In this document: piece by piece, positions 1 through 64,000 of the stretch
Layout: every line of letters starts with the position of its first letter
Numbering within the stretch: the first letter of the stretch is position 1
NCBI GenBank assembly: GCA_023665425.1
Contig: JAMPDX010000001.1
Coordinates: forward strand, 811,988 to 875,987
Direction: 5' to 3'
Length of the DNA: 64,000 bases
Source: Muribaculaceae bacterium
GTDB taxonomy: Bacteria; Bacteroidota; Bacteroidia; Bacteroidales; Muribaculaceae
Position numbers and translations under genes: made by a program
The notes under the pieces: generated by a model
What the model was told of the DNA's origin: nothing
The model's database searches: none
What the model saw: the letters and a program-made list of their open reading frames with translations, nothing else

Positions 1-955
1 TCTTTTGCTTTGAATTATTTTTCTTAGGCTTCCCTTTAGAGGGAGTCAAGGCAGCCTCTCCCGGCTTGTGGAGTACACCCAAGAAAAGCCCTTCACCCAC
101 AGTGCGGTGGGGCATAAATCGCAGGGCGGACAATGAGCTGTCTATGCTCCCGGGGATATCAAACTCCGCGTTGAGCCCAAGGTCGATATTCTCAGCGCCC
201 AATTCTTCCATGGCATACCTCAAGATGGACTCATCTTCATACTTATTAAAGGTACAAGTGCTGTATATGAGGTATCCGCCGGGCCGAAGGGTCTGCCACG
301 CATTCGTGATGATTTCCTGCTGCAACTCGGCGCAGCGGGTCACCAGCCCCGGTGACCATTGGCGGCGTGCCTCCTCATCCTTGCGCATCATACCCTCGCC
401 GGAGCAGGGTGCATCAACAGCCACAATGTCAAAAGCCCCTTTGAGATTACGATATGCCGAAGTGTCACCACAGGTGACGGCAAAATTTGGATACCCCCAT
501 TTGGTCAGATTTTCTACAAGAATGGCGGCGCGTGCGGGCACAAACTCGTTAGCCACTACAAAGGCCTCCTCAGGCAAGACCGACAAAGCCGCTGTTGTTT
601 TGCCTCCCGGCGCGGCGCACATATCAAGATACCGCAAATCCTTCCTGCCGAGCTTGTTCACGATGCGCTCGATGACAGCTGTCATAATCATCGAAGCCGG
701 CTCCTGCACATAGAACGCCCCACCATGCCAACCCGGCATAAGCGTAAACTGTGGCCGCTCCGCAAGCACCCGCCCCATATCACACCAAGCCACCGGCGCA
801 CCGTCAAAATCCTTCGACTTGCGAGGGTTCAGACGCACACCCACCACCGGAGCCGTATTTTCCAATGCCTCGACAAGCGCCGAGCACTCCTCCGCGCCCG
901 GGCACACCTTCATCTCCTCAATAAAACCCTCAGGTATCCGTGTATCCATATTCAT
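1..955 (-). CDS. RsmB/RsmF-type (NOL1/NOP2/Sun family) SAM-dependent RNA cytosine-C5 methyltransferase; the C-terminus runs off the left edge of the window
   Basis: Absent from the ORF track because no stop lies in the window. Hand translation of the minus strand from ATG 955-953 gives MNMDTRIPEGFIEEMK...RYLDMCAAPGGKTTAAL...FDIVAVDAPCSGEGMMRKDEE...PGGYLIYSTCTFNK. These are the AdoMet-binding motif and both catalytic-Cys motifs of this family. Track ORFs 66..713(+) and 359..967(+) are its antisense shadows. Confidence 0.8.
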   Translation of the reverse strand, partial: MNMDTRIPEGFIEEMKVCPGAEECSALVEALENTAPVVGVRLNPRKSKDFDGAPVAWCDMGRVLAERPQFTLMPGWHGGAFYVQEPASMIMTAVIERIVNKLGRKDLRYLDMCAAPGGKTTAALSVLPEEAFVVANEFVPARAAILVENLTKWGYPNFAVTCGDTSAYRNLKGAFDIVAVDAPCSGEGMMRKDEEARRQWSPGLVTRCAELQQEIITNAWQTLRPGGYLIYSTCTFNKYEDESILRYAMEELGAENIDLGLNAEFDIPGSIDSSLSALRFMPHRTVGEGLFLGVLHKPGEAALTPSKGKPKKNNSKQK

Positions 956-958
956 CTG

Positions 959-966
959 CAAAGTTA
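959..966 (-). promoter_or_regulatory. Bacteroidetes -7 promoter box (TAACTTTG on the minus strand) 3 nt upstream of the methyltransferase ATG
   Basis: Plus strand reads caaagtta, which is the reverse complement of TAACTTTG and matches the TAnnTTTG consensus. Confidence 0.4.
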
Positions 967-985
967 ACCATTTCCCGGCCAACCA

Positions 986-1025
986 CCAAAAGAGCGGTTG
1001 CAATCAGCACAGATTGCAACCGCTC
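986..1025 (-). terminator. Rho-independent terminator of the 930-aa surface protein gene
   Basis: Perfect 13-bp stem gagcggttgcaat/attgcaaccgctc (992-1025), followed on the minus strand by TTTTGG. It lies 30 nt downstream of the stop at 1055. Confidence 0.65.
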
Positions 1026-1054
1026 ACATCGGTTAGGAAGGATGTAGAAATCGT

Positions 1055-3847
1055 TTATTTCACCATGACTTTGACAACGGACCCATCGGAGAGACGGATG
1101 ATGTTCATCTGTCCGCGAACCGGAGCATTGTGGCGTTGGCCATCTACAGTATATATTTCAGCATTGCTAAGATCAACGTCGTTGAGCACGGTGCTGATAC
1201 CGGATGCCTTGATTTCTTCAAGCATCTTCTTGATGGCTGCAGAGAGTGTGTCATAGTCTACCTGAGACTCATAGAGGCCCTCCTGCTCAACATCCTCATA
1301 CTCCTTATTGCAAGCATCGATGGTTGCTTGCAACTGCTGACGCATATTTGAGACATATTCGCTGTCAATAAACTCCGGATACAGAGTCTGCACTGTAAGC
1401 AGTGCGGCATTGAACTCGTTCTCAAGTTTGTCTATGAGCTTCAAGTCAGTATCGTATGCCTTGTCATTGAGGTCTTGACGATATGCCTCTGCAGCAGCCG
1501 GAACAAGCTCAGAGATGCGTTCTTCGAGTGCGGTAGTGTTGAGGTCATAGCTATAAGTGCCGGCAGTTGCAACTGCGTTGTAAGCGTTGGTAGCAGCAAG
1601 CTTCATCATGTCGATCTGAGTCTGAATATAGTTCTCAGAGTTAGTGTCTTGGAAGCCGTTGTACTTCTCACGAACCTCAGCCTTGGCGGCATCGAGTTGA
1701 GCCTGCAAGCCTGCGAGCTTCTGCAGGTCAGCCTCCCAAGCAGCCTTGTTGGCAGCCTGACGAGCTGACTCGTTAGCGCGAGCGGCAGCATCGGGTACGA
1801 GAGAGGCAATCTGAGCCTCCACAGCAGTGATGTCGAGAGTATAATCGTAATTGCCCTCATTGGCAACAGCCTCATAAGCCTTGTTTACAGCCTGTGTGAG
1901 AGCATCGATGGCATCCTGAGCAGCCTTCTCGGCAGCGGGGTCTGCAAAGTCAGCATACTTCTCAGCTATCTCAGCCTTGGCAGCATCGAGTTGAGCCTGC
2001 AGGTCAGCGAGCTTCTGCAGGTCAGCCTCCCAAGCAGCCTTGTTGGCAGCCTGACGGTCAGCCTCAGCTTTGGCGCGAGCGGCAGCGTCGGGTACGAGAG
2101 AGGCAATCTGAGCCTCCACAGCAGTAGTGTCGAGAGTATAATCGTAATTGCCCTTATTGGCAACAGCCTCATAAGCCTTGTTTACGGCCTGAGTGAGAGC
2201 ATCGATAGCATCCTGAGCAGCCTTCTCGGCAGCGGGGTCTGCGAAGTCGGCATACTTCTCAGCTATCTCAGCCTTGGCGGCATCGAGTTGAGCCTGCAAG
2301 CCTGCGAGCTTCTGCAGGTCAGCCTCCCAAGCATTTTTGTTTGCTGTCTGGCGGTCAGCCTCTGCGGCTTTAGCCTGAGCATCAGTGAGCAGAGCATTAA
2401 TCTGAGCCTCTACAGCGGCAGTGTCGGGATTATACTCATATCTACCGTCCTCGGCCACAGCCTCGTAAGCCTGTTCTGCCTGAGTGCGGAGAGCATCAAT
2501 AGCATCCTGAGCAGCCTTCTCAGCCGCTTCATCGCGATATGCAGGATAAGTGTCAGCTATTTGCTGCTTAACAGTATCGAGTTGCTGCTGCAGCCCGTCG
2601 AGGAGTGCTACTACGGCATCGTATGCTGCCTTGTTGTCAGCACGACGCTGCACCTCGGCATTCTGAGCTGCTTGAGCATTTGAGAGGTATGTATCGATGT
2701 CGGTAGAGATACCGGCGGAAGGAGCGAGTACATTCTCATAGTCTGCTGTGAGAGTATGCTCTTCGTATGCCTTCTCGATAGCCTCACGCAGAGCATCAAT
2801 ACGGCCCTGAAGTTCTGCTCCATCATAATTGTCAGCTACTAAGGGGCAGTCAGTCTTGATAGTCTGCAGAGTGTTGTCAAGCTTCTGTTGCAGTGCGTCC
2901 ACTACAGCCAAGGCTGCCTGATGAGCCCCCTTGCCATTAATTATGTTGACAGTGCATCCCTCTCCATAGATAGTCTTGTTATTGGAGTTGGACATTTCAA
3001 AGCCCTGAAGTGACAATGTGGCATTGTCAGCCTCAAAATCAGAGGCGGCTACCAGAGTGAAACTAAAAATCTCACCCTGGCCGGTGGGGATGATGTTGTT
3101 GCCGTTATAGTCAACAATCACCACGCCATAAGTGACGCCATCTGCACGCTTGGTGACATTCACGGCCGAGCCGTTAGAGACACGGTTAGTGATATTTATC
3201 TGGTCGCCAAGGATAGAGAAGCCTTGAGGCACCACAATCTCCATTTGCAGACCACGCACATCGAAGTCGTTAGCCAACGATACCTCAACATTACGTGTGG
3301 CACCGGGGTTCATAACCATCTCCTGCTCAAGGGTGGAGAGGATGCCGCTGCCGGACTGTACAGATACATTGGTTACGGTTGATGTCTCACCCGGCAGGCG
3401 TGTGCCCTGCGCAGTTGAATACACAATGTCGGAGAGTGTAATAGTAGCATCGGCACCATTGGCGATGTCGGCAGCTGAAGCCTCAATCTCAAGCCATGCC
3501 AGTGTGCCGGAAGTGCCTACGAAGGTATTACGGCTTCCACTGGTGACCAGGAACAGGCCTTTGCTGTTGTAGCTCAAATTCTGGCCGATGCTGAGACGCT
3601 CGGAGTTACGCTCTACACCTGCAATCTTCCACCCCTCGGGCAGATTGACATTAAATTGCAGGCCGGCAAGGTCAGGAGTATTGTCAAGCTCAATGGCCAC
3701 ACGTGTGGTAGTGGCGCCGGAGAGATTGAAGTCGTTTATATAGAGCTTATTCGTCTGTTGTGCTTGAGCTGTCAGTCCAAATGTGCCCAGCAGGCACACC
3801 AAGGCCATAACAAGACGGGTAGCTCCTATATGTGTTAATATTTTCAT
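1055..3847 (-). CDS. Secreted helical-repeat surface protein: signal peptide, two cohesin-like beta modules, six ~98-aa alpha-helical modules, T9SS-like C-terminal tail
   Basis: Track ORF 1055..3856 starts at a TTG; the first ATG is at 3847 (MKILTHIGATRLVMALVCLLGTFGLTAQA). Domain calls come from sequence patterns in the translation. No catalytic motif was seen. Confidence 0.85.
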   Translation of the reverse strand: MKILTHIGATRLVMALVCLLGTFGLTAQAQQTNKLYINDFNLSGATTTRVAIELDNTPDLAGLQFNVNLPEGWKIAGVERNSERLSIGQNLSYNSKGLFLVTSGSRNTFVGTSGTLAWLEIEASAADIANGADATITLSDIVYSTAQGTRLPGETSTVTNVSVQSGSGILSTLEQEMVMNPGATRNVEVSLANDFDVRGLQMEIVVPQGFSILGDQINITNRVSNGSAVNVTKRADGVTYGVVIVDYNGNNIIPTGQGEIFSFTLVAASDFEADNATLSLQGFEMSNSNNKTIYGEGCTVNIINGKGAHQAALAVVDALQQKLDNTLQTIKTDCPLVADNYDGAELQGRIDALREAIEKAYEEHTLTADYENVLAPSAGISTDIDTYLSNAQAAQNAEVQRRADNKAAYDAVVALLDGLQQQLDTVKQQIADTYPAYRDEAAEKAAQDAIDALRTQAEQAYEAVAEDGRYEYNPDTAAVEAQINALLTDAQAKAAEADRQTANKNAWEADLQKLAGLQAQLDAAKAEIAEKYADFADPAAEKAAQDAIDALTQAVNKAYEAVANKGNYDYTLDTTAVEAQIASLVPDAAARAKAEADRQAANKAAWEADLQKLADLQAQLDAAKAEIAEKYADFADPAAEKAAQDAIDALTQAVNKAYEAVANEGNYDYTLDITAVEAQIASLVPDAAARANESARQAANKAAWEADLQKLAGLQAQLDAAKAEVREKYNGFQDTNSENYIQTQIDMMKLAATNAYNAVATAGTYSYDLNTTALEERISELVPAAAEAYRQDLNDKAYDTDLKLIDKLENEFNAALLTVQTLYPEFIDSEYVSNMRQQLQATIDACNKEYEDVEQEGLYESQVDYDTLSAAIKKMLEEIKASGISTVLNDVDLSNAEIYTVDGQRHNAPVRGQMNIIRLSDGSVVKVMVK
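1058..1198 (-). other. T9SS-type C-terminal sorting domain (putative)
   Basis: C-terminal ...AEIYTVDGQRHNAPVRGQMNIIRLSDGSVVKVMVK has the beta-strand pattern and K-x-x-x-K end typical of Por_Secre_tail domains. Not HMM-verified. Confidence 0.55.
1677..2267. repeat. Two near-identical tandem DNA copies (294 and 297 bp), each encoding one helical module; more diverged copies flank them (about 1200-2930 in total)
   Basis: The string tcagccttggc(g/a)gcatcgagttgagcctgca recurs at 1677, 1971 and 2268. The protein repeat is ANKAAWEADLQKLA.LQAQLDAAKAEIAEKYADFADPAAEKAAQDAIDALTQAVNKAYEAVAN.GNYDYTLD.TAVEAQIASLVPDAAARA. Confidence 0.9.
2927..3751 (-). other. Two tandem cohesin-like beta-sandwich modules (about residues 37-166 and 174-305 of the track ORF)
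   Basis: Patterns such as RVAIELDNTPDLAGLQFNVNLPEGWKI...GTLAWLEIEA and RNVEVSLANDFDVRGLQMEIVVPQGFSI...GEIFSFTLVA resemble the cohesin strand pattern. This is a by-eye assignment only. Confidence 0.45.
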
Positions 3848-3904
3848 CTTTATCAATTCTATAAGATGTTAGCCCGGATAACGCATTGTCAGTCAATTAG
3901 AAAA

Positions 3905-3960
3905 AGGATGTGGCCGGTTGTCTCTGACCGGAACAATTGGCTTACGACACCCGGCCACAA
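3905..3960 (-). terminator. Putative terminator of the 2091-aa gene
   Basis: Inverted repeat tgtggccgg (3909-3917) / ccggccaca (3951-3959) with an inner ccgg hairpin, followed on the minus strand by CATCCTTTTTC. Confidence 0.5.
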
Positions 3961-4074
3961 ATTCCCCGAAATCAACTAACTTAAAAGTTGCCTTTCAATC
4001 AAACGTTCTACTCTAAAAAAGAGATAGCTTTTTAGAATGTGGGAACTTCTTACATTATCCAATTTACGCATCTA

Positions 4075-7000
4075 TCATTTACGCATTTCTTTAGTGACAG
4101 AACCATCCTTGTGGCGGATGATGTTGATACCGCTCTTGAGCGATTGCAGGCGGCGGCCGGCAGCATCATAGATGCTCATGACACCATCCTTGACGTAATC
4201 GTAGATCGCATCCAGAGTTGAGGTGTGAGCCTTGGAAATCTCATGGATGTTATTGTCGGTATCGGTGAACATTGCATCGGAGATGGTGAGGTCACCCTTA
4301 CCCTCAACTTGGATGAAGAGGATAGTACCATCCTGGCCGGTAAAGACTGCATTCTGCATGGAGGCGAGGATGACGCGGCTGTAGTCGTAGTTGTCAAACA
4401 GATATGCGTCATGTGCCTCTGTGCGCTCTACAGTAGCCACACCTGTCACCTTGGCATCGCCGGAGGTGCGGATGTCAAACTGTGCTGCTGTGTAAGCGGT
4501 CATGTTGGAGAGTGCTACAGCGTATGTGCGTACACCATCCTCTTCGCCTACGAGAGCTACTGACATTGAGTCATCACTCTTGACAGCCGGCTTGTAGGCC
4601 TTCACACGTACCACTTGTACTTCATCACCCAGGATCATGGAGATGAGGGAGGTGACGTCGGCCACATTGAGCTTGTCATTGCCATCAACATCGGCGGCAC
4701 ATGCCTGGCGAGGATTCTCGGCATAGAGCTCATCGTAAGTCATGCCCTCACCAATAAAGTTGATGAGCATCTGTACGTCAAGCACATTGACTTCGCCATT
4801 CTCATCGAGGTCAACATCGCCAACCACAAATGAGTTATCCTGAGCTGAATCGTTGATCTTCTTAAATTCCTCAACCAAGGCTTTGGCCTCCTCGGCAATC
4901 TGAGCCAGGCGGTCATCGTCGGCATAACGTGACTCTAATTGCAGGTTCTCAAGAGTATCGTTCAGTGTATCGAACTGCTTTTTGAGCTCTGCGCGTACAG
5001 CCGGCACAATAGAGAGGTTTGTCAGCTTATCATTAGCATCATTTCTGGCCTCAGTGGCATTGCTGAGCTCTGCATTAGCCAAATACTTGACGGTTTTGTG
5101 CTTGTATTTGGCGATATCAGACTCAATTTCATCACCCTTGAGCAGTGTGCTCTCAGCAGTGAGGGCGTATGCTGCCTTGTCACTTTCGAGCTGAGCAAGA
5201 GCATCATCGAGCAGATTCTGTATTCTTTCAGCGGTAGGACTGAGTATCTCGGCGATATTATAGCCATAGCCTTCGGCCAGTGTCTTGGCATCCTCAAACT
5301 CTTTGAGCAGCTCCTCATACTGAGCATACAGCACGGCATACTGATTGTCGCTTGCCTCTTGCTGAGCCTTCTGCTCTTGTGCTTTCTGCTCCTCAGCTGC
5401 AACCTTAGTGTTGAGCTCGTTGAGAGCTGTCTCTATCTCATTGAGAGTCTTGGTGTAATAGCCCTCACGTGCCAAGATGCGGTCTCCATCGTCGCTCCAA
5501 TCTACCTTGGTGTCGTCGAGTTCTGACTGAAGAGCCTCATACTCACCGGCAAACATCTCTTGGACGCTATCCATACATCCGTCGAGTGTGGCTTTGCCGC
5601 TGTCAATTTTCGATTTGAGTGTATTATAATTATTGTTGAGCTTGTCAAGCAGAGCAGTAGCGGGATTAGGCTCTATGGGATTTTGCTTCTGGCCCCATGC
5701 AGTCTTCAGCATGACATACAGGCGGCAGAGCTCTGTCTCATAACCAACCAGCTCATCCTTCTGTGCGGCAGGATTTGCAGAGTCGTAGTTTCCGCCGAGG
5801 GCATCGATGCCATTTCCTTGCTTGGTGATTTGAGCATCGATATTGGGGTAAGTCTCGCCCTCAGGGAGAGTAGCATCAGCCTCGTAGGCATCGTTGAATG
5901 CAACCTTAGTATTGTTGAGCAGAGTGCGCAAGAAGAACACCTCGGCATCATAAGCAGTCGTATAGGCTTTGTTTATCTCACCTATGATACCCTCGTACTC
6001 ACCCTCAAGGCCTTCATCACCGAATGCAGTGCCCAGACGGCCCAGATTAGCTTTTACGGTAGCTTCGAGCAGCTCGATAGCCTCGCGGATATTCTTAAGT
6101 TCTCTCTCCAGAATTTTCTCCGGACTATCCTCCTTACTTTTCTCTGTGACTGCGCAGCCACTCAGGCTGTTGCAGTAGTCTACAAGAGCCTCGTAAGTTG
6201 AATTCATGTCAGGCAGCCACTTGTCATAGAAGTTATTCTGGAGCGTTTGATCCTCAACATTGAGGTCATTGATCTTCTTGACTTCATCGCGCAAGCCCTG
6301 CAGGTTCTCGATTATAGCATCAAGGGTTTCCTTATCCTCTTTATACTCATTGATGAGGTCTTTGCTATCAATAGCCTGTTGATTAAGCGCAATAGCAGTG
6401 TTCTCATATTCTTGGAAGGCAGTGTTTACGGCAGCCTTGACATCGGGGTCTGCATTATCATAAGAGGCGATATCGGCCTTCAGCTCCTTGATGGTCTTGT
6501 CTGCGATCTCCCATGTAGCAGTCCATGCATCCTCAGCAAACTTCTGAAGGTCAATGGCTCCGGCTACTTCATCGAGCTCGTTGCATATCTCATCCATCTT
6601 CTTTGCCAAATGCTCTTCTTCACCTACTGCGTCATAATATCTATGTGCTTGGGCCAGATAAGATATGGCTTCTTTCAGGTAGTCTTCAGGGTCAATGCCT
6701 GCATTGGTCAGAGCTTTATCTGCATCGCTAATTGCAGTCTCAGCCTTTCCATTCAGCTCGTCATAATATTTAGCTGCCAATGAGTCTAACTGATCCCACA
6801 GATCGCTTAGATCTGCTTCGATGCTATCATGGATTGCAACGCATTTATCTTTCCATTCTTGATACTCATCGTTGGTGATTACATGGTTGTCTGCAGTCCA
6901 CGCAGCAAACGCCTTCTTACCTTCATCGTCCAGGTTATGGATTTCCTGGTAGTATTTGAATAGAGTCTCGTGGCGCTTTACTTCGTCGTGTATATAAGCT

Positions 7001-10000
7001 CTCCAACCGTGATTTTCTTCGGAATCTCCCTCTCCATAGTAGTAAGTATTATATACTTTTATAGCATCACGATACTGGCTTAGGAGACTGTTGATCTTGT
7101 CGTTCCAATCACCTGTAGTAGTATTGTTAGCGGTTTCTACAGCCTTGTGCAGACCATTCTCATAGAAGAATTCGTTGTATTGGTCTTGAGCCAAATCCTC
7201 TATGCGCTGATATTCAGCCATGATGTCTGAGTGGGCACCATTTGAATTACCTTTGCCATACTCATTGGTAACTACTACATTTTCAGCAGCGATGTCATTG
7301 TCAATGAGGTTTCGCAGAGGAGTGGTCCATTTGTCAATAACTTCCTGGCTCAGGCCGGCTTCGATTGCACTCTTAGTAATAGCAGCGATCACACTCTCGA
7401 TATAGGTGCGCACCTCTTTCTCACGAACAATCTGGTCATTGTGTGCCTTATTGTTCTTTTCGATGTCCATACGAGTATTGGCGATATTGCCAATAAGGTT
7501 TTGTACCCGATAAGTATAGCCTTCCTCAGCGCTCATGTCGGCAACGACGGTGCCGTCAGCAAGAGACTTCTCAAGGGCATCTTTGATTGTGTTCCACTCG
7601 GACTGAATACCGGCGATAACACCTTTCTCGCCGCCATAGTATTCCAATGCCGGAGGAAGAGAAGTGTTCTCATTATATGCAGTCAGATTATCAATCTGAG
7701 TCTGCAAATAGTCGAGAGTGGAGACAAGGCTATCGTATGCAGCCTGGTTGGCTTTAGCAACTGTGAGTTTCTTATTATACTCGGCGAGCTTATCAAGGAA
7801 CTTGATGATTTTGCCATCTACAACACCGAGGTCCTTGGTGGTGGCTGTATCAACTATCTCGGCCAAGATGTTAGTGAGCTCAGTTTCCAGAGGTTTGGTA
7901 GTAGCGGTAGCTGTTCCCAAAGTAAACTTGGCTACGTTGGTTACATTGTCAGCCACAGCCTGGTCATAAGCGGCGATGAACGCATTAAGTTCCTTCTGAG
8001 CATAGTCGCCGTTGAGCTTTGAAGCCTCATAAGCGAATTTCTGCTCTACAGAGGAGACTGTTATTGTCTCGTTGCCGTCAGTATATTGCAGCTCGGTGAT
8101 ATTCTGGAGCTTATTCTTAAGGGCAATAAGGAGGTCCCAACTATCCTGACCTTTCGCACGTTTTGCCTCATTAAGTGATGTCTTGTATCCGACGAGTTCC
8201 TTGTAGAACTTGCCGGACTCACCTGCATAGTCCTCAAGATATTTTGCCTTAAGATCTATTACAGACTGCAGTGTCTTGATCTCCTTGCCGTTGACAAAGG
8301 CAGTGAAGTCGGTAAAGTTACTATTAAAAGTATTGAGTTTCTTTATAACTGTTACAAAGTCAGCTGCCATATTCTCAGCGTTCTCCTGAGTATCGCTGAT
8401 GGCTGTTTTGATAGCATCGGTAACAGCGCTATCATCGCATTGATCTTTTGTCAGAGCGAGAATACCATTCTTGATAGTGTCGAAGCCGGTTTGCCACTTG
8501 TCAATGATGTTGACTTCATTCTCATTCAAGAGCGTGGCTGTTTCGCCATCACCGGCATTAAGATTCTTGACAGCAGTAACAGCTGGCTCCCACCACTCAA
8601 TGAGCAGATTGTTAACAGTCGCAGCCTTAGCACACAATGTGTTGATGTCGTTGATCTTTTTATTAATATCGGCTATTTGAGAAGTGTAATCATCATCATC
8701 AAGATTCAGAATATGTTTCTCATATTTGCCATCCACATAAGTGCTGAATGTATTGATTGCAGTACCCAGAGCAGACACCTCTGCATAGAATTCTGATGCA
8801 AAAGATGCATCAACAAACATATTGTTGAAATTACTATACTGGGCATTGAAATCGTTGATCTGCTGCTGAGCCGTAGTCATGTTCTCATTCTGAGTCTCGA
8901 CGAGGTTATTGAGAGCCTCGGTCATGGATGTAAACTTAGTGATTACAGCCTCAAGTTTGTCCTTGTTCTCATCTTTTACGGTAGCCCATGCACCCTCCGG
9001 GAACAGATAGCCCTTGCCGGTATTATATTCTGCATTGGCGCCTTTGTTTGAGAAAAGGTCGTTGCCATCGGAGGTGGTGAAACCTACGTTCTCCTCACTC
9101 TTGGCGATATCCTCATATACTGTGGGGAACTTGTCAACTCCTTTAGCAGCATTGAGAGCTTCTATGTAGGCATTGTATTCATTCTCAAGCTTGGTGTTGA
9201 GGATGAAGTTTACCTCATAATACAGGTTATAGTTGGCCTTCAGCTGATTAAAGGCTGCGTTGAGTTTTGTGTTCGTGGCATTAAGCTCCTCGTACTGAGA
9301 TGCGAAAGTGATGTCCTTTCTCAGGCCCTCTCTCTTAGACCATTTGTCGTCGTCGTAGGGGAAGGCCTTCTTAATATCGGCCTCATAGTCTTCAATAGCA
9401 GTCTTTTGAGCTTCGGCTTCGCTCAGCAGGTCTGCTTTAACCTCGTCGGGAGCCTGTTCCCAAGTATTGATGTCATTAATCAGAGTATTGATAGCCTCGA
9501 CGAGTTTACCCTGTCCGTCAAGAAGAGAAGTGCGGTCTGCCAGATTGGCAAGATACTTGTCGAAGATAGTATTCTCATTCAATACTTCTTCGTTATATGT
9601 ATTGATCTCTGCCCCAAGGGCGGTTAAATATGCTTGAAGGTCGTTAGTCACCTTGTAGAAGCCATATTTTTTGTATGTAGCAATCGACTCGCTAAGTGAT
9701 GCAGTACCACCAATCTTGAGAACCTCTTGCCATACATTATCCCAGGCAGTGACTGTCTGGCCATCTGCTCCTGAGGTCTCGTAGTTTGCGAGTTTGTTTT
9801 CGATTACAGATTTTTTATTTCTGAGCTTATCAGCCTCCTCGAAGCCATCGTCAGCATTAACATCTTCCAGTGCTATATCATTGAGCCCTGCAAGTTGTTT
9901 CTGAAGGTCTGCTGTAACAGCCTTTGCATCGAACACCAGCTTGATAGTTTGGCCTACGAATGAGAAGCCCATAGACTTGTCATCCGCACCAATCTCAAGT

Positions 10001-10350
10001 GTGGCGCCGGCATCGCCGGTAATTTTGAATGAGTAGGAATATCCGGCTGTGCCTGAACTTCCTTCGTCAAGAGAGAGTGTATCGCCATTTACTTTGATGT
10101 AGCAATTGACAGGCTTTGCCGAAAATACAATTTTGTATTTGCCAACGGGAAAATTTGCAGCTTCCAAGTTTGTGGTAATTGAACCGGTACCTACGGTACA
10201 AGTGTAACTGCCACCCTCCCATTTGTTCTGATCTCCGGTAGCACCATATTGATCCCACGAAGTCTTTGTAGGGAATCCTATATTGATGTCAGCGAGAGCC
10301 GGAAAGGCTATCGGGGTCATCAAAAGAGGAATTAGGACTTTCTTTTGCAT
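4075..10350 (-). CDS. Giant (2091 aa) secreted alpha-helical fibre-like protein: signal peptide, N-terminal beta-rich head, ~1650 aa helical region, dockerin, cohesin-like module, T9SS-like tail
   Basis: Uninterrupted 6.3-kb ORF with ATG at 10350 and signal peptide MQKKVLIPLLMTPIAFPALA. The long central region is nearly free of Pro, Gly and Cys and rich in Asp, Glu, Asn, Lys, Ala, Leu and Tyr. C-terminal modules are read from the translation. Confidence 0.9.
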   Translation of the reverse strand: MQKKVLIPLLMTPIAFPALADINIGFPTKTSWDQYGATGDQNKWEGGSYTCTVGTGSITTNLEAANFPVGKYKIVFSAKPVNCYIKVNGDTLSLDEGSSGTAGYSYSFKITGDAGATLEIGADDKSMGFSFVGQTIKLVFDAKAVTADLQKQLAGLNDIALEDVNADDGFEEADKLRNKKSVIENKLANYETSGADGQTVTAWDNVWQEVLKIGGTASLSESIATYKKYGFYKVTNDLQAYLTALGAEINTYNEEVLNENTIFDKYLANLADRTSLLDGQGKLVEAINTLINDINTWEQAPDEVKADLLSEAEAQKTAIEDYEADIKKAFPYDDDKWSKREGLRKDITFASQYEELNATNTKLNAAFNQLKANYNLYYEVNFILNTKLENEYNAYIEALNAAKGVDKFPTVYEDIAKSEENVGFTTSDGNDLFSNKGANAEYNTGKGYLFPEGAWATVKDENKDKLEAVITKFTSMTEALNNLVETQNENMTTAQQQINDFNAQYSNFNNMFVDASFASEFYAEVSALGTAINTFSTYVDGKYEKHILNLDDDDYTSQIADINKKINDINTLCAKAATVNNLLIEWWEPAVTAVKNLNAGDGETATLLNENEVNIIDKWQTGFDTIKNGILALTKDQCDDSAVTDAIKTAISDTQENAENMAADFVTVIKKLNTFNSNFTDFTAFVNGKEIKTLQSVIDLKAKYLEDYAGESGKFYKELVGYKTSLNEAKRAKGQDSWDLLIALKNKLQNITELQYTDGNETITVSSVEQKFAYEASKLNGDYAQKELNAFIAAYDQAVADNVTNVAKFTLGTATATTKPLETELTNILAEIVDTATTKDLGVVDGKIIKFLDKLAEYNKKLTVAKANQAAYDSLVSTLDYLQTQIDNLTAYNENTSLPPALEYYGGEKGVIAGIQSEWNTIKDALEKSLADGTVVADMSAEEGYTYRVQNLIGNIANTRMDIEKNNKAHNDQIVREKEVRTYIESVIAAITKSAIEAGLSQEVIDKWTTPLRNLIDNDIAAENVVVTNEYGKGNSNGAHSDIMAEYQRIEDLAQDQYNEFFYENGLHKAVETANNTTTGDWNDKINSLLSQYRDAIKVYNTYYYGEGDSEENHGWRAYIHDEVKRHETLFKYYQEIHNLDDEGKKAFAAWTADNHVITNDEYQEWKDKCVAIHDSIEADLSDLWDQLDSLAAKYYDELNGKAETAISDADKALTNAGIDPEDYLKEAISYLAQAHRYYDAVGEEEHLAKKMDEICNELDEVAGAIDLQKFAEDAWTATWEIADKTIKELKADIASYDNADPDVKAAVNTAFQEYENTAIALNQQAIDSKDLINEYKEDKETLDAIIENLQGLRDEVKKINDLNVEDQTLQNNFYDKWLPDMNSTYEALVDYCNSLSGCAVTEKSKEDSPEKILERELKNIREAIELLEATVKANLGRLGTAFGDEGLEGEYEGIIGEINKAYTTAYDAEVFFLRTLLNNTKVAFNDAYEADATLPEGETYPNIDAQITKQGNGIDALGGNYDSANPAAQKDELVGYETELCRLYVMLKTAWGQKQNPIEPNPATALLDKLNNNYNTLKSKIDSGKATLDGCMDSVQEMFAGEYEALQSELDDTKVDWSDDGDRILAREGYYTKTLNEIETALNELNTKVAAEEQKAQEQKAQQEASDNQYAVLYAQYEELLKEFEDAKTLAEGYGYNIAEILSPTAERIQNLLDDALAQLESDKAAYALTAESTLLKGDEIESDIAKYKHKTVKYLANAELSNATEARNDANDKLTNLSIVPAVRAELKKQFDTLNDTLENLQLESRYADDDRLAQIAEEAKALVEEFKKINDSAQDNSFVVGDVDLDENGEVNVLDVQMLINFIGEGMTYDELYAENPRQACAADVDGNDKLNVADVTSLISMILGDEVQVVRVKAYKPAVKSDDSMSVALVGEEDGVRTYAVALSNMTAYTAAQFDIRTSGDAKVTGVATVERTEAHDAYLFDNYDYSRVILASMQNAVFTGQDGTILFIQVEGKGDLTISDAMFTDTDNNIHEISKAHTSTLDAIYDYVKDGVMSIYDAAGRRLQSLKSGINIIRHKDGSVTKEMRK
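4078..4215 (-). other. T9SS-type C-terminal sorting domain (putative)
   Basis: ...VMSIYDAAGRRLQSLKSGINIIRHKDGSVTKEMRK is similar in pattern to the tail of the neighbouring 930-aa protein. Confidence 0.55.
4231..4569 (-). other. Cohesin-like beta module following the dockerin
   Basis: SMSVALVGEEDGVRTYAVALSNMTAYTAAQFDIRTSGDAKVTGV...GTILFIQVEGKGDLTISDAMF. By-eye resemblance to cohesin. Confidence 0.4.
4621..4821 (-). other. Dockerin module (duplicated Ca-binding segment)
   Basis: GDVDLDENGEVNVLDVQMLINFI ... ADVDGNDKLNVADVTSLISMILG. Both halves fit the dockerin type I repeat. Anchor checked on DNA: ctcatcgaggtcaacatcgcc at 4801-4821 is the reverse complement of GGC GAT GTT GAC CTC GAT GAG. Confidence 0.75.
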
Positions 10351-10472
10351 TTAGTAAAATTTTAATTAGTTGTGTTATTTATTTGTTTAAAAAGATTCTA
10401 TTTTGTAGATATATGATACGATAAGGCGATGTTTTCGCTCAATTAACTATATATCTGTACAGACTTCGGATG

Positions 10473-10480
10473 CAAAGTTA
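10473..10480 (-). promoter_or_regulatory. Bacteroidetes -7 box (TAACTTTG) for the 2091-aa gene, giving a leader of roughly 115 nt
   Basis: Plus strand reads caaagtta at 10473-10480. Confidence 0.4.
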
Positions 10481-10636
10481 TAGAAAAAAGTTCGATTTAC
10501 CCCCCCAAATGTTAAATTATGTTAAAAGAAATGTTAAAGAGGTTTCAAAGTGCTTTTAAAAGTGTAAATTATGCGGCTTATAAAATTGAGTGTCAGGAGG
10601 TTAGATCTATCAAAAAATAATTTCAAACAGAGGCAA

Positions 10637-10838
10637 TGCAAGCGCTCCGCGCTTGGGTGGTATGTATGCAAGCTCTCCCCACGAAGCTCATGCCTATCGG
10701 CATTCGCATATCGTGGGGCTAAAATAATGCAAGCGCTCCGCGCTTGGTGGATGTATGTATGACTCACCCCACGAAGCTCATGCCTGTCGGCATTCGCATA
10801 TCGTGGGGTTAAAACAGTGCAAGCGCTCCGCGCTTGGG
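10637..10838. repeat. Tandem repeat, 2.2 copies of a 90/91-nt unit containing nested palindromes
   Basis: Units start at 10637, 10728 and 10818 (the last is partial). Each unit has hairpin caagcgc-tcc-gcgcttg and a larger hairpin ccccacga...atgcc-tatc-ggcat...tcgtgggg. Confidence 0.9.
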
Positions 10839-10914
10839 GAGTATATTAGGAAACTCTATCCACCGACCTGTGTGGATGTCCTATCCGCAGGTCCGGGGGA
10901 TATCGGGGTGGGGA

Positions 10915-12456
10915 TTAGGCGTTGGGGGTGTTGGTGACGCGCTCGAGCCATTTTACCATGGCGAACATGACGCCCATGGAGATGATGCAGACGGCGGCGA
11001 AGACGGCCCAAGCTACCCAGATGGGGGCGGCGTTGTAGATGAGCGGGCCTATCCACAGCAGGAGGTTACCTACGGCTGTGGCACCAAGCCATAGACCCTG
11101 ACACAGACCTTGCATGTGCTTGGGGGCTACCTTGGAGACGAAGGAGAGACCCAGAGGAGAGATGAACAGCTCGGCTACTGTCATGAAGAAGTAGTAGAGG
11201 ATAAGTACCCAAGGGCCGGCCATCATTGTGGCTTTGACTGCAGCGGCGAGGCCTTTGAAGTCGGTGGCTGAGGGATAGTTCATCACCAGTGAGAAGATCA
11301 TCATGAAGATGTATGCGATACTTGCCAGACCCATACCGATAGCAATCTTGCGGGGGGTGGATATCTCCTTGCCGCGGCGTGAGAGGGCGCTGAAGATGGC
11401 CATGATGATGGGGGTGAGCAGGATAACGAAGCAGGGGTTCATAGCTTGCCATATTTCGGGGGGTATGGCTGAGGTGTCCATGAAGTCGCGTGCAAACAGT
11501 GACATGGAGGTGCCGTTCTGGTGGAATGAGAACCAGAAGAAGATGGCGATACCGAGCACTGCAAACAGGGCATACATGCGCTGCTTGATCTCTTTGGCCA
11601 TGGCAGCTTTTTCTGCCGGGGTATAATTGGCTGTCTCTGTCTTGGCTTTTACTGAGGGATTGGGCAGCCCTTTCTTGGTGACGGCGAAGATGCACAGTGA
11701 GATCATCATGGCAGCCACTGAGGCTATGAAGGAGTAGTGCACACCGGTGTTGAAGACTTCGAGGTAGCGGGTGCAGAACTCTTGTATTTCGACCTTGCTG
11801 GCGATAGATCCACCCATGCCGGTGATGATGCTGTAGAAGTTGTTGATGGTCTCATTGGTCATGGAGTCGGCGTTGCTCAGGAATGCGTGACACATTGCGG
11901 GGAAGTCGCCATTGTATACCAGCCCGTTGGTATCGAGCCACCATGAGCGGAGCATGGGGGCGATGAACGGGGCGAGCACACCACCTATATTAATAAATAC
12001 GTAGAAGATCTGGAAACCGGCATCGCGCTGTGAAGCATACTTCGGGTTGTCATAAAGCTGACCCACGATAGCCTGCAAGTTACCCTTGAACAGACCGTTA
12101 CCGAATGCGATAAGGAACAGGGCGAAGCAGGTCAAGCTCAAGAGCCATACTTTGTTGTCCGGAGTGCTAAGGATAGGCACTGCGAGCACTACATATCCGA
12201 GAGTCATGATGATAAGGCCCTGGATAATAGTACGCTTGTAGTTTTGTGTCTTGTCGGCTATTACACCACCAACAAGAGACAACACGTAAATTCCGGCGTA
12301 GAAGAACGAGTAAATCAGAGTACTTGTCTCCTCGCTAAGTCCAAACTTGGAGCACAGGAAGAGCACGAGCACGGCGTTCATGATGTAGTAGCCGAAGCGC
12401 TCGCCCATGTTGCTCAAAGCCGCAGGAATAAGTCCTTTTGGTTGATTTTTGAACAT
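10915..12456 (-). CDS. Proton-dependent oligopeptide transporter (POT/PTR2 family, DtpT-like)
   Basis: 513-aa polytopic membrane protein. N-terminal GERFGYYIMNAVLVLFL and FYVFINIGGVLAPFIAP match the PTR2 signatures. Confidence 0.9.
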   Translation of the reverse strand: MFKNQPKGLIPAALSNMGERFGYYIMNAVLVLFLCSKFGLSEETSTLIYSFFYAGIYVLSLVGGVIADKTQNYKRTIIQGLIIMTLGYVVLAVPILSTPDNKVWLLSLTCFALFLIAFGNGLFKGNLQAIVGQLYDNPKYASQRDAGFQIFYVFINIGGVLAPFIAPMLRSWWLDTNGLVYNGDFPAMCHAFLSNADSMTNETINNFYSIITGMGGSIASKVEIQEFCTRYLEVFNTGVHYSFIASVAAMMISLCIFAVTKKGLPNPSVKAKTETANYTPAEKAAMAKEIKQRMYALFAVLGIAIFFWFSFHQNGTSMSLFARDFMDTSAIPPEIWQAMNPCFVILLTPIIMAIFSALSRRGKEISTPRKIAIGMGLASIAYIFMMIFSLVMNYPSATDFKGLAAAVKATMMAGPWVLILYYFFMTVAELFISPLGLSFVSKVAPKHMQGLCQGLWLGATAVGNLLLWIGPLIYNAAPIWVAWAVFAAVCIISMGVMFAMVKWLERVTNTPNA

Positions 12457-12518
12457 AAGGTGTTGGATTTAAGATTAGATATTTAGTTTAATTATTGTCA
12501 AGTAGAGGCTGGAGAGAG

Positions 12519-12950
12519 TTATTTCTGATGGTTGAGGGCATTAAAGGCCACGGCATACATATGTATCTGCTTGAGCATGGCCACCAAGCCGTTGGAGCGC
12601 GTGGGGGAGAGGTTCTCTTTCAGGCCGATACGCTCTATGAAGTAAAGGTCGGCATCGAGGATTTCGTGTGGTGTGCGGTGATTGAGCACACGCATGAGCA
12701 GTGCCACGATACCCTTTACAATCATGGCGTCTGAGTCGGCCTCGAAGTTGATGTATCCCTCATTGTCTTGCTGAGCCTCTATCCACACACGGCTCTGGCA
12801 TCCCTCGATCAAGTTGGCCGGAGTCTTGTATTTCTCCTCCATCGGGGGCATCTGGCTGCCGAGCTCTATGATGTATGCATAGCGGTCCATCCAGTCGGTC
12901 AGACCTTCGAATTCTTCAATTATTTCGTCTTGTACTTCGTTAATACTCAT
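12519..12950 (-). CDS. sufE: SufE-like cysteine desulfuration protein
   Basis: 143 aa with the EGCQSRVW active-site Cys motif and typical SufE length. Confidence 0.8.
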   Translation of the reverse strand: MSINEVQDEIIEEFEGLTDWMDRYAYIIELGSQMPPMEEKYKTPANLIEGCQSRVWIEAQQDNEGYINFEADSDAMIVKGIVALLMRVLNHRTPHEILDADLYFIERIGLKENLSPTRSNGLVAMLKQIHMYAVAFNALNHQK

Positions 12951-13018
12951 AGTGTTATGCTTTTAGGCTACATCCCCGCAGGGCATACTGAGGGCATCTA
13001 TCCTTGCTGTTCAATTCG

Positions 13019-13026
13019 CAAAGATA
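13019..13026 (-). promoter_or_regulatory. Candidate -7 box (TATCTTTG) upstream of sufE
   Basis: Plus strand reads caaagata. Confidence 0.35.
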
Positions 13027-13059
13027 CAACAAATATCTTGAATTAGCCGTATTTCGATA

Positions 13060-13710
13060 CTAAAAAGTTTCGCCAAGCTCCGGCACCGGCTGTTCGCGCA
13101 ACTTATACAACAGTTTGCGTTTGAGTCCCGGATTGCGGTCTGTCAGTTCGCTCAGCTCCCAGTGATGTCCGGCTTCCTCCTTGAGAAGAGGGGAGGTAGC
13201 CTCGGAGTCGGTAAGGTTCCATGTCAGGAGCACCACTTTAGTTTTCAGAGCCTTAAGTTTGCGGACAAGCATCTCATGGTCAGCGTCCCCGGTGATGAGC
13301 ACCACATAGTCAAACTTTCGGAACGTGGCCAGCTCGAAAGCCTCGAGGGCAAACCACACATCAATACCCTTTTCTATTACCTCTGTCTGCCCGTTACGTT
13401 CCACCTCTCTCAGATGCTTGTAATGAAACACCACATCATTCTCAATGAGGGTATCCTCAAATTTTCGCTCATTGTAGAGCAGGTGCTTGTCGTAAGCCTC
13501 CTTCACACGAAAGCGGCCGCGGAAGTAGTGTGCCTCTGTTATCTGGCAATCGCGCGGATTTACATGCTCCTCGCTTGCCAAACGCTCCGTTATGAAATCA
13601 AACAATGAGCGCACACGTATAATACTGTTCTCCAACTTCTTAAGCGAACGGTTCACTTTGGCATAATACCCGCCGTCAATAAACACCCCGATAGATATAT
13701 AATTCTGCAT
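13060..13710 (-). CDS. NYN-domain (LabA-like) predicted ribonuclease
   Basis: From ATG 13710: MQNYISIGVFIDGGYYAKV...EKGIDVWFALEAF...VVLITGDADHEMLV. This is the acidic-residue pattern of the NYN/LabA fold. The track ORF extends to an upstream alternative start at 13776. Confidence 0.8.
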   Translation of the reverse strand: MQNYISIGVFIDGGYYAKVNRSLKKLENSIIRVRSLFDFITERLASEEHVNPRDCQITEAHYFRGRFRVKEAYDKHLLYNERKFEDTLIENDVVFHYKHLREVERNGQTEVIEKGIDVWFALEAFELATFRKFDYVVLITGDADHEMLVRKLKALKTKVVLLTWNLTDSEATSPLLKEEAGHHWELSELTDRNPGLKRKLLYKLREQPVPELGETF

Positions 13711-13810
13711 AATATTTCCGTTTATGAGTATAACACTTCTGCACACTTCGATGTTTACAGCAAAGGTCTGCGGCAAAACCGCAGACCTTCCCTAAGTATT
13801 AAACAAGCTC

Positions 13811-14866
13811 TTAGTATTTGGTGGTCTTTATGATACAGCCGTTTCGGTCCATCTCAATTCTGTAGCGCGACTTGTCTTTCAGTACAATGGTGAATATGGT
13901 GCCGAGACGCCCACCGTACAGCATGTCACCCCCGGTTATATATCCTTTGTCTTGCATTCTCTGAAGAATTGCCAACGGACGCCCTACAAAATCGCGTTTC
14001 TTGTAAACCTCGGCCGCAACATCTCTCGGACCTTGATGTTCCTCCCTTATTTTTTTAAGCTGTCGGTCATAGTATGTATAGATGAAGGTATTGTCACCTA
14101 TTCTGTCTGCTGCTTTCCAACCGACATGATTGCCTTTCTGGTCGTAATATGCTTTTAATTGAACGCCGTCGGTCAAAGTGATATGATTACCGGAGGGCGT
14201 GTAGTAAGTTCTTATGTTACCATTAACGGTTTTGGTGACAAGAAAATCGCCGAGTCCCGCACGTATATAGCTTACGTTTCCCGCACCAAAGGGATAGGTG
14301 TGTATTATTTCCCCTTCTGTATTAGCCAAAATTGTGTTATTGTCATCTAAAGTTGCTAAAACATAGTCTACATTGCGGAAAATAAGAATATCTTTGTATT
14401 TCACAGGCAGAATTTCTTTTCCGTCGGCTTTTAAAAATCCCCAATTGCCTTTGTTATCTTTTACAGCCATGTAACCTCCTTTGTAGTATTGGGAACTGTT
14501 GGTAGTATTTTCAATTTCTGAATATTTTCCTATCACTTCACCGGTCTCCACGTTTACAAGCACTATTGAGTTGTCATCATCGGAATTTAATTCGCGATAC
14601 AATTGTGCAAGTTTGTCTTGGCTGCCTTCTATATTACTGAATGAGGAGTATATTCCAATAAAATTCAGGTCTTTGTCAAAGAAAGCCGAATAGGAATTCG
14701 TATATGTTATATATTTTTTAGTCCATAACGTGTCTGATTCCCATATATTGCCTGTTTTTGTCAGTGGACTTGTTTCATTATTCTCAATGGAATAGATGAA
14801 GTATTGCCCGGCTTTTTCAATCAGATAGTACCCGTCTTTCACCTCAGAAACCAATTTGAAATTCAT
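13811..14866 (-). CDS. WG-repeat (KWG-type beta-repeat) protein with no signal peptide
   Basis: 351 aa with repeats such as GNWGFLKADGKEILPVKYKD. The region is AT-rich. Confidence 0.75.
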   Translation of the reverse strand: MNFKLVSEVKDGYYLIEKAGQYFIYSIENNETSPLTKTGNIWESDTLWTKKYITYTNSYSAFFDKDLNFIGIYSSFSNIEGSQDKLAQLYRELNSDDDNSIVLVNVETGEVIGKYSEIENTTNSSQYYKGGYMAVKDNKGNWGFLKADGKEILPVKYKDILIFRNVDYVLATLDDNNTILANTEGEIIHTYPFGAGNVSYIRAGLGDFLVTKTVNGNIRTYYTPSGNHITLTDGVQLKAYYDQKGNHVGWKAADRIGDNTFIYTYYDRQLKKIREEHQGPRDVAAEVYKKRDFVGRPLAILQRMQDKGYITGGDMLYGGRLGTIFTIVLKDKSRYRIEMDRNGCIIKTTKY

Positions 14867-14917
14867 CGGTGAACTGCTTACTTCGCTGTTTATAAGGTCA
14901 ACCAGAACTCTGCATCC

Positions 14918-15391
14918 TTAGGTTTCATTCTGCAAGAGCAGGTATAGATGTTTTCCGTCATTAGACCATACATGGTTTGAAGTGTTTGCGGCAAAAGGCA
15001 GTACTGTCACTCCCTTTTTAGTTATAAATATATATTGGTATTTACTTTCTTCGTTATTGCGTACTGATGAAATTATCAAGTCATCAGCTAAAGGTTGCAG
15101 GTTATTTACATACAGGAATTTTTCCGGTATCACTTGCTTGCCTTTCGCGTCTATCAAGATACTGTAGCGGTCAGCGCCGTCTGCCCATGCGTATTGTTTG
15201 CCGTTCGCCTTGAGCTCGGCAAACTGTCCGGCCCATGTGTATGCCGGCTTGATTTTCCATTTCCCCGTTTAGTCAACATATCCCCACAAGCCGGTTTTGG
15301 GGTCTTGATGTGGTGTGAGATTGGTTTTGGCAGCCCATGATGTGACGGCGCACATCATCACTGCGAATAAGATTAAAAGTCGTCTTTTCAT
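14918..15391 (-). pseudogene. Secreted WG-repeat protein gene interrupted by an in-frame TAA at codon 41
   Basis: Hand translation from ATG 15391 gives MKRRLLILFAVMMCAVTSWAAKTNLTPHQDPKTGLWGYVD*TGKWKIKPAYTWAGQF.... This continues in the same frame into track ORF 14918..15157. The stop is at 15271-15269. Confidence 0.65.
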
Positions 15392-15410
15392 GTGTTTGTT
15401 GTATTGGTTT

Positions 15411-16187
15411 TTAATTTGTTGTTTCTTTTGAGATTACTGTTGTCATAAACCTGAATTTTGAGCCGATTGCCACTCCGAATTTAGATATGTCTGTTTTGTC
15501 GTATGACGTATCTTCCCATGTGAATTTATATGTGTTGTCTAATGAGAAAGACCGGTGGCTGTCAATAATCTTTTTACTTATGCTCTGCCAATGCACATCT
15601 TTTACCTCGTGATTTTCATATAATGCAAACCGCGAATGAGCCACCGTATCGGATTTAGGCTTTTCCCAAAACAGATGATTGTTGGTAATTATCATCGCAA
15701 TGCCCCCTACTATATTGGGATACATTTTGGTCAATGCCTCTATTCTCCGTATGTCCTTGCAATAATTATATGAGACAATATCCACAGCTCCTTGATTTTT
15801 GAGCATGCAAACTTGCGATTTCATCTTGCTGCCGAAACGAGTATTATTCCACAGCCCTTTCGGCAGATTGCGTGTCGCATATTTGAGCTCCAACAAAGCA
15901 TAACGTTCATCTTGGCGAACTACAATATCAACATAAATATCATTCGCCCATGGAAAATTTCCCCGGGAGTCTGTATCGTCCTCAAAACATAGTTCATTGA
16001 AAGGAACCGCGTATTCAACCATAACATCGTCGTATCTGTTCTCGCAGCTTTTCAAGTACATGGCTAAACGTACCTGCAAATCCCTTTCGTTCATCAGGGG
16101 AGTGTCAAGGTCTTTTGCGAACCGGGAAACGTCTTCATGGAGCGATTGCAGTAAATCCGTATGGTCAGTTGTTGTCATCATCTTCAT
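15411..16187 (-). CDS. PD-(D/E)xK-like nuclease-fold protein (258 aa), function unknown
   Basis: Motif order is E58 (VMVEYAV) ... D87 (IYVDIVV) ... E100-L-K102 (ALLELKY) with canonical spacing, followed by a ~90-aa C-terminal domain of unknown type. Confidence 0.6.
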   Translation of the reverse strand: MKMMTTTDHTDLLQSLHEDVSRFAKDLDTPLMNERDLQVRLAMYLKSCENRYDDVMVEYAVPFNELCFEDDTDSRGNFPWANDIYVDIVVRQDERYALLELKYATRNLPKGLWNNTRFGSKMKSQVCMLKNQGAVDIVSYNYCKDIRRIEALTKMYPNIVGGIAMIITNNHLFWEKPKSDTVAHSRFALYENHEVKDVHWQSISKKIIDSHRSFSLDNTYKFTWEDTSYDKTDISKFGVAIGSKFRFMTTVISKETTN

Positions 16188-16416
16188 GGACTATATGCAA
16201 ATATTTTGAAAATTCCCCGAAGAAATCGCGGTTCAGTACCATACAGATTTTGAGCAACAGACTGGTCTCGATGGAAGTTCTGCTGAAAATGTCGTAGACA
16301 TTGCGCCGGTCAGTGTTGATTTTGCGTGCGAAATCAATAACCGGAATTTGTTGTCTGCGTACTTCGTTCTCAATAAGGTTACCTATATGCACGGAATGGG
16401 TAGAGTCGTCTCTCAT
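16165..16416 (-). CDS. Small XRE-family helix-turn-helix protein (83 aa)
   Basis: IGNLIENEVRRQQIPVIDFARKINTDRRNVYDIFSRTSIETSLLLKICMVL fits the XRE HTH pattern. Its 3-prime end overlaps the nuclease-like ORF start by 23 nt. Confidence 0.7.
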   Translation of the reverse strand: MRDDSTHSVHIGNLIENEVRRQQIPVIDFARKINTDRRNVYDIFSRTSIETSLLLKICMVLNRDFFGEFSKYLHIVHEDDDNN

Positions 16417-16643
16417 AATTTTGTGTCAATTACTAGCCCGCAGAAGTGTTGCTGCAAGCAGATGTAATCCAAATCTCGCAAACGGGATACGAGACAACTC
16501 TAAATGACTATGTCCGTGAACTGCACGGGCATGGTGAATGACCGCCGTTCCATCTCTTTCAGCTTAAGGCTGAATTGCCGGGGAGATGTATCATTCACAA
16601 CAAATCGCCGTTTGAATACATATTGACGATTTGTTTTGCGTTG

Positions 16644-16651
16644 CAAAAATA
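16644..16651 (-). promoter_or_regulatory. Candidate -7 box (TATTTTTG) that could drive the HTH-nuclease island leftward
   Basis: Plus strand reads caaaaata, about 230 nt upstream of the HTH start. Confidence 0.3.
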
Positions 16652-16778
16652 ATAGAAAAAAATCTATCGGCAATATTCCGGGTGTGACAAATATTTTCAC
16701 ACTCGTTGTACCGTTGACGAATTCCGTATAAAATTATGTGATTTTTTCGGAATATTTTGTCGTGTCAGAAAAAAATAC

Positions 16779-16786
16779 TAATTTTG
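16779..16786 (+). promoter_or_regulatory. -7 box TAATTTTG upstream of rplM
   Basis: Exact TAnnTTTG match 110 nt upstream of the GTG start. Confidence 0.45.
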
Positions 16787-16896
16787 CAAGCCGATTATAT
16801 CCAAATCAACAGGGCGGCGTGCGCTTGTATAGGTTTTGGCCGACCTTCAGGCAGACTGTCGCTATGTGTTTAACTATTTAATAATCAATAATTAAA

Positions 16897-17373
16897 GTGG
16901 ATTCTTTAAGCTATAAGACTCTCTCCGCTACTCCCGCTACAATCGATAAGAAGTGGGTGGTGGTAGACGCTACCGACCAGGTGCTCGGTCGTCTGTGCGC
17001 GAAAATCGCTCTGATACTTCGCGGCAAAAACAAACCCGGCTACACCCCCAATATGGACTGCGGCGACAATGTTATCGTTATCAATGCCGATAAGGTGAAG
17101 ATGACCGGTGCCAAGTTTACTGACCGTGTCTATCTGCGCTACACCGGTTATCCCGGTGGTCAGCGTGAGTTCACTCCCGAGACTCTGATGAAGAAGAGCT
17201 TCAAGGTGCGTGCCAACGGCCGTCACCCCCTCTTCGACAAGGTGGTTAAGGGTATGCTCCCCAAGAACAAACTCGGTGCCCGTCAGCTCGACAACCTCTA
17301 TGTCTACAATGGTGCTGAGCATCCCCACCAGAACGTGAACGCTGAAGTAATCGACATTAACAAAGTGAAATAA
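16897..17373 (+). CDS. rplM: 50S ribosomal protein L13
   Basis: KKWVVVDATDQVLGRLCAKIALILRGKNKPGYTPNMDCGDNVIVINADKV is the L13 hallmark. GTG start. Confidence 0.95.
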   Translation: MDSLSYKTLSATPATIDKKWVVVDATDQVLGRLCAKIALILRGKNKPGYTPNMDCGDNVIVINADKVKMTGAKFTDRVYLRYTGYPGGQREFTPETLMKKSFKVRANGRHPLFDKVVKGMLPKNKLGARQLDNLYVYNGAEHPHQNVNAEVIDINKVK

Positions 17374-17381
17374 GAAGAGAG

Positions 17382-17768
17382 ATGGAACAAATCAATGCAA
17401 TAGGTCGTCGTAAGGCCGCTGTAGCCCGTGTATATGTGTCTGAGGGTTCAGGTGTGATTACTATCAATCACCGTCCGCTGGAGGTTTACTTCCCCTCTTC
17501 AATCCTGCAGTACATCGTTAAGCAGCCTCTGCTCACTCTGGGTGCTGTGGAGAAATATGATATCAAGGTGACCCTGCGTGGCGGCGGTTACAAAGGTCAG
17601 GCAGAAGCACTGCGTCTGGCTATAGCCCGTGCGCTGGTTAAGATTAATCCTGAGGATAAGTCAGCCCTCCGTGCTGAAGGCTTCATGACTCGCGACGCAC
17701 GTTCTGTAGAGCGTAAAAAGCCCGGTCAGCCCAAGGCTCGCAAGCGCTTCCAGTTCTCAAAGCGTTAA
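17382..17768 (+). CDS. rpsI: 30S ribosomal protein S9
   Basis: 128 aa ending ...KPGQPKARKRFQFSKR. Follows rplM as in the conserved operon. Confidence 0.95.
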   Translation: MEQINAIGRRKAAVARVYVSEGSGVITINHRPLEVYFPSSILQYIVKQPLLTLGAVEKYDIKVTLRGGGYKGQAEALRLAIARALVKINPEDKSALRAEGFMTRDARSVERKKPGQPKARKRFQFSKR

Positions 17769-18011
17769 TCTTCAGAGAGCTTGAAAGCAGCTTGAACTTA
17801 TTGAAATATACGGCAGAGTGTCCTTCTTGGGACACCCTGCCAATTCAAGTATATTCCTCTCTTGCCCTCAATCCTCTCTTGCCTCAAAAGAGTTTAGTAT
17901 CTAAATCTGCGGGATGGACACGTTCCCTACCCGTAAGGTTTCATTGGCATCTCCATAATGAAATCTGCAAGATTGTTTTTTTAAAGAACGTAAACAAATT
18001 TTTCAAAACAA

Positions 18012-18845
18012 ATGGCAACACCCACATTTGACCAACTTCTGGAAGCAGGATGCCACTTCGGCCACCTGAGACGCAAATGGAACCCCGCTATGGCTCCCTA
18101 CATCTTCATGGAGCGCAATGGTATCCACATCATCGACCTTTACAAGACTGCCGCCAAGATTGACGAGGCTGCAGCTGCCCTCAAGCAGATTGCAAAGAGC
18201 GGCAAGAAGGTGCTCTTCGTTGCTACCAAGAAGCAGGCCAAGGAAGCTATCGCCGAGAAGGCCGCAGCTATCGATATGCCCTACGTTATCGAGCGCTGGC
18301 CCGGTGGTATGCTCACCAACTTCCCCACTATCCGCAAGGCTGTGAAGAAGATGGACACTATCGATAAGATGGCTAACGACGGCACTTTTGACAACCTATC
18401 AAAGCGCGAGAAACTGCAGATCACTCGCCAGCGCGCCAAGCTCGAGAAGACTCTCGGCTCTATCGCCGGTCTGGTACGTCTGCCCAGTGCTCTCTTCGTA
18501 GTCGATGTAATGAAAGAGCACATCGCAGTAGCCGAGGCTAACCGTCTGGGTATCCCCGTATTCGCTATCGTGGATACAAACTCAAATCCCGACAATGTAG
18601 ACTACGTGATCCCCGCAAACGATGACGCTACAAAGAGCATCGAGCTCATCCTCGACGCTGTAACTTCTGCTATGGCTGAGGGTCTCGAGGAGCGCAAGAT
18701 TGAGAAGATCGATACCCCCGAAGACAAGGAAGAAGGGGCAGCTCCCGCTCCCGGCAAGCGTCGCCGCGTACGCCGCTCAGAGAAGCCCGCTGAAGCTCCC
18801 GCAGCCGAGGCTACAGAGACTGCAGAGGCTCCCGTAGCTGAGTAA
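18012..18845 (+). CDS. rpsB: 30S ribosomal protein S2
   Basis: LLEAGCHFGHLRRKWNPAMAPYIF and the rest of the sequence are typical S2, with an acidic/Ala-rich C-terminal extension. Confidence 0.95.
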   Translation: MATPTFDQLLEAGCHFGHLRRKWNPAMAPYIFMERNGIHIIDLYKTAAKIDEAAAALKQIAKSGKKVLFVATKKQAKEAIAEKAAAIDMPYVIERWPGGMLTNFPTIRKAVKKMDTIDKMANDGTFDNLSKREKLQITRQRAKLEKTLGSIAGLVRLPSALFVVDVMKEHIAVAEANRLGIPVFAIVDTNSNPDNVDYVIPANDDATKSIELILDAVTSAMAEGLEERKIEKIDTPEDKEEGAAPAPGKRRRVRRSEKPAEAPAAEATETAEAPVAE

Positions 18846-19006
18846 TACGTATCAAGCACACGCTATACAAGTAAGCAACAAAAGTGCCACACAAGGCGTT
18901 TTCTTGTGTGGCACATATTAAAAACTTTGAGGGATGTAGTCGGCCCCAAAGGGATGACAATCGTCAGCCACGGGAATGGCACATTCTCATCAACCAAAAT
19001 AAGAAA

Positions 19007-19999
19007 ATGGCAGTATCAATTGAAGATATCAAGAAACTGCGCAAGATGACCGGCGCAGGTATGATGGATTGCAAAAATGCTCTGGCTGAGACCGAGGGCG
19101 ATCTGCAGGCAGCCATCGAAATCATCCGTAAGAAAGGTCAGGCAGTAGCCGCCAAGCGTGAGGACCGTGACGCCGCTGAGGGTTGCGTACTCGCAGGTGC
19201 CAAGGAGGGCTTCGCTGCTATCGTAGCTCTGAAGTGTGAGACAGACTTCGTTGCCAACAACGAGTCATTCCGCGCTCTGACAAAGAAGATCCTCGAAGCT
19301 GCTCTTCTGGCTTCAGCCAAGAGCCTCGACGAGGTTAAGAACATCACTATCGATGGCCGCACTATCCAAGAGCTCATCACAGATGAGATAGGCCGCACAG
19401 GTGAGAAGATGGAGCTCGGTGCTTACGAGTATGTCGAGGCTCCCACAGTAGCCGCTTACGACCACTTCAACCACAAGCTCTCCACCATCGTTGGTCTTAC
19501 TGAGGCCGGCATCGATGAGACTGTAGGTCGCGAAGTAGCCCTCCAGGTAGCCGCTATGAACCCTGTAGCTGCAACTCGCGAGCAAGTAGACCAGGCTGTT
19601 ATCGACGAGGAGTACAAGGTGGCTGTTGAGAAGACTAAAGAGGAGCAGATCCGCAAGGCTGCCGAGGCTGCTCTAAAGAAGGCCGGCCTTAACCCCAACC
19701 ACTTCGATAGCGAGGACCACATCGAGTCAAACATTGGCAAGGGTTGGATCACAGCAGAAGAGGCTGAGAAGGGCCGTGCCATCATGAAGGAGGCTGCTGA
19801 GAAGAAAGCTGCTTCACTACCCGAGCAGATGATTCAGAACATCGCTAACGGCCGTGTCAACAAGTTCTACAAGGAGAATGTACTCGTAGAGCAGGAGTTC
19901 CATCGCGACCCGAAGATCACTGTCGGTCAATTCCTCCAGAGCCAGAAGGATGGCCTGACCGTTCTGACCTTCAAGCGCGTTAACCTCAACCAGGACTAA
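19007..19999 (+). CDS. tsf: Elongation factor Ts
   Basis: From ATG 19007: MAVSIEDIKKLRKMTGAGMMDCKNALAETEGD. The track ORF begins at an upstream alternative start (18884) that I reject. Confidence 0.95.
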   Translation: MAVSIEDIKKLRKMTGAGMMDCKNALAETEGDLQAAIEIIRKKGQAVAAKREDRDAAEGCVLAGAKEGFAAIVALKCETDFVANNESFRALTKKILEAALLASAKSLDEVKNITIDGRTIQELITDEIGRTGEKMELGAYEYVEAPTVAAYDHFNHKLSTIVGLTEAGIDETVGREVALQVAAMNPVAATREQVDQAVIDEEYKVAVEKTKEEQIRKAAEAALKKAGLNPNHFDSEDHIESNIGKGWITAEEAEKGRAIMKEAAEKKAASLPEQMIQNIANGRVNKFYKENVLVEQEFHRDPKITVGQFLQSQKDGLTVLTFKRVNLNQD

Positions 20000-20017
20000 T
20001 ACACGATTATCATAGTG

Positions 20018-20049
20018 AAGCCCGACTCCATCCGGAGCCGGGCTTTTTA
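20018..20049 (+). terminator. Rho-independent terminator of tsf
   Basis: agcccgactcc-atcc-ggagccgggct followed by TTTTT. Confidence 0.75.
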
Positions 20050-20051
20050 TC

Positions 20052-20778
20052 GTTTGTCCGACAGGGGCATAATTTAATGGGGGCAAGTCCCTAATGCGGC
20101 CTAATAGCGGCAAGCTTACAGCCAAAGACAAGCTGCCAATGGCGACATTGGGTGTGAAGGAAGTCGGCGGCAAAGCACTGGCCTGACGTACAGAAACTAA
20201 ACAAGAATACCCTTTGTTGGAACAAATTTTGTCGCCAAGCAATCTCAATGCCGCATACATCAGAAGACCGAAGCCAAGATGCGCCGCCGACTCAAAGCCA
20301 TCACTTCAAGAAGCAATGGAATGGGATATGCCAAACGAAATACCACCCTCAAAGAATATCTGTCAGGGTGGACGGAATATTACAAACTTGCCGACATGGG
20401 AAGCAAAGTCAAAGAGATAGGCCAATGGCTACGCCGCCGTATCCGCATGTGTATATGGAAAGCATGGAAGCGCCCGAGGACGCGCGTGAAGAGCCTAATC
20501 AAATGCGGCATACCGAAGCAGAAAGCCTATGAATGGGGCAACACAAGTCAAGGTTACTGGCACATAGCACATAGTTGGATAGCATCAAGGGCAATGCCCG
20601 ACGATGCACTATACCGCGCTGGCTATGTGTGGATAGGTTGTTATTACAAGGCTTCGGCCTTGCCGAAAGGTTGAGGAACCGCCGTATGCGGAACCGCTTG
20701 TACGGTGGTGTGAGAGGATAAGTAAACATGAAGGTAGGAGATAAACACTCTATGATTAGTGTTCACCTCCTACTCGAT
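20052..20778 (+). mobile_element. Degenerate group II intron: 5-prime end GTTTG..., internally deleted reverse-transcriptase/maturase ORF, domain V-like and terminal hairpins
   Basis: The RT N-terminus LLEQILSPSNLNAAY (20217-) is joined out of frame to a maturase/X-domain remnant. A DV-like 32-nt hairpin accgccgtatgcggaaccgcttgtacggtggt lies at 20678-20709, and a terminal hairpin ggtaggag...ctcctac at 20733-20773. At 727 bp it is far too short for an intact intron. Confidence 0.7.
20279..20674 (+). pseudogene. Remnant of the group II intron-encoded protein; only the C-terminal maturase (X/GIIM) domain remains
   Basis: KAITSRSNGMGYAKRNTTLKEYLSGWTEYYKLADMGSKVKEIGQWLRRRIRMCIWKAWKRPRTRVKSLIKCGIPKQKAYEWGNTSQGYWHIA is the characteristic maturase-domain pattern. 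No RT palm motifs (YADD) are present. Confidence 0.75.
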
Positions 20779-20791
20779 TGATGCAGTCGGT

Positions 20792-21331
20792 TTACATATT
20801 GATTTGGCTGAGAATGTCAATGGGTATTTGGCCCTGCATGTCGATTACGTTGTATTCGCCGGGCTCGCTGCATACCACTATCATGCGTGAATAAGAATTG
20901 CCGTCGGCAGAGGTTACTATATAAATCTGAGTGTATTCGTTGCCTTCTTCCTCTTCCATAGCGAGCTCCAAATCGGGAATGGCTTTGATTGCTTTCTCGG
21001 CAAGCGGTTGTAGATATGCAACCGTCTTTTTAGAGTCGGCGGTTACCACCTCCACACTGTTCAGGTATCTTATGAAGTCTCCCACGTTGAATTTCCCGGC
21101 GGCCAACTTCAATCCCATATTGTTATCAGATTGTCCATTTTCTGCTGATGTTTCCATTGTAGTATCGCCAAGCCCGTTGGCTACCATTCGCAAAAGAGCC
21201 TTGCCTACATATACGGAGGTCAGGTTATCGTTTTTCTCCAGATTGGGCAGCAATCGGTTGGCTGCATATGCGTTGGAGGCGCAGATACCAAGCAACAGGG
21301 TGCAAAGTAATGCAAGAATTTTCTTTTTCAT
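20792..21331 (-). CDS. Secreted DUF4252-like protein (179 aa)
   Basis: Signal peptide MKKKILALLCTLLLGICASNAYA. LTSVYVGKALLRMV resembles DUF4252 proteins that accompany ECF sigma factors in Bacteroidetes. Assignment is tentative. Confidence 0.6.
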   Translation of the reverse strand: MKKKILALLCTLLLGICASNAYAANRLLPNLEKNDNLTSVYVGKALLRMVANGLGDTTMETSAENGQSDNNMGLKLAAGKFNVGDFIRYLNSVEVVTADSKKTVAYLQPLAEKAIKAIPDLELAMEEEEGNEYTQIYIVTSADGNSYSRMIVVCSEPGEYNVIDMQGQIPIDILSQINM

Positions 21332-22038
21332 ATTGTAACTAAATTATTTAAAGTATTCAAATTTTCGTGAAGTATGGAGAGAGCATCGGCAGATTTCTGT
21401 TCTGCCGTTTCCGCACATGAGGCGAGCAGCTCATAGGTCCCGGTGAGCAATGCGAGGGCTTCTTCCGGGTCGGTTATTTCGCGAGTTTGAAGCACTTCCG
21501 GCTCGGCTACTTGGGCAGCTCGTTTCGGCTTGGCGGATTTTATAGCCACGGTCGGTTGCTTTACAGCGGTGGGTGCGGGAGTCGCGGTTTCAGCCTCAGC
21601 CTCTTTCTCAACAATCGGCTTAATGTCAACTCGTTTCCCCGGCTTCGGCTGAACTTGCGCCAATTGCGGCGTTGCCGGTTCGAGTTGCATTGCCGGCTTC
21701 TCCGGGGATTTCATAAGCCATATCCCGGCACCTGCTATCAAGGCGACCGTTGCGGCTGCCGAGCAAACCTTCAACCAATTGAATTTGTGCTTGCGTGTGG
21801 GGGAGGCGGTGAGATTATCCAAAAACTGATTGAACTCTGCCGAGCAAGCTTTCGGTGCTGAAAAGCTCTCCAAGTCAACCACCATCTTAACATCGCGGCG
21901 AGTCTGCTCATCGCAGTTTGCGAAATCAACGGCCTTTGCCAACGCGAGCAATTCCTTCTCCTGCCCACGGGAAGTGTCTCCCTCGAGCCACAAGGTAAAT
22001 AATGCTTTGAAACGCTGTATGTCAGTTGTCTTTTTCAT
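21328..22038 (-). CDS. Putative anti-sigma factor (single-pass membrane protein)
   Basis: Overlaps the sigma gene by 17 nt. One transmembrane segment (WLKVCSAAATVALIAGAGIWLM) is followed by a Pro/Ala/Lys-rich extracytoplasmic part. Confidence 0.55.
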   Translation of the reverse strand: MKKTTDIQRFKALFTLWLEGDTSRGQEKELLALAKAVDFANCDEQTRRDVKMVVDLESFSAPKACSAEFNQFLDNLTASPTRKHKFNWLKVCSAAATVALIAGAGIWLMKSPEKPAMQLEPATPQLAQVQPKPGKRVDIKPIVEKEAEAETATPAPTAVKQPTVAIKSAKPKRAAQVAEPEVLQTREITDPEEALALLTGTYELLASCAETAEQKSADALSILHENLNTLNNLVTI

Positions 22039-22495
22039 ATAGTTCTCTCAATTTTTTGCGTGCGCGAGAAATCAGTTGGCGCACATTGTCCTGTTTAATA
22101 TTCATTCTCGCAGCTATTTCCTCATATTCCAAGTCATCTTCTTGCCGGAGCAAGAACGCCTGTCGCTGCATGGGAGGAATTAGGGCGAGCAGAGAATGAA
22201 TGTAGTCCGCTTCATCGACTGAGGATTCGGCACTCTGTTCGGAGTCGGCGGCTTCGAGCGACTCGAAATATCGGCTTGTTCGCAGTCTTGATTTGGCCGA
22301 GTTATACACCGCTTTCAAGCAATAAGCAATCGGATTGTCTGCCCGGTCAAGTCCGGCGGAGTGCTCCCAAAGATGAATGCAAACCTGTTGCACCAAATCG
22401 TTTGCCTCGTCCGGGTCGGAGAGCAGACTCTGTGCCCTTCGCATCATGGGAGCGTAAGCCTTCCTCATCAATATTTTAAACTCCTCGGCCGTCAC
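22022..22495 (-). CDS. ECF-type RNA polymerase sigma-70 family factor
   Basis: Region 2 (ANDLVQQVCIHLWEH) and region 4 HTH (YEEIAARMNIKQDNVRQLISRARKKLRE). GTG start. Confidence 0.85.
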   Translation of the reverse strand: MTAEEFKILMRKAYAPMMRRAQSLLSDPDEANDLVQQVCIHLWEHSAGLDRADNPIAYCLKAVYNSAKSRLRTSRYFESLEAADSEQSAESSVDEADYIHSLLALIPPMQRQAFLLRQEDDLEYEEIAARMNIKQDNVRQLISRARKKLRELYEKDN

Positions 22496-22499
22496 CTCC

Positions 22500-22910
22500 T
22501 CAGTCCATTATGCTGATGTTGTTCAGGATTTTGTTGTTGCCCTCAATGTACATTATAATAAGCGGCGGCTCTTCCTCTTGTTGAATTACGAGCACACATT
22601 CCACCATGTCAGTTCCGGTAGGCTCCACATACATCTGCAAGGTGTTGTCTTTCTCAATAATATCCATGGCGAGAGACTCCTTGTCCCATGTATTTACAAG
22701 CCGGAGTGCATCGGCAACTTTGTCTGTGTCAATCATAGCCATGCTTGCGGAAGCCAGGTCCGCAGCCTGCATATTCAACTGTTCCGCCGGCATATCAATA
22801 GCGAGAGCCTCGGTAGCCTTGACCAAAGATTCGTAATTGTCTTTGACCGAACCGGCCTGAACCGATAAACACCCGGCCAATGCGCCGATAAGTAAAATTC
22901 CCTTTTTCAT
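22500..22910 (-). CDS. Small secreted protein (136 aa), possibly DUF4252-like; first gene of the ECF operon
   Basis: Signal peptide MKKGILLIGALAGCLSVQA. Separated from the sigma gene by a 4-nt gap. Confidence 0.6.
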   Translation of the reverse strand: MKKGILLIGALAGCLSVQAGSVKDNYESLVKATEALAIDMPAEQLNMQAADLASASMAMIDTDKVADALRLVNTWDKESLAMDIIEKDNTLQMYVEPTGTDMVECVLVIQQEEEPPLIIMYIEGNNKILNNISIMD

Positions 22911-23012
22911 AATTTTAATCCGTTTACATATATAAGACGCGCCGCTTCCCCCTTTTGTGACACGATGCCCCCCAAAAAATTGCGTTTAAACAAATGGTCG
23001 TGTATTTCAGCC

Positions 23013-23276
23013 TGTGGATAGGTTGTTATTACAGGGCATCGGCCTTGCCGAAAGGTTGAGGAACCACCGTATGATGCAAGGTTTGTACGGTGGTGTAAGA
23101 GGACAAGTAAACACGAAAGTAGGATACAAACACTCTATGAATAGTGTTTACCTCCTACTCGCTGTTCGCCCGACATGGGCATAATCTAACGGGTGGAAGT
23201 CCCTAACGCGGCCTAATAGCGGCAATCGTACAGCCAAAGACAAGCTGCCAATGGCGACATTGGGTGTGAAGGAAGC
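23013..23276 (+). mobile_element. Group II intron junction fragment: the last 149 nt of an intron (23013-23161) abutting the first ~113 nt of an intron (23164-23276)
   Basis: 23013-23161 aligns with 20628-20776 at the same length and about 85-90 percent identity by eye. 23164-23276 aligns with 20052-20163. Confidence 0.75.
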
Positions 23277-23355
23277 TTATGTTATAAATAACAAACCTCG
23301 GACACACGCGGCGAAACCGTGGACGTCCGGGGTTTGATTATCATAGGGATATTTC

Positions 23356-24762
23356 TTACTCTTCGGGAAGGAACATGGGGTCCCAAGCAGGGAGCATCAC
23401 GGGCTTTCGGTTGAGCAGCTGAAGGGTGGCTTCAGGCACATATTTCTTGTCGGCTACCAGGCGGAACATATACTCGTCAAACCAACGGTCGGTCATTATA
23501 AGGTGCCCGTTGTTCGGGCCGTCGCCCCAGCTATTTTCCACCATCCACTTTATGGGGGTGCCATTCTCATCAAGGTCAACAGCCATAAGTGTCATGGCGT
23601 GAGATGATGCACTGGCGTAGGTGCGTATTCGGTCAGCCTTATCCATGCCAAAAGTTGTGCCCATCAGTGACTCATAGTCAAAATTGTCGGGGTCGAGCAA
23701 GCCTCGATTGCGATCCAGATATTTGCCTACATCGCATGAGAAATACATCATGGTGCTGTCTTTAATGCTCTCGATAGCCACCTGCTTGATTTCCTCGATA
23801 GGAAGATTGATGTATGTCCAGTTTTTGCCGTCGTATGTATGGCGGTCATAATCTATCTCATACACCTCGAAGAAGGGGCGTGAGGGGTCGTTCATCAGCA
23901 TCACATAGTTGTTTTGCAAATCATTGCCGGCATAAGTTTTATAAAACTCTTGCGGGGTGTATTCGCGTGTGTCCACAGCCTTGCCATCCTTGTCGCGGCG
24001 TGTCCATGTGAACTTTGTGGGGGGCTCCCCGATAGAGAGGGCGAGCATACGATATATCTCCCTTAGCATCTCCTGTTTGCGCTCATATAGCTTCTTCTCG
24101 CTCACTTTGCCGGCGAGCTTGCGCAGCTCCAGGCCATCTTCGCGCAGCTTGAGCGAAAGCAGATTATTCAGTCGGGTGGTGTTCTCTGCAGAATAAGACT
24201 CCATCATAACCTCAGAGGGTATGACACCATATTTGGTGACGATATCAGCCACACCTGTGAACTGGCCGCCGTCGCTGAGCGGGTGCTGAAGGAGCCACTG
24301 CACCATCAGGTCGTCCATTGGCTTGGAGGCATTGTCAATCATCCCTTGCAGGAACAGGTTTGACTTCTCGAGCTGGTCATAAAAGAAGTTGTAAGCATGC
24401 GATAGTTTGAGCTCCGGCAGGTTATGCTCGGCCATCATCTGTGAACGGAGCACGTTAAGGCCGGTGAAGAGCCAGCACCGCCCCGATTGCTTCTGGTTGG
24501 TGATACCCTTGCTCTCTACACGATGCGAGAAATGGTCATCAAAATTGTTTTTGTTTTCGGCGTTCACTGCCAGCACATCAATAGAGTTGGAGGCTATGGC
24601 ATTGCGTATAGCCTTGTTGCTCGCATCCTTGTTGTAGGTGGAGCGGAAAGATTCGAGCATATCGGCCGATACACCCTTATTGGCTTTTGTTTCAGCGTGA
24701 AGCAGTATACATCCGGGCGCCATGATGAGCCCCAGAGCTACTATTCTGTTAAATTTGTTCAT
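23356..24762 (-). CDS. pepC: Aminopeptidase C / bleomycin hydrolase-type C1 cysteine peptidase
   Basis: QKQSGRCWLFTGLNVLR active-site Cys and C-terminal VENSWGDGPNNGH. Start chosen at ATG 24762 (MNKFNRIVALGLIM, signal-like). Confidence 0.9.
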   Translation of the reverse strand: MNKFNRIVALGLIMAPGCILLHAETKANKGVSADMLESFRSTYNKDASNKAIRNAIASNSIDVLAVNAENKNNFDDHFSHRVESKGITNQKQSGRCWLFTGLNVLRSQMMAEHNLPELKLSHAYNFFYDQLEKSNLFLQGMIDNASKPMDDLMVQWLLQHPLSDGGQFTGVADIVTKYGVIPSEVMMESYSAENTTRLNNLLSLKLREDGLELRKLAGKVSEKKLYERKQEMLREIYRMLALSIGEPPTKFTWTRRDKDGKAVDTREYTPQEFYKTYAGNDLQNNYVMLMNDPSRPFFEVYEIDYDRHTYDGKNWTYINLPIEEIKQVAIESIKDSTMMYFSCDVGKYLDRNRGLLDPDNFDYESLMGTTFGMDKADRIRTYASASSHAMTLMAVDLDENGTPIKWMVENSWGDGPNNGHLIMTDRWFDEYMFRLVADKKYVPEATLQLLNRKPVMLPAWDPMFLPEE

Positions 24763-24796
24763 GGTATGCAAGTATAAAGGAGGTACAAATTTTTTG

Positions 24797-24804
24797 CAAA
24801 AGTA
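24797..24804 (-). promoter_or_regulatory. -7 box TACTTTTG upstream of pepC
   Basis: Plus strand reads caaaagta. Confidence 0.4.
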
Positions 24805-24883
24805 ATAAAAAATCCAAGACACTCCAAGAATATATTTTCTTCGGCAGAATGGTGTAGAGTTTGCGGTATCCGAAAATTTTTCT

Positions 24884-24891
24884 TAATTTTG
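24884..24891 (+). promoter_or_regulatory. -7 box TAATTTTG upstream of the PBP1A gene
   Basis: Exact consensus match 60 nt upstream of ATG 24952. Confidence 0.45.
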
Positions 24892-24951
24892 CAAATTAGA
24901 ATATTTTGATGCCGTCTATAGAGCGCGGCAACTTCATATTACTATCTGACA

Positions 24952-27453
24952 ATGAACTCAAAGAATACACCAAGATATAGCAAATCTGCAGCCGGGAGAA
25001 GCATAAACCGTGACTCTCAAAAGACGCAGATACCTCTCACGGCAGAGCAAAGGCGATACCAGCGTAGTCGTATGATAGTCAAGTGGATGTGGATTAGTTT
25101 CCTCTCCATAGGCTTTATCGGCTTCCTGTTCTTGCTGCTCATCTATAATGGTATCATAGGCTATATGCCCCCCATTGATGAGTTGGAGGACCCGCACGAT
25201 AATTTTGCCTCTGTGCTCTATGCCTCTGACGGCACCACCGAGATTGGCCGTTTTTACGAGGTGAATGCCAATCGAGAGAATGTGGAGTTCAAGGATATCT
25301 CACCCTACGTGATTGATGCCTTGTTGGCCACCGAGGATGCCCGCTTTATGCAGCATAGCGGTATCGACTTCCGTGCTCTTGGGCGCACCGGTGTCAAGAC
25401 ACTGCTCATGGGCGACAAGAGCTCCGGTGGCGCATCAACTATCACTCAGCAGCTTGCCAAGATATTGTACACAAAGAAGGCTCTCAGAGGCTGGAAACGA
25501 GGCCTGCAGAAGCCTATCGAATGGATGATAGCCATCAAGCTGGAGCGCGTATATACCAAGGAGGAGCTCATCAAGATGTATCTCAATCGTTTCGACTTCC
25601 TCAACAATGCCATCGGTATCAAGACAGCAGCTGCCGTCTATTTCAATAAATTGCCCAATCAGCTCAATATTCAGGAGAGCGCTTTGCTGATAGGTATGCT
25701 CAAGAATCCAAGCTATTATAATCCCCTTTCGCACCCCGACAGAGCCTTGGGCCGCCGCAACACCGTGCTTGGCCAAATGGAGAAAGCCGGCCTGCTCACT
25801 CAGGCTGACTATGACTCCATATCTCAGATCCCCTTGGGGCTCGACTACCATAAAGTGACCCGCACCGAGGGCACCGACTCATATCTGCGCGAGCAGATAC
25901 GCCGTGTAATGACAGCCCATAAGCCCGTGAGGCCCAAACGCGCCGACTATAAGTCTGAGACATCATATAAACTGGCACTGGGCAAATATAACACAGACTC
26001 CGTGCAGTGGGCCGATGATGCCTTATATGGCTGGGTGGATAAGAATCCGCGTGCCGATGGCGAGCTGTATGACCTCGACAATGATGGTCTGCGCATATAT
26101 ACCACTATTGATGTGAAGATGCAGCAGTATGCCGAGGAAGCCATGTATGAGCAGCTCGGTGGAGTATTGCAGCCCGCTTTTGCTCAAGAGAAGGGTGGTA
26201 ACCCCTACACTCGCAACCCCAATGAACTCTCCGCTGCCGGCCGAGCCAAACTCATCGAGTTGGGCAAGAAGCAGACCGAGCGTTACCGCATAATGAAGAA
26301 TGCGGGCAAGTCTGATGCCGAGATTGACAAGGTATTCTCCACCCCCCGCAAGATGAAGGTGTTTGCTTATGTCAAGGAGAATGGCAAACTTACCACCGGC
26401 TCAAAGGAGGTGACCATGTCTCCGCTCGACTCCATGCTATATATGAAGTCAATCCTGCGTATGGGTATGGTAAGTATGGATCCACAGACCGGTTATGTCA
26501 AGGCATATATCGGTGGTCCGGATTTCAACTACTTCCAGTATGACATGGCCGGCTATGGCCGCCGTCAGATAGGTTCTACCGCCAAGCCCTTCCTGTACTC
26601 GCTTGCGCTGATGAAGGGTATCAGCCCCAATGCCACCTACCTCAACTCGCAGCCCAACTTCAATGGCTGGAGTCCGCGCGGTTCCGCCGGAGGGCGCTCA
26701 GGGCAATATGTCACGATGAAGTGGGCCTTGGCTCATTCTAACAACTGGGTGACAGCACGTTTGGTAAACGAGTTGGGAGCATCCAACCTCGTGAAGCAGA
26801 TGCGCAAGTTCGGTATTACCGGCCACATGGATGCCACCCTCCCCTTGGCTCTTGGTCCGAATGATGTGAGCGTGATGGAGCTGGTAGGTGCATATACCGC
26901 ATTTGCCAACGACGGTATGCGCACCATGCCCGTGATAGTCTCTCGTATTGAAGACCAGAACGGCAATGTGATTTATTCAGCTCGCCCACATCGTGTGGAA
27001 GTGATGCCCCGTGACGCCGTGTATGATATGCTCGATATGATGATGGGTGTTGTGGAGCAAGGTACAGCCCGCTCCCTGCGCGGCATGGGCCTGACAGCCG
27101 AGATGGCCGGCAAGACCGGTACGACCAATAACAATGCCGATATGTGGTTTGTGGGCTTTATCCCCGATCTTGTCACCGGCGTATGGATTGGCGGAGAGGA
27201 GAGATACATCCACTTTGACAGCATGGCCTTCGGTCAGGGTGCCAAGGCTGCATTGCCTGTCTATGGCCTGTATATGAAGAAACTTTATGCCGACCCTACC
27301 CTACACTATAGTCAGGACGAAAAGTTCACCTTCCCCGCGGGCTATCACCGCACTCGATATAATGCCGCCCCGCGCCGCTCAAGTGGCGGCAGTTCGTCAG
27401 CCCAAACCGAGACTGTCGAGGTGGAGGAAGTAATGATTGACGCTCTGGAGTAA
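24952..27453 (+). CDS. Bifunctional class A penicillin-binding protein (PBP1A: glycosyltransferase + transpeptidase)
   Basis: GT51 motifs ATEDARFMQHSGID and TITQQLAK. Transpeptidase motifs STAKP (SxxK), SNN (SxN) and KTGTT (KTG). Confidence 0.92.
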   Translation: MNSKNTPRYSKSAAGRSINRDSQKTQIPLTAEQRRYQRSRMIVKWMWISFLSIGFIGFLFLLLIYNGIIGYMPPIDELEDPHDNFASVLYASDGTTEIGRFYEVNANRENVEFKDISPYVIDALLATEDARFMQHSGIDFRALGRTGVKTLLMGDKSSGGASTITQQLAKILYTKKALRGWKRGLQKPIEWMIAIKLERVYTKEELIKMYLNRFDFLNNAIGIKTAAAVYFNKLPNQLNIQESALLIGMLKNPSYYNPLSHPDRALGRRNTVLGQMEKAGLLTQADYDSISQIPLGLDYHKVTRTEGTDSYLREQIRRVMTAHKPVRPKRADYKSETSYKLALGKYNTDSVQWADDALYGWVDKNPRADGELYDLDNDGLRIYTTIDVKMQQYAEEAMYEQLGGVLQPAFAQEKGGNPYTRNPNELSAAGRAKLIELGKKQTERYRIMKNAGKSDAEIDKVFSTPRKMKVFAYVKENGKLTTGSKEVTMSPLDSMLYMKSILRMGMVSMDPQTGYVKAYIGGPDFNYFQYDMAGYGRRQIGSTAKPFLYSLALMKGISPNATYLNSQPNFNGWSPRGSAGGRSGQYVTMKWALAHSNNWVTARLVNELGASNLVKQMRKFGITGHMDATLPLALGPNDVSVMELVGAYTAFANDGMRTMPVIVSRIEDQNGNVIYSARPHRVEVMPRDAVYDMLDMMMGVVEQGTARSLRGMGLTAEMAGKTGTTNNNADMWFVGFIPDLVTGVWIGGEERYIHFDSMAFGQGAKAALPVYGLYMKKLYADPTLHYSQDEKFTFPAGYHRTRYNAAPRRSSGGSSSAQTETVEVEEVMIDALE

Positions 27454-27615
27454 TAAATTAGACCTCGTGGGTTACAAGCCCTCGAGGTCTAAAAATTTAC
27501 CGAAATTTAATCCACAGTAAATCGGTGTTCTGGCGGACACCCTCACGCGCATATCGGTTAGTTTTTCAACATCCACCTCATGCGCTGACCTGTTATTACA
27601 GTGTCATGTAAGTGA

Positions 27616-28176
27616 TTACTTCTTGAAAAAGCGGTTGTAGAGGCCCTGGAAGCCCTGACCGTGACGGGCCTCATCCTTAGCCATCTCGTGTACAGTGTCG
27701 TGGATGGCATCGTGGTTCATCTTTTTGGCGTTGGCTGCGATGCGCATCTTGTCTGCATTAGCGCCGGCTTCAGCTGCCATACGCTTCTCAAGGTTGGTCT
27801 TGGTATCCCATACCATGTCGCCGAGCAGCTCAGCAAACTTGGCAGCGTGCTCAGCCTCCTCAAAGGCGTAGCGCTTGAAGGCTTCGGCAACCTCGGGATA
27901 ACCCTCACGGTCTGCCTGACGGCTCATTGCCAGATACATACCCACCTCGGTGCACTCACCGATGAAGTGGTTGTTCAGGTCCTTCTTCATCTCATCGTCA
28001 GCCTCTTTGGCGATACCTACCACATGCTCGGTCACAAACTGAAGCATAGCGTCGTGTGCGTCTTGAGTATATTCTTTGAACTTTGAAGCGGGAGCGCCAC
28101 ACTGGGGGCACTTCTCGGGTGCTGTTTCACCGGGTGCGATGTAACCGCAAACGGTGCAAATCCATTCTTTTACCAT
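27616..28176 (-). CDS. rbr: Rubrerythrin with the rubredoxin-like CxxC...CxxC domain at the N-terminus (reverse domain order)
   Basis: CTVCGY...CPQCG at residues 7-28, followed by the ferritin-like diiron motifs EEAEHAAKF and DEARH. Confidence 0.9.
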
Positions 28177-28213
28177 GATTTTTTATTATAAGTTATGAAA
28201 TAGTGTGTTTTGT

Positions 28214-28239
28214 TCTATCGCAATTTTCTATCGCAATTT
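28214..28239. promoter_or_regulatory. Perfect tandem duplication of the 13-mer tctatcgcaattt between the rubrerythrin -7 box and its start codon; candidate operator
   Basis: 28214-28226 and 28227-28239 are identical. Confidence 0.5.
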
Positions 28240-28247
28240 CTGTGATG

Positions 28248-28255
28248 CAAAAATA
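28248..28255 (-). promoter_or_regulatory. -7 box TATTTTTG upstream of rubrerythrin
   Basis: Plus strand reads caaaaata, 72 nt upstream of ATG 28176. Confidence 0.45.
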
Positions 28256-28280
28256 GCACTATTTTTTGAATCATCAATAA

Positions 28281-30830
28281 TTAATCCGAATTTTTTTGTA
28301 GCCGCGAGAGGATGCTGAGCAATGTATCACCCATGCCGATGGTGTAGCCTGTGGAGACCCATACGATACGGTTAAAGGTGTCGGCCACCACAAATATGGG
28401 CAATACCGGTTGCGACAAGTGCAGGGACTCCACTATCTCGTTGCGGCTAACAGAGTCGTTATCAATGCCAAAGACCACATTTTGGGGCAGGTCGGGATAA
28501 ATATTGTTGTTGAAACGGGCTGCTTGACTTTCATTCTCAAAGAGCAGCATAATCTTTGCACCCGTATCTTCGAGGCGCTCGGCCACGGCACTCATATCAT
28601 TGAGCGTGTGGGCCGACGGCTCATTGTTCGCCGCTATCAGCCCCAACACATAATATCCGCGCCCGGTGGTGGAGAGCAGGCTTTTGTCAACATCGGCGGC
28701 AATATCATGATATATGTTTTCTGCATTCAGCGACCCAATCACTGACAGAGAGCTGTCATCTTGCCGGATGGTCAATTCTTTCACTGTCGTTTTGCCAGCC
28801 TTGACAGTGAAGATTTCGCTGTGCGCAAGTACCCCTCCATTGGCCAGACGTTGCCCGGAAGTAAGGATATATTGCCCATCCTCCAACTCGTATGGCTCGG
28901 CAAATAGGGATGACAGAGATGCGTTTTCGTCAAATTCGAGCAGTTGCACCTCGCCACTTGATATACGCGAGATTGAGAATTGGGAGTAATATTTAGGGTC
29001 AACAATATGCCCTTGAGGTGTGTAGGTCAGCATTAGTGAGCCTTTGCTTGTTGTGGGAGCTGAGTCTGCTGCACCATGAGTGCCGAAGTCAACATCTATC
29101 CAACCTTTGCCGTCTGCGGAATATTGAGTAGAGGCTGTCACCGGGTCAATGCGCGCCGGGATACCAATGGAGCGGGCGGCTGCTACAAAGAAGATATTTC
29201 GGGATGTGGCATCAGCCTTCTTGGTGTTGAGCACCGCCAACGGGCTCATGCGCAAGTTCATGGGGTTCTCATCGTCTGCGAGAGTGATGTTCTCCTTAAT
29301 CCATGCTGCCAGCTTAAGCGGGTCAGCCGTCATCTCAGCTGCTTGTTGAGCAAAAGCTTCGCTCAGGGTGCCTCTCCATGGGCGGAGGTATTCAATCTCA
29401 ATGCGAGGAGAGAGGATATATTTGTTATAAAAGTCATCATCATATCCGGGATTGGCAACACTGTTTCGGACAGCATCGGCGATAACGGCCATCGGGATAT
29501 CGCGTCGGTCCTTCTCCGTTACATTGAGCAGCAGGTCTACGGCATCCTGTCTCTGTGCCGGGCTGAGTGCCTCCAAGCACTTTACAATATTGGTATGATT
29601 GCCTCGCGACTCCACGAGAATAGTCTCCAAAGCGTTGGCATCTACCCCCAGCCGGGTGGCTTCCACGCTTGCGAGACTTGGCGTGGCGAATGTGGCAATA
29701 TATGCATTGCGTATGGAGTCCTCTTGCTGCAGTCTGTAAGTGTTGGCGGCACGTTGTTCCGTCGTTACGGCCGGCAACTTGGCTCCGGCGGGTGGCGGAG
29801 TTAAGTCAAAATCAAATGAGCCGATGAAGTCAGCATCTTTGTCGAGCACTACTTCGCAATGGGAGTCGGCAAACTCAGCCGGATTACCCTTGGTAATACC
29901 ATAATTTACCCCGTCGGTGGCCCAGACCACGATGTCACCTAATCCGGCAGTGAGAGAAGCCCGGCCGTCAGCATCGGCTGTTTTGGTCACAGCTGGATAA
30001 TATTCAGCATAGTTATAGATGCAGAATTTGACCTTGGCTCCGGGCACAGGAACCCCCTCTTTTGTCACCACCTGTACCGGCAGTGTGGCCACCGGAGCAT
30101 AATTGGCAGTGACATTAATCCGTGTTGTGAGAGGCTGCTTGAGGAGTACCTCTTCCGGCCCTTGATAGTCGCCCGTTACATTAGTGCTCATCAGCAATCC
30201 ACGCGATGCCGGCTCATTAAACCAGGCGAGGTCAAGGATAGGCTCAGGTTCACATGCCCCGAGGAAGTGCCATTTACCATCGGCCCAAGCCTCTACCCAC
30301 GCATGATTATCATCAGTGTGGGCCCACCGCGGTGTGTAAATCTGGCGTGCGGGGATGCCCACAGAACGTAAGGCTGCAACCGTGAATGTCGACTCTTCTC
30401 CGCAGCGCCCTATAGCCTGGCTCACACTTGACAGTGGAGAGGAGGTGCGCCCGTCGGAGGGTTTGTAGCTCACCTTCTCATGGCACCAATGGTTCACCTC
30501 AAGTATCGCATCTTTCATTGACAAACCTTTGACACGATCCTTCAGCTCTTCATAAAACAACATACGGGAGTCATCGAGGTTCTCATTGTTGACACGCACC
30601 GGAAGCACGAAATGGATAAACTCCCGGTCAGGCACAATGGAACCCCACGGCATCTCTTCCCTGGCCAGCAACGAGGCGTTTACATTAGCAGTGTAAAATT
30701 CCCGAGTATAGTCAGTCTTGTCCGGCAGCGACATCGAGGAATACAGAAAATCGAGGGCTTCCTCTTTTGTAATGGACCAAGCAGGTGCCCAGACAAGGAA
30801 GGAGAGGGCTAAAGTGCAAATTTTTCTCAC
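28281..30830 (-). CDS. Secreted transglutaminase-like cysteine protease-fold protein with a C-terminal thioredoxin-like region
   Basis: Signal peptide. The core is GRCGEESTFTVAALRSVGIPARQIYTPRWAHTDDNHAWVEAW (Cys-His-Asp). GTG start overlaps the cutC stop (GTGA). Confidence 0.85.
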   Translation of the reverse strand: MRKICTLALSFLVWAPAWSITKEEALDFLYSSMSLPDKTDYTREFYTANVNASLLAREEMPWGSIVPDREFIHFVLPVRVNNENLDDSRMLFYEELKDRVKGLSMKDAILEVNHWCHEKVSYKPSDGRTSSPLSSVSQAIGRCGEESTFTVAALRSVGIPARQIYTPRWAHTDDNHAWVEAWADGKWHFLGACEPEPILDLAWFNEPASRGLLMSTNVTGDYQGPEEVLLKQPLTTRINVTANYAPVATLPVQVVTKEGVPVPGAKVKFCIYNYAEYYPAVTKTADADGRASLTAGLGDIVVWATDGVNYGITKGNPAEFADSHCEVVLDKDADFIGSFDFDLTPPPAGAKLPAVTTEQRAANTYRLQQEDSIRNAYIATFATPSLASVEATRLGVDANALETILVESRGNHTNIVKCLEALSPAQRQDAVDLLLNVTEKDRRDIPMAVIADAVRNSVANPGYDDDFYNKYILSPRIEIEYLRPWRGTLSEAFAQQAAEMTADPLKLAAWIKENITLADDENPMNLRMSPLAVLNTKKADATSRNIFFVAAARSIGIPARIDPVTASTQYSADGKGWIDVDFGTHGAADSAPTTSKGSLMLTYTPQGHIVDPKYYSQFSISRISSGEVQLLEFDENASLSSLFAEPYELEDGQYILTSGQRLANGGVLAHSEIFTVKAGKTTVKELTIRQDDSSLSVIGSLNAENIYHDIAADVDKSLLSTTGRGYYVLGLIAANNEPSAHTLNDMSAVAERLEDTGAKIMLLFENESQAARFNNNIYPDLPQNVVFGIDNDSVSRNEIVESLHLSQPVLPIFVVADTFNRIVWVSTGYTIGMGDTLLSILSRLQKNSD

Positions 30831-31579
30831 AGTTTCAAAAGTTTTTTCACGATATCGGTTGATGTAAATTTAGGGGCATATTCATCGCAACCCGGCACCC
30901 CCATCGACACCGAAGGGCGGCGGAATAGCATATTGCTTTCCATCGGGCAGCGTGCAGTGGAGTGGATAGCAGTGACACCGGTAGCCGCGATAATGTCGGC
31001 CCCGTTTTGTGGCGAGATGCCGGCCCCGGCCATGATGGACAGACGCCCGGCAGATTGTTCAACCAGCTTTTTGATGACAGATGCACCCTCAAGTGCAGTA
31101 GGTGCCATGCCGGATGTCAGCAGACAGTCAGCTCCCAGTGAGATGATAGCCTCCAATGCCGTTCCGGCCTCCCGACACACGTCAAAAGCTCTGTGAAATG
31201 TGATATATGGCTTCGGTCTGCCCTGCGCTGCAGATGCCTGTATGGCGGCGTCTATGAGGCGACGGCAGGTAGTTGTGTCAATGTCACCCTCGGCGGTGAG
31301 CGCCCCTATCACAATGCCGGTGGCACCGGCCTCAATGGCTGCCCAGATGTCGGACGACATCAATTCTATCTCCGGTTCGGTGTACAGGAAGTCTCCCGGT
31401 CTGGGCCGTATAAGCACATTTACCTGTTTTATACCGGCGGCTACGGCAGCGCGTATAAGCGCATACGATGGGGTCAGCCCACCTTCCGCCAGTCCGGAGC
31501 ACAACTCAATGCGCTCTGCTCCTACTGCCTTGGCGGCAAGCACATCTCTCAGGGAGCCGCAACATATCTCCACAGTCAT
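30827..31579 (-). CDS. cutC: Copper homeostasis protein CutC family
   Basis: MTVEICCGSLRDVLAAKAVGAERIELCSGLAEGGLTPS. Start chosen at ATG 31579, which forms an ATGA overlap with the fucosidase stop. The track start (GTG 31588) remains possible. Confidence 0.85.
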   Translation of the reverse strand: MTVEICCGSLRDVLAAKAVGAERIELCSGLAEGGLTPSYALIRAAVAAGIKQVNVLIRPRPGDFLYTEPEIELMSSDIWAAIEAGATGIVIGALTAEGDIDTTTCRRLIDAAIQASAAQGRPKPYITFHRAFDVCREAGTALEAIISLGADCLLTSGMAPTALEGASVIKKLVEQSAGRLSIMAGAGISPQNGADIIAATGVTAIHSTARCPMESNMLFRRPSVSMGVPGCDEYAPKFTSTDIVKKLLKL

Positions 31580-32871
31580 AAAGCACACTCTATTATATAG
31601 TCTACAGACTCCGGGATCGCATCCAATTGGAGCATGGTATGGTCACCCACACGACTGAATTTTATCTGCTTTTGGCTCCCGTACTCAAAGGCCTTTTTGA
31701 TTTTCAGGTCTGTGGGGAGCAGTATGGCATTTGTCTCAGGAGTCATGATGTGTACAAACAGACGGTTGCCTTTGCGCGTGGTGGTACCCCATGACTGTGC
31801 CGCGAAGGGGCCTGCTCCGGTGCCATAAATTGTCTCCCCGTTGACACGCAGCCATTCACCCATCTCTTTCATGCGAGCCAGAGCGGCGGCCGGTAGTTCG
31901 CCATTGGGTTGCGGACCCACATTTAGCAGCAGGTTTGCACCCATTCCGGCGGCCTTCACCAAATATCGTATAAGTGTCTTAGTATCCTTATAGTCCTGGT
32001 CCTTAATCTTATAGCCCCACATGCCGTTCATAGTGTTGCAGGTCTCGAGGGGTAATCGACTTATCTGCTGACCGGAGTAGCCGGCGGTGTTCTCGCCGGG
32101 CAGGTCGCGCTCGAATATCTGGATGTCCTCACCGGCGAAGGGGGCCTGATGATGATTGTTGGCCACTAAGCAGCCGGGCTGCAGCGAGTGTATAAGGGCA
32201 TATTGCTCGGGGAGCTGCCAGTCGAAGGGGGTGGCATCCTCATCATGGTCCCACCAACCGTCAAACCAGATGGCTCTGATAGGCCCGTAATTTGTCAGCA
32301 GCTCGGTGAGCTGATTGTTCATGAATTGATAATAGTTGTCCCAATCAGCCTTCGAGGGGTCACGGCCGGTGTCGTGGCCGGTGCGGCCCCACGGGTAATC
32401 CTCGCGTGTCCAATCTATGTGTGAGTAATATAGGTGGAGAGCAATACCCTGCTTCTGACATTCGTCGGACAATTCTTTGAGTATATCCCGCTTGAAGGGG
32501 GTGGCATCCACAATGTCATAGTCGCTCCAGGCGGTGTCGAACATGGAGAACCCGTCATGGTGGCGCGAGGTTATGGTGATATACTTCGCACCGGCATCCT
32601 TGATGGCGCTGACCCATTCGGCTGCATTGAAGTCTGCCGGATAGAAACCCTTGGCGGCCTTGGCATACTCCTCTGCCGTGGGGCCGTAATTGAGAAACCA
32701 TTCCCCCTGTCCGAACATGCTGTAAATGCCCCAATGGATGAAGATGCCAAATCTGTCGGCTGCAAACTCCTGTTGTGATTGCTTGGTCTGCTCGGTGGGG
32801 ATATATTCCTGAGCGTTGGCTACTGATGCCATCGCCATAAGAGAGGCTAATATCAAATTGCGCTGTTTCAT
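31576..32871 (-). CDS. Alpha-L-fucosidase (GH29)
   Basis: FGIFIHWGIYSMFGQGEW and ITITSRHHDGFSMFDT. Start at ATG 32871 (MKQRNLILASLMAMASVANA signal peptide), forming an ATGA overlap with the ROK gene stop. Confidence 0.9.
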   Translation of the reverse strand: MKQRNLILASLMAMASVANAQEYIPTEQTKQSQQEFAADRFGIFIHWGIYSMFGQGEWFLNYGPTAEEYAKAAKGFYPADFNAAEWVSAIKDAGAKYITITSRHHDGFSMFDTAWSDYDIVDATPFKRDILKELSDECQKQGIALHLYYSHIDWTREDYPWGRTGHDTGRDPSKADWDNYYQFMNNQLTELLTNYGPIRAIWFDGWWDHDEDATPFDWQLPEQYALIHSLQPGCLVANNHHQAPFAGEDIQIFERDLPGENTAGYSGQQISRLPLETCNTMNGMWGYKIKDQDYKDTKTLIRYLVKAAGMGANLLLNVGPQPNGELPAAALARMKEMGEWLRVNGETIYGTGAGPFAAQSWGTTTRKGNRLFVHIMTPETNAILLPTDLKIKKAFEYGSQKQIKFSRVGDHTMLQLDAIPESVDYIIECAL

Positions 32872-33827
32872 CTTGTCATCATTGGCAAGGATGCGGCGCC
32901 GAGGATTGCAGCATCGGCATCCTTGAGGGTGGAACATAAAAATCTTACTTTGCCCCGATATAAGTGGATTGCCATTCGGTCAAATTCTTCTCTCATCGGT
33001 TTCAGGAGCAACTCTCCGGCCTTGGAGACCCCACCAAAGAGGATGATAGCTTCCGGATCGGCAAAGGCGGCAAACTCGGCAGCGGCAGCGCCAAGGCAGG
33101 TGCCGGTGAAGTTTAACACTTCGAGTGCTAATTCATCGCCGTTATTTGCGGCTATGCTCACATCTTTGGCTGTCAGGTCTGGTATCCCTCTCAATGAGGA
33201 TGACCTGTCATTTTTGTTCAATAGGGACTTGGCAGTGTGCACGATGCCCTTGGCAGAGGCTACTGTCTGCAGGCACCCTTTACGGCCGCATCCGCAGAGC
33301 CGGTCTGAGGCAAATGGAAAGGTGACATGTCCCAGCTCGCCTGCAAAGCCGCTTCGGCCTGTCAGTAAATGTCCGTCGACTACCACTCCGGCACCTACTC
33401 CGGTGCCTAAAGTCAGCTCTATGAAATTGGACATCTCTTTTGCTGCTCCATACATGTGCTCGCCAATGGCTGCGGCGTTGGCATCATTGCTTATTGTGGT
33501 CTTAATGCCGGTGCGTGCCTCAATCATTACAGCCAACGGGATAGGGGAGGGCCATGGCAGGTCTGTTGCTCCCTCGATGCAGCCGCTCATGGCGTTGGCA
33601 CAAGGGGCTCCAACACCGATACCGCTGATGCTTTCCGGCTTGATGTTGTGAGTGATGTTGGCAATACCGTCGGCCAATTTGTCTGCCCACTCTTCGATGG
33701 TGGGGGTGGCGGTTGGGAAACTATGTTGCCTCAATATGTTGCCCTCGATATCCACGAGCGCATATACGGTATTAGTGCCCCCAAGGTCTACTCCAATCGA
33801 ATATAAAGGTGTTGTGGAAGGTCTCAT
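32868..33827 (-). CDS. ROK-family sugar kinase (glucokinase-like)
   Basis: IGVDLGGTNT ATP-binding motif and CGCGRKGCLQT zinc motif. Confidence 0.85.
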   Translation of the reverse strand: MRPSTTPLYSIGVDLGGTNTVYALVDIEGNILRQHSFPTATPTIEEWADKLADGIANITHNIKPESISGIGVGAPCANAMSGCIEGATDLPWPSPIPLAVMIEARTGIKTTISNDANAAAIGEHMYGAAKEMSNFIELTLGTGVGAGVVVDGHLLTGRSGFAGELGHVTFPFASDRLCGCGRKGCLQTVASAKGIVHTAKSLLNKNDRSSSLRGIPDLTAKDVSIAANNGDELALEVLNFTGTCLGAAAAEFAAFADPEAIILFGGVSKAGELLLKPMREEFDRMAIHLYRGKVRFLCSTLKDADAAILGAASLPMMTR

Positions 33828-33843
33828 TAGAAGTAAGGTTATC

Positions 33844-35100
33844 TTAGAGCTTGTTTAATATATATACACAGGTGTCATGCCCGGGCCTGACGCACAGGTG
33901 GCGCGAACGGCGTACACCGGGTATCCATATAATGCGGTCTTGTGAGTCTACGGCCACCTGATATTTTGCCCGCAGTGGAGCCGGTATGCCGGCCTCGTGC
34001 AGCAGGTCGCTCACCAATTTTGTACCTTTAAACCCAAATGGCGCCAAACGCTCGCCCACACGCCAATGGCGGAAGGTGAGTTGCTCACCACCACTATAAT
34101 ATAGCACGTTGTTATCGCGGTTGGCACGGATTTCGGCCATCAGTTCATTAGTGAGAGGGGCGCATGTCATGGTGTATTTATTCGGCGACAACTCGTCGGT
34201 GTGCAGGTGCAGTCCGTCACGCTGCATGGCCACTATGCCATCGGGCAACTGCCAATGACACCCGGGTCGGAGACTCTCGGCCATCTCATCTATCTGGGTA
34301 GGGGAGGGATTACGCCCTGACAACCAGCGGAGAAGGAGCAGGGATTTATCGGCGGCCGAGTTATATGTCTCTGCCGGCAAGAAGTCTTGCTCAAGGGGGA
34401 GCTGTGCCGCGGCCTCGGTCAATGCACGCTCGGCCGACTGCATATTGCGCCGTGTGCGTGCCAACGTCTTATGTATGCCCGGCCAGCGAGTGGCAATAAG
34501 GGGTAATAGCTCGCGGCGTATGAAATTGCGTCGGTATTCAGTGCTCAGGTTGCTCGAATCGGTGATGTATTTTTCGCCTATTTCCTTTAAGTAAGTCTCA
34601 ATCTCGGCGCGCGAAACCTCAAGTAGTGGGCGGGCAATCGTGCCGGTGTCTGCCTTCATGCCGCACAATCCGGTCACTCCGGTGCCGCGAAAGAGGTTCA
34701 GAAGCATGGTCTCATCGTTGTCATCACGATTATGGGCGGTGACAATGCGCACACACTCCAACTCATGCATCAGTCGTTTGAACTCGGCATAGCGCAGTTC
34801 GCGGCACGCCATCTCCTCGCTAACACCATGGGCACTCATATATGCCGGCACATCAAAATGTACTTGTACACATTTGACGCCAAGGCGTTCGCAGGCGTTG
34901 ACCACAAACTCGCGGTCCCGCTCGCTCTCCTCCCCGCGGAGGTGGAAGTCGCAGTGCACCACCACAAAGGGATACCCACTGCGGTGGCAGGCATGAAGCA
35001 GGGCCATTGAGTCGGCTCCCCCACTGACACAGAGCAGAAGCCTCCCCTCAGACAGCGTGGCGCTCAATGCTTTGTAAATATGCTCCTTGGTGGCGCTCAT
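33844..35100 (-). CDS. tilS: tRNA(Ile)-lysidine synthase
   Basis: PP-loop LLCVSGGADSMALLH. Start at ATG 35100 (MSATKEHIYK). The 80-codon upstream extension in the track is rejected. Confidence 0.9.
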   Translation of the reverse strand: MSATKEHIYKALSATLSEGRLLLCVSGGADSMALLHACHRSGYPFVVVHCDFHLRGEESERDREFVVNACERLGVKCVQVHFDVPAYMSAHGVSEEMACRELRYAEFKRLMHELECVRIVTAHNRDDNDETMLLNLFRGTGVTGLCGMKADTGTIARPLLEVSRAEIETYLKEIGEKYITDSSNLSTEYRRNFIRRELLPLIATRWPGIHKTLARTRRNMQSAERALTEAAAQLPLEQDFLPAETYNSAADKSLLLLRWLSGRNPSPTQIDEMAESLRPGCHWQLPDGIVAMQRDGLHLHTDELSPNKYTMTCAPLTNELMAEIRANRDNNVLYYSGGEQLTFRHWRVGERLAPFGFKGTKLVSDLLHEAGIPAPLRAKYQVAVDSQDRIIWIPGVRRSRHLCVRPGHDTCVYILNKL

Positions 35101-35114
35101 AGTTAAATTTTCCG

Positions 35115-35122
35115 CAAATTTA
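35115..35122 (-). promoter_or_regulatory. Candidate -7 box TAAATTTG for tilS
   Basis: Plus strand reads caaattta, 15 nt upstream of the tilS ATG. Confidence 0.35.
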
Positions 35123-35154
35123 GCACAAAATTTGTTGGACTCCAAAAAAAATAG

Positions 35155-35162
35155 TAATTTTG
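35155..35162 (+). promoter_or_regulatory. -7 box TAATTTTG upstream of the L31 gene
   Basis: Exact consensus match. Divergent from the tilS promoter. Confidence 0.45.
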
Positions 35163-35297
35163 CACCGCCATTACGAGGGGTCGCTACCCTCAAATGTAAT
35201 GTCCCAAAGGCCTGTGCTGCTATTTCGTATAATGATCGGCACACATTACCCGGGCCTGTAAGACTCAAATTTAAAACGTTTAAGTACTTAAGAAACA

Positions 35298-35552
35298 ATG
35301 AAAAAAGATCTTCATCCCTCCAACTACCGCGAGGTAGCATTCAAGGACATGAGTAACGACGAGGTATTCATTACTCGCTCTACAGTGTCTGCCAAGGAGA
35401 CTATCGAAATCGACGGCAAGGAATATCCGTTGGTAAAGCTTGAAATCACCAGCTCTTCACACCCCTTCTTCACCGGCAAGCAGAAACTGGTGGACACCGC
35501 AGGTCGTGTGGACAAATTCCGCAGCCGCTACGGCAATCGCATCAAAAAGTAA
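35298..35552 (+). CDS. rpmE: 50S ribosomal protein L31, type B (no CxxC zinc motif)
   Basis: [17 protein letters not shown]...[28 protein letters not shown]. Confidence 0.92.
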
Positions 35553-35605
35553 GCACCCAATCGCTTACCAGGCCTCGAGTTTCCCTGTTGAGACTCCGGC
35601 TAAAA

Positions 35606-35642
35606 ACAAAAGGACGACCGACGGGCCGTCCTTTTGTTTTTT
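35606..35642 (+). terminator. Rho-independent terminator of rpmE
   Basis: aaaaggacg...cgtcctttt followed by GTTTTTT. Confidence 0.75.
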
Positions 35643-35691
35643 AGAGTGGACACAGTTATCTATCTGAGCACATGCCAAATTCAATTAAAAG

Positions 35692-35929
35692 GGGTCAGCG
35701 GACAGGGGCGGTTGGTGAGAACAAACGCATTACGAGGCTGTATACGCAGGGATGGTGTTCGCAAGGACACCGACTTATAGTAACCCCATACACACGCGGC
35801 GATAGCCGCGTGTGTATGGGGTTACGTAGTTAGATAAAAGGCGTGCGTAGCCCGCCGATTTACTGCGCGTTAACATTTTACATGATAATTGCGAAAGTTA
35901 TGAGTCCAACCGCCCCTGTCCGCTGACCC
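35692..35929. mobile_element. MITE-like element: perfect 24-bp terminal inverted repeats around 190 bp of non-coding DNA, with a perfect 20-bp central hairpin
   Basis: gggtcagcggacaggggcggttgg (35692-35715) is the exact reverse complement of 35906-35929. The internal hairpin taaccccatacacacgcggc-gata-gccgcgtgtgtatggggtta lies at 35781-35824. Confidence 0.6.
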
Positions 35930-35948
35930 ATTAAGAGCCTGTTTAGTA

Positions 35949-36377
35949 TCAGTTATTCATCTCCTCCAGAGCTTTGCGCTGGCGTTCGGCCTGTTCGCGC
36001 TGAGCCTCCTCTGAGGTGCGACGGTTCTTATTGGCGACTTCGCCGATTTCCTCCAGCTGAGCCTGCTCGCTGAGGCTGATCTCGCCACCCGTCTCCGGAG
36101 TGATGACATTCCCCTCCTCATCATACTCAGTGCCTATGGAGTTGCCTATAGAGTCGGTGGCCATCGACTGCTCATTCTTGGCCTCATTGAGGGCCTTTTC
36201 TGCCTCGCCCGCCTCCGGTATCTCGGATACTACTTCGGCCTTTTTGGCTGACAGGGAGTCTACATTCCCTTTCTCCACAGGGTCATACTCGTTGGTGCAA
36301 TGCTCTATCTGAGTATCGCCACAAGATGAAAGCATCGCAATGACTGCCAAAGATGATATATATCCGATTTTCTTCAT
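35949..36377 (-). CDS. Acidic lipoprotein (142 aa), function unknown
   Basis: From ATG 36377: MKKIGYISSLAVIAMLSSC (lipobox), then a Glu-rich low-complexity sequence. Confidence 0.7.
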   Translation of the reverse strand: MKKIGYISSLAVIAMLSSCGDTQIEHCTNEYDPVEKGNVDSLSAKKAEVVSEIPEAGEAEKALNEAKNEQSMATDSIGNSIGTEYDEEGNVITPETGGEISLSEQAQLEEIGEVANKNRRTSEEAQREQAERQRKALEEMNN

Positions 36378-36538
36378 GAGACAAGTTTTTGTATTTCTCA
36401 AATGCAAAATTAATTATTAATATTGTAATACACAAATTGTATATCGATTTTGGTGGTCTAAAGAAGTTAAAATATGCGAAATTTATCATGATTTTCATTT
36501 TGCACAGATGAAATTGCCATTATCTCAATTATTTTGTG

Positions 36539-36546
36539 TAACTTTG
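36539..36546 (+). promoter_or_regulatory. -7 box TAACTTTG upstream of glmS
   Basis: Exact consensus match about 175 nt upstream of the ATG. Confidence 0.4.
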
Positions 36547-36721
36547 CACTTTGCAATGTCAGACCTTTGCCGGTATGGCATAAAGACTTCAAATCGAGTT
36601 TTCCCTATAAGCCTAAAAGCCCGGTTAAACTTGCGTGTGTTAATTCATGCGGTAGATGGCTGAGCAGTCACTTATCCATTGAGATTAGCGCAGCTAAAAT
36701 GTTTTATACTAATCAAACTTT

Positions 36722-38566
36722 ATGTGTGGAATTGTAGGCTATCTTGGTGATGGCAATGTTTACGAAATACTTATTAACGGCCTCAAACGACTTGAATATC
36801 GCGGCTATGACAGCGCCGGTATAGCACTGGTGGCTCCCTCAGGCCAGCTTAATGTGTACAAGACACTGGGCAAGGTAAGCAACCTTGAGGCATTCTGTAA
36901 AGATAAAAATCTGGAGGCTAAGGCCGGTATCGCTCACACCCGTTGGGCTACTCACGGCGAGCCTTCCGACTGTAATGCACACCCCCACTATAGTGAGGAT
37001 GGTAAAATTGCACTCGTTCATAATGGCACAATAGAGAACTATCAGGTGCTCCGCGAAGCGCTCCAGCAGCATGGATGCTCTTTCCAGACTCAGACTGATA
37101 CTGAGGTGCTCGTGCAGCTCATAGAGTATATACGTACGTCCAACGATTGTTCGTTGATTGAGGCTGTGCGCGAGGCGCTTAATCAAGTTGTGGGCGCTTA
37201 TGCCGTGGCTATCGTGGAGAAGGATAATCCGGACACTATCATCGCAGCTCGCAAGAGTAGCCCACTGGTGGTAGGTATCGGCGATAACGAGACCTTCCTC
37301 GGCTCTGACGGCACACCCTTTATTGAATATACCAATAAGGTGGTGTATGTGCAGGATGATGAAATAGCTGTCATCTCACGCAACGCCCCCTTGCGTATTA
37401 TCACACTCGACAATCAGGAGGCAAAGATTGATGTCAAGAAGCTTGAGCTCTCTATTGCTCAGCTCGAGAAGGGTGGGTATGACCACTTTATGCTCAAGGA
37501 AATTTTTGAGCAGCCTAATACACTGACAGATTGCCTGCGTGGTCGAGTAGTAGATCATGGCAAACGCATACTCCTCAACGGTGTCTTTGACCATAAGGAT
37601 AAGTTCTTGAATTGTAACAGAATAATTATCGTGGCTTGTGGTACATCATGGCACGCCGGTCTGTTGGGTAAACAACTCATCCAGGATATGTGCAAAATGC
37701 CCGTCGAGGTAGAGTATGCCAGCGAGTTCAGATATTCCCACCCGGTGATCACCGACAAGGATATCGTCATAGCAGTGAGCCAGAGCGGTGAGACTGCCGA
37801 CACTTTGGCCGCCATCAAGATAGCTCGCGAAAAGGGGGCCTTCGTATATGGTATCAGCAATGTGGTGGGCGCATCCATCCCTCGCGAAACTCAATCCGGC
37901 ACATATATCCATGTTGGCCCGGAGATTGGTGTAGCTTCAACTAAGGCGTTTACAGGCCAAGTAGCGGTATTCACAATGCTGGCTCTGGCAGTAGCTCAGT
38001 TGCGTAACACTATGACTCCCGAGCAGATAGCCCAGGTGGGCGGCTACCTGAAGCAGATTCCTAACTTGGTGAAGGAGACTCTCAAGCTGAATGATAAAAT
38101 CAAGCAGCTCTCCCTTATATATACGTACGCGCGTAACTTCCTCTACTTGGGACGCGGCTATTCTTACCCCGTAGCCCTCGAAGGTGCCCTCAAGCTCAAA
38201 GAGATTAGTTACATCCACGCTGAGGGATATCCGGCTGCCGAGATGAAGCATGGCCCCATCGCTCTTATTGACAGTGAGATGCCCACCGTAATTATAGCAC
38301 CACACGACCACCTGTATGACAAAATTGTTAGCAATGTGCAGCAGGTCAAGAGTCGCGGCGGCTCTATTATCGCTATCGTCACCAAGGGAGACAGTGTGAT
38401 AAAAGACCTGGCTGATCATGTGCTCGAAGTGCCTGAGGTGCCCGAGTGTCTCACACCACTCATCACCTCTATTCCGCTGCAACTGTTGAGCTATTATATA
38501 GCCATAAATAAAGGTAAGGATGTGGATATGCCACGCAACCTTGCCAAGTCAGTCACAGTAGAGTAA
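36722..38566 (+). CDS. glmS: Glutamine--fructose-6-phosphate aminotransferase
   Basis: MCGIVGY N-terminal nucleophile, two SIS domains, C-terminal ...NLAKSVTVE. Confidence 0.97.
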   Translation: MCGIVGYLGDGNVYEILINGLKRLEYRGYDSAGIALVAPSGQLNVYKTLGKVSNLEAFCKDKNLEAKAGIAHTRWATHGEPSDCNAHPHYSEDGKIALVHNGTIENYQVLREALQQHGCSFQTQTDTEVLVQLIEYIRTSNDCSLIEAVREALNQVVGAYAVAIVEKDNPDTIIAARKSSPLVVGIGDNETFLGSDGTPFIEYTNKVVYVQDDEIAVISRNAPLRIITLDNQEAKIDVKKLELSIAQLEKGGYDHFMLKEIFEQPNTLTDCLRGRVVDHGKRILLNGVFDHKDKFLNCNRIIIVACGTSWHAGLLGKQLIQDMCKMPVEVEYASEFRYSHPVITDKDIVIAVSQSGETADTLAAIKIAREKGAFVYGISNVVGASIPRETQSGTYIHVGPEIGVASTKAFTGQVAVFTMLALAVAQLRNTMTPEQIAQVGGYLKQIPNLVKETLKLNDKIKQLSLIYTYARNFLYLGRGYSYPVALEGALKLKEISYIHAEGYPAAEMKHGPIALIDSEMPTVIIAPHDHLYDKIVSNVQQVKSRGGSIIAIVTKGDSVIKDLADHVLEVPEVPECLTPLITSIPLQLLSYYIAINKGKDVDMPRNLAKSVTVE

Positions 38567-38756
38567 ACAGAGCATTGGTTGCGAGGTCGGAGGTCACAGC
38601 AAATACCTCTATAGGCTGTCAATCAGGGTGTTAAATACTAATTTCAGGCTATGGGTACCTTCATGGCTACCCATAGTCTGAAAGCTAAAAAAAGTCAAAA
38701 AATGAGGCTGTATAAATTTTTTTAGCGGAAAATTTTGCAGGTTCAAAAAATATGAC

Positions 38757-38764
38757 TAACTTTG
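38757..38764 (+). promoter_or_regulatory. -7 box TAACTTTG upstream of the tRNA-tuf cluster
   Basis: Exact consensus match 44 nt upstream of the first tRNA. Confidence 0.5.
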
Positions 38765-38807
38765 CAACCGATTTCGGGTCTATCTCTAGGCTCGAGGTCT
38801 TAAAAAT

Positions 38808-38881
38808 GCCTCTTTAGCTCAGTTGGCCAGAGCACGTGATTTGTAATCTCGGGGTCGTTGGTTCGAATCCGACAAGAGGCT
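38808..38881 (+). tRNA. tRNA-Thr (anticodon UGU)
   Basis: Hand-folded cloverleaf. Acceptor gcctctt/aagaggc, anticodon loop ttTGTaa, T-loop ttcgaat. Confidence 0.9.
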
Positions 38882-38926
38882 CAAACAGGTGGTTGGGGTA
38901 AGCAATGTGCTTCCAATCCTCCAATA

Positions 38927-39009
38927 GGGCGAATACCAGAGTGGCCAAATGGGGCAGACTGTAAATCTGCTGGTTTATACCTTCGGTGGTTCGAATCCAT
39001 CTTCGCCCA
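38927..39009 (+). tRNA. tRNA-Tyr (anticodon GUA), class II long variable arm
   Basis: Acceptor gggcgaa/ttcgccc, anticodon loop ctGTAaa, T-loop ttcgaat. Confidence 0.9.
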
Positions 39010-39054
39010 CAATCGGTTGCAGTGTTCCGAGCTTGCCGGCCGATGCAACAATTT

Positions 39055-39127
39055 GCGGAAATAGCTCAGTTGGTAGAGCATTAGCCTTCCAAGCTAAGGG
39101 TCGCGAGTTCGAACCTCGTCTTCCGCT
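39055..39127 (+). tRNA. tRNA-Gly (anticodon UCC)
   Basis: Acceptor gcggaaa/cttccgc (A7-C66 mismatch), anticodon loop ctTCCaa. Confidence 0.85.
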
Positions 39128-39135
39128 CAATTCTT

Positions 39136-39211
<76 letters not shown>

Positions 39212-39243
39212 AATCACAAATCAAAAAATAATATAGCAAACTT

Positions 39244-40431
39244 ATGGCTAAAGAAAAATTCGAAAGAACCAAACCGCATGTTAACATCGGTACTATTGGT
39301 CACGTTGACCACGGTAAGACTACTCTGACCGCTGCCATCACTAAGGTGCTCGCTGAGAAAGGTCTTTCCGAGGCTCGTTCATTTGACTCTATCGATAACG
39401 CTCCCGAGGAGAAGGAGCGTGGTATCACAATCAATACAGCTCACGTAGAGTATCAAACAGCTAACCGTCACTACGCTCACGTAGACTGCCCGGGCCACGC
39501 TGACTATGTAAAGAACATGGTTACCGGTGCTGCTCAGATGGACGGCGCTATCATCGTAGTTGCCGCTACTGACGGTCCGATGCCCCAGACTCGTGAGCAC
39601 ATCCTTCTGGCTCGCCAGGTAAACGTTCCCCGTCTTGTCGTATTTATGAACAAGTGCGACCAAGTAGACGACGAGGAGATGCTCGAGCTCGTTGAGATGG
39701 ATATGCGTGACCTCCTGTCACAGTATGAGTATGACGGTGACGAGACTCCTATCATCCGCGGTTCTGCTCTCGGTGCTCTCAACGGTGAGCCCCAGTGGGT
39801 AGAGAAGGTAATGGAGCTCATGGATGCAGTCGACACTTGGATCCCCCTGCCTCCTCGTGATATCGATAAGCCCTTCTTGATGCCTGTTGAGGACGTCTTC
39901 TCAATCACAGGTCGTGGTACAGTGGCTACTGGCCGTATCGAGGCTGGTGTTGTTAAGGTAGGTGACGAAGTTCAGATCCTCGGTCTTGGTGCTAACATGA
40001 AGTCTGTTGTTACAGGCGTTGAGATGTTCCGTAAGCTCCTCGATCAGGGTGAGGCCGGTGATAACGTAGGTCTGCTCCTCCGTGGTATCGACAAGAACGA
40101 AATCAAGCGTGGTATGGTAATCTGCCACCCCGGCATGGTTAAGCCTCACGATCACTTCAAGGCTCAGGTTTATATCTTGAAGAAAGAAGAAGGCGGCCGT
40201 CACACTCCGTTCCACAACAAATATCGTCCCCAGTTCTACATCCGTACACTTGACGTGACAGGTGAGATTACTCTCCCCGAGGGTGTTGAGATGGTAATGC
40301 CCGGTGACAACGTTGAGATCGATGTTAAGCTCATCACACCCGTAGCTTGCGATCCCGGTCTGCGTTTCGCTATCCGTGAAGGTGGCCGCACAGTAGGTTC
40401 AGGCCAGATCACAGCCATCGTTGAGGACTAA
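39244..40431 (+). CDS. tuf: Elongation factor Tu
   Basis: 395 aa, [21 protein letters not shown] motifs. Confidence 0.98.
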
Positions 40432-40489
40432 TCAGTTCTGACAATTACATACAAAAGGGGCTTACCGCCACAGTGGTAAGCCCTTATAC

Positions 40490-40562
40490 ACGGGAATAGC
40501 TCAGTCGGTAGAGCACTGGTCTCCAAAACCAGGTGTCGGGAGTTCGAGCCTCTCTTCCCGTG
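40490..40562 (+). tRNA. tRNA-Trp (anticodon CCA)
   Basis: Acceptor acgggaa/ttcccgt, anticodon loop ctCCAaa, T-loop ttcgagc. Confidence 0.9.
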
Positions 40563-40580
40563 CTAATTTTTAAAACAAAC

Positions 40581-40772
40581 ATGAAACTATTTAGTGCAAT
40601 TAAGGCATCTTACGACGAGCTCGTCTACAAGGTGTCTTGGCCAACTCAAAAACAACTTATCAGCAGCGCTGTGCTGGTGTTGATAGCTTCCATCATCATC
40701 GCCGTGTTTATTTGGGCTGTTGATAAAATCTTTAACTTATTGATGGAGCTTATCTACGGGCTCAGTTTTTAA
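40581..40772 (+). CDS. secE: Preprotein translocase subunit SecE
   Basis: 63 aa from ATG 40581 with one C-terminal transmembrane helix. Sits in the conserved position between tRNA-Trp and nusG. Confidence 0.85.
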   Translation: MKLFSAIKASYDELVYKVSWPTQKQLISSAVLVLIASIIIAVFIWAVDKIFNLLMELIYGLSF

Positions 40773-40792
40773 CTCTTTATCTGAAGTAATCG

Positions 40793-41377
40793 ATGGCTGA
40801 AAACAAACCTGCGGGTGTGAAAGACACTCCTAAGGAAATCCAGAAAGGTTGGTTTGTACTCCGTGCTATTTCCGGCAAGGAGGCAAAGGTAAAGGAAATT
40901 CTTGACTCCGAAATCAAGAATGGCCCCCTTGGAAAACATGTCTGGCAGGTGTTGATTCCTACAGAAAAGGTTATGACTAACCGTAATGGTAAGAAGGTAA
41001 TCAAGGAGCGTACTCTATACTCCGGCTATGTCTTTGTAGAGGCAGAGCTCATCGGAGAGGTAGAGTATGAGCTGCGTAATACCACCAACGTGATAGACTT
41101 CTTGCGCGGACGCACAACTCAGAAACCTGAGAGGCTCACCGAGCAGGAGGTGATGCGTATGCTTGGCCGTGCCGACGAGATGCAAGAGCCGGCCCTCGAT
41201 GAGGAAGACCTCTTTATGGAGGGCGAACCTGTAAAGGTCACTGACGGGCCCTTCAACGGGTTCAGCGGCGTAGTCAAGGAGGTTAACGCAGACAAGAAGA
41301 AGTTGAAAGTGGAGGTTAAGATTTTTGGCCGCCCCACAGACCTTGAGTTGGATAGCACACAAGTAGAAAGAGAATAA
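40793..41377 (+). CDS. nusG: Transcription termination/antitermination factor NusG
   Basis: NGN domain (WFVLRAISGKEAKV) and KOW motif (GEPVKVTDGPFNGFSGVVKEV). Confidence 0.95.
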   Translation: MAENKPAGVKDTPKEIQKGWFVLRAISGKEAKVKEILDSEIKNGPLGKHVWQVLIPTEKVMTNRNGKKVIKERTLYSGYVFVEAELIGEVEYELRNTTNVIDFLRGRTTQKPERLTEQEVMRMLGRADEMQEPALDEEDLFMEGEPVKVTDGPFNGFSGVVKEVNADKKKLKVEVKIFGRPTDLELDSTQVERE

Positions 41378-41439
41378 GCGAGTGATGTTACGGCCTCGTG
41401 GTTTCTCCTCAGAGTTCAATATTATAATTTAAGAAAGAA

Positions 41440-41883
41440 ATGGCTAAAGAAATTGCTGGACAAATCAAATTGCAGATTAAAGGCGGAGCAGCAAATCCGT
41501 CGCCCCCGGTAGGTCCCGCGCTGGGCTCCAAGGGTATCAACATCATGGAGTTCTGCAAGCAATTCAATGCCCGTACCCAGGATAAGGCCGGTAAGGTGCT
41601 TCCTGTAGTTATCACTTACTATACTGACAAGAGCTTTGACTTCGTAGTCAAGACTCCCCCGGTAGCAGTGCAACTCAAGGAGACAGCCAAACTGAAGAGC
41701 GGTTCCGCTCAGCCCAACCGTACAAAAGTTGCGGAGATCACTTGGGATCAGGTAAAAGCGATTGCAGAAGACAAGATGCCTGATTTGAACTGTTTTACTT
41801 TAGACTCGGCCATGCGCATGGTTGCCGGTACAGCTCGCAGCATGGGTATCACCGTCAAAGGGGCATTCCCTGAACTTAACTAA
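41440..41883 (+). CDS. rplK: 50S ribosomal protein L11
   Basis: [31 protein letters not shown]. Confidence 0.97.
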
Positions 41884-41898
41884 TAAACTTCAATTGAA

Positions 41899-42594
41899 AT
41901 GAGTAAACTTACAAAAAATCAAAAGTTGGCTTTGTCGAAGATTGAAGCTGGGAAGGCTTACACATTGGCAGAGGCTGCCGAGAAGGTGAAGGAAATCACT
42001 TTCACTAAGTTCGACGCTTCTCTTGATATTGATGTGCGTCTCGGTGTTGACCCCCGCAAAGCAAACCAGATGGTTCGTGGCGTCGTTTCCCTGCCTCACG
42101 GTACAGGTAAGCAGGTACGTGTACTCGTACTTTGTAACCCTGATGCTGAAGCTGCTGCAAAGGAAGCCGGTGCTGACTATGTTGGCCTTGACGAATATAT
42201 TCAGAAAATCAAAGGTGGTTGGACTGATGTAGATGTAATCATCACTCAGCCTGCTATCATGGGTAAAATCGGTGCCCTTGGTCGTATCCTCGGTCCTCGC
42301 GGCTTGATGCCTAACCCCAAGAGCGGTACAGTGACAATGGACGTTGCTAAGGCTGTCAAGGAGGTTAAGCAGGGTAAGATCGACTTCAAGGTAGACAAGA
42401 ACGGTATTGTACACGCCTCAATCGGTAAGGTATCCTTCACCCCCGAGCAGATGCGCGACAACGCCAAGGAGTTTATCAACACACTGATTAAGCTCAAACC
42501 CGCCACCGCTAAAGGCACATACATCAAGAGTATTTATCTTTCAAGCACAATGAGTCCCGGTGTTAAAGTTGACACCAAGGGTGTAACCGACTAA
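41899..42594 (+). CDS. rplA: 50S ribosomal protein L1
   Basis: 231 aa, [24 protein letters not shown].... Confidence 0.97.
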
Positions 42595-42606
42595 AACTGA
42601 ACTACA

Positions 42607-43131
42607 ATGAAAAAGGAAGATAAAGCTCAAGTAATAGAAATGATCGGCAAGACCCTGAGTGAGTACAGCTGTGTATATCTGACTCAAACCAGCGGTCTGG
42701 ATGCTGAAAAGACAAGTAACCTGCGTCGTGCCTGCTTCAAGGCAGAAGTGAAGATGCTGTGCGTCAAGAACACACTTCTGAAAGAGGCATTCAAGGCCAG
42801 CGAATTGGATTACAGTGGTCTGTATGACCTGCTTCACGGAGAGACAACACTGCTTTTGAGCAACACAGGCAATGCTCCTGCAAAGCTTATCAAGAAGTTC
42901 CGTGGCAAGGAAGACACTCTGCCCATGCTCAAGGGAGCATACGTAGAGGAGACAGTATATGTTGGCGAAGAGAATTTGGAGACCTTGGCCAATATCAAGA
43001 GCAAGAACGAACTCATCGCCGATGTTGTGGCTCTGCTGCAGTCACCTGCGAAGAACGTTATCAGCGCGCTTAACAGCGGTGCCGGCAAGCTCCATGGCAT
43101 CCTGGAAACCCTCTCCAAGAAAGAAAACTAA
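42607..43131 (+). CDS. rplJ: 50S ribosomal protein L10
   Basis: 174 aa in the conserved position between rplA and rplL. Confidence 0.93.
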
Positions 43132-43163
43132 ATTTAAAAATAATAAAAAAACGAAATACGACA

Positions 43164-43538
43164 ATGGCAGATTTGAAAGCTTTTGCAGAACAACTTGTTA
43201 ACCTTACAGTAAAGGAAGTAAACGAACTTGCTCAGATCCTGAAGGATGAGTACGGTATCGAACCCGCCGCTGCAGCAGTAGCAGTAGCAGCAGGCCCCGC
43301 AGCAGCAGGCGACGCTGCAGAGGAGAAGAGCTCATTCGACGTAATCCTCAAAGCCCCCGGTGCAAGCAAGCTCGCAGTAGTTAAGCTCGTTAAGGAGCTG
43401 ACCGGTCTTGGTCTGAAGGAAGCCAAGGAATTGGTAGACAACGCACCCAGCGCAGTTAAGGAGGGTCTTCCCAAGGCTGAGGCTGAGGGCCTGAAGAAGC
43501 AGCTTGAAGAGGCTGGTGCTGAGGTAGAGCTGAAATAA
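43164..43538 (+). CDS. rplL: 50S ribosomal protein L7/L12
   Basis: Ala-rich hinge followed by [24 protein letters not shown]. Confidence 0.97.
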
Positions 43539-43562
43539 TCAACCCCACATAGACAACAAAAC

Positions 43563-43596
43563 GGTTAAGGACATCTATAGTGTCCTTAACCTTTTT
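43563..43596 (+). terminator. Hairpin + T-tract after rplL (terminator or attenuator ahead of rpoB)
   Basis: ggttaaggaca-tctatag-tgtccttaacc followed by TTTTT. Confidence 0.7.
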
Positions 43597-43929
43597 GCGT
43601 CTAAATTCACCCGCTTAACTTAAACTTTTATAATCTTTTACAAATCTTTAAGATTATTTAACATTATCAAGTGGTTTCAATACCACTGTCAGCTTTATCC
43701 TGAGATTTATCCACGTATAATCGCGTGAAATTCTCCCACCTTTGCTATAATGTGAAGGTATTGATATAGGTTTAAGAAAAGATCACATTTAACTCACGAC
43801 CTTTGATCTAATGTTTAGGCATAGATAAATGTGTAGACATAGATATAGGTTTAAGAAACTATTCTAAGGGCGGTTGGCGCCGCGTTTGGGAACTAATAAT
43901 AGTAAACAGAACATTTAAATTTCTTAAGA

Positions 43930-46900
43930 ATGTCCGTATCGTTAACTGAAAAACCCCGTGTAAATTTTGGCACAGTAAAGAATCCGTTGCCATACCCGGA
44001 TTTTCTCGAAATTCAGCTTCAGTCATTCAGAGACTTTCTGCAGCTTGACACTCCTCCTGAGCAGCGCAAGAATGAGGGTCTCTATAAGGTGTTTGCTGAA
44101 AATTTCCCTATTGCAGATACTCGTAATAACTTCGTACTTGAGTTTCTGGATTATTATATTGATCCTCCTCGTTACTCTATCGAAGAGTGTCTGACTCGTG
44201 GGCTTACTTACAGTGTGCCCCTCAAGGCCAAGCTCAAGCTCTATTGCACTGACCCTGATCATGAGGATTTTGACACTGTAATACAGGATGTATATCTGGG
44301 TCCTATCCCGTACATGACTGAGCAGGGCACCTTTATCATCAATGGTGCTGAGCGTGTTGTAGTAAGCCAGTTGCACCGTTCTCCCGGTGTATTCTTCGGA
44401 CAGAGTATCCATGCCAATGGTACCAAGCTTTATTCAGCCCGTATCATACCCTTCCGTGGTTCATGGATTGAATTTGCTACGGACATCAATAATGTGATGT
44501 ATGCCTACATCGATCGCAAGAAGAAATTGCCTGTGACTACCTTGTTGCGTGCTATCGGTCTTGAGAACGATAAGGACATCATCGAGATCTTCAACCTTGC
44601 TGACGAGGTAGAAGTCACTGAGTCAAACCTCAAGGCCGTAATAGGCAAGAAGTTGGCGGCACGTGTTCTCCACTCATGGGTAGAGGAGTTTACTGATGAG
44701 GATACAGGCGAGGTTACCTCAGTAGAGCGTAACGAAATAATCGTTGACCGCGAGACAGAAATTACAGAGGAGAATATCCCTGAGATATTGGAGAGTGGCG
44801 TTGAGACCATCCTGATACAGAAGGATAATGTAAGTGCCGTAGACTACTCAATCATCTTCAACACCCTGCAAAAGGATACCTCAAACTCAGAGCGTGAGGC
44901 TATCCAGTATATCTATCGACAGCTGCGCAACGCCGAGCCGCCAGATGATGCATCAGCTCGCGAGGTGATCCAGAATTTGTTCTTCTCCGAGAAGCGTTAT
45001 GACCTGGGCGAAGTAGGTCGCTTCCGTATCAACAAGAAGCTTGACCTCGATACCCCAATGGATGTGCGCGTGCTCACTCGCGAGGACATCGTAGCCATCA
45101 TTAAGTACCTGATTGAGCTCATCAATGCCAAGAGTGATGTCGACGATATTGACCACTTGTCTAACCGCCGTGTCCGCACAGTAGGCGAGCAGCTGTACAA
45201 TCAGTTTGGAGTAGGTCTGGCACGTATGAGCCGCACTATCCGCGAGCGTATGAATGTGCGCGACAATGAAGTGTTCACTCCCATTGACTTGATTAATGCC
45301 AAGACCATCTCATCAGTAATCAACACATTCTTCGGTACCAATGCGCTGAGCCAGTTCATGGACCAGACCAACCCGTTGTCTGAGATTACTCACAAGCGCC
45401 GTATGTCTGCCCTTGGTCCCGGCGGTCTGAGTCGTGAGCGTGCCGGCTTTGAGGTGCGAGACGTGCACTACACCCACTATGGTCGTCTATGTCCTATCGA
45501 GACCCCTGAAGGTCCTAACATCGGTCTTATTTCCTCGCTGTGTGTATATGCCAAGGTCAACAACCTCGGCTTCATCGAGACTCCCTACCGCAATGTGTCA
45601 GATGGCAAGGTAGACCTGAACAACAAGGATGTAATCTACCTCACTGCTGAGAACGAAGAGGGCAAAATTATAGCACAGGGTAATGCTCCGCTTAACGACG
45701 ACGGTACCTTCATTCGCAATAAGGTCAAGGCCCGTCAGGATGCCGACTTCCCGATCGTAGAGCCCGGCCAGGTAGAAATGATGGATGTGGCACCTATCCA
45801 GATAGCCTCAATTGCTGCGTCACTCATCCCCTTCTTGGAGCATGACGATGCTAACCGTGCATTGATGGGTTCAAACATGATGCGTCAGGCAGTACCTCTG
45901 CTTCGCAGCGAGGCCCCCATTGTCGGCACCGGTATTGAGGGACAGCTCATACGCGACTCCCGCACTCAGATTATGGCTGAGGGTGCCGGCACTATCGAGT
46001 ATGTTGACGCCACAGTAATTCGTATCCGTTATGACCGCACTGAGGATGAAGAGTATGTATCATTTGAGAGTGCAGTAAAAGAATACAAACTTCCTAAATT
46101 CCGTCGTACCAACCAGGGAACCACCATCGACCTTCGCCCCATCTGCAATGTTGGCCAGCGTGTCAAGAAGGGTGATATCCTCACCGAGGGTTATTCGACT
46201 GAGAAGGGAGAACTCGCTCTTGGCCGTAACCTTAAGGTGGCCTTCATGCCCTGGAAAGGTTATAACTATGAGGATGCCATCGTGCTCAACGAGCGCATGG
46301 TGCGCGAGGATATCTTGACCTCTGTCCATGTAGACGAGTACACCCTTGAGGTGCGCGAGACAAAACGCGGCGAGGAGGAACTCACCTCTGACATTCCGAA
46401 TGTCAGCGAGGATGCTACCAAGGATCTTGATGAGCGCGGTATCATCCGTGTGGGTGCATACGTGGTGCCCGGCGACATCATGATCGGTAAGATTACCCCG
46501 AAGGGTGAGAGTGACCCCACACCTGAGGAGAAGCTGCTCCGCGCCATCTTCGGTGACAAGGCCGGCGATGTTAAGGATGCATCACTCAAGGCCAGCCCCT
46601 CACTTAAGGGTGTGGTAATAGGCACCAACCTCTTCTCTCGCGCCAAGAAGAAAGTCAAGACTCGCGGTAATGCTGATCTGGCTCGCCTCGATGCCGAATA
46701 TGAGCAGAAGCAGATAGAGCTCAAGAGCATCTTGCTCGAGAAGCTGCGTACTATTACTGCCGGCAAGATATCTTCAGGTGTAAAAGACTTTATCGGAGTG
46801 GAAATCATACCTAAGGGCAGCTCCTTTGATGATGCCAGCTTTGAGACCATAGATTATGAGACCATCAATCTGTCACGCTGGAGCTCCGACTCACGCGTAA

Positions 46901-47739
46901 ACAAGATGGTGGCTGCCGTAATTACCAACTATCTGCGTAAGAGCAAGGAGATAGACAGCGAGCTTCGCCGCAAGAAGTTCGACATCACCATAGGTGACGA
47001 GCTTCCCTCCGGCATCATGCAGATGGCAAAAGTGTACATCGCCAAGAAGCGTAAGATTGGTGTAGGTGACAAGATGGCCGGACGCCACGGTAACAAGGGT
47101 ATCGTATCCCGTGTGGTGCGTCAGGAAGATATGCCGTTCCTCGAGGATGGAACTCCCGTGGATATCGTTCTGAACCCTCTGGGTGTGCCTTCACGTATGA
47201 ACCTTGGTCAGATCTTCGAGACAGTACTCGGATGGGCCGGCCGCGAGCTGGGTGAGAAATTTGCCACACCCATCTTCGACGGAGCCTCGCTTGATGACTT
47301 GAATGAGTGGACCGACAAGGCCGGTCTGCCCCGTTACGGTAAGACATACCTGTATGATGGTGGTACCGGCGACCGCTTTGACCAGCCTGCTACCGTGGGT
47401 GTCATCTATATGCTTAAGCTGGGCCACATGGTGGAAGACAAAATGCACGCACGCTCCATCGGTCCGTACTCACTCATCACCCAGCAGCCCTTGGGTGGTA
47501 AGGCTCAGTTCGGTGGTCAGCGTTTTGGAGAGATGGAGGTTTGGGCGCTTGAAGCTTTCGGTGCCGCACACATCCTTCAAGAAATCCTCACTATCAAGAG
47601 TGATGACGTAGTAGGCCGCAGCAAGGCATACGAAGCCATCGTGAAGGGTGAGTCTATGCCTACACCGGGTATCCCCGAGTCCCTCAACGTACTCCTGCAT
47701 GAACTGCGTGGTCTGGGTCTGAGCATCTCGCTCGACTAA
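43930..47739 (+). CDS. rpoB: DNA-directed RNA polymerase subunit beta
   Basis: 1269 aa, ...[17 protein letters not shown]..., ...[15 protein letters not shown].... Confidence 0.99.
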
Positions 47740-47893
47740 GGTCAGCACCCCTCACACAGGTGTATTAAGCTCAGTGCAGAGAGGTCAGCAATGACATTCC
47801 GCCAAGCGGATGAAACATACTGACCTGCTGCACAATAAAAAGCCCTGATTTTACGTTATATAATTTCAAGCAAAAAAGAAGGAAACAACATAT

Positions 47894-50800
47894 ATGGCTT
47901 TTAGAAGAGACAATAAAATAAAGAGCAACTTCTCGAAGATAACCATCGGTTTGGCGTCGCCGGACGAAATCAAAGAGAAGAGCTCCGGTGAGGTGCTCAA
48001 GCCCGAAACCATCAACTATCGCACTTATAAGCCTGAGCGCGACGGTCTGTTCTGCGAAAAGATCTTCGGCCCGGTCAAGGACTATGAGTGCCACTGCGGT
48101 AAGTACAAGCGCATACGTTACAAAGGTATCGTGTGCGACCGTTGCGGTGTAGAAGTCACCGAGAAGAAAGTGCGCCGCGAGCGTATGGGCCACATAGAGC
48201 TCGTAGTGCCTGTAGCACACATCTGGTACTTCCGCTCATTGCCTAACAAGATAGGATACTTGTTAGGTCTGCCCTCCAAGAAACTCGACTCTATAATCTA
48301 TTATGAGCGCTATGTAGTCATCAATCCGGGTGCCGCCGAGGGTCTGGAGCGTCTTGACCTCATAGACGAGGAGCAGTATCTTGACATCCTGGACCAACTC
48401 GGTCCTGAGAACCAGATGCTCCCTGACGATGACCCCAATAAGTTCATCGCCAAGATGGGAGCCGATGCTATCTACGACCTGCTCAAGGATATTGATCTTG
48501 ATGCCTTGAGCTACGAGCTGCGTGACCGAGCTAATACTGACGGCTCACAGCAACGTAAGACAGAGGCTCTGAAGCGTCTGCAGGTAGTGGAGAGCTTCCG
48601 CGCAAGCCGAGGTCGTAACAAGCCTGAATGGATGATACTCAAGGCAGTGCCCGTTATCCCGCCCGAGCTGCGTCCCCTCGTGCCTCTGGATGGAGGACGC
48701 TTCGCCACATCTGACCTTAACGACCTCTATCGTCGTGTCATCATACGTAACAACCGATTGAAACGTCTCATAGAGATTCAGGCACCCGAAGTCATTCTGC
48801 GCAACGAAAAGCGTCTGCTTCAAGAGGCAGTGGATTCTCTGCTCGATAACTCACGCAAGTCAAGCGCAGTGAAGAGTGATGTGAACCGCCCCTTGAAGTC
48901 TCTGTCAGATTCACTGAAGGGTAAGCAGGGTCGCTTCCGTCAGAACTTGCTCGGTAAGCGTGTGGACTACTCAGCCCGTTCCGTTATCGTAGTAGGTCCT
49001 GAGCTCAAGATGCACGAGTGCGGTATTCCCAAACTCATGGCCGCCGAGTTGTACAAGCCCTTCATCATCCGTAAGCTCATAGAGCGCGGCATCGTGAAGA
49101 CAGTCAAGAGCGCCAAGAAGATTGTAGACCGCAAGGAGCCCGTGGTATGGGATATCCTGGAGTATGTGATGAAAGGTCACCCCGTGCTGCTTAACCGTGC
49201 CCCGACACTTCACCGTCTTGGTATCCAGGCTTTCCAGCCCAAGATGATTGAGGGTAAAGCTATCCAGCTGCACCCGTTGGCATGTACTGCGTTCAATGCG
49301 GACTTCGACGGCGACCAGATGGCAGTGCACCTCCCTCTGGGCAACGAGGCAGTGCTCGAGGCTCAGATGCTCATGCTCGGTGCGCACAACATCCTCAACC
49401 CCGCCAATGGTGCACCTATCACCGTGCCCTCACAGGACATGGTTCTGGGTCTTTACTATATCACCAAGCTGCGCAAAGGTGACAAGGGTGAAGGCTCAAT
49501 ATTCTATGGCCCGGAAGAGGCTGAGATAGCATATAACGAGGGTGCCGTGACTCTGCACGCTCCCGTCACTATCATGGTAGATGATGTTGATGAGAACGGC
49601 AATCCCTGCAAGGTCCTTAAGAAGGATACTTCAGTGGGTCGCATCTTGTTCAACCAATATGTACCCAAGGAGATAGGTTACGTCAATGAGATTATCTCCA
49701 AGAAGTCACTGCGTACCATCATCGGTAAAGTCATCAAGACTTGCGGTGTGACACACTCAGCACAGTTCCTCGACGATATCAAGAACCTCGGTTACCGTAT
49801 GGCATTCCGTGGCGGTCTGAGCTTCAACCTTGGTGACGTGATTATCCCGAAGGAGAAGGCCGAGTATGTGGAAGAGGGTAACGCCCAGGTAGAAGAGGTG
49901 CTCAATAACTATCGCATGGGTTTCATCACCGGTAACGAGCGCTACAACCAGGTGATTGATATCTGGACACACGTAAACTCCAAGCTCGCCTCCACTCTGA
50001 TGAAGCAGATGCAGGAAGACCAGCAGGGCTTCAACTCAGTATACATGATGCTCGACTCGGGAGCTCGTGGTTCAAAAGACCAGATTCGTCAGCTGTCCGG
50101 TATGCGTGGTCTTATGGCCAAGCCGCAGAAGGCCGGTGCCGAGGGTGGTCAGATTATTGAGAACCCGATCTTGGCGAACTTCAAGGAGGGTCTGTCAGTG
50201 CTCGAGTACTTCATCTCAACACACGGTGCACGTAAGGGTCTTGCGGATACCGCATTGAAGACAGCCGACGCCGGTTATCTGACACGCCGTCTCGTAGACG
50301 TGGCTCATGATGTAATCATCAACGAGGAGGATTGCGGTACACTCCGCGGCCTGGTATGCACCGAGATCAAGAACAACGAGGAGGTGGTAGCCACCCTCTC
50401 AGAGCGTATCTTGGGTCGTGTCTCAGTGCATGATGTGGTAGACCCCATGACCGGCGAGGTATATGTACGCGCCGGCGAGGAGATTACCGAGATAGCAGCC
50501 GACAAGATCGAGAAGTCCCCCATTGAGCAGGTAGAGATACGCTCCGTGCTCACCTGCGAGAGCAAGAAGGGTGTCTGCGCCAAGTGCTATGGTCGCAACC
50601 TCTCTAACCACCGTATGGTGCAGAAGGGTGAGGCTGTAGGTGTTATCGCCGCACAGTCTATTGGTGAGCCGGGTACTCAGTTGACACTGCGTACATTCCA
50701 CGTGGGTGGTGTCGCAGGTAACGTTGCCGCCGTTAAGGACGTGACCTCACGATATGACGGCCAACTCGAGATTGATGAGCTCCGCACTGTTAAGGACAAG

Positions 50801-52192
50801 GACAACAATACTATCGTAGTAGGCCGTATGGGTGAGATGCGCATCATCGAGCCTAAGAGCGGCGCTGTACTCACTACAGCCAACATACCCTACGGCTCCA
50901 AGCTTTATTTCGCTCCCGGCGATATGGTGCACAAGGGGGATATGATTTGCGAATGGGATCCCTTCAACGCCGTAATCATCAGCGAAGAGGGTGGTAAGGT
51001 TCGCTTCGAGAATGTAGTAGAGGGTGTCACATACCGCGTTGAGGCTGATGAGGCCACCGGTATGAAGGAGAAGATTATGATTGAGTCTAAGGACCGTACC
51101 AAGGCTCCCGAAGCTCATCTTATCAATAATGATGGCGAGATAATCCGTACATACTCACTGCCTATGGGTGCTCACCTGCTCATCGATGATGGCGATATGC
51201 TCACCCCCGGCCAAGTGTTCGTAAAGATACCGCGCGCATCCAACAGCGCCGGTGACATCACCGGTGGTCTGCCCCGTGTTACAGAGTTGTTTGAGGCCCG
51301 TAATCCCTCTAACCCCGCTATCGTCAGCGAGATTGACGGTGAGGTTAAGTTTGGCTCTATCAAACGTGGTAACCGCGAGATCACCGTTACCTCCAAGCTC
51401 GGCGAGGAGAAGAAGTATCTCGTACCCCTCACCAAGCAGCTCCTCGTGCAGGAGAACGACTATGTGCGTGCCGGGACACCCCTCTCTGACGGTGCAGTCA
51501 CTCCGGCTGACATCCTCAGCATCAAGGGCCCCACAGCCGTTCAGGAATACATCGTTAATGAGGTGCAAGATGTGTACCGCATGCAGGGTGTGAAGATCAA
51601 CGACAAGCACTTCGAGGTAATAGTTCGCCAGATGATGCGCAAGGTCAACATCCTTGACCCGGGTGACACTCGTTTCCTGGAGCAGCAGATAGTCGACAAG
51701 CTCGACTTCGCTGAGGAGAATGACCGCATCTGGGGTAAGAAGGTAGTCATCGATGCCGGCGACAGCACAATCTTCCAGAAGGGTCAGATCATCACCGCTC
51801 GCAAGCTTCGCGATGAGAACTCAGCTCTGAAGCGTCGTGACCTGCGCGAGGTTGTGGTACGCGATGCCGTGCCTGCCACTTCAGAGCAGATACTGCAAGG
51901 TATCACTCGTGCCGCACTGCAGACCAAGAGCTTTATCTCAGCCGCCTCCTTCCAGGAGACTACCAAGGTGCTCAATGAGGCTGCAATCAATGGTAAGACA
52001 GACTACCTCGAGGGCATGAAGGAGAACGTAATCTGTGGTCACCTAATCCCCGCCGGTACCGGTCTGCGCGAGTATGACAAACTCGTTGTTGCAAGCAAGG
52101 AAGACTATGCCGCCATGCTTCGCAAGGAGGAAGAGGTGGAAAATGAAGACCCCATCGAGACTATTGATGTAGTAGCCGAAGATGTGAACTAA
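47894..52192 (+). CDS. rpoC: DNA-directed RNA polymerase subunit beta-prime
   Basis: 1432 aa, zinc motif [20 protein letters not shown] and catalytic [12 protein letters not shown]. Confidence 0.99.
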
Positions 52193-52340
52193 TCCATAGT
52201 CTGAAAGTACTTAGTGATGATTCAAAAAATACCAAGTTGGTAATTTTACTCATCATATAAAATTTCACCAATTTATTTTTTAATCATCACTTAAAGACTA
52301 AAATGATAGTATGTGCCGACATGGCACACTGCAATAAAAA

Positions 52341-52373
52341 ATCTCGGGAGTCGACGACTCTCGAGATTTTTTT
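52341..52373. terminator. Bidirectional Rho-independent terminator shared by rpoC (+) and the convergent lipoprotein gene (-)
   Basis: atctcgggagtcg-a-cgactctcgagat flanked by AAAAAA on the left and TTTTTTT on the right. Confidence 0.8.
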
Positions 52374-52419
52374 GGTATTGATGTTTGTGATTTTCAGTTC
52401 ATCACTTTGCTTCAGGGTC

Positions 52420-52962
52420 TTATTGGTTCTGGCAAGACTTTGAACATTCAGAGAGACGCTCCTGCAGCTTTGCCGTGAAGTTGTCGGACCTTGACTGAAC
52501 GTCTTCGCGGAGCTTTATGACTTTGTTGAAGTTGTCTTTGCCCATTTGCTCTATCAGGTATTTGTCAAGGTGTTCCACGGCATCATTATGCGTTTGCACC
52601 TCATCCCAAATGGCGTTGTTGGGACCAAAAACGGCGATTGTGGAGCCTAATTCGGTGATGTTGGGCCACTTTGCATTCCATTGATTAAATACTTCATCAA
52701 TGGCCTTTTGCAGCTCCTGAGGATTATTCATATCTTCGTTTTCATCCAGAACTTTGTTCAGATTGTCGTACAGCTCCCGGTTGGAGGTGGAGTACCATTC
52801 GATTATCTGCGAATATTCTTCGGGACTAAATTCGGAGCGTGACTTAATCATGTCATGAGCCTCTTTGGAGTATTCCTTTGGCAGTGGTGTTTTTTTTGTA
52901 CACGCAGCGAAAAGAAGTATGAGCACTGCAAGACTGCCCAGTACAAATGTCAGTTTCTTCAT
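52420..52962 (-). CDS. Lipoprotein (180 aa), function unknown
   Basis: From ATG 52962: MKKLTFVLGSLAVLILLFAAC (lipobox). The track's 86-codon upstream extension overlaps the next gene and is rejected. Confidence 0.7.
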   Translation of the reverse strand: MKKLTFVLGSLAVLILLFAACTKKTPLPKEYSKEAHDMIKSRSEFSPEEYSQIIEWYSTSNRELYDNLNKVLDENEDMNNPQELQKAIDEVFNQWNAKWPNITELGSTIAVFGPNNAIWDEVQTHNDAVEHLDKYLIEQMGKDNFNKVIKLREDVQSRSDNFTAKLQERLSECSKSCQNQ

Positions 52963-53000
52963 AATTTCTATATTTTTACGGTTGATAAGTGGAGTGTGTG

Positions 53001-53390
53001 TTAGTATAAATCTAAGGCTGTGGCGGCATAGGCGGTGGCTTGGGCTTTCAGTGAGTCTAAGTAGGGGAGGCGACGCAACAAGCGAAAGGCGAGCATATTG
53101 GCTTCTTCCTGTGTCTGAGTGTCGGTCATGAGGGCTAATGCTTCTTGCTCTGAAACCTCCTCGGGAGGGAAAATGTAAGTGGCCAACAGGCGGCTTTCGC
53201 GCACCTTCTTGTCGGCCCATAGCTCGAGAGCAATGGCTTTGTCTTGCCCAACTGTGCCTGCTATCTGTGCAAGTTGGGGCACATTAAGACCGAATATTAC
53301 ATTATAGCAGTTCATGCCGGCACTCCTCAGTGCGTCTGCCACAATGCCGTTTCGGTATGCCATGAATTGTACCTTTATACTTTTCATCAT
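53001..53390 (-). CDS. Short HEAT-like protein resembling DNA alkylation repair (AlkD-type) proteins
   Basis: 129 aa. The pattern ...FGLNVPQLAQIAG...ALELWADKKVRESRLLATYIF... resembles AlkD-family repeats. Tentative. Confidence 0.5.
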   Translation of the reverse strand: MMKSIKVQFMAYRNGIVADALRSAGMNCYNVIFGLNVPQLAQIAGTVGQDKAIALELWADKKVRESRLLATYIFPPEEVSEQEALALMTDTQTQEEANMLAFRLLRRLPYLDSLKAQATAYAATALDLY

Positions 53391-53398
53391 AAGTGTCA

Positions 53399-53577
53399 GC
53401 TCAATTTAAATTAAACTTTATGTGGCTATGCTCATTTGTATTTAGAGGCCTTTATCCCGGCGCCTTTTTGGCATCTTTTGCCAAGTTTCATCAGTCGTTA
53501 TGCCCGCATAACTCCTTCATCAACTTGCAAAATCAGCTCAAAAATTCGCTCGGTATAAAGTTCAATTTAAATTGAGC
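53399..53577. repeat. 23-bp inverted repeat (one mismatch) enclosing 133 bp; either a MITE-like element or a large 5-prime-UTR hairpin
   Basis: gctcaatttaaattaaactttat (53399-53421) versus ataaagttcaatttaaattgagc (53555-53577). Weaker complementarity continues outward to 53386 and 53591. Confidence 0.65.
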
Positions 53578-53617
53578 AGCCACTTATCATTCCATTTTGG
53601 GCTTGCCTCAGCCGGTT

Positions 53618-53654
53618 CGAAAAAGTCCGTGTGGAATATCCTCCCACACGGACT
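53618..53654 (-). terminator. Rho-independent terminator of the M49 peptidase gene
   Basis: agtccgtgtgg...ccacacggact, with a T-tract on the minus strand (plus strand gaaaaa at 53619-53623). Confidence 0.75.
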
Positions 53655-53675
53655 TCATTAGTAGGTAACTAAATA

Positions 53676-55709
53676 TTATTTAGCGAGGGTGGAGTAGTCG
53701 CGGCTCAGACGGAGCATCTGGTCAACATAGCCTTCGTTGTAGTCTATAGTAACATCGATGATTTCACCCTTCTTATCAAAGACGGGGGTGTATACGGGGT
53801 TAACGAAGCCACGATATGGGGGTATGTCGAGCTTGGAATAGCGGTCGAGTACCTCTTTGTGGAGCTTGGGGTCAATCTTTACGCCATATGTGTTGACGAG
53901 CTTGTTGCCGGCCTCATAGTCACCTTCGCTCTTGATGCGTTGCACCTCGGCCAGAAGTTTGCCAAAGAGGTCACGGAGCTTGCGATAGTCGTTGATTTTG
54001 ACGAATGTCTTGCCGTTCTTCTTGACGAGCTCAACTACCTTGTCCTTTTTGCCTTTCTCGAGCACCCATTTGGCCACGAGCTGCCTGTTGCGCATGTGAG
54101 CCTCCTCAATGTCGTTGCCCAGCTCAATACGGTTGAGTTGAGTCATGAGGCCATTGAGCATATACTTGTAGTACTCAGCCTGGTAAGCATCGGGGTTGTC
54201 GAGTATACCGAGCTCGAGCAGTTTGGGGTCTGCCAGATAATAGAGGGCAAACAGGTCAGCGCGAGTCTCCTCGAGTGTAGAGCCATGCTCCTTGAGGGCA
54301 TCGGGGTCAGTGCCCGGCATCAAGCGGCCGGAGGCGTGACCTAGACACTCATGCAGGTCTGTGTGAAGCATATCTGTGATGTAGAGATACTCATCCATCA
54401 TCTTTGAGGTGGGAGCATCGATGACGAACTCCTCGTTGAAGCCATTGCCGATAGAGGCCATAGCATACGCCTCGGTAATGTTCTCGAGAGTGACAGACTT
54501 GGAGCCGTGGGCAGCGCGAATCCAGTCGGCGTTGGGCAGATTGATACCGATGGCAGTTGAGGGAAAAGCATCACCGCCGAGCATGGCAGCATTGATAACC
54601 TTGGCGCTGACACCCTTCACCTCCGGCTTGCGGAAGCGGGGGTCTACCGGGCTGTGGTCTTCAAACCACTGAGCGTTGGAGCTGATGGTCTCTGTGCGCT
54701 GTGAAGAGGGTTTGTTTTTGAAGTTGACATAGCTCTCCCATGACGCAGTCATGCCTAACGGGTCGCCATAATTCTCGATGAAGCCGTTCACGAAGTCCAC
54801 CTCGCTTGCAGTGTCCTCAGCCCAGAGGATAGAATACTCATCGAAGGTACGCAAGTCGCCGGTGATGTAGTAGTCAATCAGAGTGGCGATGTAAGCTTTC
54901 TGAGCGTCGTTCTCAGCGTAATCGCGGGCTTTGCTAAGGTAATATATTATCTTGGCGATAGCGTCGCCGTAGAGGCCGTTGAGCTGGTAATGCTCCTCTA
55001 CGAGGTTGCCATTCTCATCATGTTTCATGCGGCTGTTAAGGCCGTAGGAGATGGGAGTAGTATCGTTGGGGTCTTTTATCTTGGCGAAATATTCCTCCAC
55101 CTCAGCCTGGGTGACACCGGGACCGTAAAGGTTAGTGGCAGATGTTGCGATAACATCTTGGGTGCCATCCTGGTTAACACGCTTTGCCATCACTGTGGGG
55201 TCGAATATCACAGGTGTAAGGTCTGCCAGGAGGGCCTCTTTATCGGCGTATTGAGCCGGGATGACTCCTTGGGGCAGCGCATTTACTTGCTCCACGAAGA
55301 AGGCCTGAGAGAAGCCGGGAGTGAACTTGTCGGTGGAGTAGTGGTGGTGGATACCATTACCAAACCACACTTGCTTGAGGTATTGCTCAAAAGCCTTGTA
55401 GTCGGCACTGTTTTTGTCACCCTTGTAGTTGTTGTAAATAGCCTCCAGAGTGACACGTATGGGCAGGTTGTAGCGGCAATTCTGGTCCCAGATAATGTCG
55501 CGACCTACCTGAGCAGCCTCGCTCAGATAGTATACCATGGCCTTCTGGCGGGGTGTGAGCTCCTTGAAGCCTGGTACTTCATAACGAAGCACCTCAATGT
55601 CGGCGAAGCGGTCAACGTGATAATTAAAGTCTTTGTTCTCAACACAAAGAGCCGGCATGGGGATGGCAAACATTGCTGATAGTGCCAATGCCGAGATTGT
55701 CTTTTTCAT
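53676..55709 (-). CDS. Peptidase family M49 (dipeptidyl-peptidase III-like), secreted
   Basis: Signal peptide. Zinc motifs HECLGH and EETRADL are characteristic of M49. Confidence 0.85.
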   Translation of the reverse strand: MKKTISALALSAMFAIPMPALCVENKDFNYHVDRFADIEVLRYEVPGFKELTPRQKAMVYYLSEAAQVGRDIIWDQNCRYNLPIRVTLEAIYNNYKGDKNSADYKAFEQYLKQVWFGNGIHHHYSTDKFTPGFSQAFFVEQVNALPQGVIPAQYADKEALLADLTPVIFDPTVMAKRVNQDGTQDVIATSATNLYGPGVTQAEVEEYFAKIKDPNDTTPISYGLNSRMKHDENGNLVEEHYQLNGLYGDAIAKIIYYLSKARDYAENDAQKAYIATLIDYYITGDLRTFDEYSILWAEDTASEVDFVNGFIENYGDPLGMTASWESYVNFKNKPSSQRTETISSNAQWFEDHSPVDPRFRKPEVKGVSAKVINAAMLGGDAFPSTAIGINLPNADWIRAAHGSKSVTLENITEAYAMASIGNGFNEEFVIDAPTSKMMDEYLYITDMLHTDLHECLGHASGRLMPGTDPDALKEHGSTLEETRADLFALYYLADPKLLELGILDNPDAYQAEYYKYMLNGLMTQLNRIELGNDIEEAHMRNRQLVAKWVLEKGKKDKVVELVKKNGKTFVKINDYRKLRDLFGKLLAEVQRIKSEGDYEAGNKLVNTYGVKIDPKLHKEVLDRYSKLDIPPYRGFVNPVYTPVFDKKGEIIDVTIDYNEGYVDQMLRLSRDYSTLAK

Positions 55710-55725
55710 GTTATTATATAGTTAG

Positions 55726-56904
55726 TTATTCTACATAAAGTACAAGCCCTTTGAGATATTCACCCTCCGGGTGATAGATGTTCACCGGGTGGTCTGCGGG
55801 CTGAGTGAGCTGGTGCAATATGCGCACCTTGCGGCCTGACTGTGCAGCGGCACTGAATACTGCCAAGCGGAATTGCTCCCTGTTTACTACTTGTGAGCAA
55901 GAGAATGTGAACAGAATGCCTCCGGGCCTTATTTTGTCAAAGGCCTTAGCGTTAAGACGCCGGTATCCGAGCAAGCCATTCCTGAGCGCTCCCCGGTGTT
56001 TGGCAAAAGCCGGCGGGTCAAGTATGATAAGGTCGAAGGCCCCGTCCTGCATCTCGCTCAGGTATTTGAAGGCGTCTATGGCGTGGGAAGTGTGTCGATT
56101 GTCGCCGGGGAAATTGAGCTCTATGTTGGCATCTGTCAGGGCTATAGCCTTAGAAGATGAGTCTACTGACACCACCCTCTTGGCTCCTCCGCGCATGGCA
56201 TACACCGAGAAGCCGCCGGTGTAGCAGAACATATTGAGCACCTCGCGCCCTTTGGCATAATGCTCCAGTAGAGAGCGGTTGTCGCGTTGGTCAACAAAGA
56301 AGCCGGTCTTCTGGCCACGTAGCCAGTCTATATTGAACTGCAGCCCGTTCTCCTTGGCTACACTCCCGTCATAGTTGCCCAGCAGATAGTCGTTCACCGG
56401 GTCGAGGTGCGCCTTGTAGGGCAGGGTGGTATCGCTCTTATAATAAACCGAGCGAATATCAGGCAGGGCCGAGAGAGCTTCGGCTATCTCCATGCGGCAA
56501 AAGTGCATACCGGGGGAGTGTGCCTGCACTACTGCTGTGGGGCCGTAGATGTCCACCACAAGGCCGGGCAGGAAATCACCCTCACCGTGCACCAGGCGGA
56601 AGCAGTTGTTATCGGGTCGAATAAGTCCGAGAGCGCTCCGCAGCTTATATGCTTGGCCAAGGCGTTCGGCGAAGTAGTCTTCCGGCAGCTCGGCTACACC
56701 AAAAGCGAGCATACGCACGGCAATGGAGCCTATCTGCCAGTGCCCCACACCTATAACCTCACCTTCATGAGATATGACGCGCACCAGGTCTCCCTCTTCA
56801 AGAGATTCGGGCAGCTTGGCTACGGCTCCGGAGAAGACCCATGGGTGAAAGCGTTTGAGACTCTCCTCTTTACCTCGTTTCAGTTTTATTTCCGGTAGTG
56901 ACAT
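55726..56904 (-). CDS. Class I SAM-dependent rRNA methyltransferase, RlmI-like (PUA + methyltransferase)
   Basis: 392 aa, VLNMFCYTGGFSVYA and LILDPPAFAK motifs. Confidence 0.8.
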   Translation of the reverse strand: MSLPEIKLKRGKEESLKRFHPWVFSGAVAKLPESLEEGDLVRVISHEGEVIGVGHWQIGSIAVRMLAFGVAELPEDYFAERLGQAYKLRSALGLIRPDNNCFRLVHGEGDFLPGLVVDIYGPTAVVQAHSPGMHFCRMEIAEALSALPDIRSVYYKSDTTLPYKAHLDPVNDYLLGNYDGSVAKENGLQFNIDWLRGQKTGFFVDQRDNRSLLEHYAKGREVLNMFCYTGGFSVYAMRGGAKRVVSVDSSSKAIALTDANIELNFPGDNRHTSHAIDAFKYLSEMQDGAFDLIILDPPAFAKHRGALRNGLLGYRRLNAKAFDKIRPGGILFTFSCSQVVNREQFRLAVFSAAAQSGRKVRILHQLTQPADHPVNIYHPEGEYLKGLVLYVE

Positions 56905-56918
56905 AAGTGAATTAGCGA

Positions 56919-58436
56919 TTATTTAAATAAGCGGACAATGTCCATTCCGTTGGCGTAGAGCAGCAGGAGGATGAGAAGCACCATGCCGGTGATCTGTGCC
57001 CGCTCCATAAATTTGTCAGAGGGTTTGCGGCGGAAGATTACCTCATAAAGCAGGAACATCACATGGCCTCCGTCAAGGCCCGGGATGGGCAGAATGTTCA
57101 TGAAAGCCAATGCCACGGAGAGGAAGGCGGCAATGTTCCAGAAAGCAAACCAATTCCATGACTCGGGGAACATACTTCCGATTGCGCCGAAGCCACCCAC
57201 ACTCTGTGCCCCCTCTTTGGTGAAGACATATTTAAGTGAGCTCACATAGTCTACCATCTTGCCGGACCCCTTGGAGATGCCCACGGGGAATGACTGGAAG
57301 AAGCCATATTTCTCGGTGGTGACATTGAAGAGTTTACGCAGGTCGTTCTCCAGCTGGAAGCCTATTTTGGAGTTGGAGTCGAGTTTCACCGGAATATCGA
57401 GAGTGTCCTTGGCATTGCGCACCACAGTGATATCTACAGTCTCGTTGGCCTTACCCTCGAGGGCGGGGAGGAACTCTGTGGCACCGCGTGTCAGCTTGCC
57501 GTTCACACCGATTATCTCATCTCCTTCGCGAAGACCGGCCTTGCGGCTGCTCTCGTTTGCTATGGAGTGTATCACCACCGGTATATCCATCAGCACGAAG
57601 TCTATGCCGCGCGGGTCTTTCTCACGGCCGGCTTCGAGTTGCATCATGAAGTTCTTAGGCAGGTTTATTACGGTGTCCTTGCCATTGCGTTCAACCTTCA
57701 CCTGCTTGGCATTGCCCAAGTCGAAGAGGTCATCTCCCAAATTGGTGATTTCTTTGCCATCGGCAGTGAGCGGTATGTCGCCATCCTTGAAGCCGGCCTG
57801 CTGAGCCACCAGGCTATACTTAAGCATACCCTTGGTGTCCTTGGGAGCCACGTGGTCATCTCCCCACCACCAGGTGATACCGGCGTATATAAGTATGGCT
57901 AACAGGAAGTTAAAGAGTACCCCCGCCACCATGATGAGCAGTCGCTGCCAAGCCGGTTTGGTACGGAACTCCCATGGCTTGGCCGGCTGCTTCATCTGCT
58001 CGGTGTCCATAGACTCATCTATCATACCGGAGATTTTGCAATAGCCGCCCAGAGGGAGCCAGCCGATGCCATACTCCGTGTCGCCCCAGAAAGATTTGCG
58101 CTTGCCGTCATCGGCCTCTTCCGGAAGGTTGTCCGGGTTCTCCTTTTGTGCCTGTGCCTGCGCATCCTTTACGTCGGCCTCTTTTTGTGCTGCGAGGCTC
58201 TGAGGGGTGACCTCCTCCACACCGGCATCAGTAAGATTCTTTTTTTTGCCGAAGATGGCGAAATACTTCTTCGGCTTCCACTTGGCCAATTCAAACCATG
58301 GGTCAAAAAAGATATAGAATTTCTCCACCCTTACGCCGAAGATGCGAGCAAACAAGAAGTGGCCGAACTCATGTATTATTACAAGTATGGCGAAAGCCAA
58401 TATCAGCTGTGCCGCCTTAATCAGAAATGTTTCCAA
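56919..58436 (-). CDS. rseP: RIP metalloprotease RseP (site-2 protease, M50)
   Basis: HEFGHFLFA, PDZ-containing middle region, NILPIPGLDGGH. TTG start. Confidence 0.9.
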   Translation of the reverse strand: METFLIKAAQLILAFAILVIIHEFGHFLFARIFGVRVEKFYIFFDPWFELAKWKPKKYFAIFGKKKNLTDAGVEEVTPQSLAAQKEADVKDAQAQAQKENPDNLPEEADDGKRKSFWGDTEYGIGWLPLGGYCKISGMIDESMDTEQMKQPAKPWEFRTKPAWQRLLIMVAGVLFNFLLAILIYAGITWWWGDDHVAPKDTKGMLKYSLVAQQAGFKDGDIPLTADGKEITNLGDDLFDLGNAKQVKVERNGKDTVINLPKNFMMQLEAGREKDPRGIDFVLMDIPVVIHSIANESSRKAGLREGDEIIGVNGKLTRGATEFLPALEGKANETVDITVVRNAKDTLDIPVKLDSNSKIGFQLENDLRKLFNVTTEKYGFFQSFPVGISKGSGKMVDYVSSLKYVFTKEGAQSVGGFGAIGSMFPESWNWFAFWNIAAFLSVALAFMNILPIPGLDGGHVMFLLYEVIFRRKPSDKFMERAQITGMVLLILLLLYANGMDIVRLFK

Positions 58437-58442
58437 AGTATT

Positions 58443-59618
58443 TTATCCGTTTTTGAAGCGACGCAGCAGTTCTGAAGCTTTGTCGCGTGCTATCTTATTA
58501 GTCTCTATGAGTGTTTGATAATCAGGAGAAGAAGTATATGGTATTGCCTCCAGGGTAGCCGCTACCAAGCGGGGCATATCCACAAAGCGTATCTGCTTGT
58601 GCAAGAAGGCGTCAACTGCTATCTCGTTAGCGGCATTAAGCACACATGGAGTGTTACCGCCGGCCTCGATGGCATCGAAGGCAAAATTGAGCAATGGGAA
58701 TTTCTCAATGTCGGGGGTCTCAAATGTCAGAGTGCGATATCGAGCCAGATCGAGCATCTGTGCCGGTGCAGTGTGTAAACGCTCCGGATAGCCCAATGCG
58801 TATCGGATAGGCAGGTGCATATCCGGAATGCCTAACTGTGCCTTAACTGAGCCGTCGGCAAACTGGACCATGCTATGCACGATGCTCTGAGGGTGTACCA
58901 CTACCTCTATTTGCCGCGCCGGGCATCCAAAGAGCCAATGGGCCTCGATCATCTCAAACCCTTTGTTCATCATAGAGGCAGAGTCGATGGTCACCTTGGC
59001 TCCCATGCTCCAGTTGGGATGATTAAGAGCATCTCTCACGGTGACATGCTCCAATTGTTCGCGACTAAAGGTGCGGAATGGTCCGCCACTGGCAGTGAGT
59101 ATAATCTTGGCGGCATGGCGTGTACCCTCACCCTCCAGGCATTGGAAGATGGCCGAGTGCTCGCTGTCCACCGGGATGATATGGGAAGATGAGTGTTGTA
59201 ACAGCTTTTGTATCAACTCACCACCCACCACCAAGGTCTCCTTGTTTGAAAGGGCGATGGTCTTACCGGCTTTGATAGCGCTGATGGTGGGAGCCAGGCC
59301 GCTATAGCCCACCATGGCTGTCACCACAGTGTCGATAGGCTCGAGGGCGACACTTTGCTCAATAGCCTCAGCGCCGGCAAGCACCTCAATGGGTTGCCCT
59401 TCGAGCAGGCTCTTGAGACGAGGCAGCAACTCCTTGTGTGCTATGACCACACGTGCCGGCAGGAACTTGCGCGCCTGAGCGGCGAGCAGCTCTACATTTG
59501 TGTTGGCAGTCAGTAGCCACGCGCGAAATCGGTGAGGATATTCAGATATGATATCCAGAGTCTGCGTGCCTATAGAGCCGGTGCTTCCCAATATGCCTAT
59601 ATTTCGTGTCTCAATCAT
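58443..59618 (-). CDS. dxr: 1-deoxy-D-xylulose 5-phosphate reductoisomerase
   Basis: GILGSTGSIGTQTLD, ...LPIDSEHSAIFQC-type motif (IPVDSEHSAIFQC). Confidence 0.96.
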   Translation of the reverse strand: MIETRNIGILGSTGSIGTQTLDIISEYPHRFRAWLLTANTNVELLAAQARKFLPARVVIAHKELLPRLKSLLEGQPIEVLAGAEAIEQSVALEPIDTVVTAMVGYSGLAPTISAIKAGKTIALSNKETLVVGGELIQKLLQHSSSHIIPVDSEHSAIFQCLEGEGTRHAAKIILTASGGPFRTFSREQLEHVTVRDALNHPNWSMGAKVTIDSASMMNKGFEMIEAHWLFGCPARQIEVVVHPQSIVHSMVQFADGSVKAQLGIPDMHLPIRYALGYPERLHTAPAQMLDLARYRTLTFETPDIEKFPLLNFAFDAIEAGGNTPCVLNAANEIAVDAFLHKQIRFVDMPRLVAATLEAIPYTSSPDYQTLIETNKIARDKASELLRRFKNG

Positions 59619-59634
59619 TTTACAATCATGTTAA

Positions 59635-60501
59635 TTACTTACCTCTGGGCGCGGCAATATCATCATCGGGATTGCTGCGAGACTGTCGCATGAGATAGTC
59701 TCCCGGGACGAGTGAGGTGCCCTCTCGCCACATCTCTATGCCAACATAGTTGTTGCGAGGGGTTTTGCGTTCCGGAGCCAGAGTGATACGTTGCCCGGCC
59801 AAGACGGCATCCCCTTTGTCTACCAAGGGAGCCCCGAGCCGGGAATAGCGGGTGAGGAAGCCGCGCTTACTTTGCACTAAAAGAGAGAAAGTCCCCTCAC
59901 CGGCATCGTATGAGCGGTCTACCACATATCCGTCGGCAATGGCATTGATACCTTGCCCTACAGGCACTATAACCTTCAGTATATGAGATGTCTGCGAGTC
60001 TCCCATGATGATACCGCCGGAGGATGGGTCAGCAAAAATCACTGCATCCGCAGCCACCGGAGTCAGCACGTTCAGGTTATACTTCTCGCGCTCACCCATA
60101 GTGGCTACAAATTCGCGTTCGGCAGGAGATGCCGTCTTGAGCGAGTCCATAGGCAGAGGAGCCAACCGGGCAGAGGCCTGTAATGAGTCTGTCGGTTCGC
60201 GGTCAGTATCCATTAGAGTTAGCATATTGTTCAGGAAGGCCTGATTTGAGGCCACCACGAGGCTTAAAGTGTCCAGGCGCGCTATGGCGGCGCCTGCCTC
60301 ATTGCGTTCATTGCCGGTCATGTAGCCGGGCATCTTGCGCTGCAATGGGCTCAGATACACCAAAGCAACACCTATACCCATACATATCAGGCATATAAAC
60401 ACAACAGTACACACCAACCGCCAACGGCTGATGCGTATGTCCCACACCTTGTGGAGACGCCCGGCGTCCTCTAATATGAGTCGATAACGTCGCAGTCTCA
60501 T
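59635..60501 (-). CDS. Membrane-anchored LytM/M23-like protein with a degenerate active site
   Basis: One N-terminal transmembrane helix. In the C-terminal GINAIADGYVVD...LLVQSKRGFLTRYSRLGAPLVDKGDAVLAGQRI, the positions of the catalytic His residues are substituted. Start at ATG 60501. Confidence 0.65.
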   Translation of the reverse strand: MRLRRYRLILEDAGRLHKVWDIRISRWRLVCTVVFICLICMGIGVALVYLSPLQRKMPGYMTGNERNEAGAAIARLDTLSLVVASNQAFLNNMLTLMDTDREPTDSLQASARLAPLPMDSLKTASPAEREFVATMGEREKYNLNVLTPVAADAVIFADPSSGGIIMGDSQTSHILKVIVPVGQGINAIADGYVVDRSYDAGEGTFSLLVQSKRGFLTRYSRLGAPLVDKGDAVLAGQRITLAPERKTPRNNYVGIEMWREGTSLVPGDYLMRQSRSNPDDDIAAPRGK

Positions 60502-60544
60502 TTCAAACTGCAAATTTAAGCAAATATCCCCGATTATACAAATT

Positions 60545-60589
60545 TAGACCCCATTTCGGTCAAAACATTTTTGGTCGGAATGGGGTCTA
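60545..60589 (-). terminator. Hairpin downstream of the EamA transporter gene
   Basis: tagaccccatt...aatggggtcta, an 11-bp stem. Confidence 0.5.
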
Positions 60590-60612
60590 AAATGAGCCAA
60601 TAGATACATACT

Positions 60613-61575
60613 CTATATGAGTTGGTTGTTCTTATTGCGCTTAATGCGCGAGAAGTCAAGCTTGTCGCTTACTACGAGGCCTCCGATAATCATCAAACAG
60701 CCGATGCAGCCCATAAAGGTGATGGGGTCATCAAGCACAAGCACTCCCACTACCATGGTGATAATAGGTTGTCCGTACAGATAGTTGTTGGCTGTCACGG
60801 AGCCGAGTGTCTTCTGAGCCTCGTTCCAAATGAGATATGAGACAGCAGAACACATAAGCACCAAGAAGGCAAAGTTGAGCAAATATTCGGGATGCGCAGA
60901 AACATCAAAGAGCTCGGCAAGATGATACGGCTCCTTCTGCATCAGCAAGATGGGTAGGCCGGTGAGCACACCATACAAGAAGAGCTTGCGCGTGATGAAG
61001 AATGAATTGTAGAGCGGGATAAGACGCTTTACTACAATACTATACAGACCCCAGCTGAGTGCAGCGCACAGGGCCAGCATATCTCCCAGAGGATTAATCT
61101 CAAGCGTGTCAGCAGAATTACTGAATACTACAAATCCCACACCTATAAAGGCTATAACAGACCCTAAAATGACCCCTCCGGTGATTTTCATCTTATAGAA
61201 AACACCGCATAGCAGTGTCGTAAACAGAGGAGATATTGAGGCCAACAGCGAGACATTGCTCACTGTAGTGTTCATTAGCGCATAGTTTTCAGTTATGAAG
61301 TATAATGAGCCGGCGCACACTCCGCAAGCCACAAACGAGAGCTCGTCGCGCCAATTGTTGGCCAGGAGTCGCTTGTTGCATGTGAGCAGGAGAAGCACCA
61401 AATAGGCGGCTGCAAATCGATATACAAACATTTCAACCGGTGTGAAGTGCCCTCGCTTCATCAATACCTGGGTGCTGATGAATGAAGTAGCCCAGCATGA
61501 AATCGCAATGATTGCACCTATATGGGCCAATAGGGTGAGTGACTTACCGGGGATAGGTTTTTTAAACTGTGTCAT
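60613..61575 (-). CDS. DMT-superfamily (EamA-like) transporter
   Basis: 320 aa with about 10 predicted transmembrane helices in two homologous halves. Confidence 0.85.
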   Translation of the reverse strand: MTQFKKPIPGKSLTLLAHIGAIIAISCWATSFISTQVLMKRGHFTPVEMFVYRFAAAYLVLLLLTCNKRLLANNWRDELSFVACGVCAGSLYFITENYALMNTTVSNVSLLASISPLFTTLLCGVFYKMKITGGVILGSVIAFIGVGFVVFSNSADTLEINPLGDMLALCAALSWGLYSIVVKRLIPLYNSFFITRKLFLYGVLTGLPILLMQKEPYHLAELFDVSAHPEYLLNFAFLVLMCSAVSYLIWNEAQKTLGSVTANNYLYGQPIITMVVGVLVLDDPITFMGCIGCLMIIGGLVVSDKLDFSRIKRNKNNQLI

Positions 61576-61675
61576 GGTCTAAGCGCAGTACGCAAAATTT
61601 TAAGGTATCAGAGTGTATCATGTCGCTCCGCAACTGCGAAATTAATATTTTTTTGCCGAACTACAAAAAAAATTA

Positions 61676-61683
61676 TAACTTTG
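61676..61683 (+). promoter_or_regulatory. -7 box TAACTTTG ending 4 nt before the glycosyltransferase ATG
   Basis: taactttgcgttATG. Confidence 0.45.
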
Positions 61684-61687
61684 CGTT

Positions 61688-62647
61688 ATGGAAGATGCCA
61701 ATACACAATGTCCACGACTGGCTGTGGTCGTGCCTTGCTATAACGAAGAGGCTGCTCTGCCCCTGTCTGTGCCTCGCTTGCTCGAGGTGCTGGATGGCCT
61801 TGTTTCTCAAGGTGATATAAGCCCCGACAGCTATGTGATGTGTGTGGACGATGGTAGCTCCGATAAAACGTGGCAGACGATACAGTCACTCCATAATACA
61901 GATGATAGAGTGCATGGCATAACTCTGACTCACAATCGGGGGCACCAATTTGCTCTGCTGGCCGGCCTTATGAGTGTGAAAACCGAGTGCGACGCAGCTG
62001 TAAGCATAGATGCCGATCTGCAAGACGACCCCAATGCCATACGGCAGATGGTGGCAAAATATCTTGCCGGAGCCGAGATTGTATATGGTGTCAGAGCAAG
62101 CCGACAGACTGACACATGGTTCAAGCGCAACTCGGCAAGGGCTTTTTATCGCTTACAGGAGACAATGGGACTCCAGACCATTTATGACCACGCAGACTAT
62201 CGCCTCATGAGTCAGCGAGCCCTCGAGATATTGAGTCATTATAAGGAGCAAAACCTCTTCCTGCGAGGTGTGATACCCATGATAGGATTAGACACGGCGA
62301 TAGTCTATTATAATAGAGCAGAACGAGTGGCCGGCGAATCCAAATACCCTCTCAAGAAAATGCTCGCTTTCTCTGTGGATGGTATCACCAGCTTCTCCTC
62401 CAAGCCATTGAGATGGATATTTTTTATCGGACTGTCATTACTTGTAGTAGACATAATAGTAGCTCTATACGTACTTATAGCATTCTTTAGCGGAAGCACC
62501 GTGAGCGGATGGAGCTCCTTGATGCTCTCCGTATGGTTTCTTGGCTCCCTCATCCTTATAGCCATAGGTGTGGTAGGCGAATACATCGGCAAAATCTTCA
62601 CGGAAGTCAAAGCCCGCCCTCGCTACTCCATCAAATCCCGAATTTAG
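61688..62647 (+). CDS. GT2 polyprenyl-phosphate glycosyltransferase (GtrB/ArnC-like) with two C-terminal transmembrane helices
   Basis: VVVPCYNEE, DDGSSD, DADLQD motifs. Confidence 0.85.
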   Translation: MEDANTQCPRLAVVVPCYNEEAALPLSVPRLLEVLDGLVSQGDISPDSYVMCVDDGSSDKTWQTIQSLHNTDDRVHGITLTHNRGHQFALLAGLMSVKTECDAAVSIDADLQDDPNAIRQMVAKYLAGAEIVYGVRASRQTDTWFKRNSARAFYRLQETMGLQTIYDHADYRLMSQRALEILSHYKEQNLFLRGVIPMIGLDTAIVYYNRAERVAGESKYPLKKMLAFSVDGITSFSSKPLRWIFFIGLSLLVVDIIVALYVLIAFFSGSTVSGWSSLMLSVWFLGSLILIAIGVVGEYIGKIFTEVKARPRYSIKSRI

Positions 62648-62727
62648 GCTATATTATTCATACCACCAGCTACTGCCGTGGCGGAGGTCAATAAATTTAT
62701 ACTGTTGTGGGGGTGGGGGATTTTTTG

Positions 62728-62735
62728 TAACTTTG
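62728..62735 (+). promoter_or_regulatory. -7 box TAACTTTG upstream of def
   Basis: Exact consensus match 27 nt upstream of ATG 62762. Confidence 0.45.
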
Positions 62736-62761
62736 TGGCCTGAAAATGACTTTTTTATTAT

Positions 62762-63325
62762 ATGGTATTACCTGTATATCTATATGGGCATCCGGTGTTG
62801 CGCAAACTGGCTACACCCATTGATGCCGATTATCCCGAGCTGCAAAAGCTGATTGCAGATATGTGGGAGACAATGTATCACAGTGAGGGTGTGGGCCTGG
62901 CTGCCCCCCAGATTGGCAAATCTATTAAGCTGATAGTTATCGATGGCTCACCTCTGGCAGAGAGTTTCCCTGAGTGTGAAGGCCAAAAGATGGTGCTGAT
63001 TAATCCGGAGCTCGAAGTGCTCGATGATGTTGAGCTCGTGAACCGCGATGAGGGTTGCCTGTCATTACCGGGACTAAGCGAGGCGGTGAAGCGTCATGAG
63101 CATGTACGCCTCACATGGCAAGATGAAAATTTCGTGACTCACACTCAGGAGTTCTCCGGTTTTGCCTCTCGCATCATCCAGCATGAGTATGACCACCTGC
63201 TCGGCAAGGTGTATATAGACCATGTCTCCCCCATACGCAAGTCTCTGATCAAGAGCAAGCTCAACAATATCGTAAAAGGAAAAGTAAATTGTGACTACCG
63301 CTTTAAGGCGGCTCCAAAAAAATGA
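62762..63325 (+). CDS. def: Peptide deformylase
   Basis: [20 protein letters not shown] motifs. Confidence 0.96.
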
Positions 63326-63329
63326 TTGT

Positions 63330-64000
63330 ATGGCTGACGATAAGAAGATAATTTTCTCAATGGTGGGGGTGAGCAAGGTTATACCCCCTCAAAGACAAAT
63401 CTTAAAGAATATCTACCTCTCCTTCTTCTATGGTGCAAAGATTGGCATCATAGGTCTTAACGGCTCGGGTAAGTCTACCCTGATGAAGATTATCGCCGGG
63501 CTTGACAAGAGCTATCAAGGTGAGGTTGTATTCTCACCCGGATATTCAGTGGGTTATCTGGAGCAGGACCCGAAGCTCGATCCCGAGAAGACTGTCAAGG
63601 AGGTGGTGCAGGAGGGTATGCAACCCACTCTCGACTTGCTCGCTGAGTTTGACAAGGTGAATGAGGCCTTCGGCGACCCTGACGTGCTCGAAGACCCCGA
63701 TAAGATGGAGAAGCTCATGGAGCGCCAGGCAGAGCTCCAAGACAAGCTTGATGCCTGTGATGCATGGAACCTCGACAGTCGTCTGGAGCGCGCTATGGAC
63801 GCCCTGCGCTGTCCGCCGGAAGATCAGAAGATATCTCACCTCTCCGGGGGTGAGCGCCGCCGTGTAGCCCTCTGTCGGCTGTTACTGCAAGAGCCCGATG
63901 TGCTCCTGCTCGACGAACCTACCAACCACCTCGATGCCGAGTCTATCGATTGGCTGGAGCAGCACCTGCAGCAATACAAGGGCACAGTAATCGCCGTGAC
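63330..64000 (+). CDS. ettA: ABC-F ATPase, EttA-like translational throttle protein; N-terminal part, continuing past the right edge
   Basis: Hand translation from ATG 63330: [17 protein letters not shown]...GLNGSGKST (Walker A)...[11 protein letters not shown] (signature)...[11 protein letters not shown] (Walker B). Absent from the track because there is no stop in the window. Confidence 0.9.

Follow-up and report, generated by a model that had tools for sequence, protein, structure and literature searches.

Two adjacent genes for large secreted proteins

The window, that is, the whole 64-kb stretch of DNA analysed here, comes from a mouse-gut Muribaculaceae bacterium (MAG) and carries two adjoining genes on its minus strand, as a sequence-only reading of this DNA had claimed. 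The upstream gene, B, encodes a protein of 2091 aa (4075..10350). The downstream gene, A, spans 1055..3856 (minus strand) if translation begins at a TTG codon, which would give 933 aa; the start is likely the ATG at 3847, giving the 930 aa claimed earlier, and this 930-aa product is identical to GenBank MCM1319367.1, which is annotated as hypothetical in a Muribaculaceae MAG. Each gene had also been credited with its own hairpin terminator and, indeed, a hairpin followed by a T-run lies 3' of both. Since one of these hairpins stands between the two genes in the window, co-transcription of B and A is not assured. The features of gene A, and the two hairpins, are as follows.

1055..3847, minus strand: gene A; its secreted product has two cohesins followed by a stalk of helical repeats and a C-terminal tail; stop codon at 1055-1057
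3761..3847, minus strand: predicted signal peptide of A, MKILTHIGATRLVMALVCLLGTFGLTAQA, from reading of the sequence
3353..3754, minus strand: cohesin-like module 1 of A (AlphaFold2, Foldseek, profile match to 2xdh, hhalign to the B module)
2936..3349, minus strand: cohesin-like module 2 of A (AlphaFold2, Foldseek, profile match to 5n5p_A)
1205..2935, minus strand: helical stalk of A, six repeats of ~98 aa (autocorrelation, tandem repeat, repeat anchors)
1058..1204, minus strand: C-terminal tail of A, 49 aa, SGIS...IYTVDGQ...GQMNIIRLSDGSVVKVMVK, a minimal T9SS-type-A-like sorting tag
992..1025, minus strand: terminator-like hairpin 3' of A (z -6.6)
3904..3967, minus strand: terminator-like hairpin in the gap between B and A, with CCUUUUUC after it (dG -30.7 kcal/mol, z -3.6)

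The layout proposed for A, namely a signal peptide, two beta modules, six helical repeats of ~98 aa and a tail, is present, with the two beta modules modelled by AlphaFold2 at a pLDDT of 94.3. By inspection the signal peptide looks like the signal-peptidase-I type, a canonical lipobox being absent. The stalk repeats are rich in Ala, Asp, Glu, Gln and Tyr and their 98-aa period stands out strongly in autocorrelation (z 12-15 for lags of 98 and 197), with repeat anchors at residues 408, 506, 605, 703 and 797 (933-aa numbering) and a tandem repeat of 297 bp in the DNA (x2.9, 85% identity). Among A orthologs the number of repeats ranges from ~0 to ~9, as estimated from protein lengths.

Gene B is organised as follows.

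4075..10350, minus strand: gene B, a secreted protein of 2091 aa with a beta head, helical stalk, dockerin, cohesin and tail
10291..10350, minus strand: predicted signal peptide of B, MQKKVLIPLLMTPIAFPALA
9916..10290, minus strand: N-terminal beta-rich head of B, ~125 aa, conserved in orthologs
4846..9915, minus strand: helical stalk of B, ~1690 aa, with heptad periodicity
4621..4821, minus strand: dockerin of B, two segments of Ca-loop plus helix (Pfam PF00404)
4222..4569, minus strand: cohesin-like module 3, in B (AlphaFold2, Foldseek, hhalign)
4078..4218, minus strand: C-terminal tail of B, 47 aa, ending ...IYDAAGRRLQSLKSGINIIRHKDGSVTKEMRK

The MQKK start of the B signal peptide is kept in nearly all B-type orthologs. 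The head gave weak matches only (PA14, 7mjr, E 0.0035; a collagenase binding domain; DUF4397) and was assigned to no family. The B stalk had been described both as a helical-repeat structure and as near-free of Pro, Gly and Cys. The former description did not hold, as the stalk has no sequence repeat and heptad periodicity only (lag 7, z 5.7); the latter was borne out for Pro (1.2%) and Cys (0.5%) but overstated for Gly (4.7%). A third beta module, in B, and similar tails on A and B were found as proposed. No catalytic or carbohydrate-binding Pfam domain was detected in A, B or four B orthologs, in agreement with the view that neither A nor B carries a catalytic or carbohydrate-active domain, and no dockerin-bearing enzymes are encoded in the 64-kb window.

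Cohesin modules, dockerin and C-terminal tails

By predicted fold and remote homology, the three beta modules (two in A, one in B) are cohesins. In the predicted structures, the modules of both proteins adopt a flattened beta-sandwich (jelly-roll) fold superposable on solved cohesins. The A modules matched the cohesin dyad 3l8q in Foldseek (E 2.5e-11) and single cohesins such as 6kgf with a target-normalised TM of 0.72-0.75 and an rmsd of 2.6-3.0 A; integrin and antigen I/II domains were also among their matches, with poor TM-scores. The B cohesin was modelled with a block pLDDT of 86-96 over most of the module and its top 19 Foldseek matches in the PDB were all cohesins (2vo8: target TM 0.74, rmsd 2.6 A). 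Profile-profile comparison (hhalign) related the B module to the A module with a probability of 98.7% (E 2.3e-16), and the family profile matched the solved cohesins 5n5p_A (E 0.004, over A module 2) and 2xdh (E 0.059). The cohesin assignment made from the sequence is thus upheld by predicted fold and Foldseek but not by a direct Pfam score: Pfam Cohesin (PF00963) matched neither A, B nor any of the modules taken singly, with E allowed to rise to 10. Of the 33 aligned homologues, however, 10 did match it with E no higher than 0.1, the best reaching 1.4e-10. The cohesin-dyad family comprises 516 cluster representatives (50% identity) at E up to 1e-3, and all members found are annotated as hypothetical or unnamed. 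Among the best 150 of the 516, 99 end in a short tail and 22 have dockerin-type Ca-loops, so that cohesin and dockerin travel together in this lineage.

The dockerin check against Pfam was passed: PF00404 matched B residues 1847-1907 at 23.6 bits (E 5.8e-5), just above its cut-off of 22.9. For the orthologs the same model scored 42.7 bits in L005 and 19.3 bits in L002 and gave no match in L003 or L009, while the ortholog profile ranked ~25 solved dockerins above the EF-hands of calmodulin, the best being 4fl4_A (2.8e-8). As the dockerin definition requires, B has two EF-hand-like Ca loops in tandem (12 residues in the canonical form), each leading into a helix. The dockerin had been called a textbook duplicated one, and its position (4621-4821) and its canonical loop 2, DVDGNDKLNVAD, agree with this; loop 1, DVDLDENGEVNVLD, does not, having two inserted residues that many orthologs lack, nor does the long inter-loop linker. 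The model, with a block pLDDT of 83-94 over cassette residues 11-70, places helices at residues 21-32 and 61-72 of the cassette and two more in the linker.

Characterised T9SS sorting domains are C-terminal beta-sandwiches of ~70-100 aa and seven strands. The tails of A and B are 47-49 aa long, with one short helix and three strands in the model of the B tail, which has moderate confidence (block pLDDT 73-78), and are thus short of both the size and the strand number of such a domain. Neither TIGR04183 nor PF18962 matched the whole proteins or the isolated tails at E up to 10, and across 51 family tails five matched TIGR04183 weakly (best E 0.011) and one matched PF18962 Por_Secre_tail (E 0.086). 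The tail profile did weakly match the sorting domains of RgpB (5hfs, E 0.015; 7pq4, E 0.036) and HBP35 (5y1a, E 0.27). Full-size sorting domains occur in paralogues, where TIGR04183 recognises 8 of 11 full-size tails within an E of 1 (lowest 1.5e-13), and the short tails replace them at the same position; aligned with these full-size tails by hhalign, the short-tail profile scored 91% (E 1.1e-6), with a gap where one strand is missing. Short and full-size tails have their final conserved motifs (IYD..G.., G.Y.V....K...K) in common, as well as their place at the extreme C-terminus. As judged from these profile comparisons, the short tails are remote homologues of the C-terminal half of a T9SS type A sorting domain. 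The claim of T9SS tails therefore stands as remote homology to sorting domains, but not as recognition of A and B by the TIGR04183 and PF18962 models, a failure that the sequence-only reading had itself named as counting against it. In the four closest homologs of the B cassette many of the invariant positions fall in the tail, and A-type and B-type tails form two distinct subtypes that are conserved separately. The tail profile also matched the ends of unrelated PDB enzymes, among them the hexosaminidase 8bbl (E 8e-9) and the arabinanase 4kca, as expected of a sorting tag. No T9SS genes lie within the 64-kb window; T9SS sorting-domain cargo in Muribaculaceae has been reported in a preprint (PMC13404670).

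Gene pairing and a proposed surface appendage

In each of the 15 gut Bacteroidales loci examined, the gene immediately 5' of an A-type gene is a B-type giant in the same orientation; co-occurrence in related genomes was one of the checks that the sequence-only reading had called for. Ten of these loci (the window, L001 and L002-L009) were found through the C-terminal cassette of B, and five independently through A-family members down to 24-25% identity. B-type proteins have 2016-2249 aa where complete and A-type proteins 391-1409 aa; in the six loci for which gene coordinates were called, 71-227 bp separate B from A. The genomic contexts differ, with no third conserved neighbour of the pair in the loci examined. 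We found no literature on this two-gene module, which is real, conserved and uncharacterised, and constitutes a new form among non-cellulosomal cohesin-dockerin systems. The interpretation first drawn from the sequence therefore holds in part: the cohesins, the dockerin and the co-occurrence stand, and the matches to curated Pfam Cohesin and T9SS models do not.

What the analysis shows is the identity of the domains, the layout of both proteins and their strict gene pairing; secretion route, binding partners and function are what we infer. We give about even odds (a probability of roughly 0.5) to the reading that this conserved gut Bacteroidales module builds a non-enzymatic cell-surface appendage. 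Both proteins would cross the inner membrane by Sec, via the N-terminal signal peptides read from their sequences, and the short C-terminal tag, a pared-down relative of the T9SS type A domain, would probably guide passage through the outer membrane and perhaps also attach the proteins to the surface. A may serve as a pedestal, with its C-terminal end cellward, a variable stalk of ~0 to 9 modules of 98 aa and two distal cohesins. B would be the payload, a helical rod of near-constant length with a small N-terminal beta-sandwich head. The dockerin of B would plug in a Ca-dependent manner into a cohesin of A, in the way that scaffoldins of cellulosomes attach to anchoring proteins; gene adjacency is what suggests this pairing. 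The cohesin of B itself would be left free for the dockerin of a further B or of another protein. The outcome may be a long, adhesin-like fibril or coat with a distal binding head and without enzymes, and such a self-assembling fibre or coat is our working hypothesis. If both C-termini are anchored, the dockerin of B (near the membrane) and the cohesins of A (at the far end of the stalk) would be far apart, so the model needs B to be held through A only, or some other geometry.

Alternatively, the dockerin of B may bind the cohesin of B itself, either within one molecule, giving a closed or auto-inhibited base, or between molecules, giving B-B chains or a lattice; the cohesins of A would then take dockerins encoded elsewhere, and A and B would be co-regulated coat parts without direct binding. 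The two modules of B are ~17 residues apart, the dockerin-cohesin-tail cassette is conserved as a unit, its single-chain model reaches a pTM of 0.72 although the linkers have low confidence, as would fit partly fixed packing between the domains, and the dockerin-type loops in the family point to other dockerin partners in the lineage. We nevertheless consider this arrangement unlikely, as the strict B-then-A order with no other conserved neighbour argues for direct partnership. Somewhat less probable still is that the cohesin folds are generic beta-sandwich spacers or ligand-binding modules and the dockerin a structural Ca-binder, with an adhesin or coat formed through other contacts, for example a coiled-coil of the helices. 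Heptad periodicity in the B stalk, the scores of A and B below the Pfam Cohesin cut-off and the integrin and antigen I/II matches would fit such a role, and many non-cellulosomal cohesin-like or dockerin-like modules are not known to have a demonstrated partner. Against it, the best single-domain structural matches are consistently cohesins, including every one of the top 19 for the B module, homologues do match Pfam Cohesin, and cohesin and dockerin co-occur across the family and in every locus examined.

The tail, too, can be read differently, as another surface-anchoring or assembly element, for example a small beta motif with affinity for another subunit or for a partner in the outer membrane, with export by a non-T9SS route. 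The tails of A and B fail every curated T9SS model, the few family tails that match do so weakly, the length is about half that of known sorting domains, and separate A-type and B-type subtypes could mean specific partners rather than one shared machine. We hold this to be a minority prospect, since the same short tails align with TIGR04183-positive paralogue tails at the same position, their profile reaches the RgpB and HBP35 sorting domains, and unrelated enzymes end in the same tail, as a general sorting tag would have it.

Returning to the appendage built from A and B, we tentatively extend it to an undescribed class, widespread in gut Bacteroidales, although we would sooner bet against this extension than for it: a helical fibre of near-fixed length (~2000-2250 residues) with a distal binding head, a minimal, half-size T9SS export signal, a non-covalent cohesin-dockerin mount and a pedestal whose height would vary between strains by gain and loss of 98-aa repeats. 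To our knowledge, cohesin-dockerin assembly is understood almost wholly from the cellulosomes and amylosomes of Firmicutes. A conserved, enzyme-free A/B pair in Muribaculaceae and their gut Bacteroidales relatives would extend the use of this connector to cell-surface architecture in a major Gram-negative lineage of the gut. If the fibre reading is true, a Gram-negative lineage would for the first time be seen to have a functional cohesin-dockerin assembly system, and the T9SS sorting signal would gain a new, minimal variant. The fibres would then be candidate adhesins for mucus, food particles or other cells, and candidate players in interactions with phage or the immune system. Were the short tail a working T9SS signal, it would help to annotate cargo missed by current models and to engineer secretion.

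Likeness to known systems

One close parallel is the anchoring of the clostridial cellulosome, in which the type I/II dockerin of a scaffoldin such as CipA docks onto the cohesins of the cell-surface anchoring proteins SdbA, OlpB and OlpC. There, too, cohesins and a duplicated Ca-loop dockerin reside on separate, adjacently encoded secreted proteins, and one protein has several cohesins; the A/B modules matched the cellulosome structures 4dh2 (OlpC cohesin), 3l8q (cohesin dyad) and 4fl4. In contrast to the clostridial system, the host of A and B is a Gram-negative member of the Bacteroidales, enzymes, carbohydrate-binding modules and SLH anchors are absent, long helical stalks take the place of Pro/Thr linkers, the C-terminal tag is T9SS-like, B bears both a dockerin and a cohesin, and A and B fall below the Pfam Cohesin cut-off. 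The combination that marks a cellulosome, enzyme-borne dockerins with a scaffoldin bearing a substrate-binding module, was not found in A, B, four B orthologs or, as regards dockerin-bearing enzymes, the window.

The B cohesin finds some of its best structural matches in cohesins of Clostridium perfringens glycoside hydrolase complexes (2jh2, 2vo8, 2o4e) and in that of Archaeoglobus fulgidus (2xdh). As in A/B, cohesin-dockerin pairs are used in these organisms outside cellulose degradation, and the A. fulgidus protein, like B, has a cohesin and a dockerin in one chain. These proteins are, however, enzymes or small, and none of them combines with a partner gene for a cohesin dyad or bears a helical stalk of ~1700 residues or a secretion tag of the Bacteroidetes type.

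With T9SS type A cargo, such as RgpB and HBP35 of Porphyromonas gingivalis, the A/B tails share a C-terminal beta-strand tag with a K-x-x-x-K type ending; their motifs IY..DG.. and G.(N/Y)I.V align with the last part of the sorting domain, and paralogues of A bear bona fide TIGR04183 domains at the same position. The A/B tails differ from this cargo in having 47-49 residues and ~three predicted strands and in scoring below curated cut-offs, and their export is a prediction. As a functional analogy only, fibrillar adhesins such as streptococcal antigen I/II and M-like proteins may also be compared. They have no sequence relationship to A or B and belong to another cell envelope, whereas attachment of A and B is proposed to be by cohesin-dockerin contacts and a T9SS-like tag. 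B resembles them in its signal peptide, small beta head, very long helical stalk and cell-proximal anchor, and A in having a stalk of tandem repeats of variable number.

Architecture of genes A and B

An ORF scan of the window showed that 1055-10350 is taken up by two minus-strand ORFs, A and B, with the following features.

Features of genes A and B and their 3' flanks
992-1025: hairpin and T-run 3' of gene A (z -6.6)
1055-3856, minus strand: gene A, ORF from TTG; 930 aa when read from the ATG at 3847
Within A, minus strand: 29-residue signal peptide, identified by inspection
Within A, minus strand: two beta modules after the signal peptide
Within A, minus strand: helical region, 577 residues, strongly periodic at 98 aa
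Within A, minus strand: 49-aa tail, C-terminal end GQMNIIRLSDGSVVKVMVK
3904-3967: hairpin and T-run 3' of gene B (dG -30.7 kcal/mol, z -3.6)
4075-10350, minus strand: gene B, ORF of 2091 aa
Within B, minus strand: signal peptide of 20 residues
Within B, minus strand: beta-rich head of ~125 aa
Within B, minus strand: helical stalk, ~1690 residues of helix-type sequence
Within B, minus strand: C-terminal part with dockerin, third beta module and 47-aa tail ending GINIIRHKDGSVTKEMRK

Read from its ATG, A has the same length (930 aa) as MCM1319367.1, annotated as 'hypothetical protein NC217_03185' in a metagenome-assembled Muribaculaceae genome, and it matched this protein at 100% identity across the 296-residue query. 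The periodicity of its helical region was evident both in the protein (autocorrelation z 12-15 at lags 98 and 197; repeat anchors at residues 408, 506, 605, 703 and 797) and in the DNA, as a 297-bp tandem repeat of 2.9 copies with 85% identity. This region comprises 22.8% Ala, 9.7% Asp, 8.7% Glu, 8.0% Gln and 5.3% Tyr.

The layout of both proteins had been described accurately by the sequence-only reading, apart from three points. The B helix had been called almost free of Gly, but a sampled stretch contained 4.7% Gly, with Pro (1.2%) and Cys (0.5%) indeed low. It had also been taken for a repeat structure; autocorrelation found no internal sequence repeat in the B stalk, which instead shows heptad periodicity (lag 7, z 5.7). 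Finally, the dockerin is present but is not the textbook example claimed, its first Ca loop carrying a two-residue insertion. The head of B is a small beta domain kept among orthologs. Its matches to PA14, collagenase binding domain/collagen-binding-domain and DUF4397 were weak throughout, and too weak to retain a family assignment to any of these.

Gene B has a GC content of 44-49%, compared with ~50-53% in gene A and the surrounding genome, and a strongly negative AT skew; its low GC and skew probably stem from the Lys/Asn/Glu/Asp/Ile-rich helical composition rather than from a foreign origin. Many antisense ORFs of 100-230 codons overlie A and B in the window (for example 1991-2683, 4939-5526 and 5560-6201, plus strand), and ORFs of 2058 and 2055 codons lie antisense to the B-type genes, the counterparts of B, in two related loci (L007, 2429-8605, and L009, 4589-10756, both minus strand). 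These are probably shadow frames that arise because codon usage and amino-acid composition are biased in the helical regions.

Domain identity and pairing in related genomes

When A, B and the isolated modules were scanned against Pfam and NCBIfam, only the dockerin was returned, and phmmer found no match for the A modules in the PDB. Word-indexed homologue searches under-sampled the family (1, 2 and 5 matches, the third search, with the tail profile, giving short, nameless fragments), which was seen by exhaustive search: HMMER with the A double module as query recovered 516 cluster representatives with E of 1e-3 or lower. Of the 33 aligned A-module homologues, 10 matched Pfam Cohesin with E no higher than 0.1 (1.4e-10 for the best), and a profile of the 33-homologue alignment reached two cohesins of solved structure, 5n5p at E 0.004 and 2xdh at E 0.059. 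An AlphaFold2 model of the double module from this alignment (pLDDT 94.3) matched the type II cohesin dyad 3l8q in Foldseek against the PDB (E 2.5e-11) and, at the single-domain level, the cohesins 6kgf, 6kgc, 4dh2 and 2jh2 (target-normalised TM 0.72-0.75, rmsd 2.6-3.0 Å); matches to integrin and antigen I/II had poor TM-scores. The third module, in B, aligned to the A module in profile-profile comparison (98.7%, E 2.3e-16), and the top 19 PDB matches to a model of the last 256 residues of B (pLDDT 81.7) were all cohesins, including 2xdh, 2jh2 and 2vo8 (2vo8 target TM 0.74, rmsd 2.6 Å). The agreement of the alignment and Pfam, AlphaFold2/Foldseek and profile-profile evidence identifies all three beta modules, themselves below the Pfam cut-off, as divergent cohesins by predicted fold and transitive homology.

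The B dockerin scored 23.6 bits against Pfam Dockerin_1 (cut-off 22.9), and one B ortholog reached 42.7 bits in Pfam. Moreover, a profile of 13 ortholog dockerin segments returned ~25 solved dockerins first (4fl4_A, E 2.8e-8; CelS, CelD, Xyn10B and others), with calmodulin EF-hands appearing only from E 0.007. Judged by these profiles, the dockerin is real. The earlier calls of cohesin-like modules and a dockerin were thus right at the domain level.

Among members of the cohesin-dyad family (P0015, P0050, P0074, P0080, P0151 and others), some paralogues combine N-terminal cohesins with a C-terminal dockerin, replacing the tail, in one chain; others bear LRR, Big_2, Listeria-Bacteroides repeats, a bona fide Por_Secre_tail or DUF6383. 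Cluster look-ups gave uninformative family names, 'hypothetical protein' throughout. Searched by exact sequence, neither A nor B matched a contig. From its domain combinations, the family is predicted to be a versatile cohesin-headed surface-protein scaffold.

We found the A/B pairing to be conserved. On the metagenomic contig with the closest homologue of the C-terminus of B (L001), a frameshift-split B-type gene precedes an A-type gene of 1246 aa. The B-type gene there (4147-10755) consists of 1792-aa and 391-aa ORFs, apparently interrupted by a frameshift or stop immediately ahead of the cassette of dockerin, cohesin and tail; the split may reflect a misassembly, a pseudogene or a programmed break. 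When one genome per species was scanned with a 4-sequence cassette alignment as seed (a 10-sequence one being too divergent), eight full-length cassette matches were obtained, labelled Muribaculaceae, Muribaculum, Bacteroidales, 'Alistipes' and 'Porphyromonadaceae'. In all eight loci, a B-type gene of 2016-2109 aa comprising head, stalk and cassette stands immediately before an A-type gene of the same strand, which encodes a cohesin dyad, variable stalk and tail. By the reverse route, all five A-family contigs, down to 24-25% identity, had a B-type giant immediately upstream (2025, 2249, 2078 and 2088 aa, and one on a contig cut inside the tail), and the cassette was confirmed in each. The B-then-A order, a co-occurrence that the sequence-only reading had proposed as a check, therefore held in 15 of 15 loci from three independent routes. 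The two genes are 71-227 bp apart in the six loci for which gene calls supplied both coordinates. Among the examined loci the contexts differ, and no conserved third neighbour was found. B-type length is nearly constant, while A-type proteins span 391-1409 aa in the loci examined, equivalent to about 0 to 9 or more 98-aa modules. A and B thus constitute a real, conserved and uncharacterised two-gene module.

C-terminal tails and a model for the pair

The tails of A and B had been read as T9SS-like. The curated T9SS sorting-domain models TIGR04183 and PF18962 did not match either tail even at E up to 10, so neither qualifies under the curated definition; a remote likeness to the type A sorting domain was, however, found by profile methods. 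A profile built from 51 family tails gave weak matches to the solved T9SS sorting domains of RgpB (5hfs, E 0.015; 7pq4; 5ag8, 5ag9) and HBP35 (E 0.27). In some cohesin-dyad paralogues full-size tails replace the short one; of 11 such tails, 8 match TIGR04183, the best at E 1.5e-13. The short-tail profile aligned to the full-size tails (hhalign 91%, E 1.1e-6, last 35 columns) with a gap at the position of the missing internal strand. Given the RgpB/HBP35 matches and this alignment, the tails are best read as a putative reduced relative of the type A sorting domain's C-terminal half, and it is plausible that they work like a T9SS signal. The tails fall into two separate subtypes, A-type and B-type. 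In the four closest homologs of the B cassette, many of the invariant positions are located in the B-type tail.

The tail profile also matched the C-termini of unrelated PDB proteins: a beta-N-acetylhexosaminidase (8bbl_A, residues 851-901, E 8e-9), a GH43 arabinanase (4kca_A, 639-679, E 7e-4) and a beta-helix protein (7jvi_A, 796-841), which share the short tail TGI...IY.L.G....G.NI(I/V)...G..KV.VK. Its presence on unrelated proteins marks it as a portable, general C-terminal tag on diverse cargo, and structural data on the short tail may already exist; a literature search for 8BBL found no paper. Sorting-domain cargo of T9SS in Muribaculaceae is mentioned in one preprint (PMC13404670).

In the most economical model of the observed domain identities, architecture and pairing, A and B form a surface appendage, whose secretion route, binding partners and function we infer. 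A would be a variable-height pedestal displaying two cohesins and B a fixed-length rod with a distal head, which would dock via its own dockerin and offer one more cohesin; export of both would be aided by the sorting-domain-like tag. If both proteins were tethered C-terminally, the B dockerin and the A cohesins would sit at different heights. It is therefore more likely that B is held only through A, or that the partners differ, as when the B dockerin binds B's own cohesin.

The cellulosome uses the same connector, and in function the proposed appendage is most closely analogous to a scaffoldin docked on its anchoring protein. A search of A, B and four B orthologs turned up neither catalytic nor carbohydrate-binding domains, and we therefore rejected a true cellulosome. 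By structure, the nearest relatives include the non-cellulosomal cohesins from Clostridium perfringens and Archaeoglobus. Unlike its cellulosomal and non-cellulosomal relatives, the pair combines a different host envelope with helical stalks, absence of enzymes, a dockerin-plus-cohesin cassette and a T9SS-like tag, and it constitutes a novel form of non-cellulosomal cohesin-dockerin system. Literature searches found no paper on the module, only passing counts of Bacteroidales dockerin and cohesin Pfam matches.

Surroundings of the pair in the window

The rest of the window is housekeeping (ribosomal protein S2, PBP1A, TilS, GlmS, fucosidase and peptidases); a POT-type transporter and a SufE-like ORF were assigned by eye, and two ORFs of rpoB/rpoC size solely by length and position. 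No T9SS gene was found in these 64 kb, nor, outside A and B, any further ORF with a cohesin-like module, dockerin loop or tail. A mobile-element origin was rejected, as translated searches gave no match for the A cohesin dyad in phage or for the B cassette in phage and plasmid sequences. No Rfam family was found in 900-11000.

Upstream of B and downstream of the transporter gene (10915-12456), positions 10634-10844 hold a 90-bp tandem repeat (2.4 copies, 89% identity) with no Rfam match. Each unit bears the perfect hairpin CAAGCGCGGAGCGCTTG, of which the window has three exact copies against a chance expectation of none, together with another long hairpin, CCCCACGA...TCGTGGGG. Possible identities for the repeat are an intergenic element of REP-like type and a set of stacked terminators. 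Farther along, at 13811-16187 on the minus strand, lie two ORFs (351 aa and 258 aa) that Pfam did not match at an E threshold of 1e-5. Both are situated in the lowest-GC stretch of the window (39.9% at 14-16 kb compared with ~50% elsewhere), and 13811-16187 may thus be a small foreign insert.

What the first reader, a model, noticed from the sequence alone, without database searches (positions are those of the whole stretch)
15411..16416. Overlapping HTH + PD-(D/E)xK-like nuclease pair with no methyltransferase: candidate solitary defence nuclease or toxin module
An 83-aa XRE-type HTH gene ends 23 nt inside the start of a 258-aa ORF. That ORF's N-terminal half has the ordered residues E58, D87 and E100-x-K102 of the restriction-endonuclease fold (VMVEYAV, IYVDIVV, ALLELKY). 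A ~90-aa C-terminal domain of unknown type follows. The layout copies the controller (C) protein plus endonuclease arrangement of type II restriction-modification systems, but no methyltransferase gene is present anywhere in the island. Three readings are possible: (a) a modification-dependent (type IV-like) nuclease that needs no cognate methylase, (b) a new HTH-controlled abortive-infection or toxin-antitoxin-like module, or (c) an orphan remnant of an R-M system. Location in an AT-rich island supports a mobile or defence role.
Basis: partly seen in the sequence, partly recalled or inferred. Interest (0 to 1): 0.7.

Follow-up and report, generated by a model that had tools for sequence, protein, structure and literature searches.

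The report
RNA-and-HTH-controlled nuclease operon core
A small DNA-binding regulator and an unclassified restriction-enzyme-fold nuclease form a real, conserved gene pair in a gut Muribaculaceae genome. Relatives show it is the trimmed core of a larger Bacteroidales operon headed by a previously undescribed structured RNA leader, not a leftover restriction-modification system.

Summary
An 83-aa HTH gene (16165-16416, minus) overlaps a 258-aa ORF (15411-16187) by 23 nt. E58, D87, E100 and K102 are invariant in 32 homologues. A confident AlphaFold model has the alpha-beta-beta-beta-alpha-beta core order, and every weak structural or profile hit is a PD-(D/E)xK nuclease. No Pfam, NCBIfam, PADLOC or PHROGs family matches.

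The interpretation needs revision. No DNA methyltransferase signal lies near any of the 45 Bacteroidales homologues, so R-M decay is rejected. The HTH is missing near 38 of 48 loci, so an obligate toxin-antitoxin pair is unlikely. The C-terminal region matches no known fold, so a modification-dependent reading has no support.

The family is not solitary either. In 30 of 48 loci it sits in a shuffled operon with TerB, an OmpA-anchored protein, small basic proteins and three unknown small domains. Those three domains are also fused directly to the nuclease in about 25 family members.

Unexpectedly, the operon is headed by a Bacteroidetes promoter, a TGTGA-N9-TCACA palindrome and a roughly 190-nt structured leader RNA. 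The leader has strong covariation and no Rfam match.

Most likely this is a tightly regulated nuclease effector of a stress or defence-type operon, here reduced to its core. The function is inferred, not shown.

The parts
16683..16701 (-). Perfect palindrome TGTGA-N9-TCACA, about 50 nt upstream of the promoter -7 box. Candidate operator for the HTH protein.
   Evidence: It is the only match in the 64-kb window, against 0.07 expected. It is perfect at the same position in L004, L045 and L027, with 1-2 mismatches in L028, L168 and L026. None of 2000 random 170-nt windows has a perfect match. It occurs in 7 of 12 HTH-linked leaders and 0 of 5 HTH-less leaders. Binding has not been tested.
16644..16651 (-). 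Bacteroidetes-type -7 promoter box TATTTTTG (consensus TAnnTTTG), followed by the conserved sequence CAACGCAAAA.
   Evidence: A box is present at a fixed distance upstream of the leader core in all 17 instances that have enough upstream sequence. Its identity as the Bacteroides promoter consensus rests on established knowledge. No TSS data are available.
16470..16640 (-). Structured 5' leader RNA. It has a variable 5' hairpin, a long-range helix enclosing an internal hairpin, another variable hairpin, and a terminal 6-bp hairpin with conserved loop UCCCGUU followed by a U-rich run (terminator-like).
   Evidence: The covariance-model hit at 16470-16600 scores 117 bits, E 1e-25. Across 18 instances, 94.8% of cells are paired and 18 of 27 pairs carry compensatory double changes. 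None of 500 shuffles reaches this, and slid registers give 39-64% paired. RNAalifold finds 12 compensatory pairs in 7 sequences. The single-sequence MFE is -50.7 kcal/mol, z -2.5. There is no Rfam match at E<=1.
16165..16416 (-). 83-aa XRE/Cro-type helix-turn-helix regulator, the first gene of the operon.
   Evidence: On its own it matches HTH_26 at E 0.018. At family level, HTH_26 matches 4 of 10 members (best 1.6e-4) and HTH_3 matches 3 of 10. The best PDB profile hit is the XRE regulator 6f8s, E 0.1. One source names the 89% homologue 'XRE family transcriptional regulator'. dN/dS is 0.14.
15411..16187 (-). 258-aa nuclease of an unannotated PD-(D/E)xK family. It has N-terminal helices (E34), a core with E58, D87 and E100-x-K102, and a conserved C-terminal beta-rich region (W200, Y220, W224) of unknown fold.
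   Evidence: These residues are invariant in 32 homologues. In 83 more diverse members D87 is invariant and the others are at least 90% conserved. The AF2 model has pLDDT 85 and pTM 0.86 with the order H-H-E-E-E-H-E. Foldseek top hits are all PD-(D/E)xK proteins but weak. Sub-threshold Pfam hits are DUF4143, NERD, REase-ARP and DUF234. The best PDB profile hit is Cas4, aligned over the D..ExK motif. dN/dS is 0.17.
13811..15391 (-). WG-repeat secreted-protein gene starting 20 nt downstream of the nuclease gene. Two in-frame stop codons interrupt it here, so it is a pseudogene or a truncated product.
   Evidence: It aligns in a single frame with the intact 528-aa L004 protein. The translation shows stops after codon 40 and near codon 157. 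WG_beta_rep matches the L004 protein at E 3.8e-13. A signal-peptide-like N-terminus was seen by eye.

Best explanation
The pair is the minimal core of a conserved, variable operon of gut Bacteroidales.

Gene 2 encodes a catalytically competent member of a previously unannotated PD-(D/E)xK (restriction-endonuclease-fold) family. It most likely cleaves nucleic acid in a Mg2+-dependent way, using E34/E58, D87 and E100-x-K102 (inferred).

Gene 1 encodes a small XRE-type HTH regulator.

Transcription starts at a Bacteroidetes-type promoter. That promoter is flanked by a TGTGA-N9-TCACA palindrome, the probable HTH operator (inferred). Transcription then runs through a roughly 190-nt structured leader RNA whose terminal hairpin plus U-run looks like a conditional terminator (structure shown by covariation; function inferred). 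The nuclease would therefore be kept under dual protein and RNA control and made only on a signal.

In most relatives the same nuclease is co-transcribed with, or covalently fused to, three uncharacterised small domains. Its neighbours there are TerB, a membrane-anchored OmpA-domain protein, small basic proteins, an ion channel and sometimes a PifA/QatA-like KAP NTPase. This suggests the nuclease is the effector arm of a membrane-linked stress or defence-type system. In this genome the system is reduced to leader, HTH and nuclease, plus a decaying surface-protein gene.

It is not a restriction-modification remnant and not an obligate HTH-toxin pair.
For: Fold and active site:
- The catalytic residues are invariant.
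- The AF2 topology is canonical.
- All Foldseek top hits are PD-(D/E)xK proteins: AF1548, the R2 RLE domain, HincII, MGME1, RecB/AddA, McrC, Cas4 and EcoRI.
- Weak family-level Pfam and PDB hits are all PD-(D/E)xK.

The genes are functional: dN/dS is 0.14-0.17.

Operon context:
- 30 of 48 loci carry block members within 5 kb. Counts are Ndom 24, rep128 21, p103 20, TerB 15, OmpA 15 and K84 12.
- The gene order is shuffled and the flanks differ between loci.
- About 25 of 178 family members fuse the nuclease to rep128, Ndom, p103 or TerB.
- The same block sits at the edge of the one 'viral' contig hit.

Regulation:
- The leader RNA is found at the head of 12 nuclease loci. In L007 and L175 it lies directly in front of the nuclease with no HTH.
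- Covariation is strong.
- The palindrome tracks with presence of the HTH.

Defence flavour:
- The KAP NTPase matches PDC-S20, PifA and QatA at E 1e-30 to 1e-32.
- A block membrane protein appears to be the source of the PDC-S01 hits.
- TerB occurs in the Bunzi and Shango defence systems (10.1101/2022.05.11.491447).

Against R-M: no MTase motif or PADLOC MTase hit lies near any Bacteroidales homologue.
Against: - No nuclease activity, substrate, phenotype or expression data exist.
- The structural and profile matches to known nucleases are all below significance (best Foldseek E 0.018).
- The window itself contains none of the block partners, so transferring function from the block is an inference.
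- The defence association is weak. The KAP NTPase lies within 5 kb of the nuclease in only 2 of the 48 loci, and in the viral-contig locus L175. PADLOC does not recognise the nuclease or the small domains. There is no phage hit.
- The block lies among housekeeping genes without mobility genes or flanking repeats.
- The U-run after the terminal hairpin is weak in the window's own copy.
- The palindrome is missing in 5 of 12 HTH-linked leaders.
Confidence: 0.45

Rival explanations
1. A stand-alone modification-dependent (type IV-like) restriction nuclease. The C-terminal region would read a modified base and the PD-(D/E)xK core would cut invading DNA, so no methyltransferase is needed.
For: The catalytic motif is intact and there is no methyltransferase. 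The conserved aromatic residues W200, Y220 and W224 in the C-terminal region could form a base-binding pocket (inference). Solitary nucleases such as HEC-06 and PD-T4-3 are proven defences, including a Bacteroides homologue (PMC12366544).
Against: The C-terminal region modelled alone (pLDDT 80) matches nothing in the PDB; the best E is 5.6 and no SRA, EVE or YTH-type reader appears. There is no PADLOC hit, including the HEC-06, PD-T4-3 and Mrr models. This reading does not explain the fusions to rep128, Ndom and p103, or the operon context.
Confidence: 0.12
2. A two-gene toxin-antitoxin or abortive-infection module. The HTH protein would be an antitoxin and autorepressor, and the nuclease a toxin released on infection.
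For: The gene order is HTH first, with overlapping genes. The best PDB profile hit for the HTH is an XRE-family regulator. A palindromic operator candidate lies upstream. The cassette shows lower synonymous divergence than its flanks, which suggests exchange.
Against: The HTH is absent within 5 kb of the nuclease in 38 of 48 loci. In most HTH-bearing loci, one to four other genes separate it from the nuclease. The leader heads nuclease operons with no HTH in L007, L017, L018, L041 and L175. The HTH cassette also precedes unrelated cargo.
Confidence: 0.1
3. A selfish or recombination-promoting nuclease linked to variable surface-protein genes. It would make breaks that spread the cassette between conserved housekeeping genes, or that drive exchange of the adjacent BspA-LRR or WG-repeat genes.
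For: The nuclease gene lies immediately upstream of a secreted BspA-type LRR gene in L027, L007, L030 and L008, and of the WG-repeat gene in the window and L004. The gap is 19-22 nt (4-nt overlap in L027), except 100 nt in L030. LRR genes lie one or more genes downstream in L032 and L003. Insertion sites abut conserved genes: rplM here, and glnS, rplS and rpsO elsewhere. dS of the HTH and nuclease genes is 0.36, against 0.5-2.0 in the flanks. The central part of the WG gene is too diverged to align. In L174 a different 140-aa protein with a D..ExK-like motif sits in the same slot (motif seen by eye).
Against: There are no flanking repeats or integrase. Most loci have the TerB/OmpA block rather than a surface-protein gene. 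The 140-aa protein could not be confirmed as a nuclease. LRR genes are abundant in these genomes, and no background rate was measured.
Confidence: 0.13
4. An ordinary cellular nucleic-acid-processing enzyme (repair, RNA turnover or envelope-stress response) that happens to lie in a variable region and has no role in genetic conflict.
For: The loci are chromosomal and lie among housekeeping genes. The genes are under purifying selection. The family is absent from the phage collection. Its partners (OmpA, TerB, ion channel) are general stress or envelope proteins.
Against: The distribution is sporadic and divergence is fast, with about 40% identity among Bacteroidales. Architectures are shuffled and promiscuously fused. 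G+C is atypical. Defence-type genes (KAP NTPase, apparently PDC-S01) are associated.
Confidence: 0.15
5. An orphan remnant of a type II R-M system, in which a C protein and endonuclease survive after the methyltransferase was lost.
For: The layout resembles C-protein plus REase units: a small HTH upstream of, and overlapping, a PD-(D/E)xK gene.
Against: No DNA methyltransferase signal lies near any of the 45 Bacteroidales loci. The only MTases are in one distant alphaproteobacterial locus. Both genes are under purifying selection. The family has a different conserved context. An active REase without its MTase would be lethal.
Confidence: 0.02

Closest known systems
PD-(D/E)xK nuclease superfamily; nearest by weak sequence or structure signal are NERD, DUF4143, REase-ARP, DUF234, Cas4/RecB-type nuclease domains and AF1548 (PDB 1y88)
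   Same: The core order is alpha-beta-beta-beta-alpha-beta. An acidic residue sits on helix 1, an Asp on strand 2 and E-x-K on strand 3, all invariant. Every top structural hit belongs to this superfamily.
   Different: No Pfam, NCBIfam, PADLOC or PHROGs model reaches threshold. The family has its own conserved C-terminal beta-rich region with no structural match. It also has its own set of fusion partners.
Controller (C) protein plus restriction endonuclease units of type II R-M systems (for example C.PvuII/R.PvuII and C.AhdI; from established knowledge)
   Same: A small XRE-type HTH gene lies immediately upstream of, and overlaps, a PD-(D/E)xK gene. A palindromic site lies upstream of the HTH gene.
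   Different: There is no methyltransferase here or in any Bacteroidales relative. The HTH is usually absent or separated from the nuclease. The palindrome lies about 50 nt upstream of the -7 box. A long structured leader RNA intervenes.
Single-gene nuclease defences (Mrr/McrA-type type IV enzymes, HEC-06, PD-T4-3)
   Same: These are nucleases without a cognate methylase, and they can be encoded by Bacteroides (PMC12366544).
   Different: There is no match to their PADLOC models and no recognisable modified-DNA reader domain. The family is typically part of a multi-gene operon.
TerB-containing and KAP-NTPase defence systems (Shango, Bunzi, PifA, QatA, PADLOC candidates PDC-S20 and PDC-S01)
   Same: In relatives, the nuclease shares an operon with TerB and lies near a KAP NTPase homologous to PifA, QatA and PDC-S20 and near a protein that appears to match PDC-S01. 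TerB systems are proposed to survey the membrane (10.1101/2022.05.11.491447).
   Different: The helicase and ATPase partners of Shango are absent. The TerB protein matches only PDC-S48, weakly. The KAP NTPase is rare (within 5 kb in 2 of 48 loci). None of these genes is in the window.
Cis-regulatory leader RNAs (riboswitches and attenuators)
   Same: The leader sits in the 5' UTR downstream of a promoter. It has a multi-helix covarying structure with invariant loops and a terminal hairpin followed by U's.
   Different: It matches none of the 4227 Rfam families. The ligand or trans factor is unknown. The downstream genes (HTH, nuclease, small unknown proteins) give no metabolic clue.

Membership tests
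PD-(D/E)xK nuclease superfamily | Core fold alpha-beta-beta-beta-alpha-beta | tested here: met
   The AF2 model (pLDDT 85, pTM 0.86) has H34-47, E54-61, E84-92, E95-105, H135-155 and E159-168.
PD-(D/E)xK nuclease superfamily | Conserved catalytic D ... (D/E)xK on strands 2 and 3, usually with an acidic residue from helix 1 | tested here: met
   D87 lies in strand 84-92 and E100/K102 in strand 95-105. E34 sits at the start of the helix and E58 in strand 1. All are invariant in 32 sequences. D87 is invariant and the rest are at least 90% conserved in 83 sequences.
PD-(D/E)xK nuclease superfamily | Significant structural or profile similarity to an established member | tested here: inconclusive
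   The best Foldseek hit is 1y88 at E 0.018, probability 0.98. All top hits are superfamily members but none reaches E<=1e-3. Pfam hits are sub-threshold only. The PDB profile search gives Cas4 at E 0.18.
PD-(D/E)xK nuclease superfamily | Metal-dependent phosphodiester cleavage | not testable with these tools
   This needs biochemistry.
Type II R-M with controller protein | Cognate DNA methyltransferase in the same locus | tested here: not met
   There is none in the window's surroundings. No MTase motif or PADLOC MTase hit lies near any Bacteroidales homologue.
Type II R-M with controller protein | Small HTH (C protein) gene upstream of, and often overlapping, the endonuclease gene | tested here: met
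   The overlap is 23 nt and the HTH assignment is supported at family level. This arrangement holds only in the window, L004 and, loosely, L027.
Type II R-M with controller protein | C-box operator repeats at the C-gene promoter | tested here: inconclusive
   A conserved palindrome TGTGA-N9-TCACA exists upstream. It lies about 50 nt from the -7 box, is unlike known C-boxes (from memory), and binding is untested.
Type IV / modification-dependent nucleases | Recognisable modified-base reader domain (SRA, EVE/YTH, Mrr-N and similar) or NTPase partner (McrB, GmrS) | tested here: not met
   The C-terminal model has no PDB match, best E 5.6. Pfam and PADLOC give no hits. No NTPase gene lies adjacent in the window.
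Toxin-antitoxin (XRE antitoxin plus toxin) | Obligate co-occurrence of antitoxin and toxin genes across homologues | tested here: not met
   The HTH lies within 5 kb in only 10 of 48 loci and is directly adjacent in 3.
Shedu and other PADLOC or DefenseFinder nuclease systems | Match to the system's profile HMMs | tested here: not met
   PADLOC-DB v2 gives 0 families for the nuclease and the HTH. DefenseFinder was not available.
TerB defence systems (Shango, Bunzi) | TerB protein together with the system's helicase/ATPase or membrane partners in the locus | tested here: not met
   The window has no TerB gene. In relatives, TerB is present but matches only PDC-S48 weakly, and no Shango or Bunzi partner was seen.
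Known RNA families (Rfam 15) | Covariance-model match for the leader | tested here: not met
   cmscan of window 13000-18000 at E<=1 gives 0 hits.

The most novel reading that the evidence does not exclude
The HTH-nuclease pair would be the stripped-down core of an undescribed Bacteroidales conflict or stress system. In it, a new riboswitch-like leader RNA senses a signal and releases transcription of a PD-(D/E)xK nuclease effector. Three novel adaptor domains (rep128, Ndom, p103) would dock that effector onto a membrane-anchored sensor made of TerB, an OmpA-domain protein and an ion channel. Some variants would be coupled to variable BspA-LRR or WG-repeat surface-protein genes.
Probability: 0.2. 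Interest if true: 0.85.

Novelty: new variant of a known kind. Interest (0 to 1): 0.6.

Why it matters
Gut Bacteroidales are among the most abundant human and mouse symbionts, yet their immune and stress systems are poorly charted and poorly covered by tools trained on Proteobacteria.

This locus exposes three things at once:
- A sizeable nuclease family (726 clusters at 50% identity) that no profile library recognises.
- Three uncharacterised small domains that behave like adaptors. They occur alone, fused to the nuclease, fused to each other, and fused to a membrane-anchored OmpA protein.
- A strongly covarying structured RNA leader with no Rfam counterpart that heads these operons.

If the leader is a ligand- or factor-responsive switch, it gives a direct experimental handle on when these cells deploy a nuclease. 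If the operon is a defence system, it adds a Bacteroidales-specific type. It also shows that 'HTH plus nuclease without a methylase' should not be read as a decayed R-M system by default.

Tried and rejected
- **Direct family assignment.** Pfam, NCBIfam, PADLOC and PHROGs gave no hits for the nuclease. PDB sequence and profile searches gave nothing significant.
- **Fold search of the full model.** Only weak hits came back from PDB and BFVD. I use them as a consistent trend, not as proof.
- **The C-terminal region as a separate domain.** The model was acceptable (pLDDT 80) but had no structural neighbour. A known reader domain is therefore rejected.
- **Sigma-70 promoter and terminator scan.** It was not informative, because Bacteroidetes promoters differ.
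- **Phage and plasmid origin.** There was no phage hit, and only three distant plasmid hits at 25% identity. The single 'viral contig' hit is the bacterial block at a contig edge.
- **Mobility signatures.** No meaningful flanking direct or inverted repeats were found.
- **Metagenome scan for the leader.** The gapped 18-base pattern was too loose and returned mostly chance soil and marine matches. Only 7 of the 120 stretches were real by covariance model.
- **The short ORF inside the leader (MERLFFP.../MERRSF...).** It was rejected as a conserved peptide. Only the part encoded by the conserved RNA helix is shared. Lengths vary from 17 to 57 aa, and compensatory RNA changes alter the peptide.
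- **The 140-aa protein of L174 as a second nuclease family.** The motif was seen by eye only and was not confirmed.
- **Literature search.** No description of this family, block or leader was found.
Full report
**1. The observation**

Two minus-strand ORFs are present exactly as described: 16165-16416 (83 aa) and 15411-16187 (258 aa). They overlap by 23 nt. Residues E58, D87, E100 and K102 sit in the quoted peptides.

The exact proteins are annotated 'hypothetical' in a Muribaculaceae MAG. A syntenic copy with 89% protein identity exists in another MAG, between rplM and NYN/sufE. Against that copy, dN/dS is 0.14 for the HTH and 0.17 for the nuclease, so both are functional genes. The 14-17 kb stretch has 39-43% G+C, against about 50% for the window.

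**2. What the 258-aa protein is**

No Pfam, NCBIfam, PADLOC or PHROGs model recognises it.

Conservation is strong. In 32 homologues (31-89% identity) E34, E58, D87, E100 and K102 are all invariant. In 83 more diverse members (mean column identity 22%) D87 is invariant and the others are at least 90% conserved.

AlphaFold2 on the alignment gives pLDDT 85 and pTM 0.86. The element order is helix, helix, three strands, helix, strand. D87 falls on the second core strand and E100-x-K102 on the third, which is the canonical PD-(D/E)xK layout.

Foldseek finds no hit better than E 0.018. Even so, the top of both lists is made up of PD-(D/E)xK proteins:
- PDB: AF1548, the R2 RLE domain, HincII, MGME1, RecB/AddA nuclease domains, McrC, Cas4 and EcoRI.
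- Viral: exonucleases and PD-(D/E)xK or Cas4-like proteins.

Scanning family members one by one gives only sub-threshold hits. The leading ones are DUF4143, NERD, REase-ARP and DUF234. One distant member touches PDDEXK_9 and Mrr_cat. The best PDB profile hit is Cas4, aligned across the D...ExK motif.

I conclude, with about 0.85 confidence, that this is a new sequence family of the restriction-endonuclease fold with an intact active site.

The C-terminal third (conserved W200, Y220, W224) modelled on its own reaches pLDDT 80 but matches nothing in the PDB. Its type remains unknown, and no known modified-base reader is present.

**3. What the 83-aa protein is**

Alone it matches HTH_26 only weakly, at E 0.018. 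Among ten family members, HTH_26 matches four (best 1.6e-4) and HTH_3 matches three. The best PDB profile hit is an XRE-family regulator, and one source names the 89% homologue an XRE regulator. The HTH claim is moderately well supported.

**4. Context in relatives changes the interpretation**

The exhaustive search finds 726 clusters at 50% identity. Forty-eight genome loci were recovered, and almost all are gut Bacteroidales.

Clustering of the neighbours shows that the nuclease is rarely alone. In 30 of 48 non-redundant loci, it lies within 5 kb and on the same strand as members of a recurrent block whose gene order is shuffled:
- a 128-aa two-repeat protein (rep128, 21 loci);
- a Lys-rich 84-aa protein (12 loci);
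- a TerB protein (15 loci; PF05099);
- a protein with a novel N-domain, a TM segment and an OmpA domain (24 and 15 loci);
- a 103-aa protein (p103, 20 loci);
- 94-aa and 56-aa proteins;
- an Ion_trans channel, DUF4230 and a KAP NTPase.

The linkage goes beyond synteny. About 25 of 178 family representatives fuse the nuclease domain, N- or C-terminally, to rep128, Ndom or p103, and one fuses it to TerB. Some loci carry a tandem paralogue with a degenerate site (ELK to NLN) fused to an Ndom-like domain.

The HTH lies within 5 kb in only 10 of 48 loci. It is usually the first gene of the block rather than next to the nuclease.

No DNA methyltransferase motif or PADLOC MTase hit lies near any Bacteroidales homologue. 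The only ones are in a distant alphaproteobacterial locus.

These results reject R-M decay. They make an obligate HTH-toxin pair unlikely. They also show that 'solitary' describes this genome's reduced copy, not the family. None of the block partners is in the window.

**5. A second recurrent context**

In several loci the nuclease gene lies just upstream of a gene for a secreted repeat protein.
- BspA-type LRR_5 genes follow directly in L027, L007, L030 and L008 (gap 19-22 nt, a 4-nt overlap in L027, 100 nt in L030).
- In L032 and L003 the LRR gene lies one or more genes downstream.
- The WG-repeat gene follows in the window and L004.

In the window, the WG-repeat gene is in a single frame but carries two in-frame stop codons. 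The L004 copy is intact at 528 aa.

**6. An unexpected regulatory region**

Upstream of the HTH gene, loci whose proteins are only about 40% identical share conserved DNA. It has three elements:
- A palindrome, TGTGA-N9-TCACA, at window 16683-16701. It is the only match in 64 kb, against 0.07 expected. It is perfect at the same position in three other loci, while 0 of 2000 random windows has a perfect match. It is seen in 7 of 12 HTH-linked leaders and 0 of 5 HTH-less leaders.
- A Bacteroidetes -7 box, TAnnTTTG, at 16644-16651.
- A roughly 190-nt leader.

RNAalifold predicts a multi-helix fold for the leader, with 12 compensatory pairs in seven sequences. A covariance model then recovered 18 instances scoring 66-132 bits. 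On these instances:
- 94.8% of cells pair;
- 18 of 27 pairs show double compensatory changes;
- no shuffle out of 500 reaches this;
- shifted registers fall to 39-64% paired.

One caveat is that this alignment was fitted to the model.

The terminal hairpin has an invariant UCCCGUU loop followed by a U-rich run. Its CCGUU could pair with the invariant AACGG of an internal loop, which would form a pseudoknot, but this cannot be tested because neither side varies.

Rfam has no match.

The leader heads 12 nuclease loci. In L007 and L175 it directly precedes the nuclease with no HTH. Elsewhere it precedes an HTH followed by other cargo.

**7. How it most likely works**

What is shown:
- a conserved operon made of leader, HTH and nuclease;
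- an intact catalytic motif;
- purifying selection;
- a structured leader;
- co-occurrence and fusion with the block.

What is inferred:
- the HTH binds the palindrome;
- the leader acts as a conditional terminator;
- together they keep a potentially harmful nuclease off until a signal arrives;
- in full versions, the small domains recruit the nuclease to a membrane-linked TerB/OmpA/channel assembly.

A defence or stress role is suggested by several associations. The block's KAP NTPase is homologous to PifA, QatA and PDC-S20. A block membrane protein appears to be the source of the PDC-S01 hits. TerB is used in the Bunzi and Shango systems (10.1101/2022.05.11.491447). This is guilt by association only, and I give the overall model 0.45.

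Rivals, in order:
- housekeeping enzyme, 0.15;
- selfish or recombination-promoting nuclease tied to variable surface-protein genes, 0.13;
- type IV nuclease, 0.12;
- TA/Abi pair, 0.10;
- R-M remnant, 0.02.

The low synonymous divergence of the HTH and nuclease genes (dS 0.36, against 0.5-2.0 for the flanks) hints that the cassette was exchanged more recently than its surroundings.

**8. Novelty**

The nuclease is a new family of a well-known fold. The operon architecture, the three promiscuous small domains and the leader RNA are not described in any library or paper I could search. I rate the whole as a new variant of a known kind, with interest 0.6.

Noticed in passing
window 16470-16640 (minus); also L004, L007, L017, L018, L022, L026, L027, L028, L041, L045, L175 and metagenome loci L087, L103, L114, L149, L168 (two copies), L174: A candidate new structured RNA motif in the 5' leader of the operon. 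It has four covarying helices, invariant loops (GGCAAUUCGG, CUGAAAG, GGAACGGC, UCCCGUU) and a terminator-like 3' hairpin. It has no Rfam match.
   Followed up: yes
window 16683-16701: A perfect TGTGA-N9-TCACA palindrome lies about 50 nt upstream of the -7 box. It is conserved in position across loci that have the HTH gene. A second palindrome, TTTGCA-N-TGCAAA, overlaps the -7 box and transcription-start region in all instances.
   Followed up: partly
window 13811-15391 (minus): The WG-repeat secreted-protein gene just downstream of the nuclease has two in-frame stop codons (after codon 40, TAA at 15269-15271, and near codon 157). The 528-aa orthologue in L004 is intact. The central part of the gene is too diverged to align at the DNA level.
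   Followed up: partly
window 15411-16416 compared with flanks 12519-13710 and 16897-17768: Synonymous divergence from the syntenic genome L004 is 0.36-0.37 for the HTH and nuclease genes. It is 0.50-1.96 for rplM, rpsI, sufE and the NYN gene. This suggests the cassette was exchanged more recently than its surroundings.
   Followed up: partly
L001 6779-7906 and L003 6800-7534: A tandem paralogue of the nuclease has a degenerate active site (D kept, ELK changed to NLN). In L001 it is fused to a C-terminal domain resembling the N-domain of the OmpA protein. This suggests active/inactive heterodimers.
   Followed up: partly
for example L031 6578-6964, 8596-9015 and 9515-9826; fusion proteins P0037, P0040, P0051, P0060, P0101: Three small domains have no Pfam match: the rep128 unit, 'Ndom' and p103. 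They occur alone, fused to each other, fused to an OmpA anchor, and fused to either end of the nuclease. This behaviour is adaptor-like.
   Followed up: partly
L174 1959-2381 (minus); remnant at L103 1780 onward: A different 140-aa protein occupies the slot between the HTH and a BspA-LRR gene. By eye its sequence (DDxGVxLIVR...FQEIQVKS) looks like a D...ExK motif. This was not confirmed by PDB search or hhalign.
   Followed up: partly
L050, L051 and L053 (Alphaproteobacteria), the gene just downstream of the nuclease homologue: A conserved protein of about 262 aa follows the nuclease homologue. By eye it looks like an ADP-ribosylglycohydrolase (MLWGAIIGDIVGS...). L053 also has DPPY-type methyltransferases 4-5 kb away.
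   Followed up: no
L054 (Paracoccus plasmid NZ_CP102356.1) 5875-6504: A distant homologue (25% identity) lies directly after phage portal, capsid-protease and DUF2190 genes, which is a prophage-like setting.
   Followed up: no
window 20279-20674 (+): A 131-aa ORF contains only a group II intron maturase domain (GIIM, E 1e-15). It is probably a fragment of a group II intron reverse transcriptase.
   Followed up: no
window 4075-10350 (minus): A 2091-aa ORF has a dockerin type I domain as its only Pfam hit. It clustered with nothing in the fetched syntenic locus (L004/L006), where an RsmB/F-type methyltransferase gene follows the POT transporter instead.
   Followed up: no
window 13060-13710 (minus): The NYN-domain (PIN-like RNase) gene is highly conserved with L004 (95% aa identity, dN/dS 0.02) and has a weak PADLOC HEC-09 hit (E 4e-4). 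By its divergence pattern it belongs to the core genome rather than to the cassette.
   Followed up: partly
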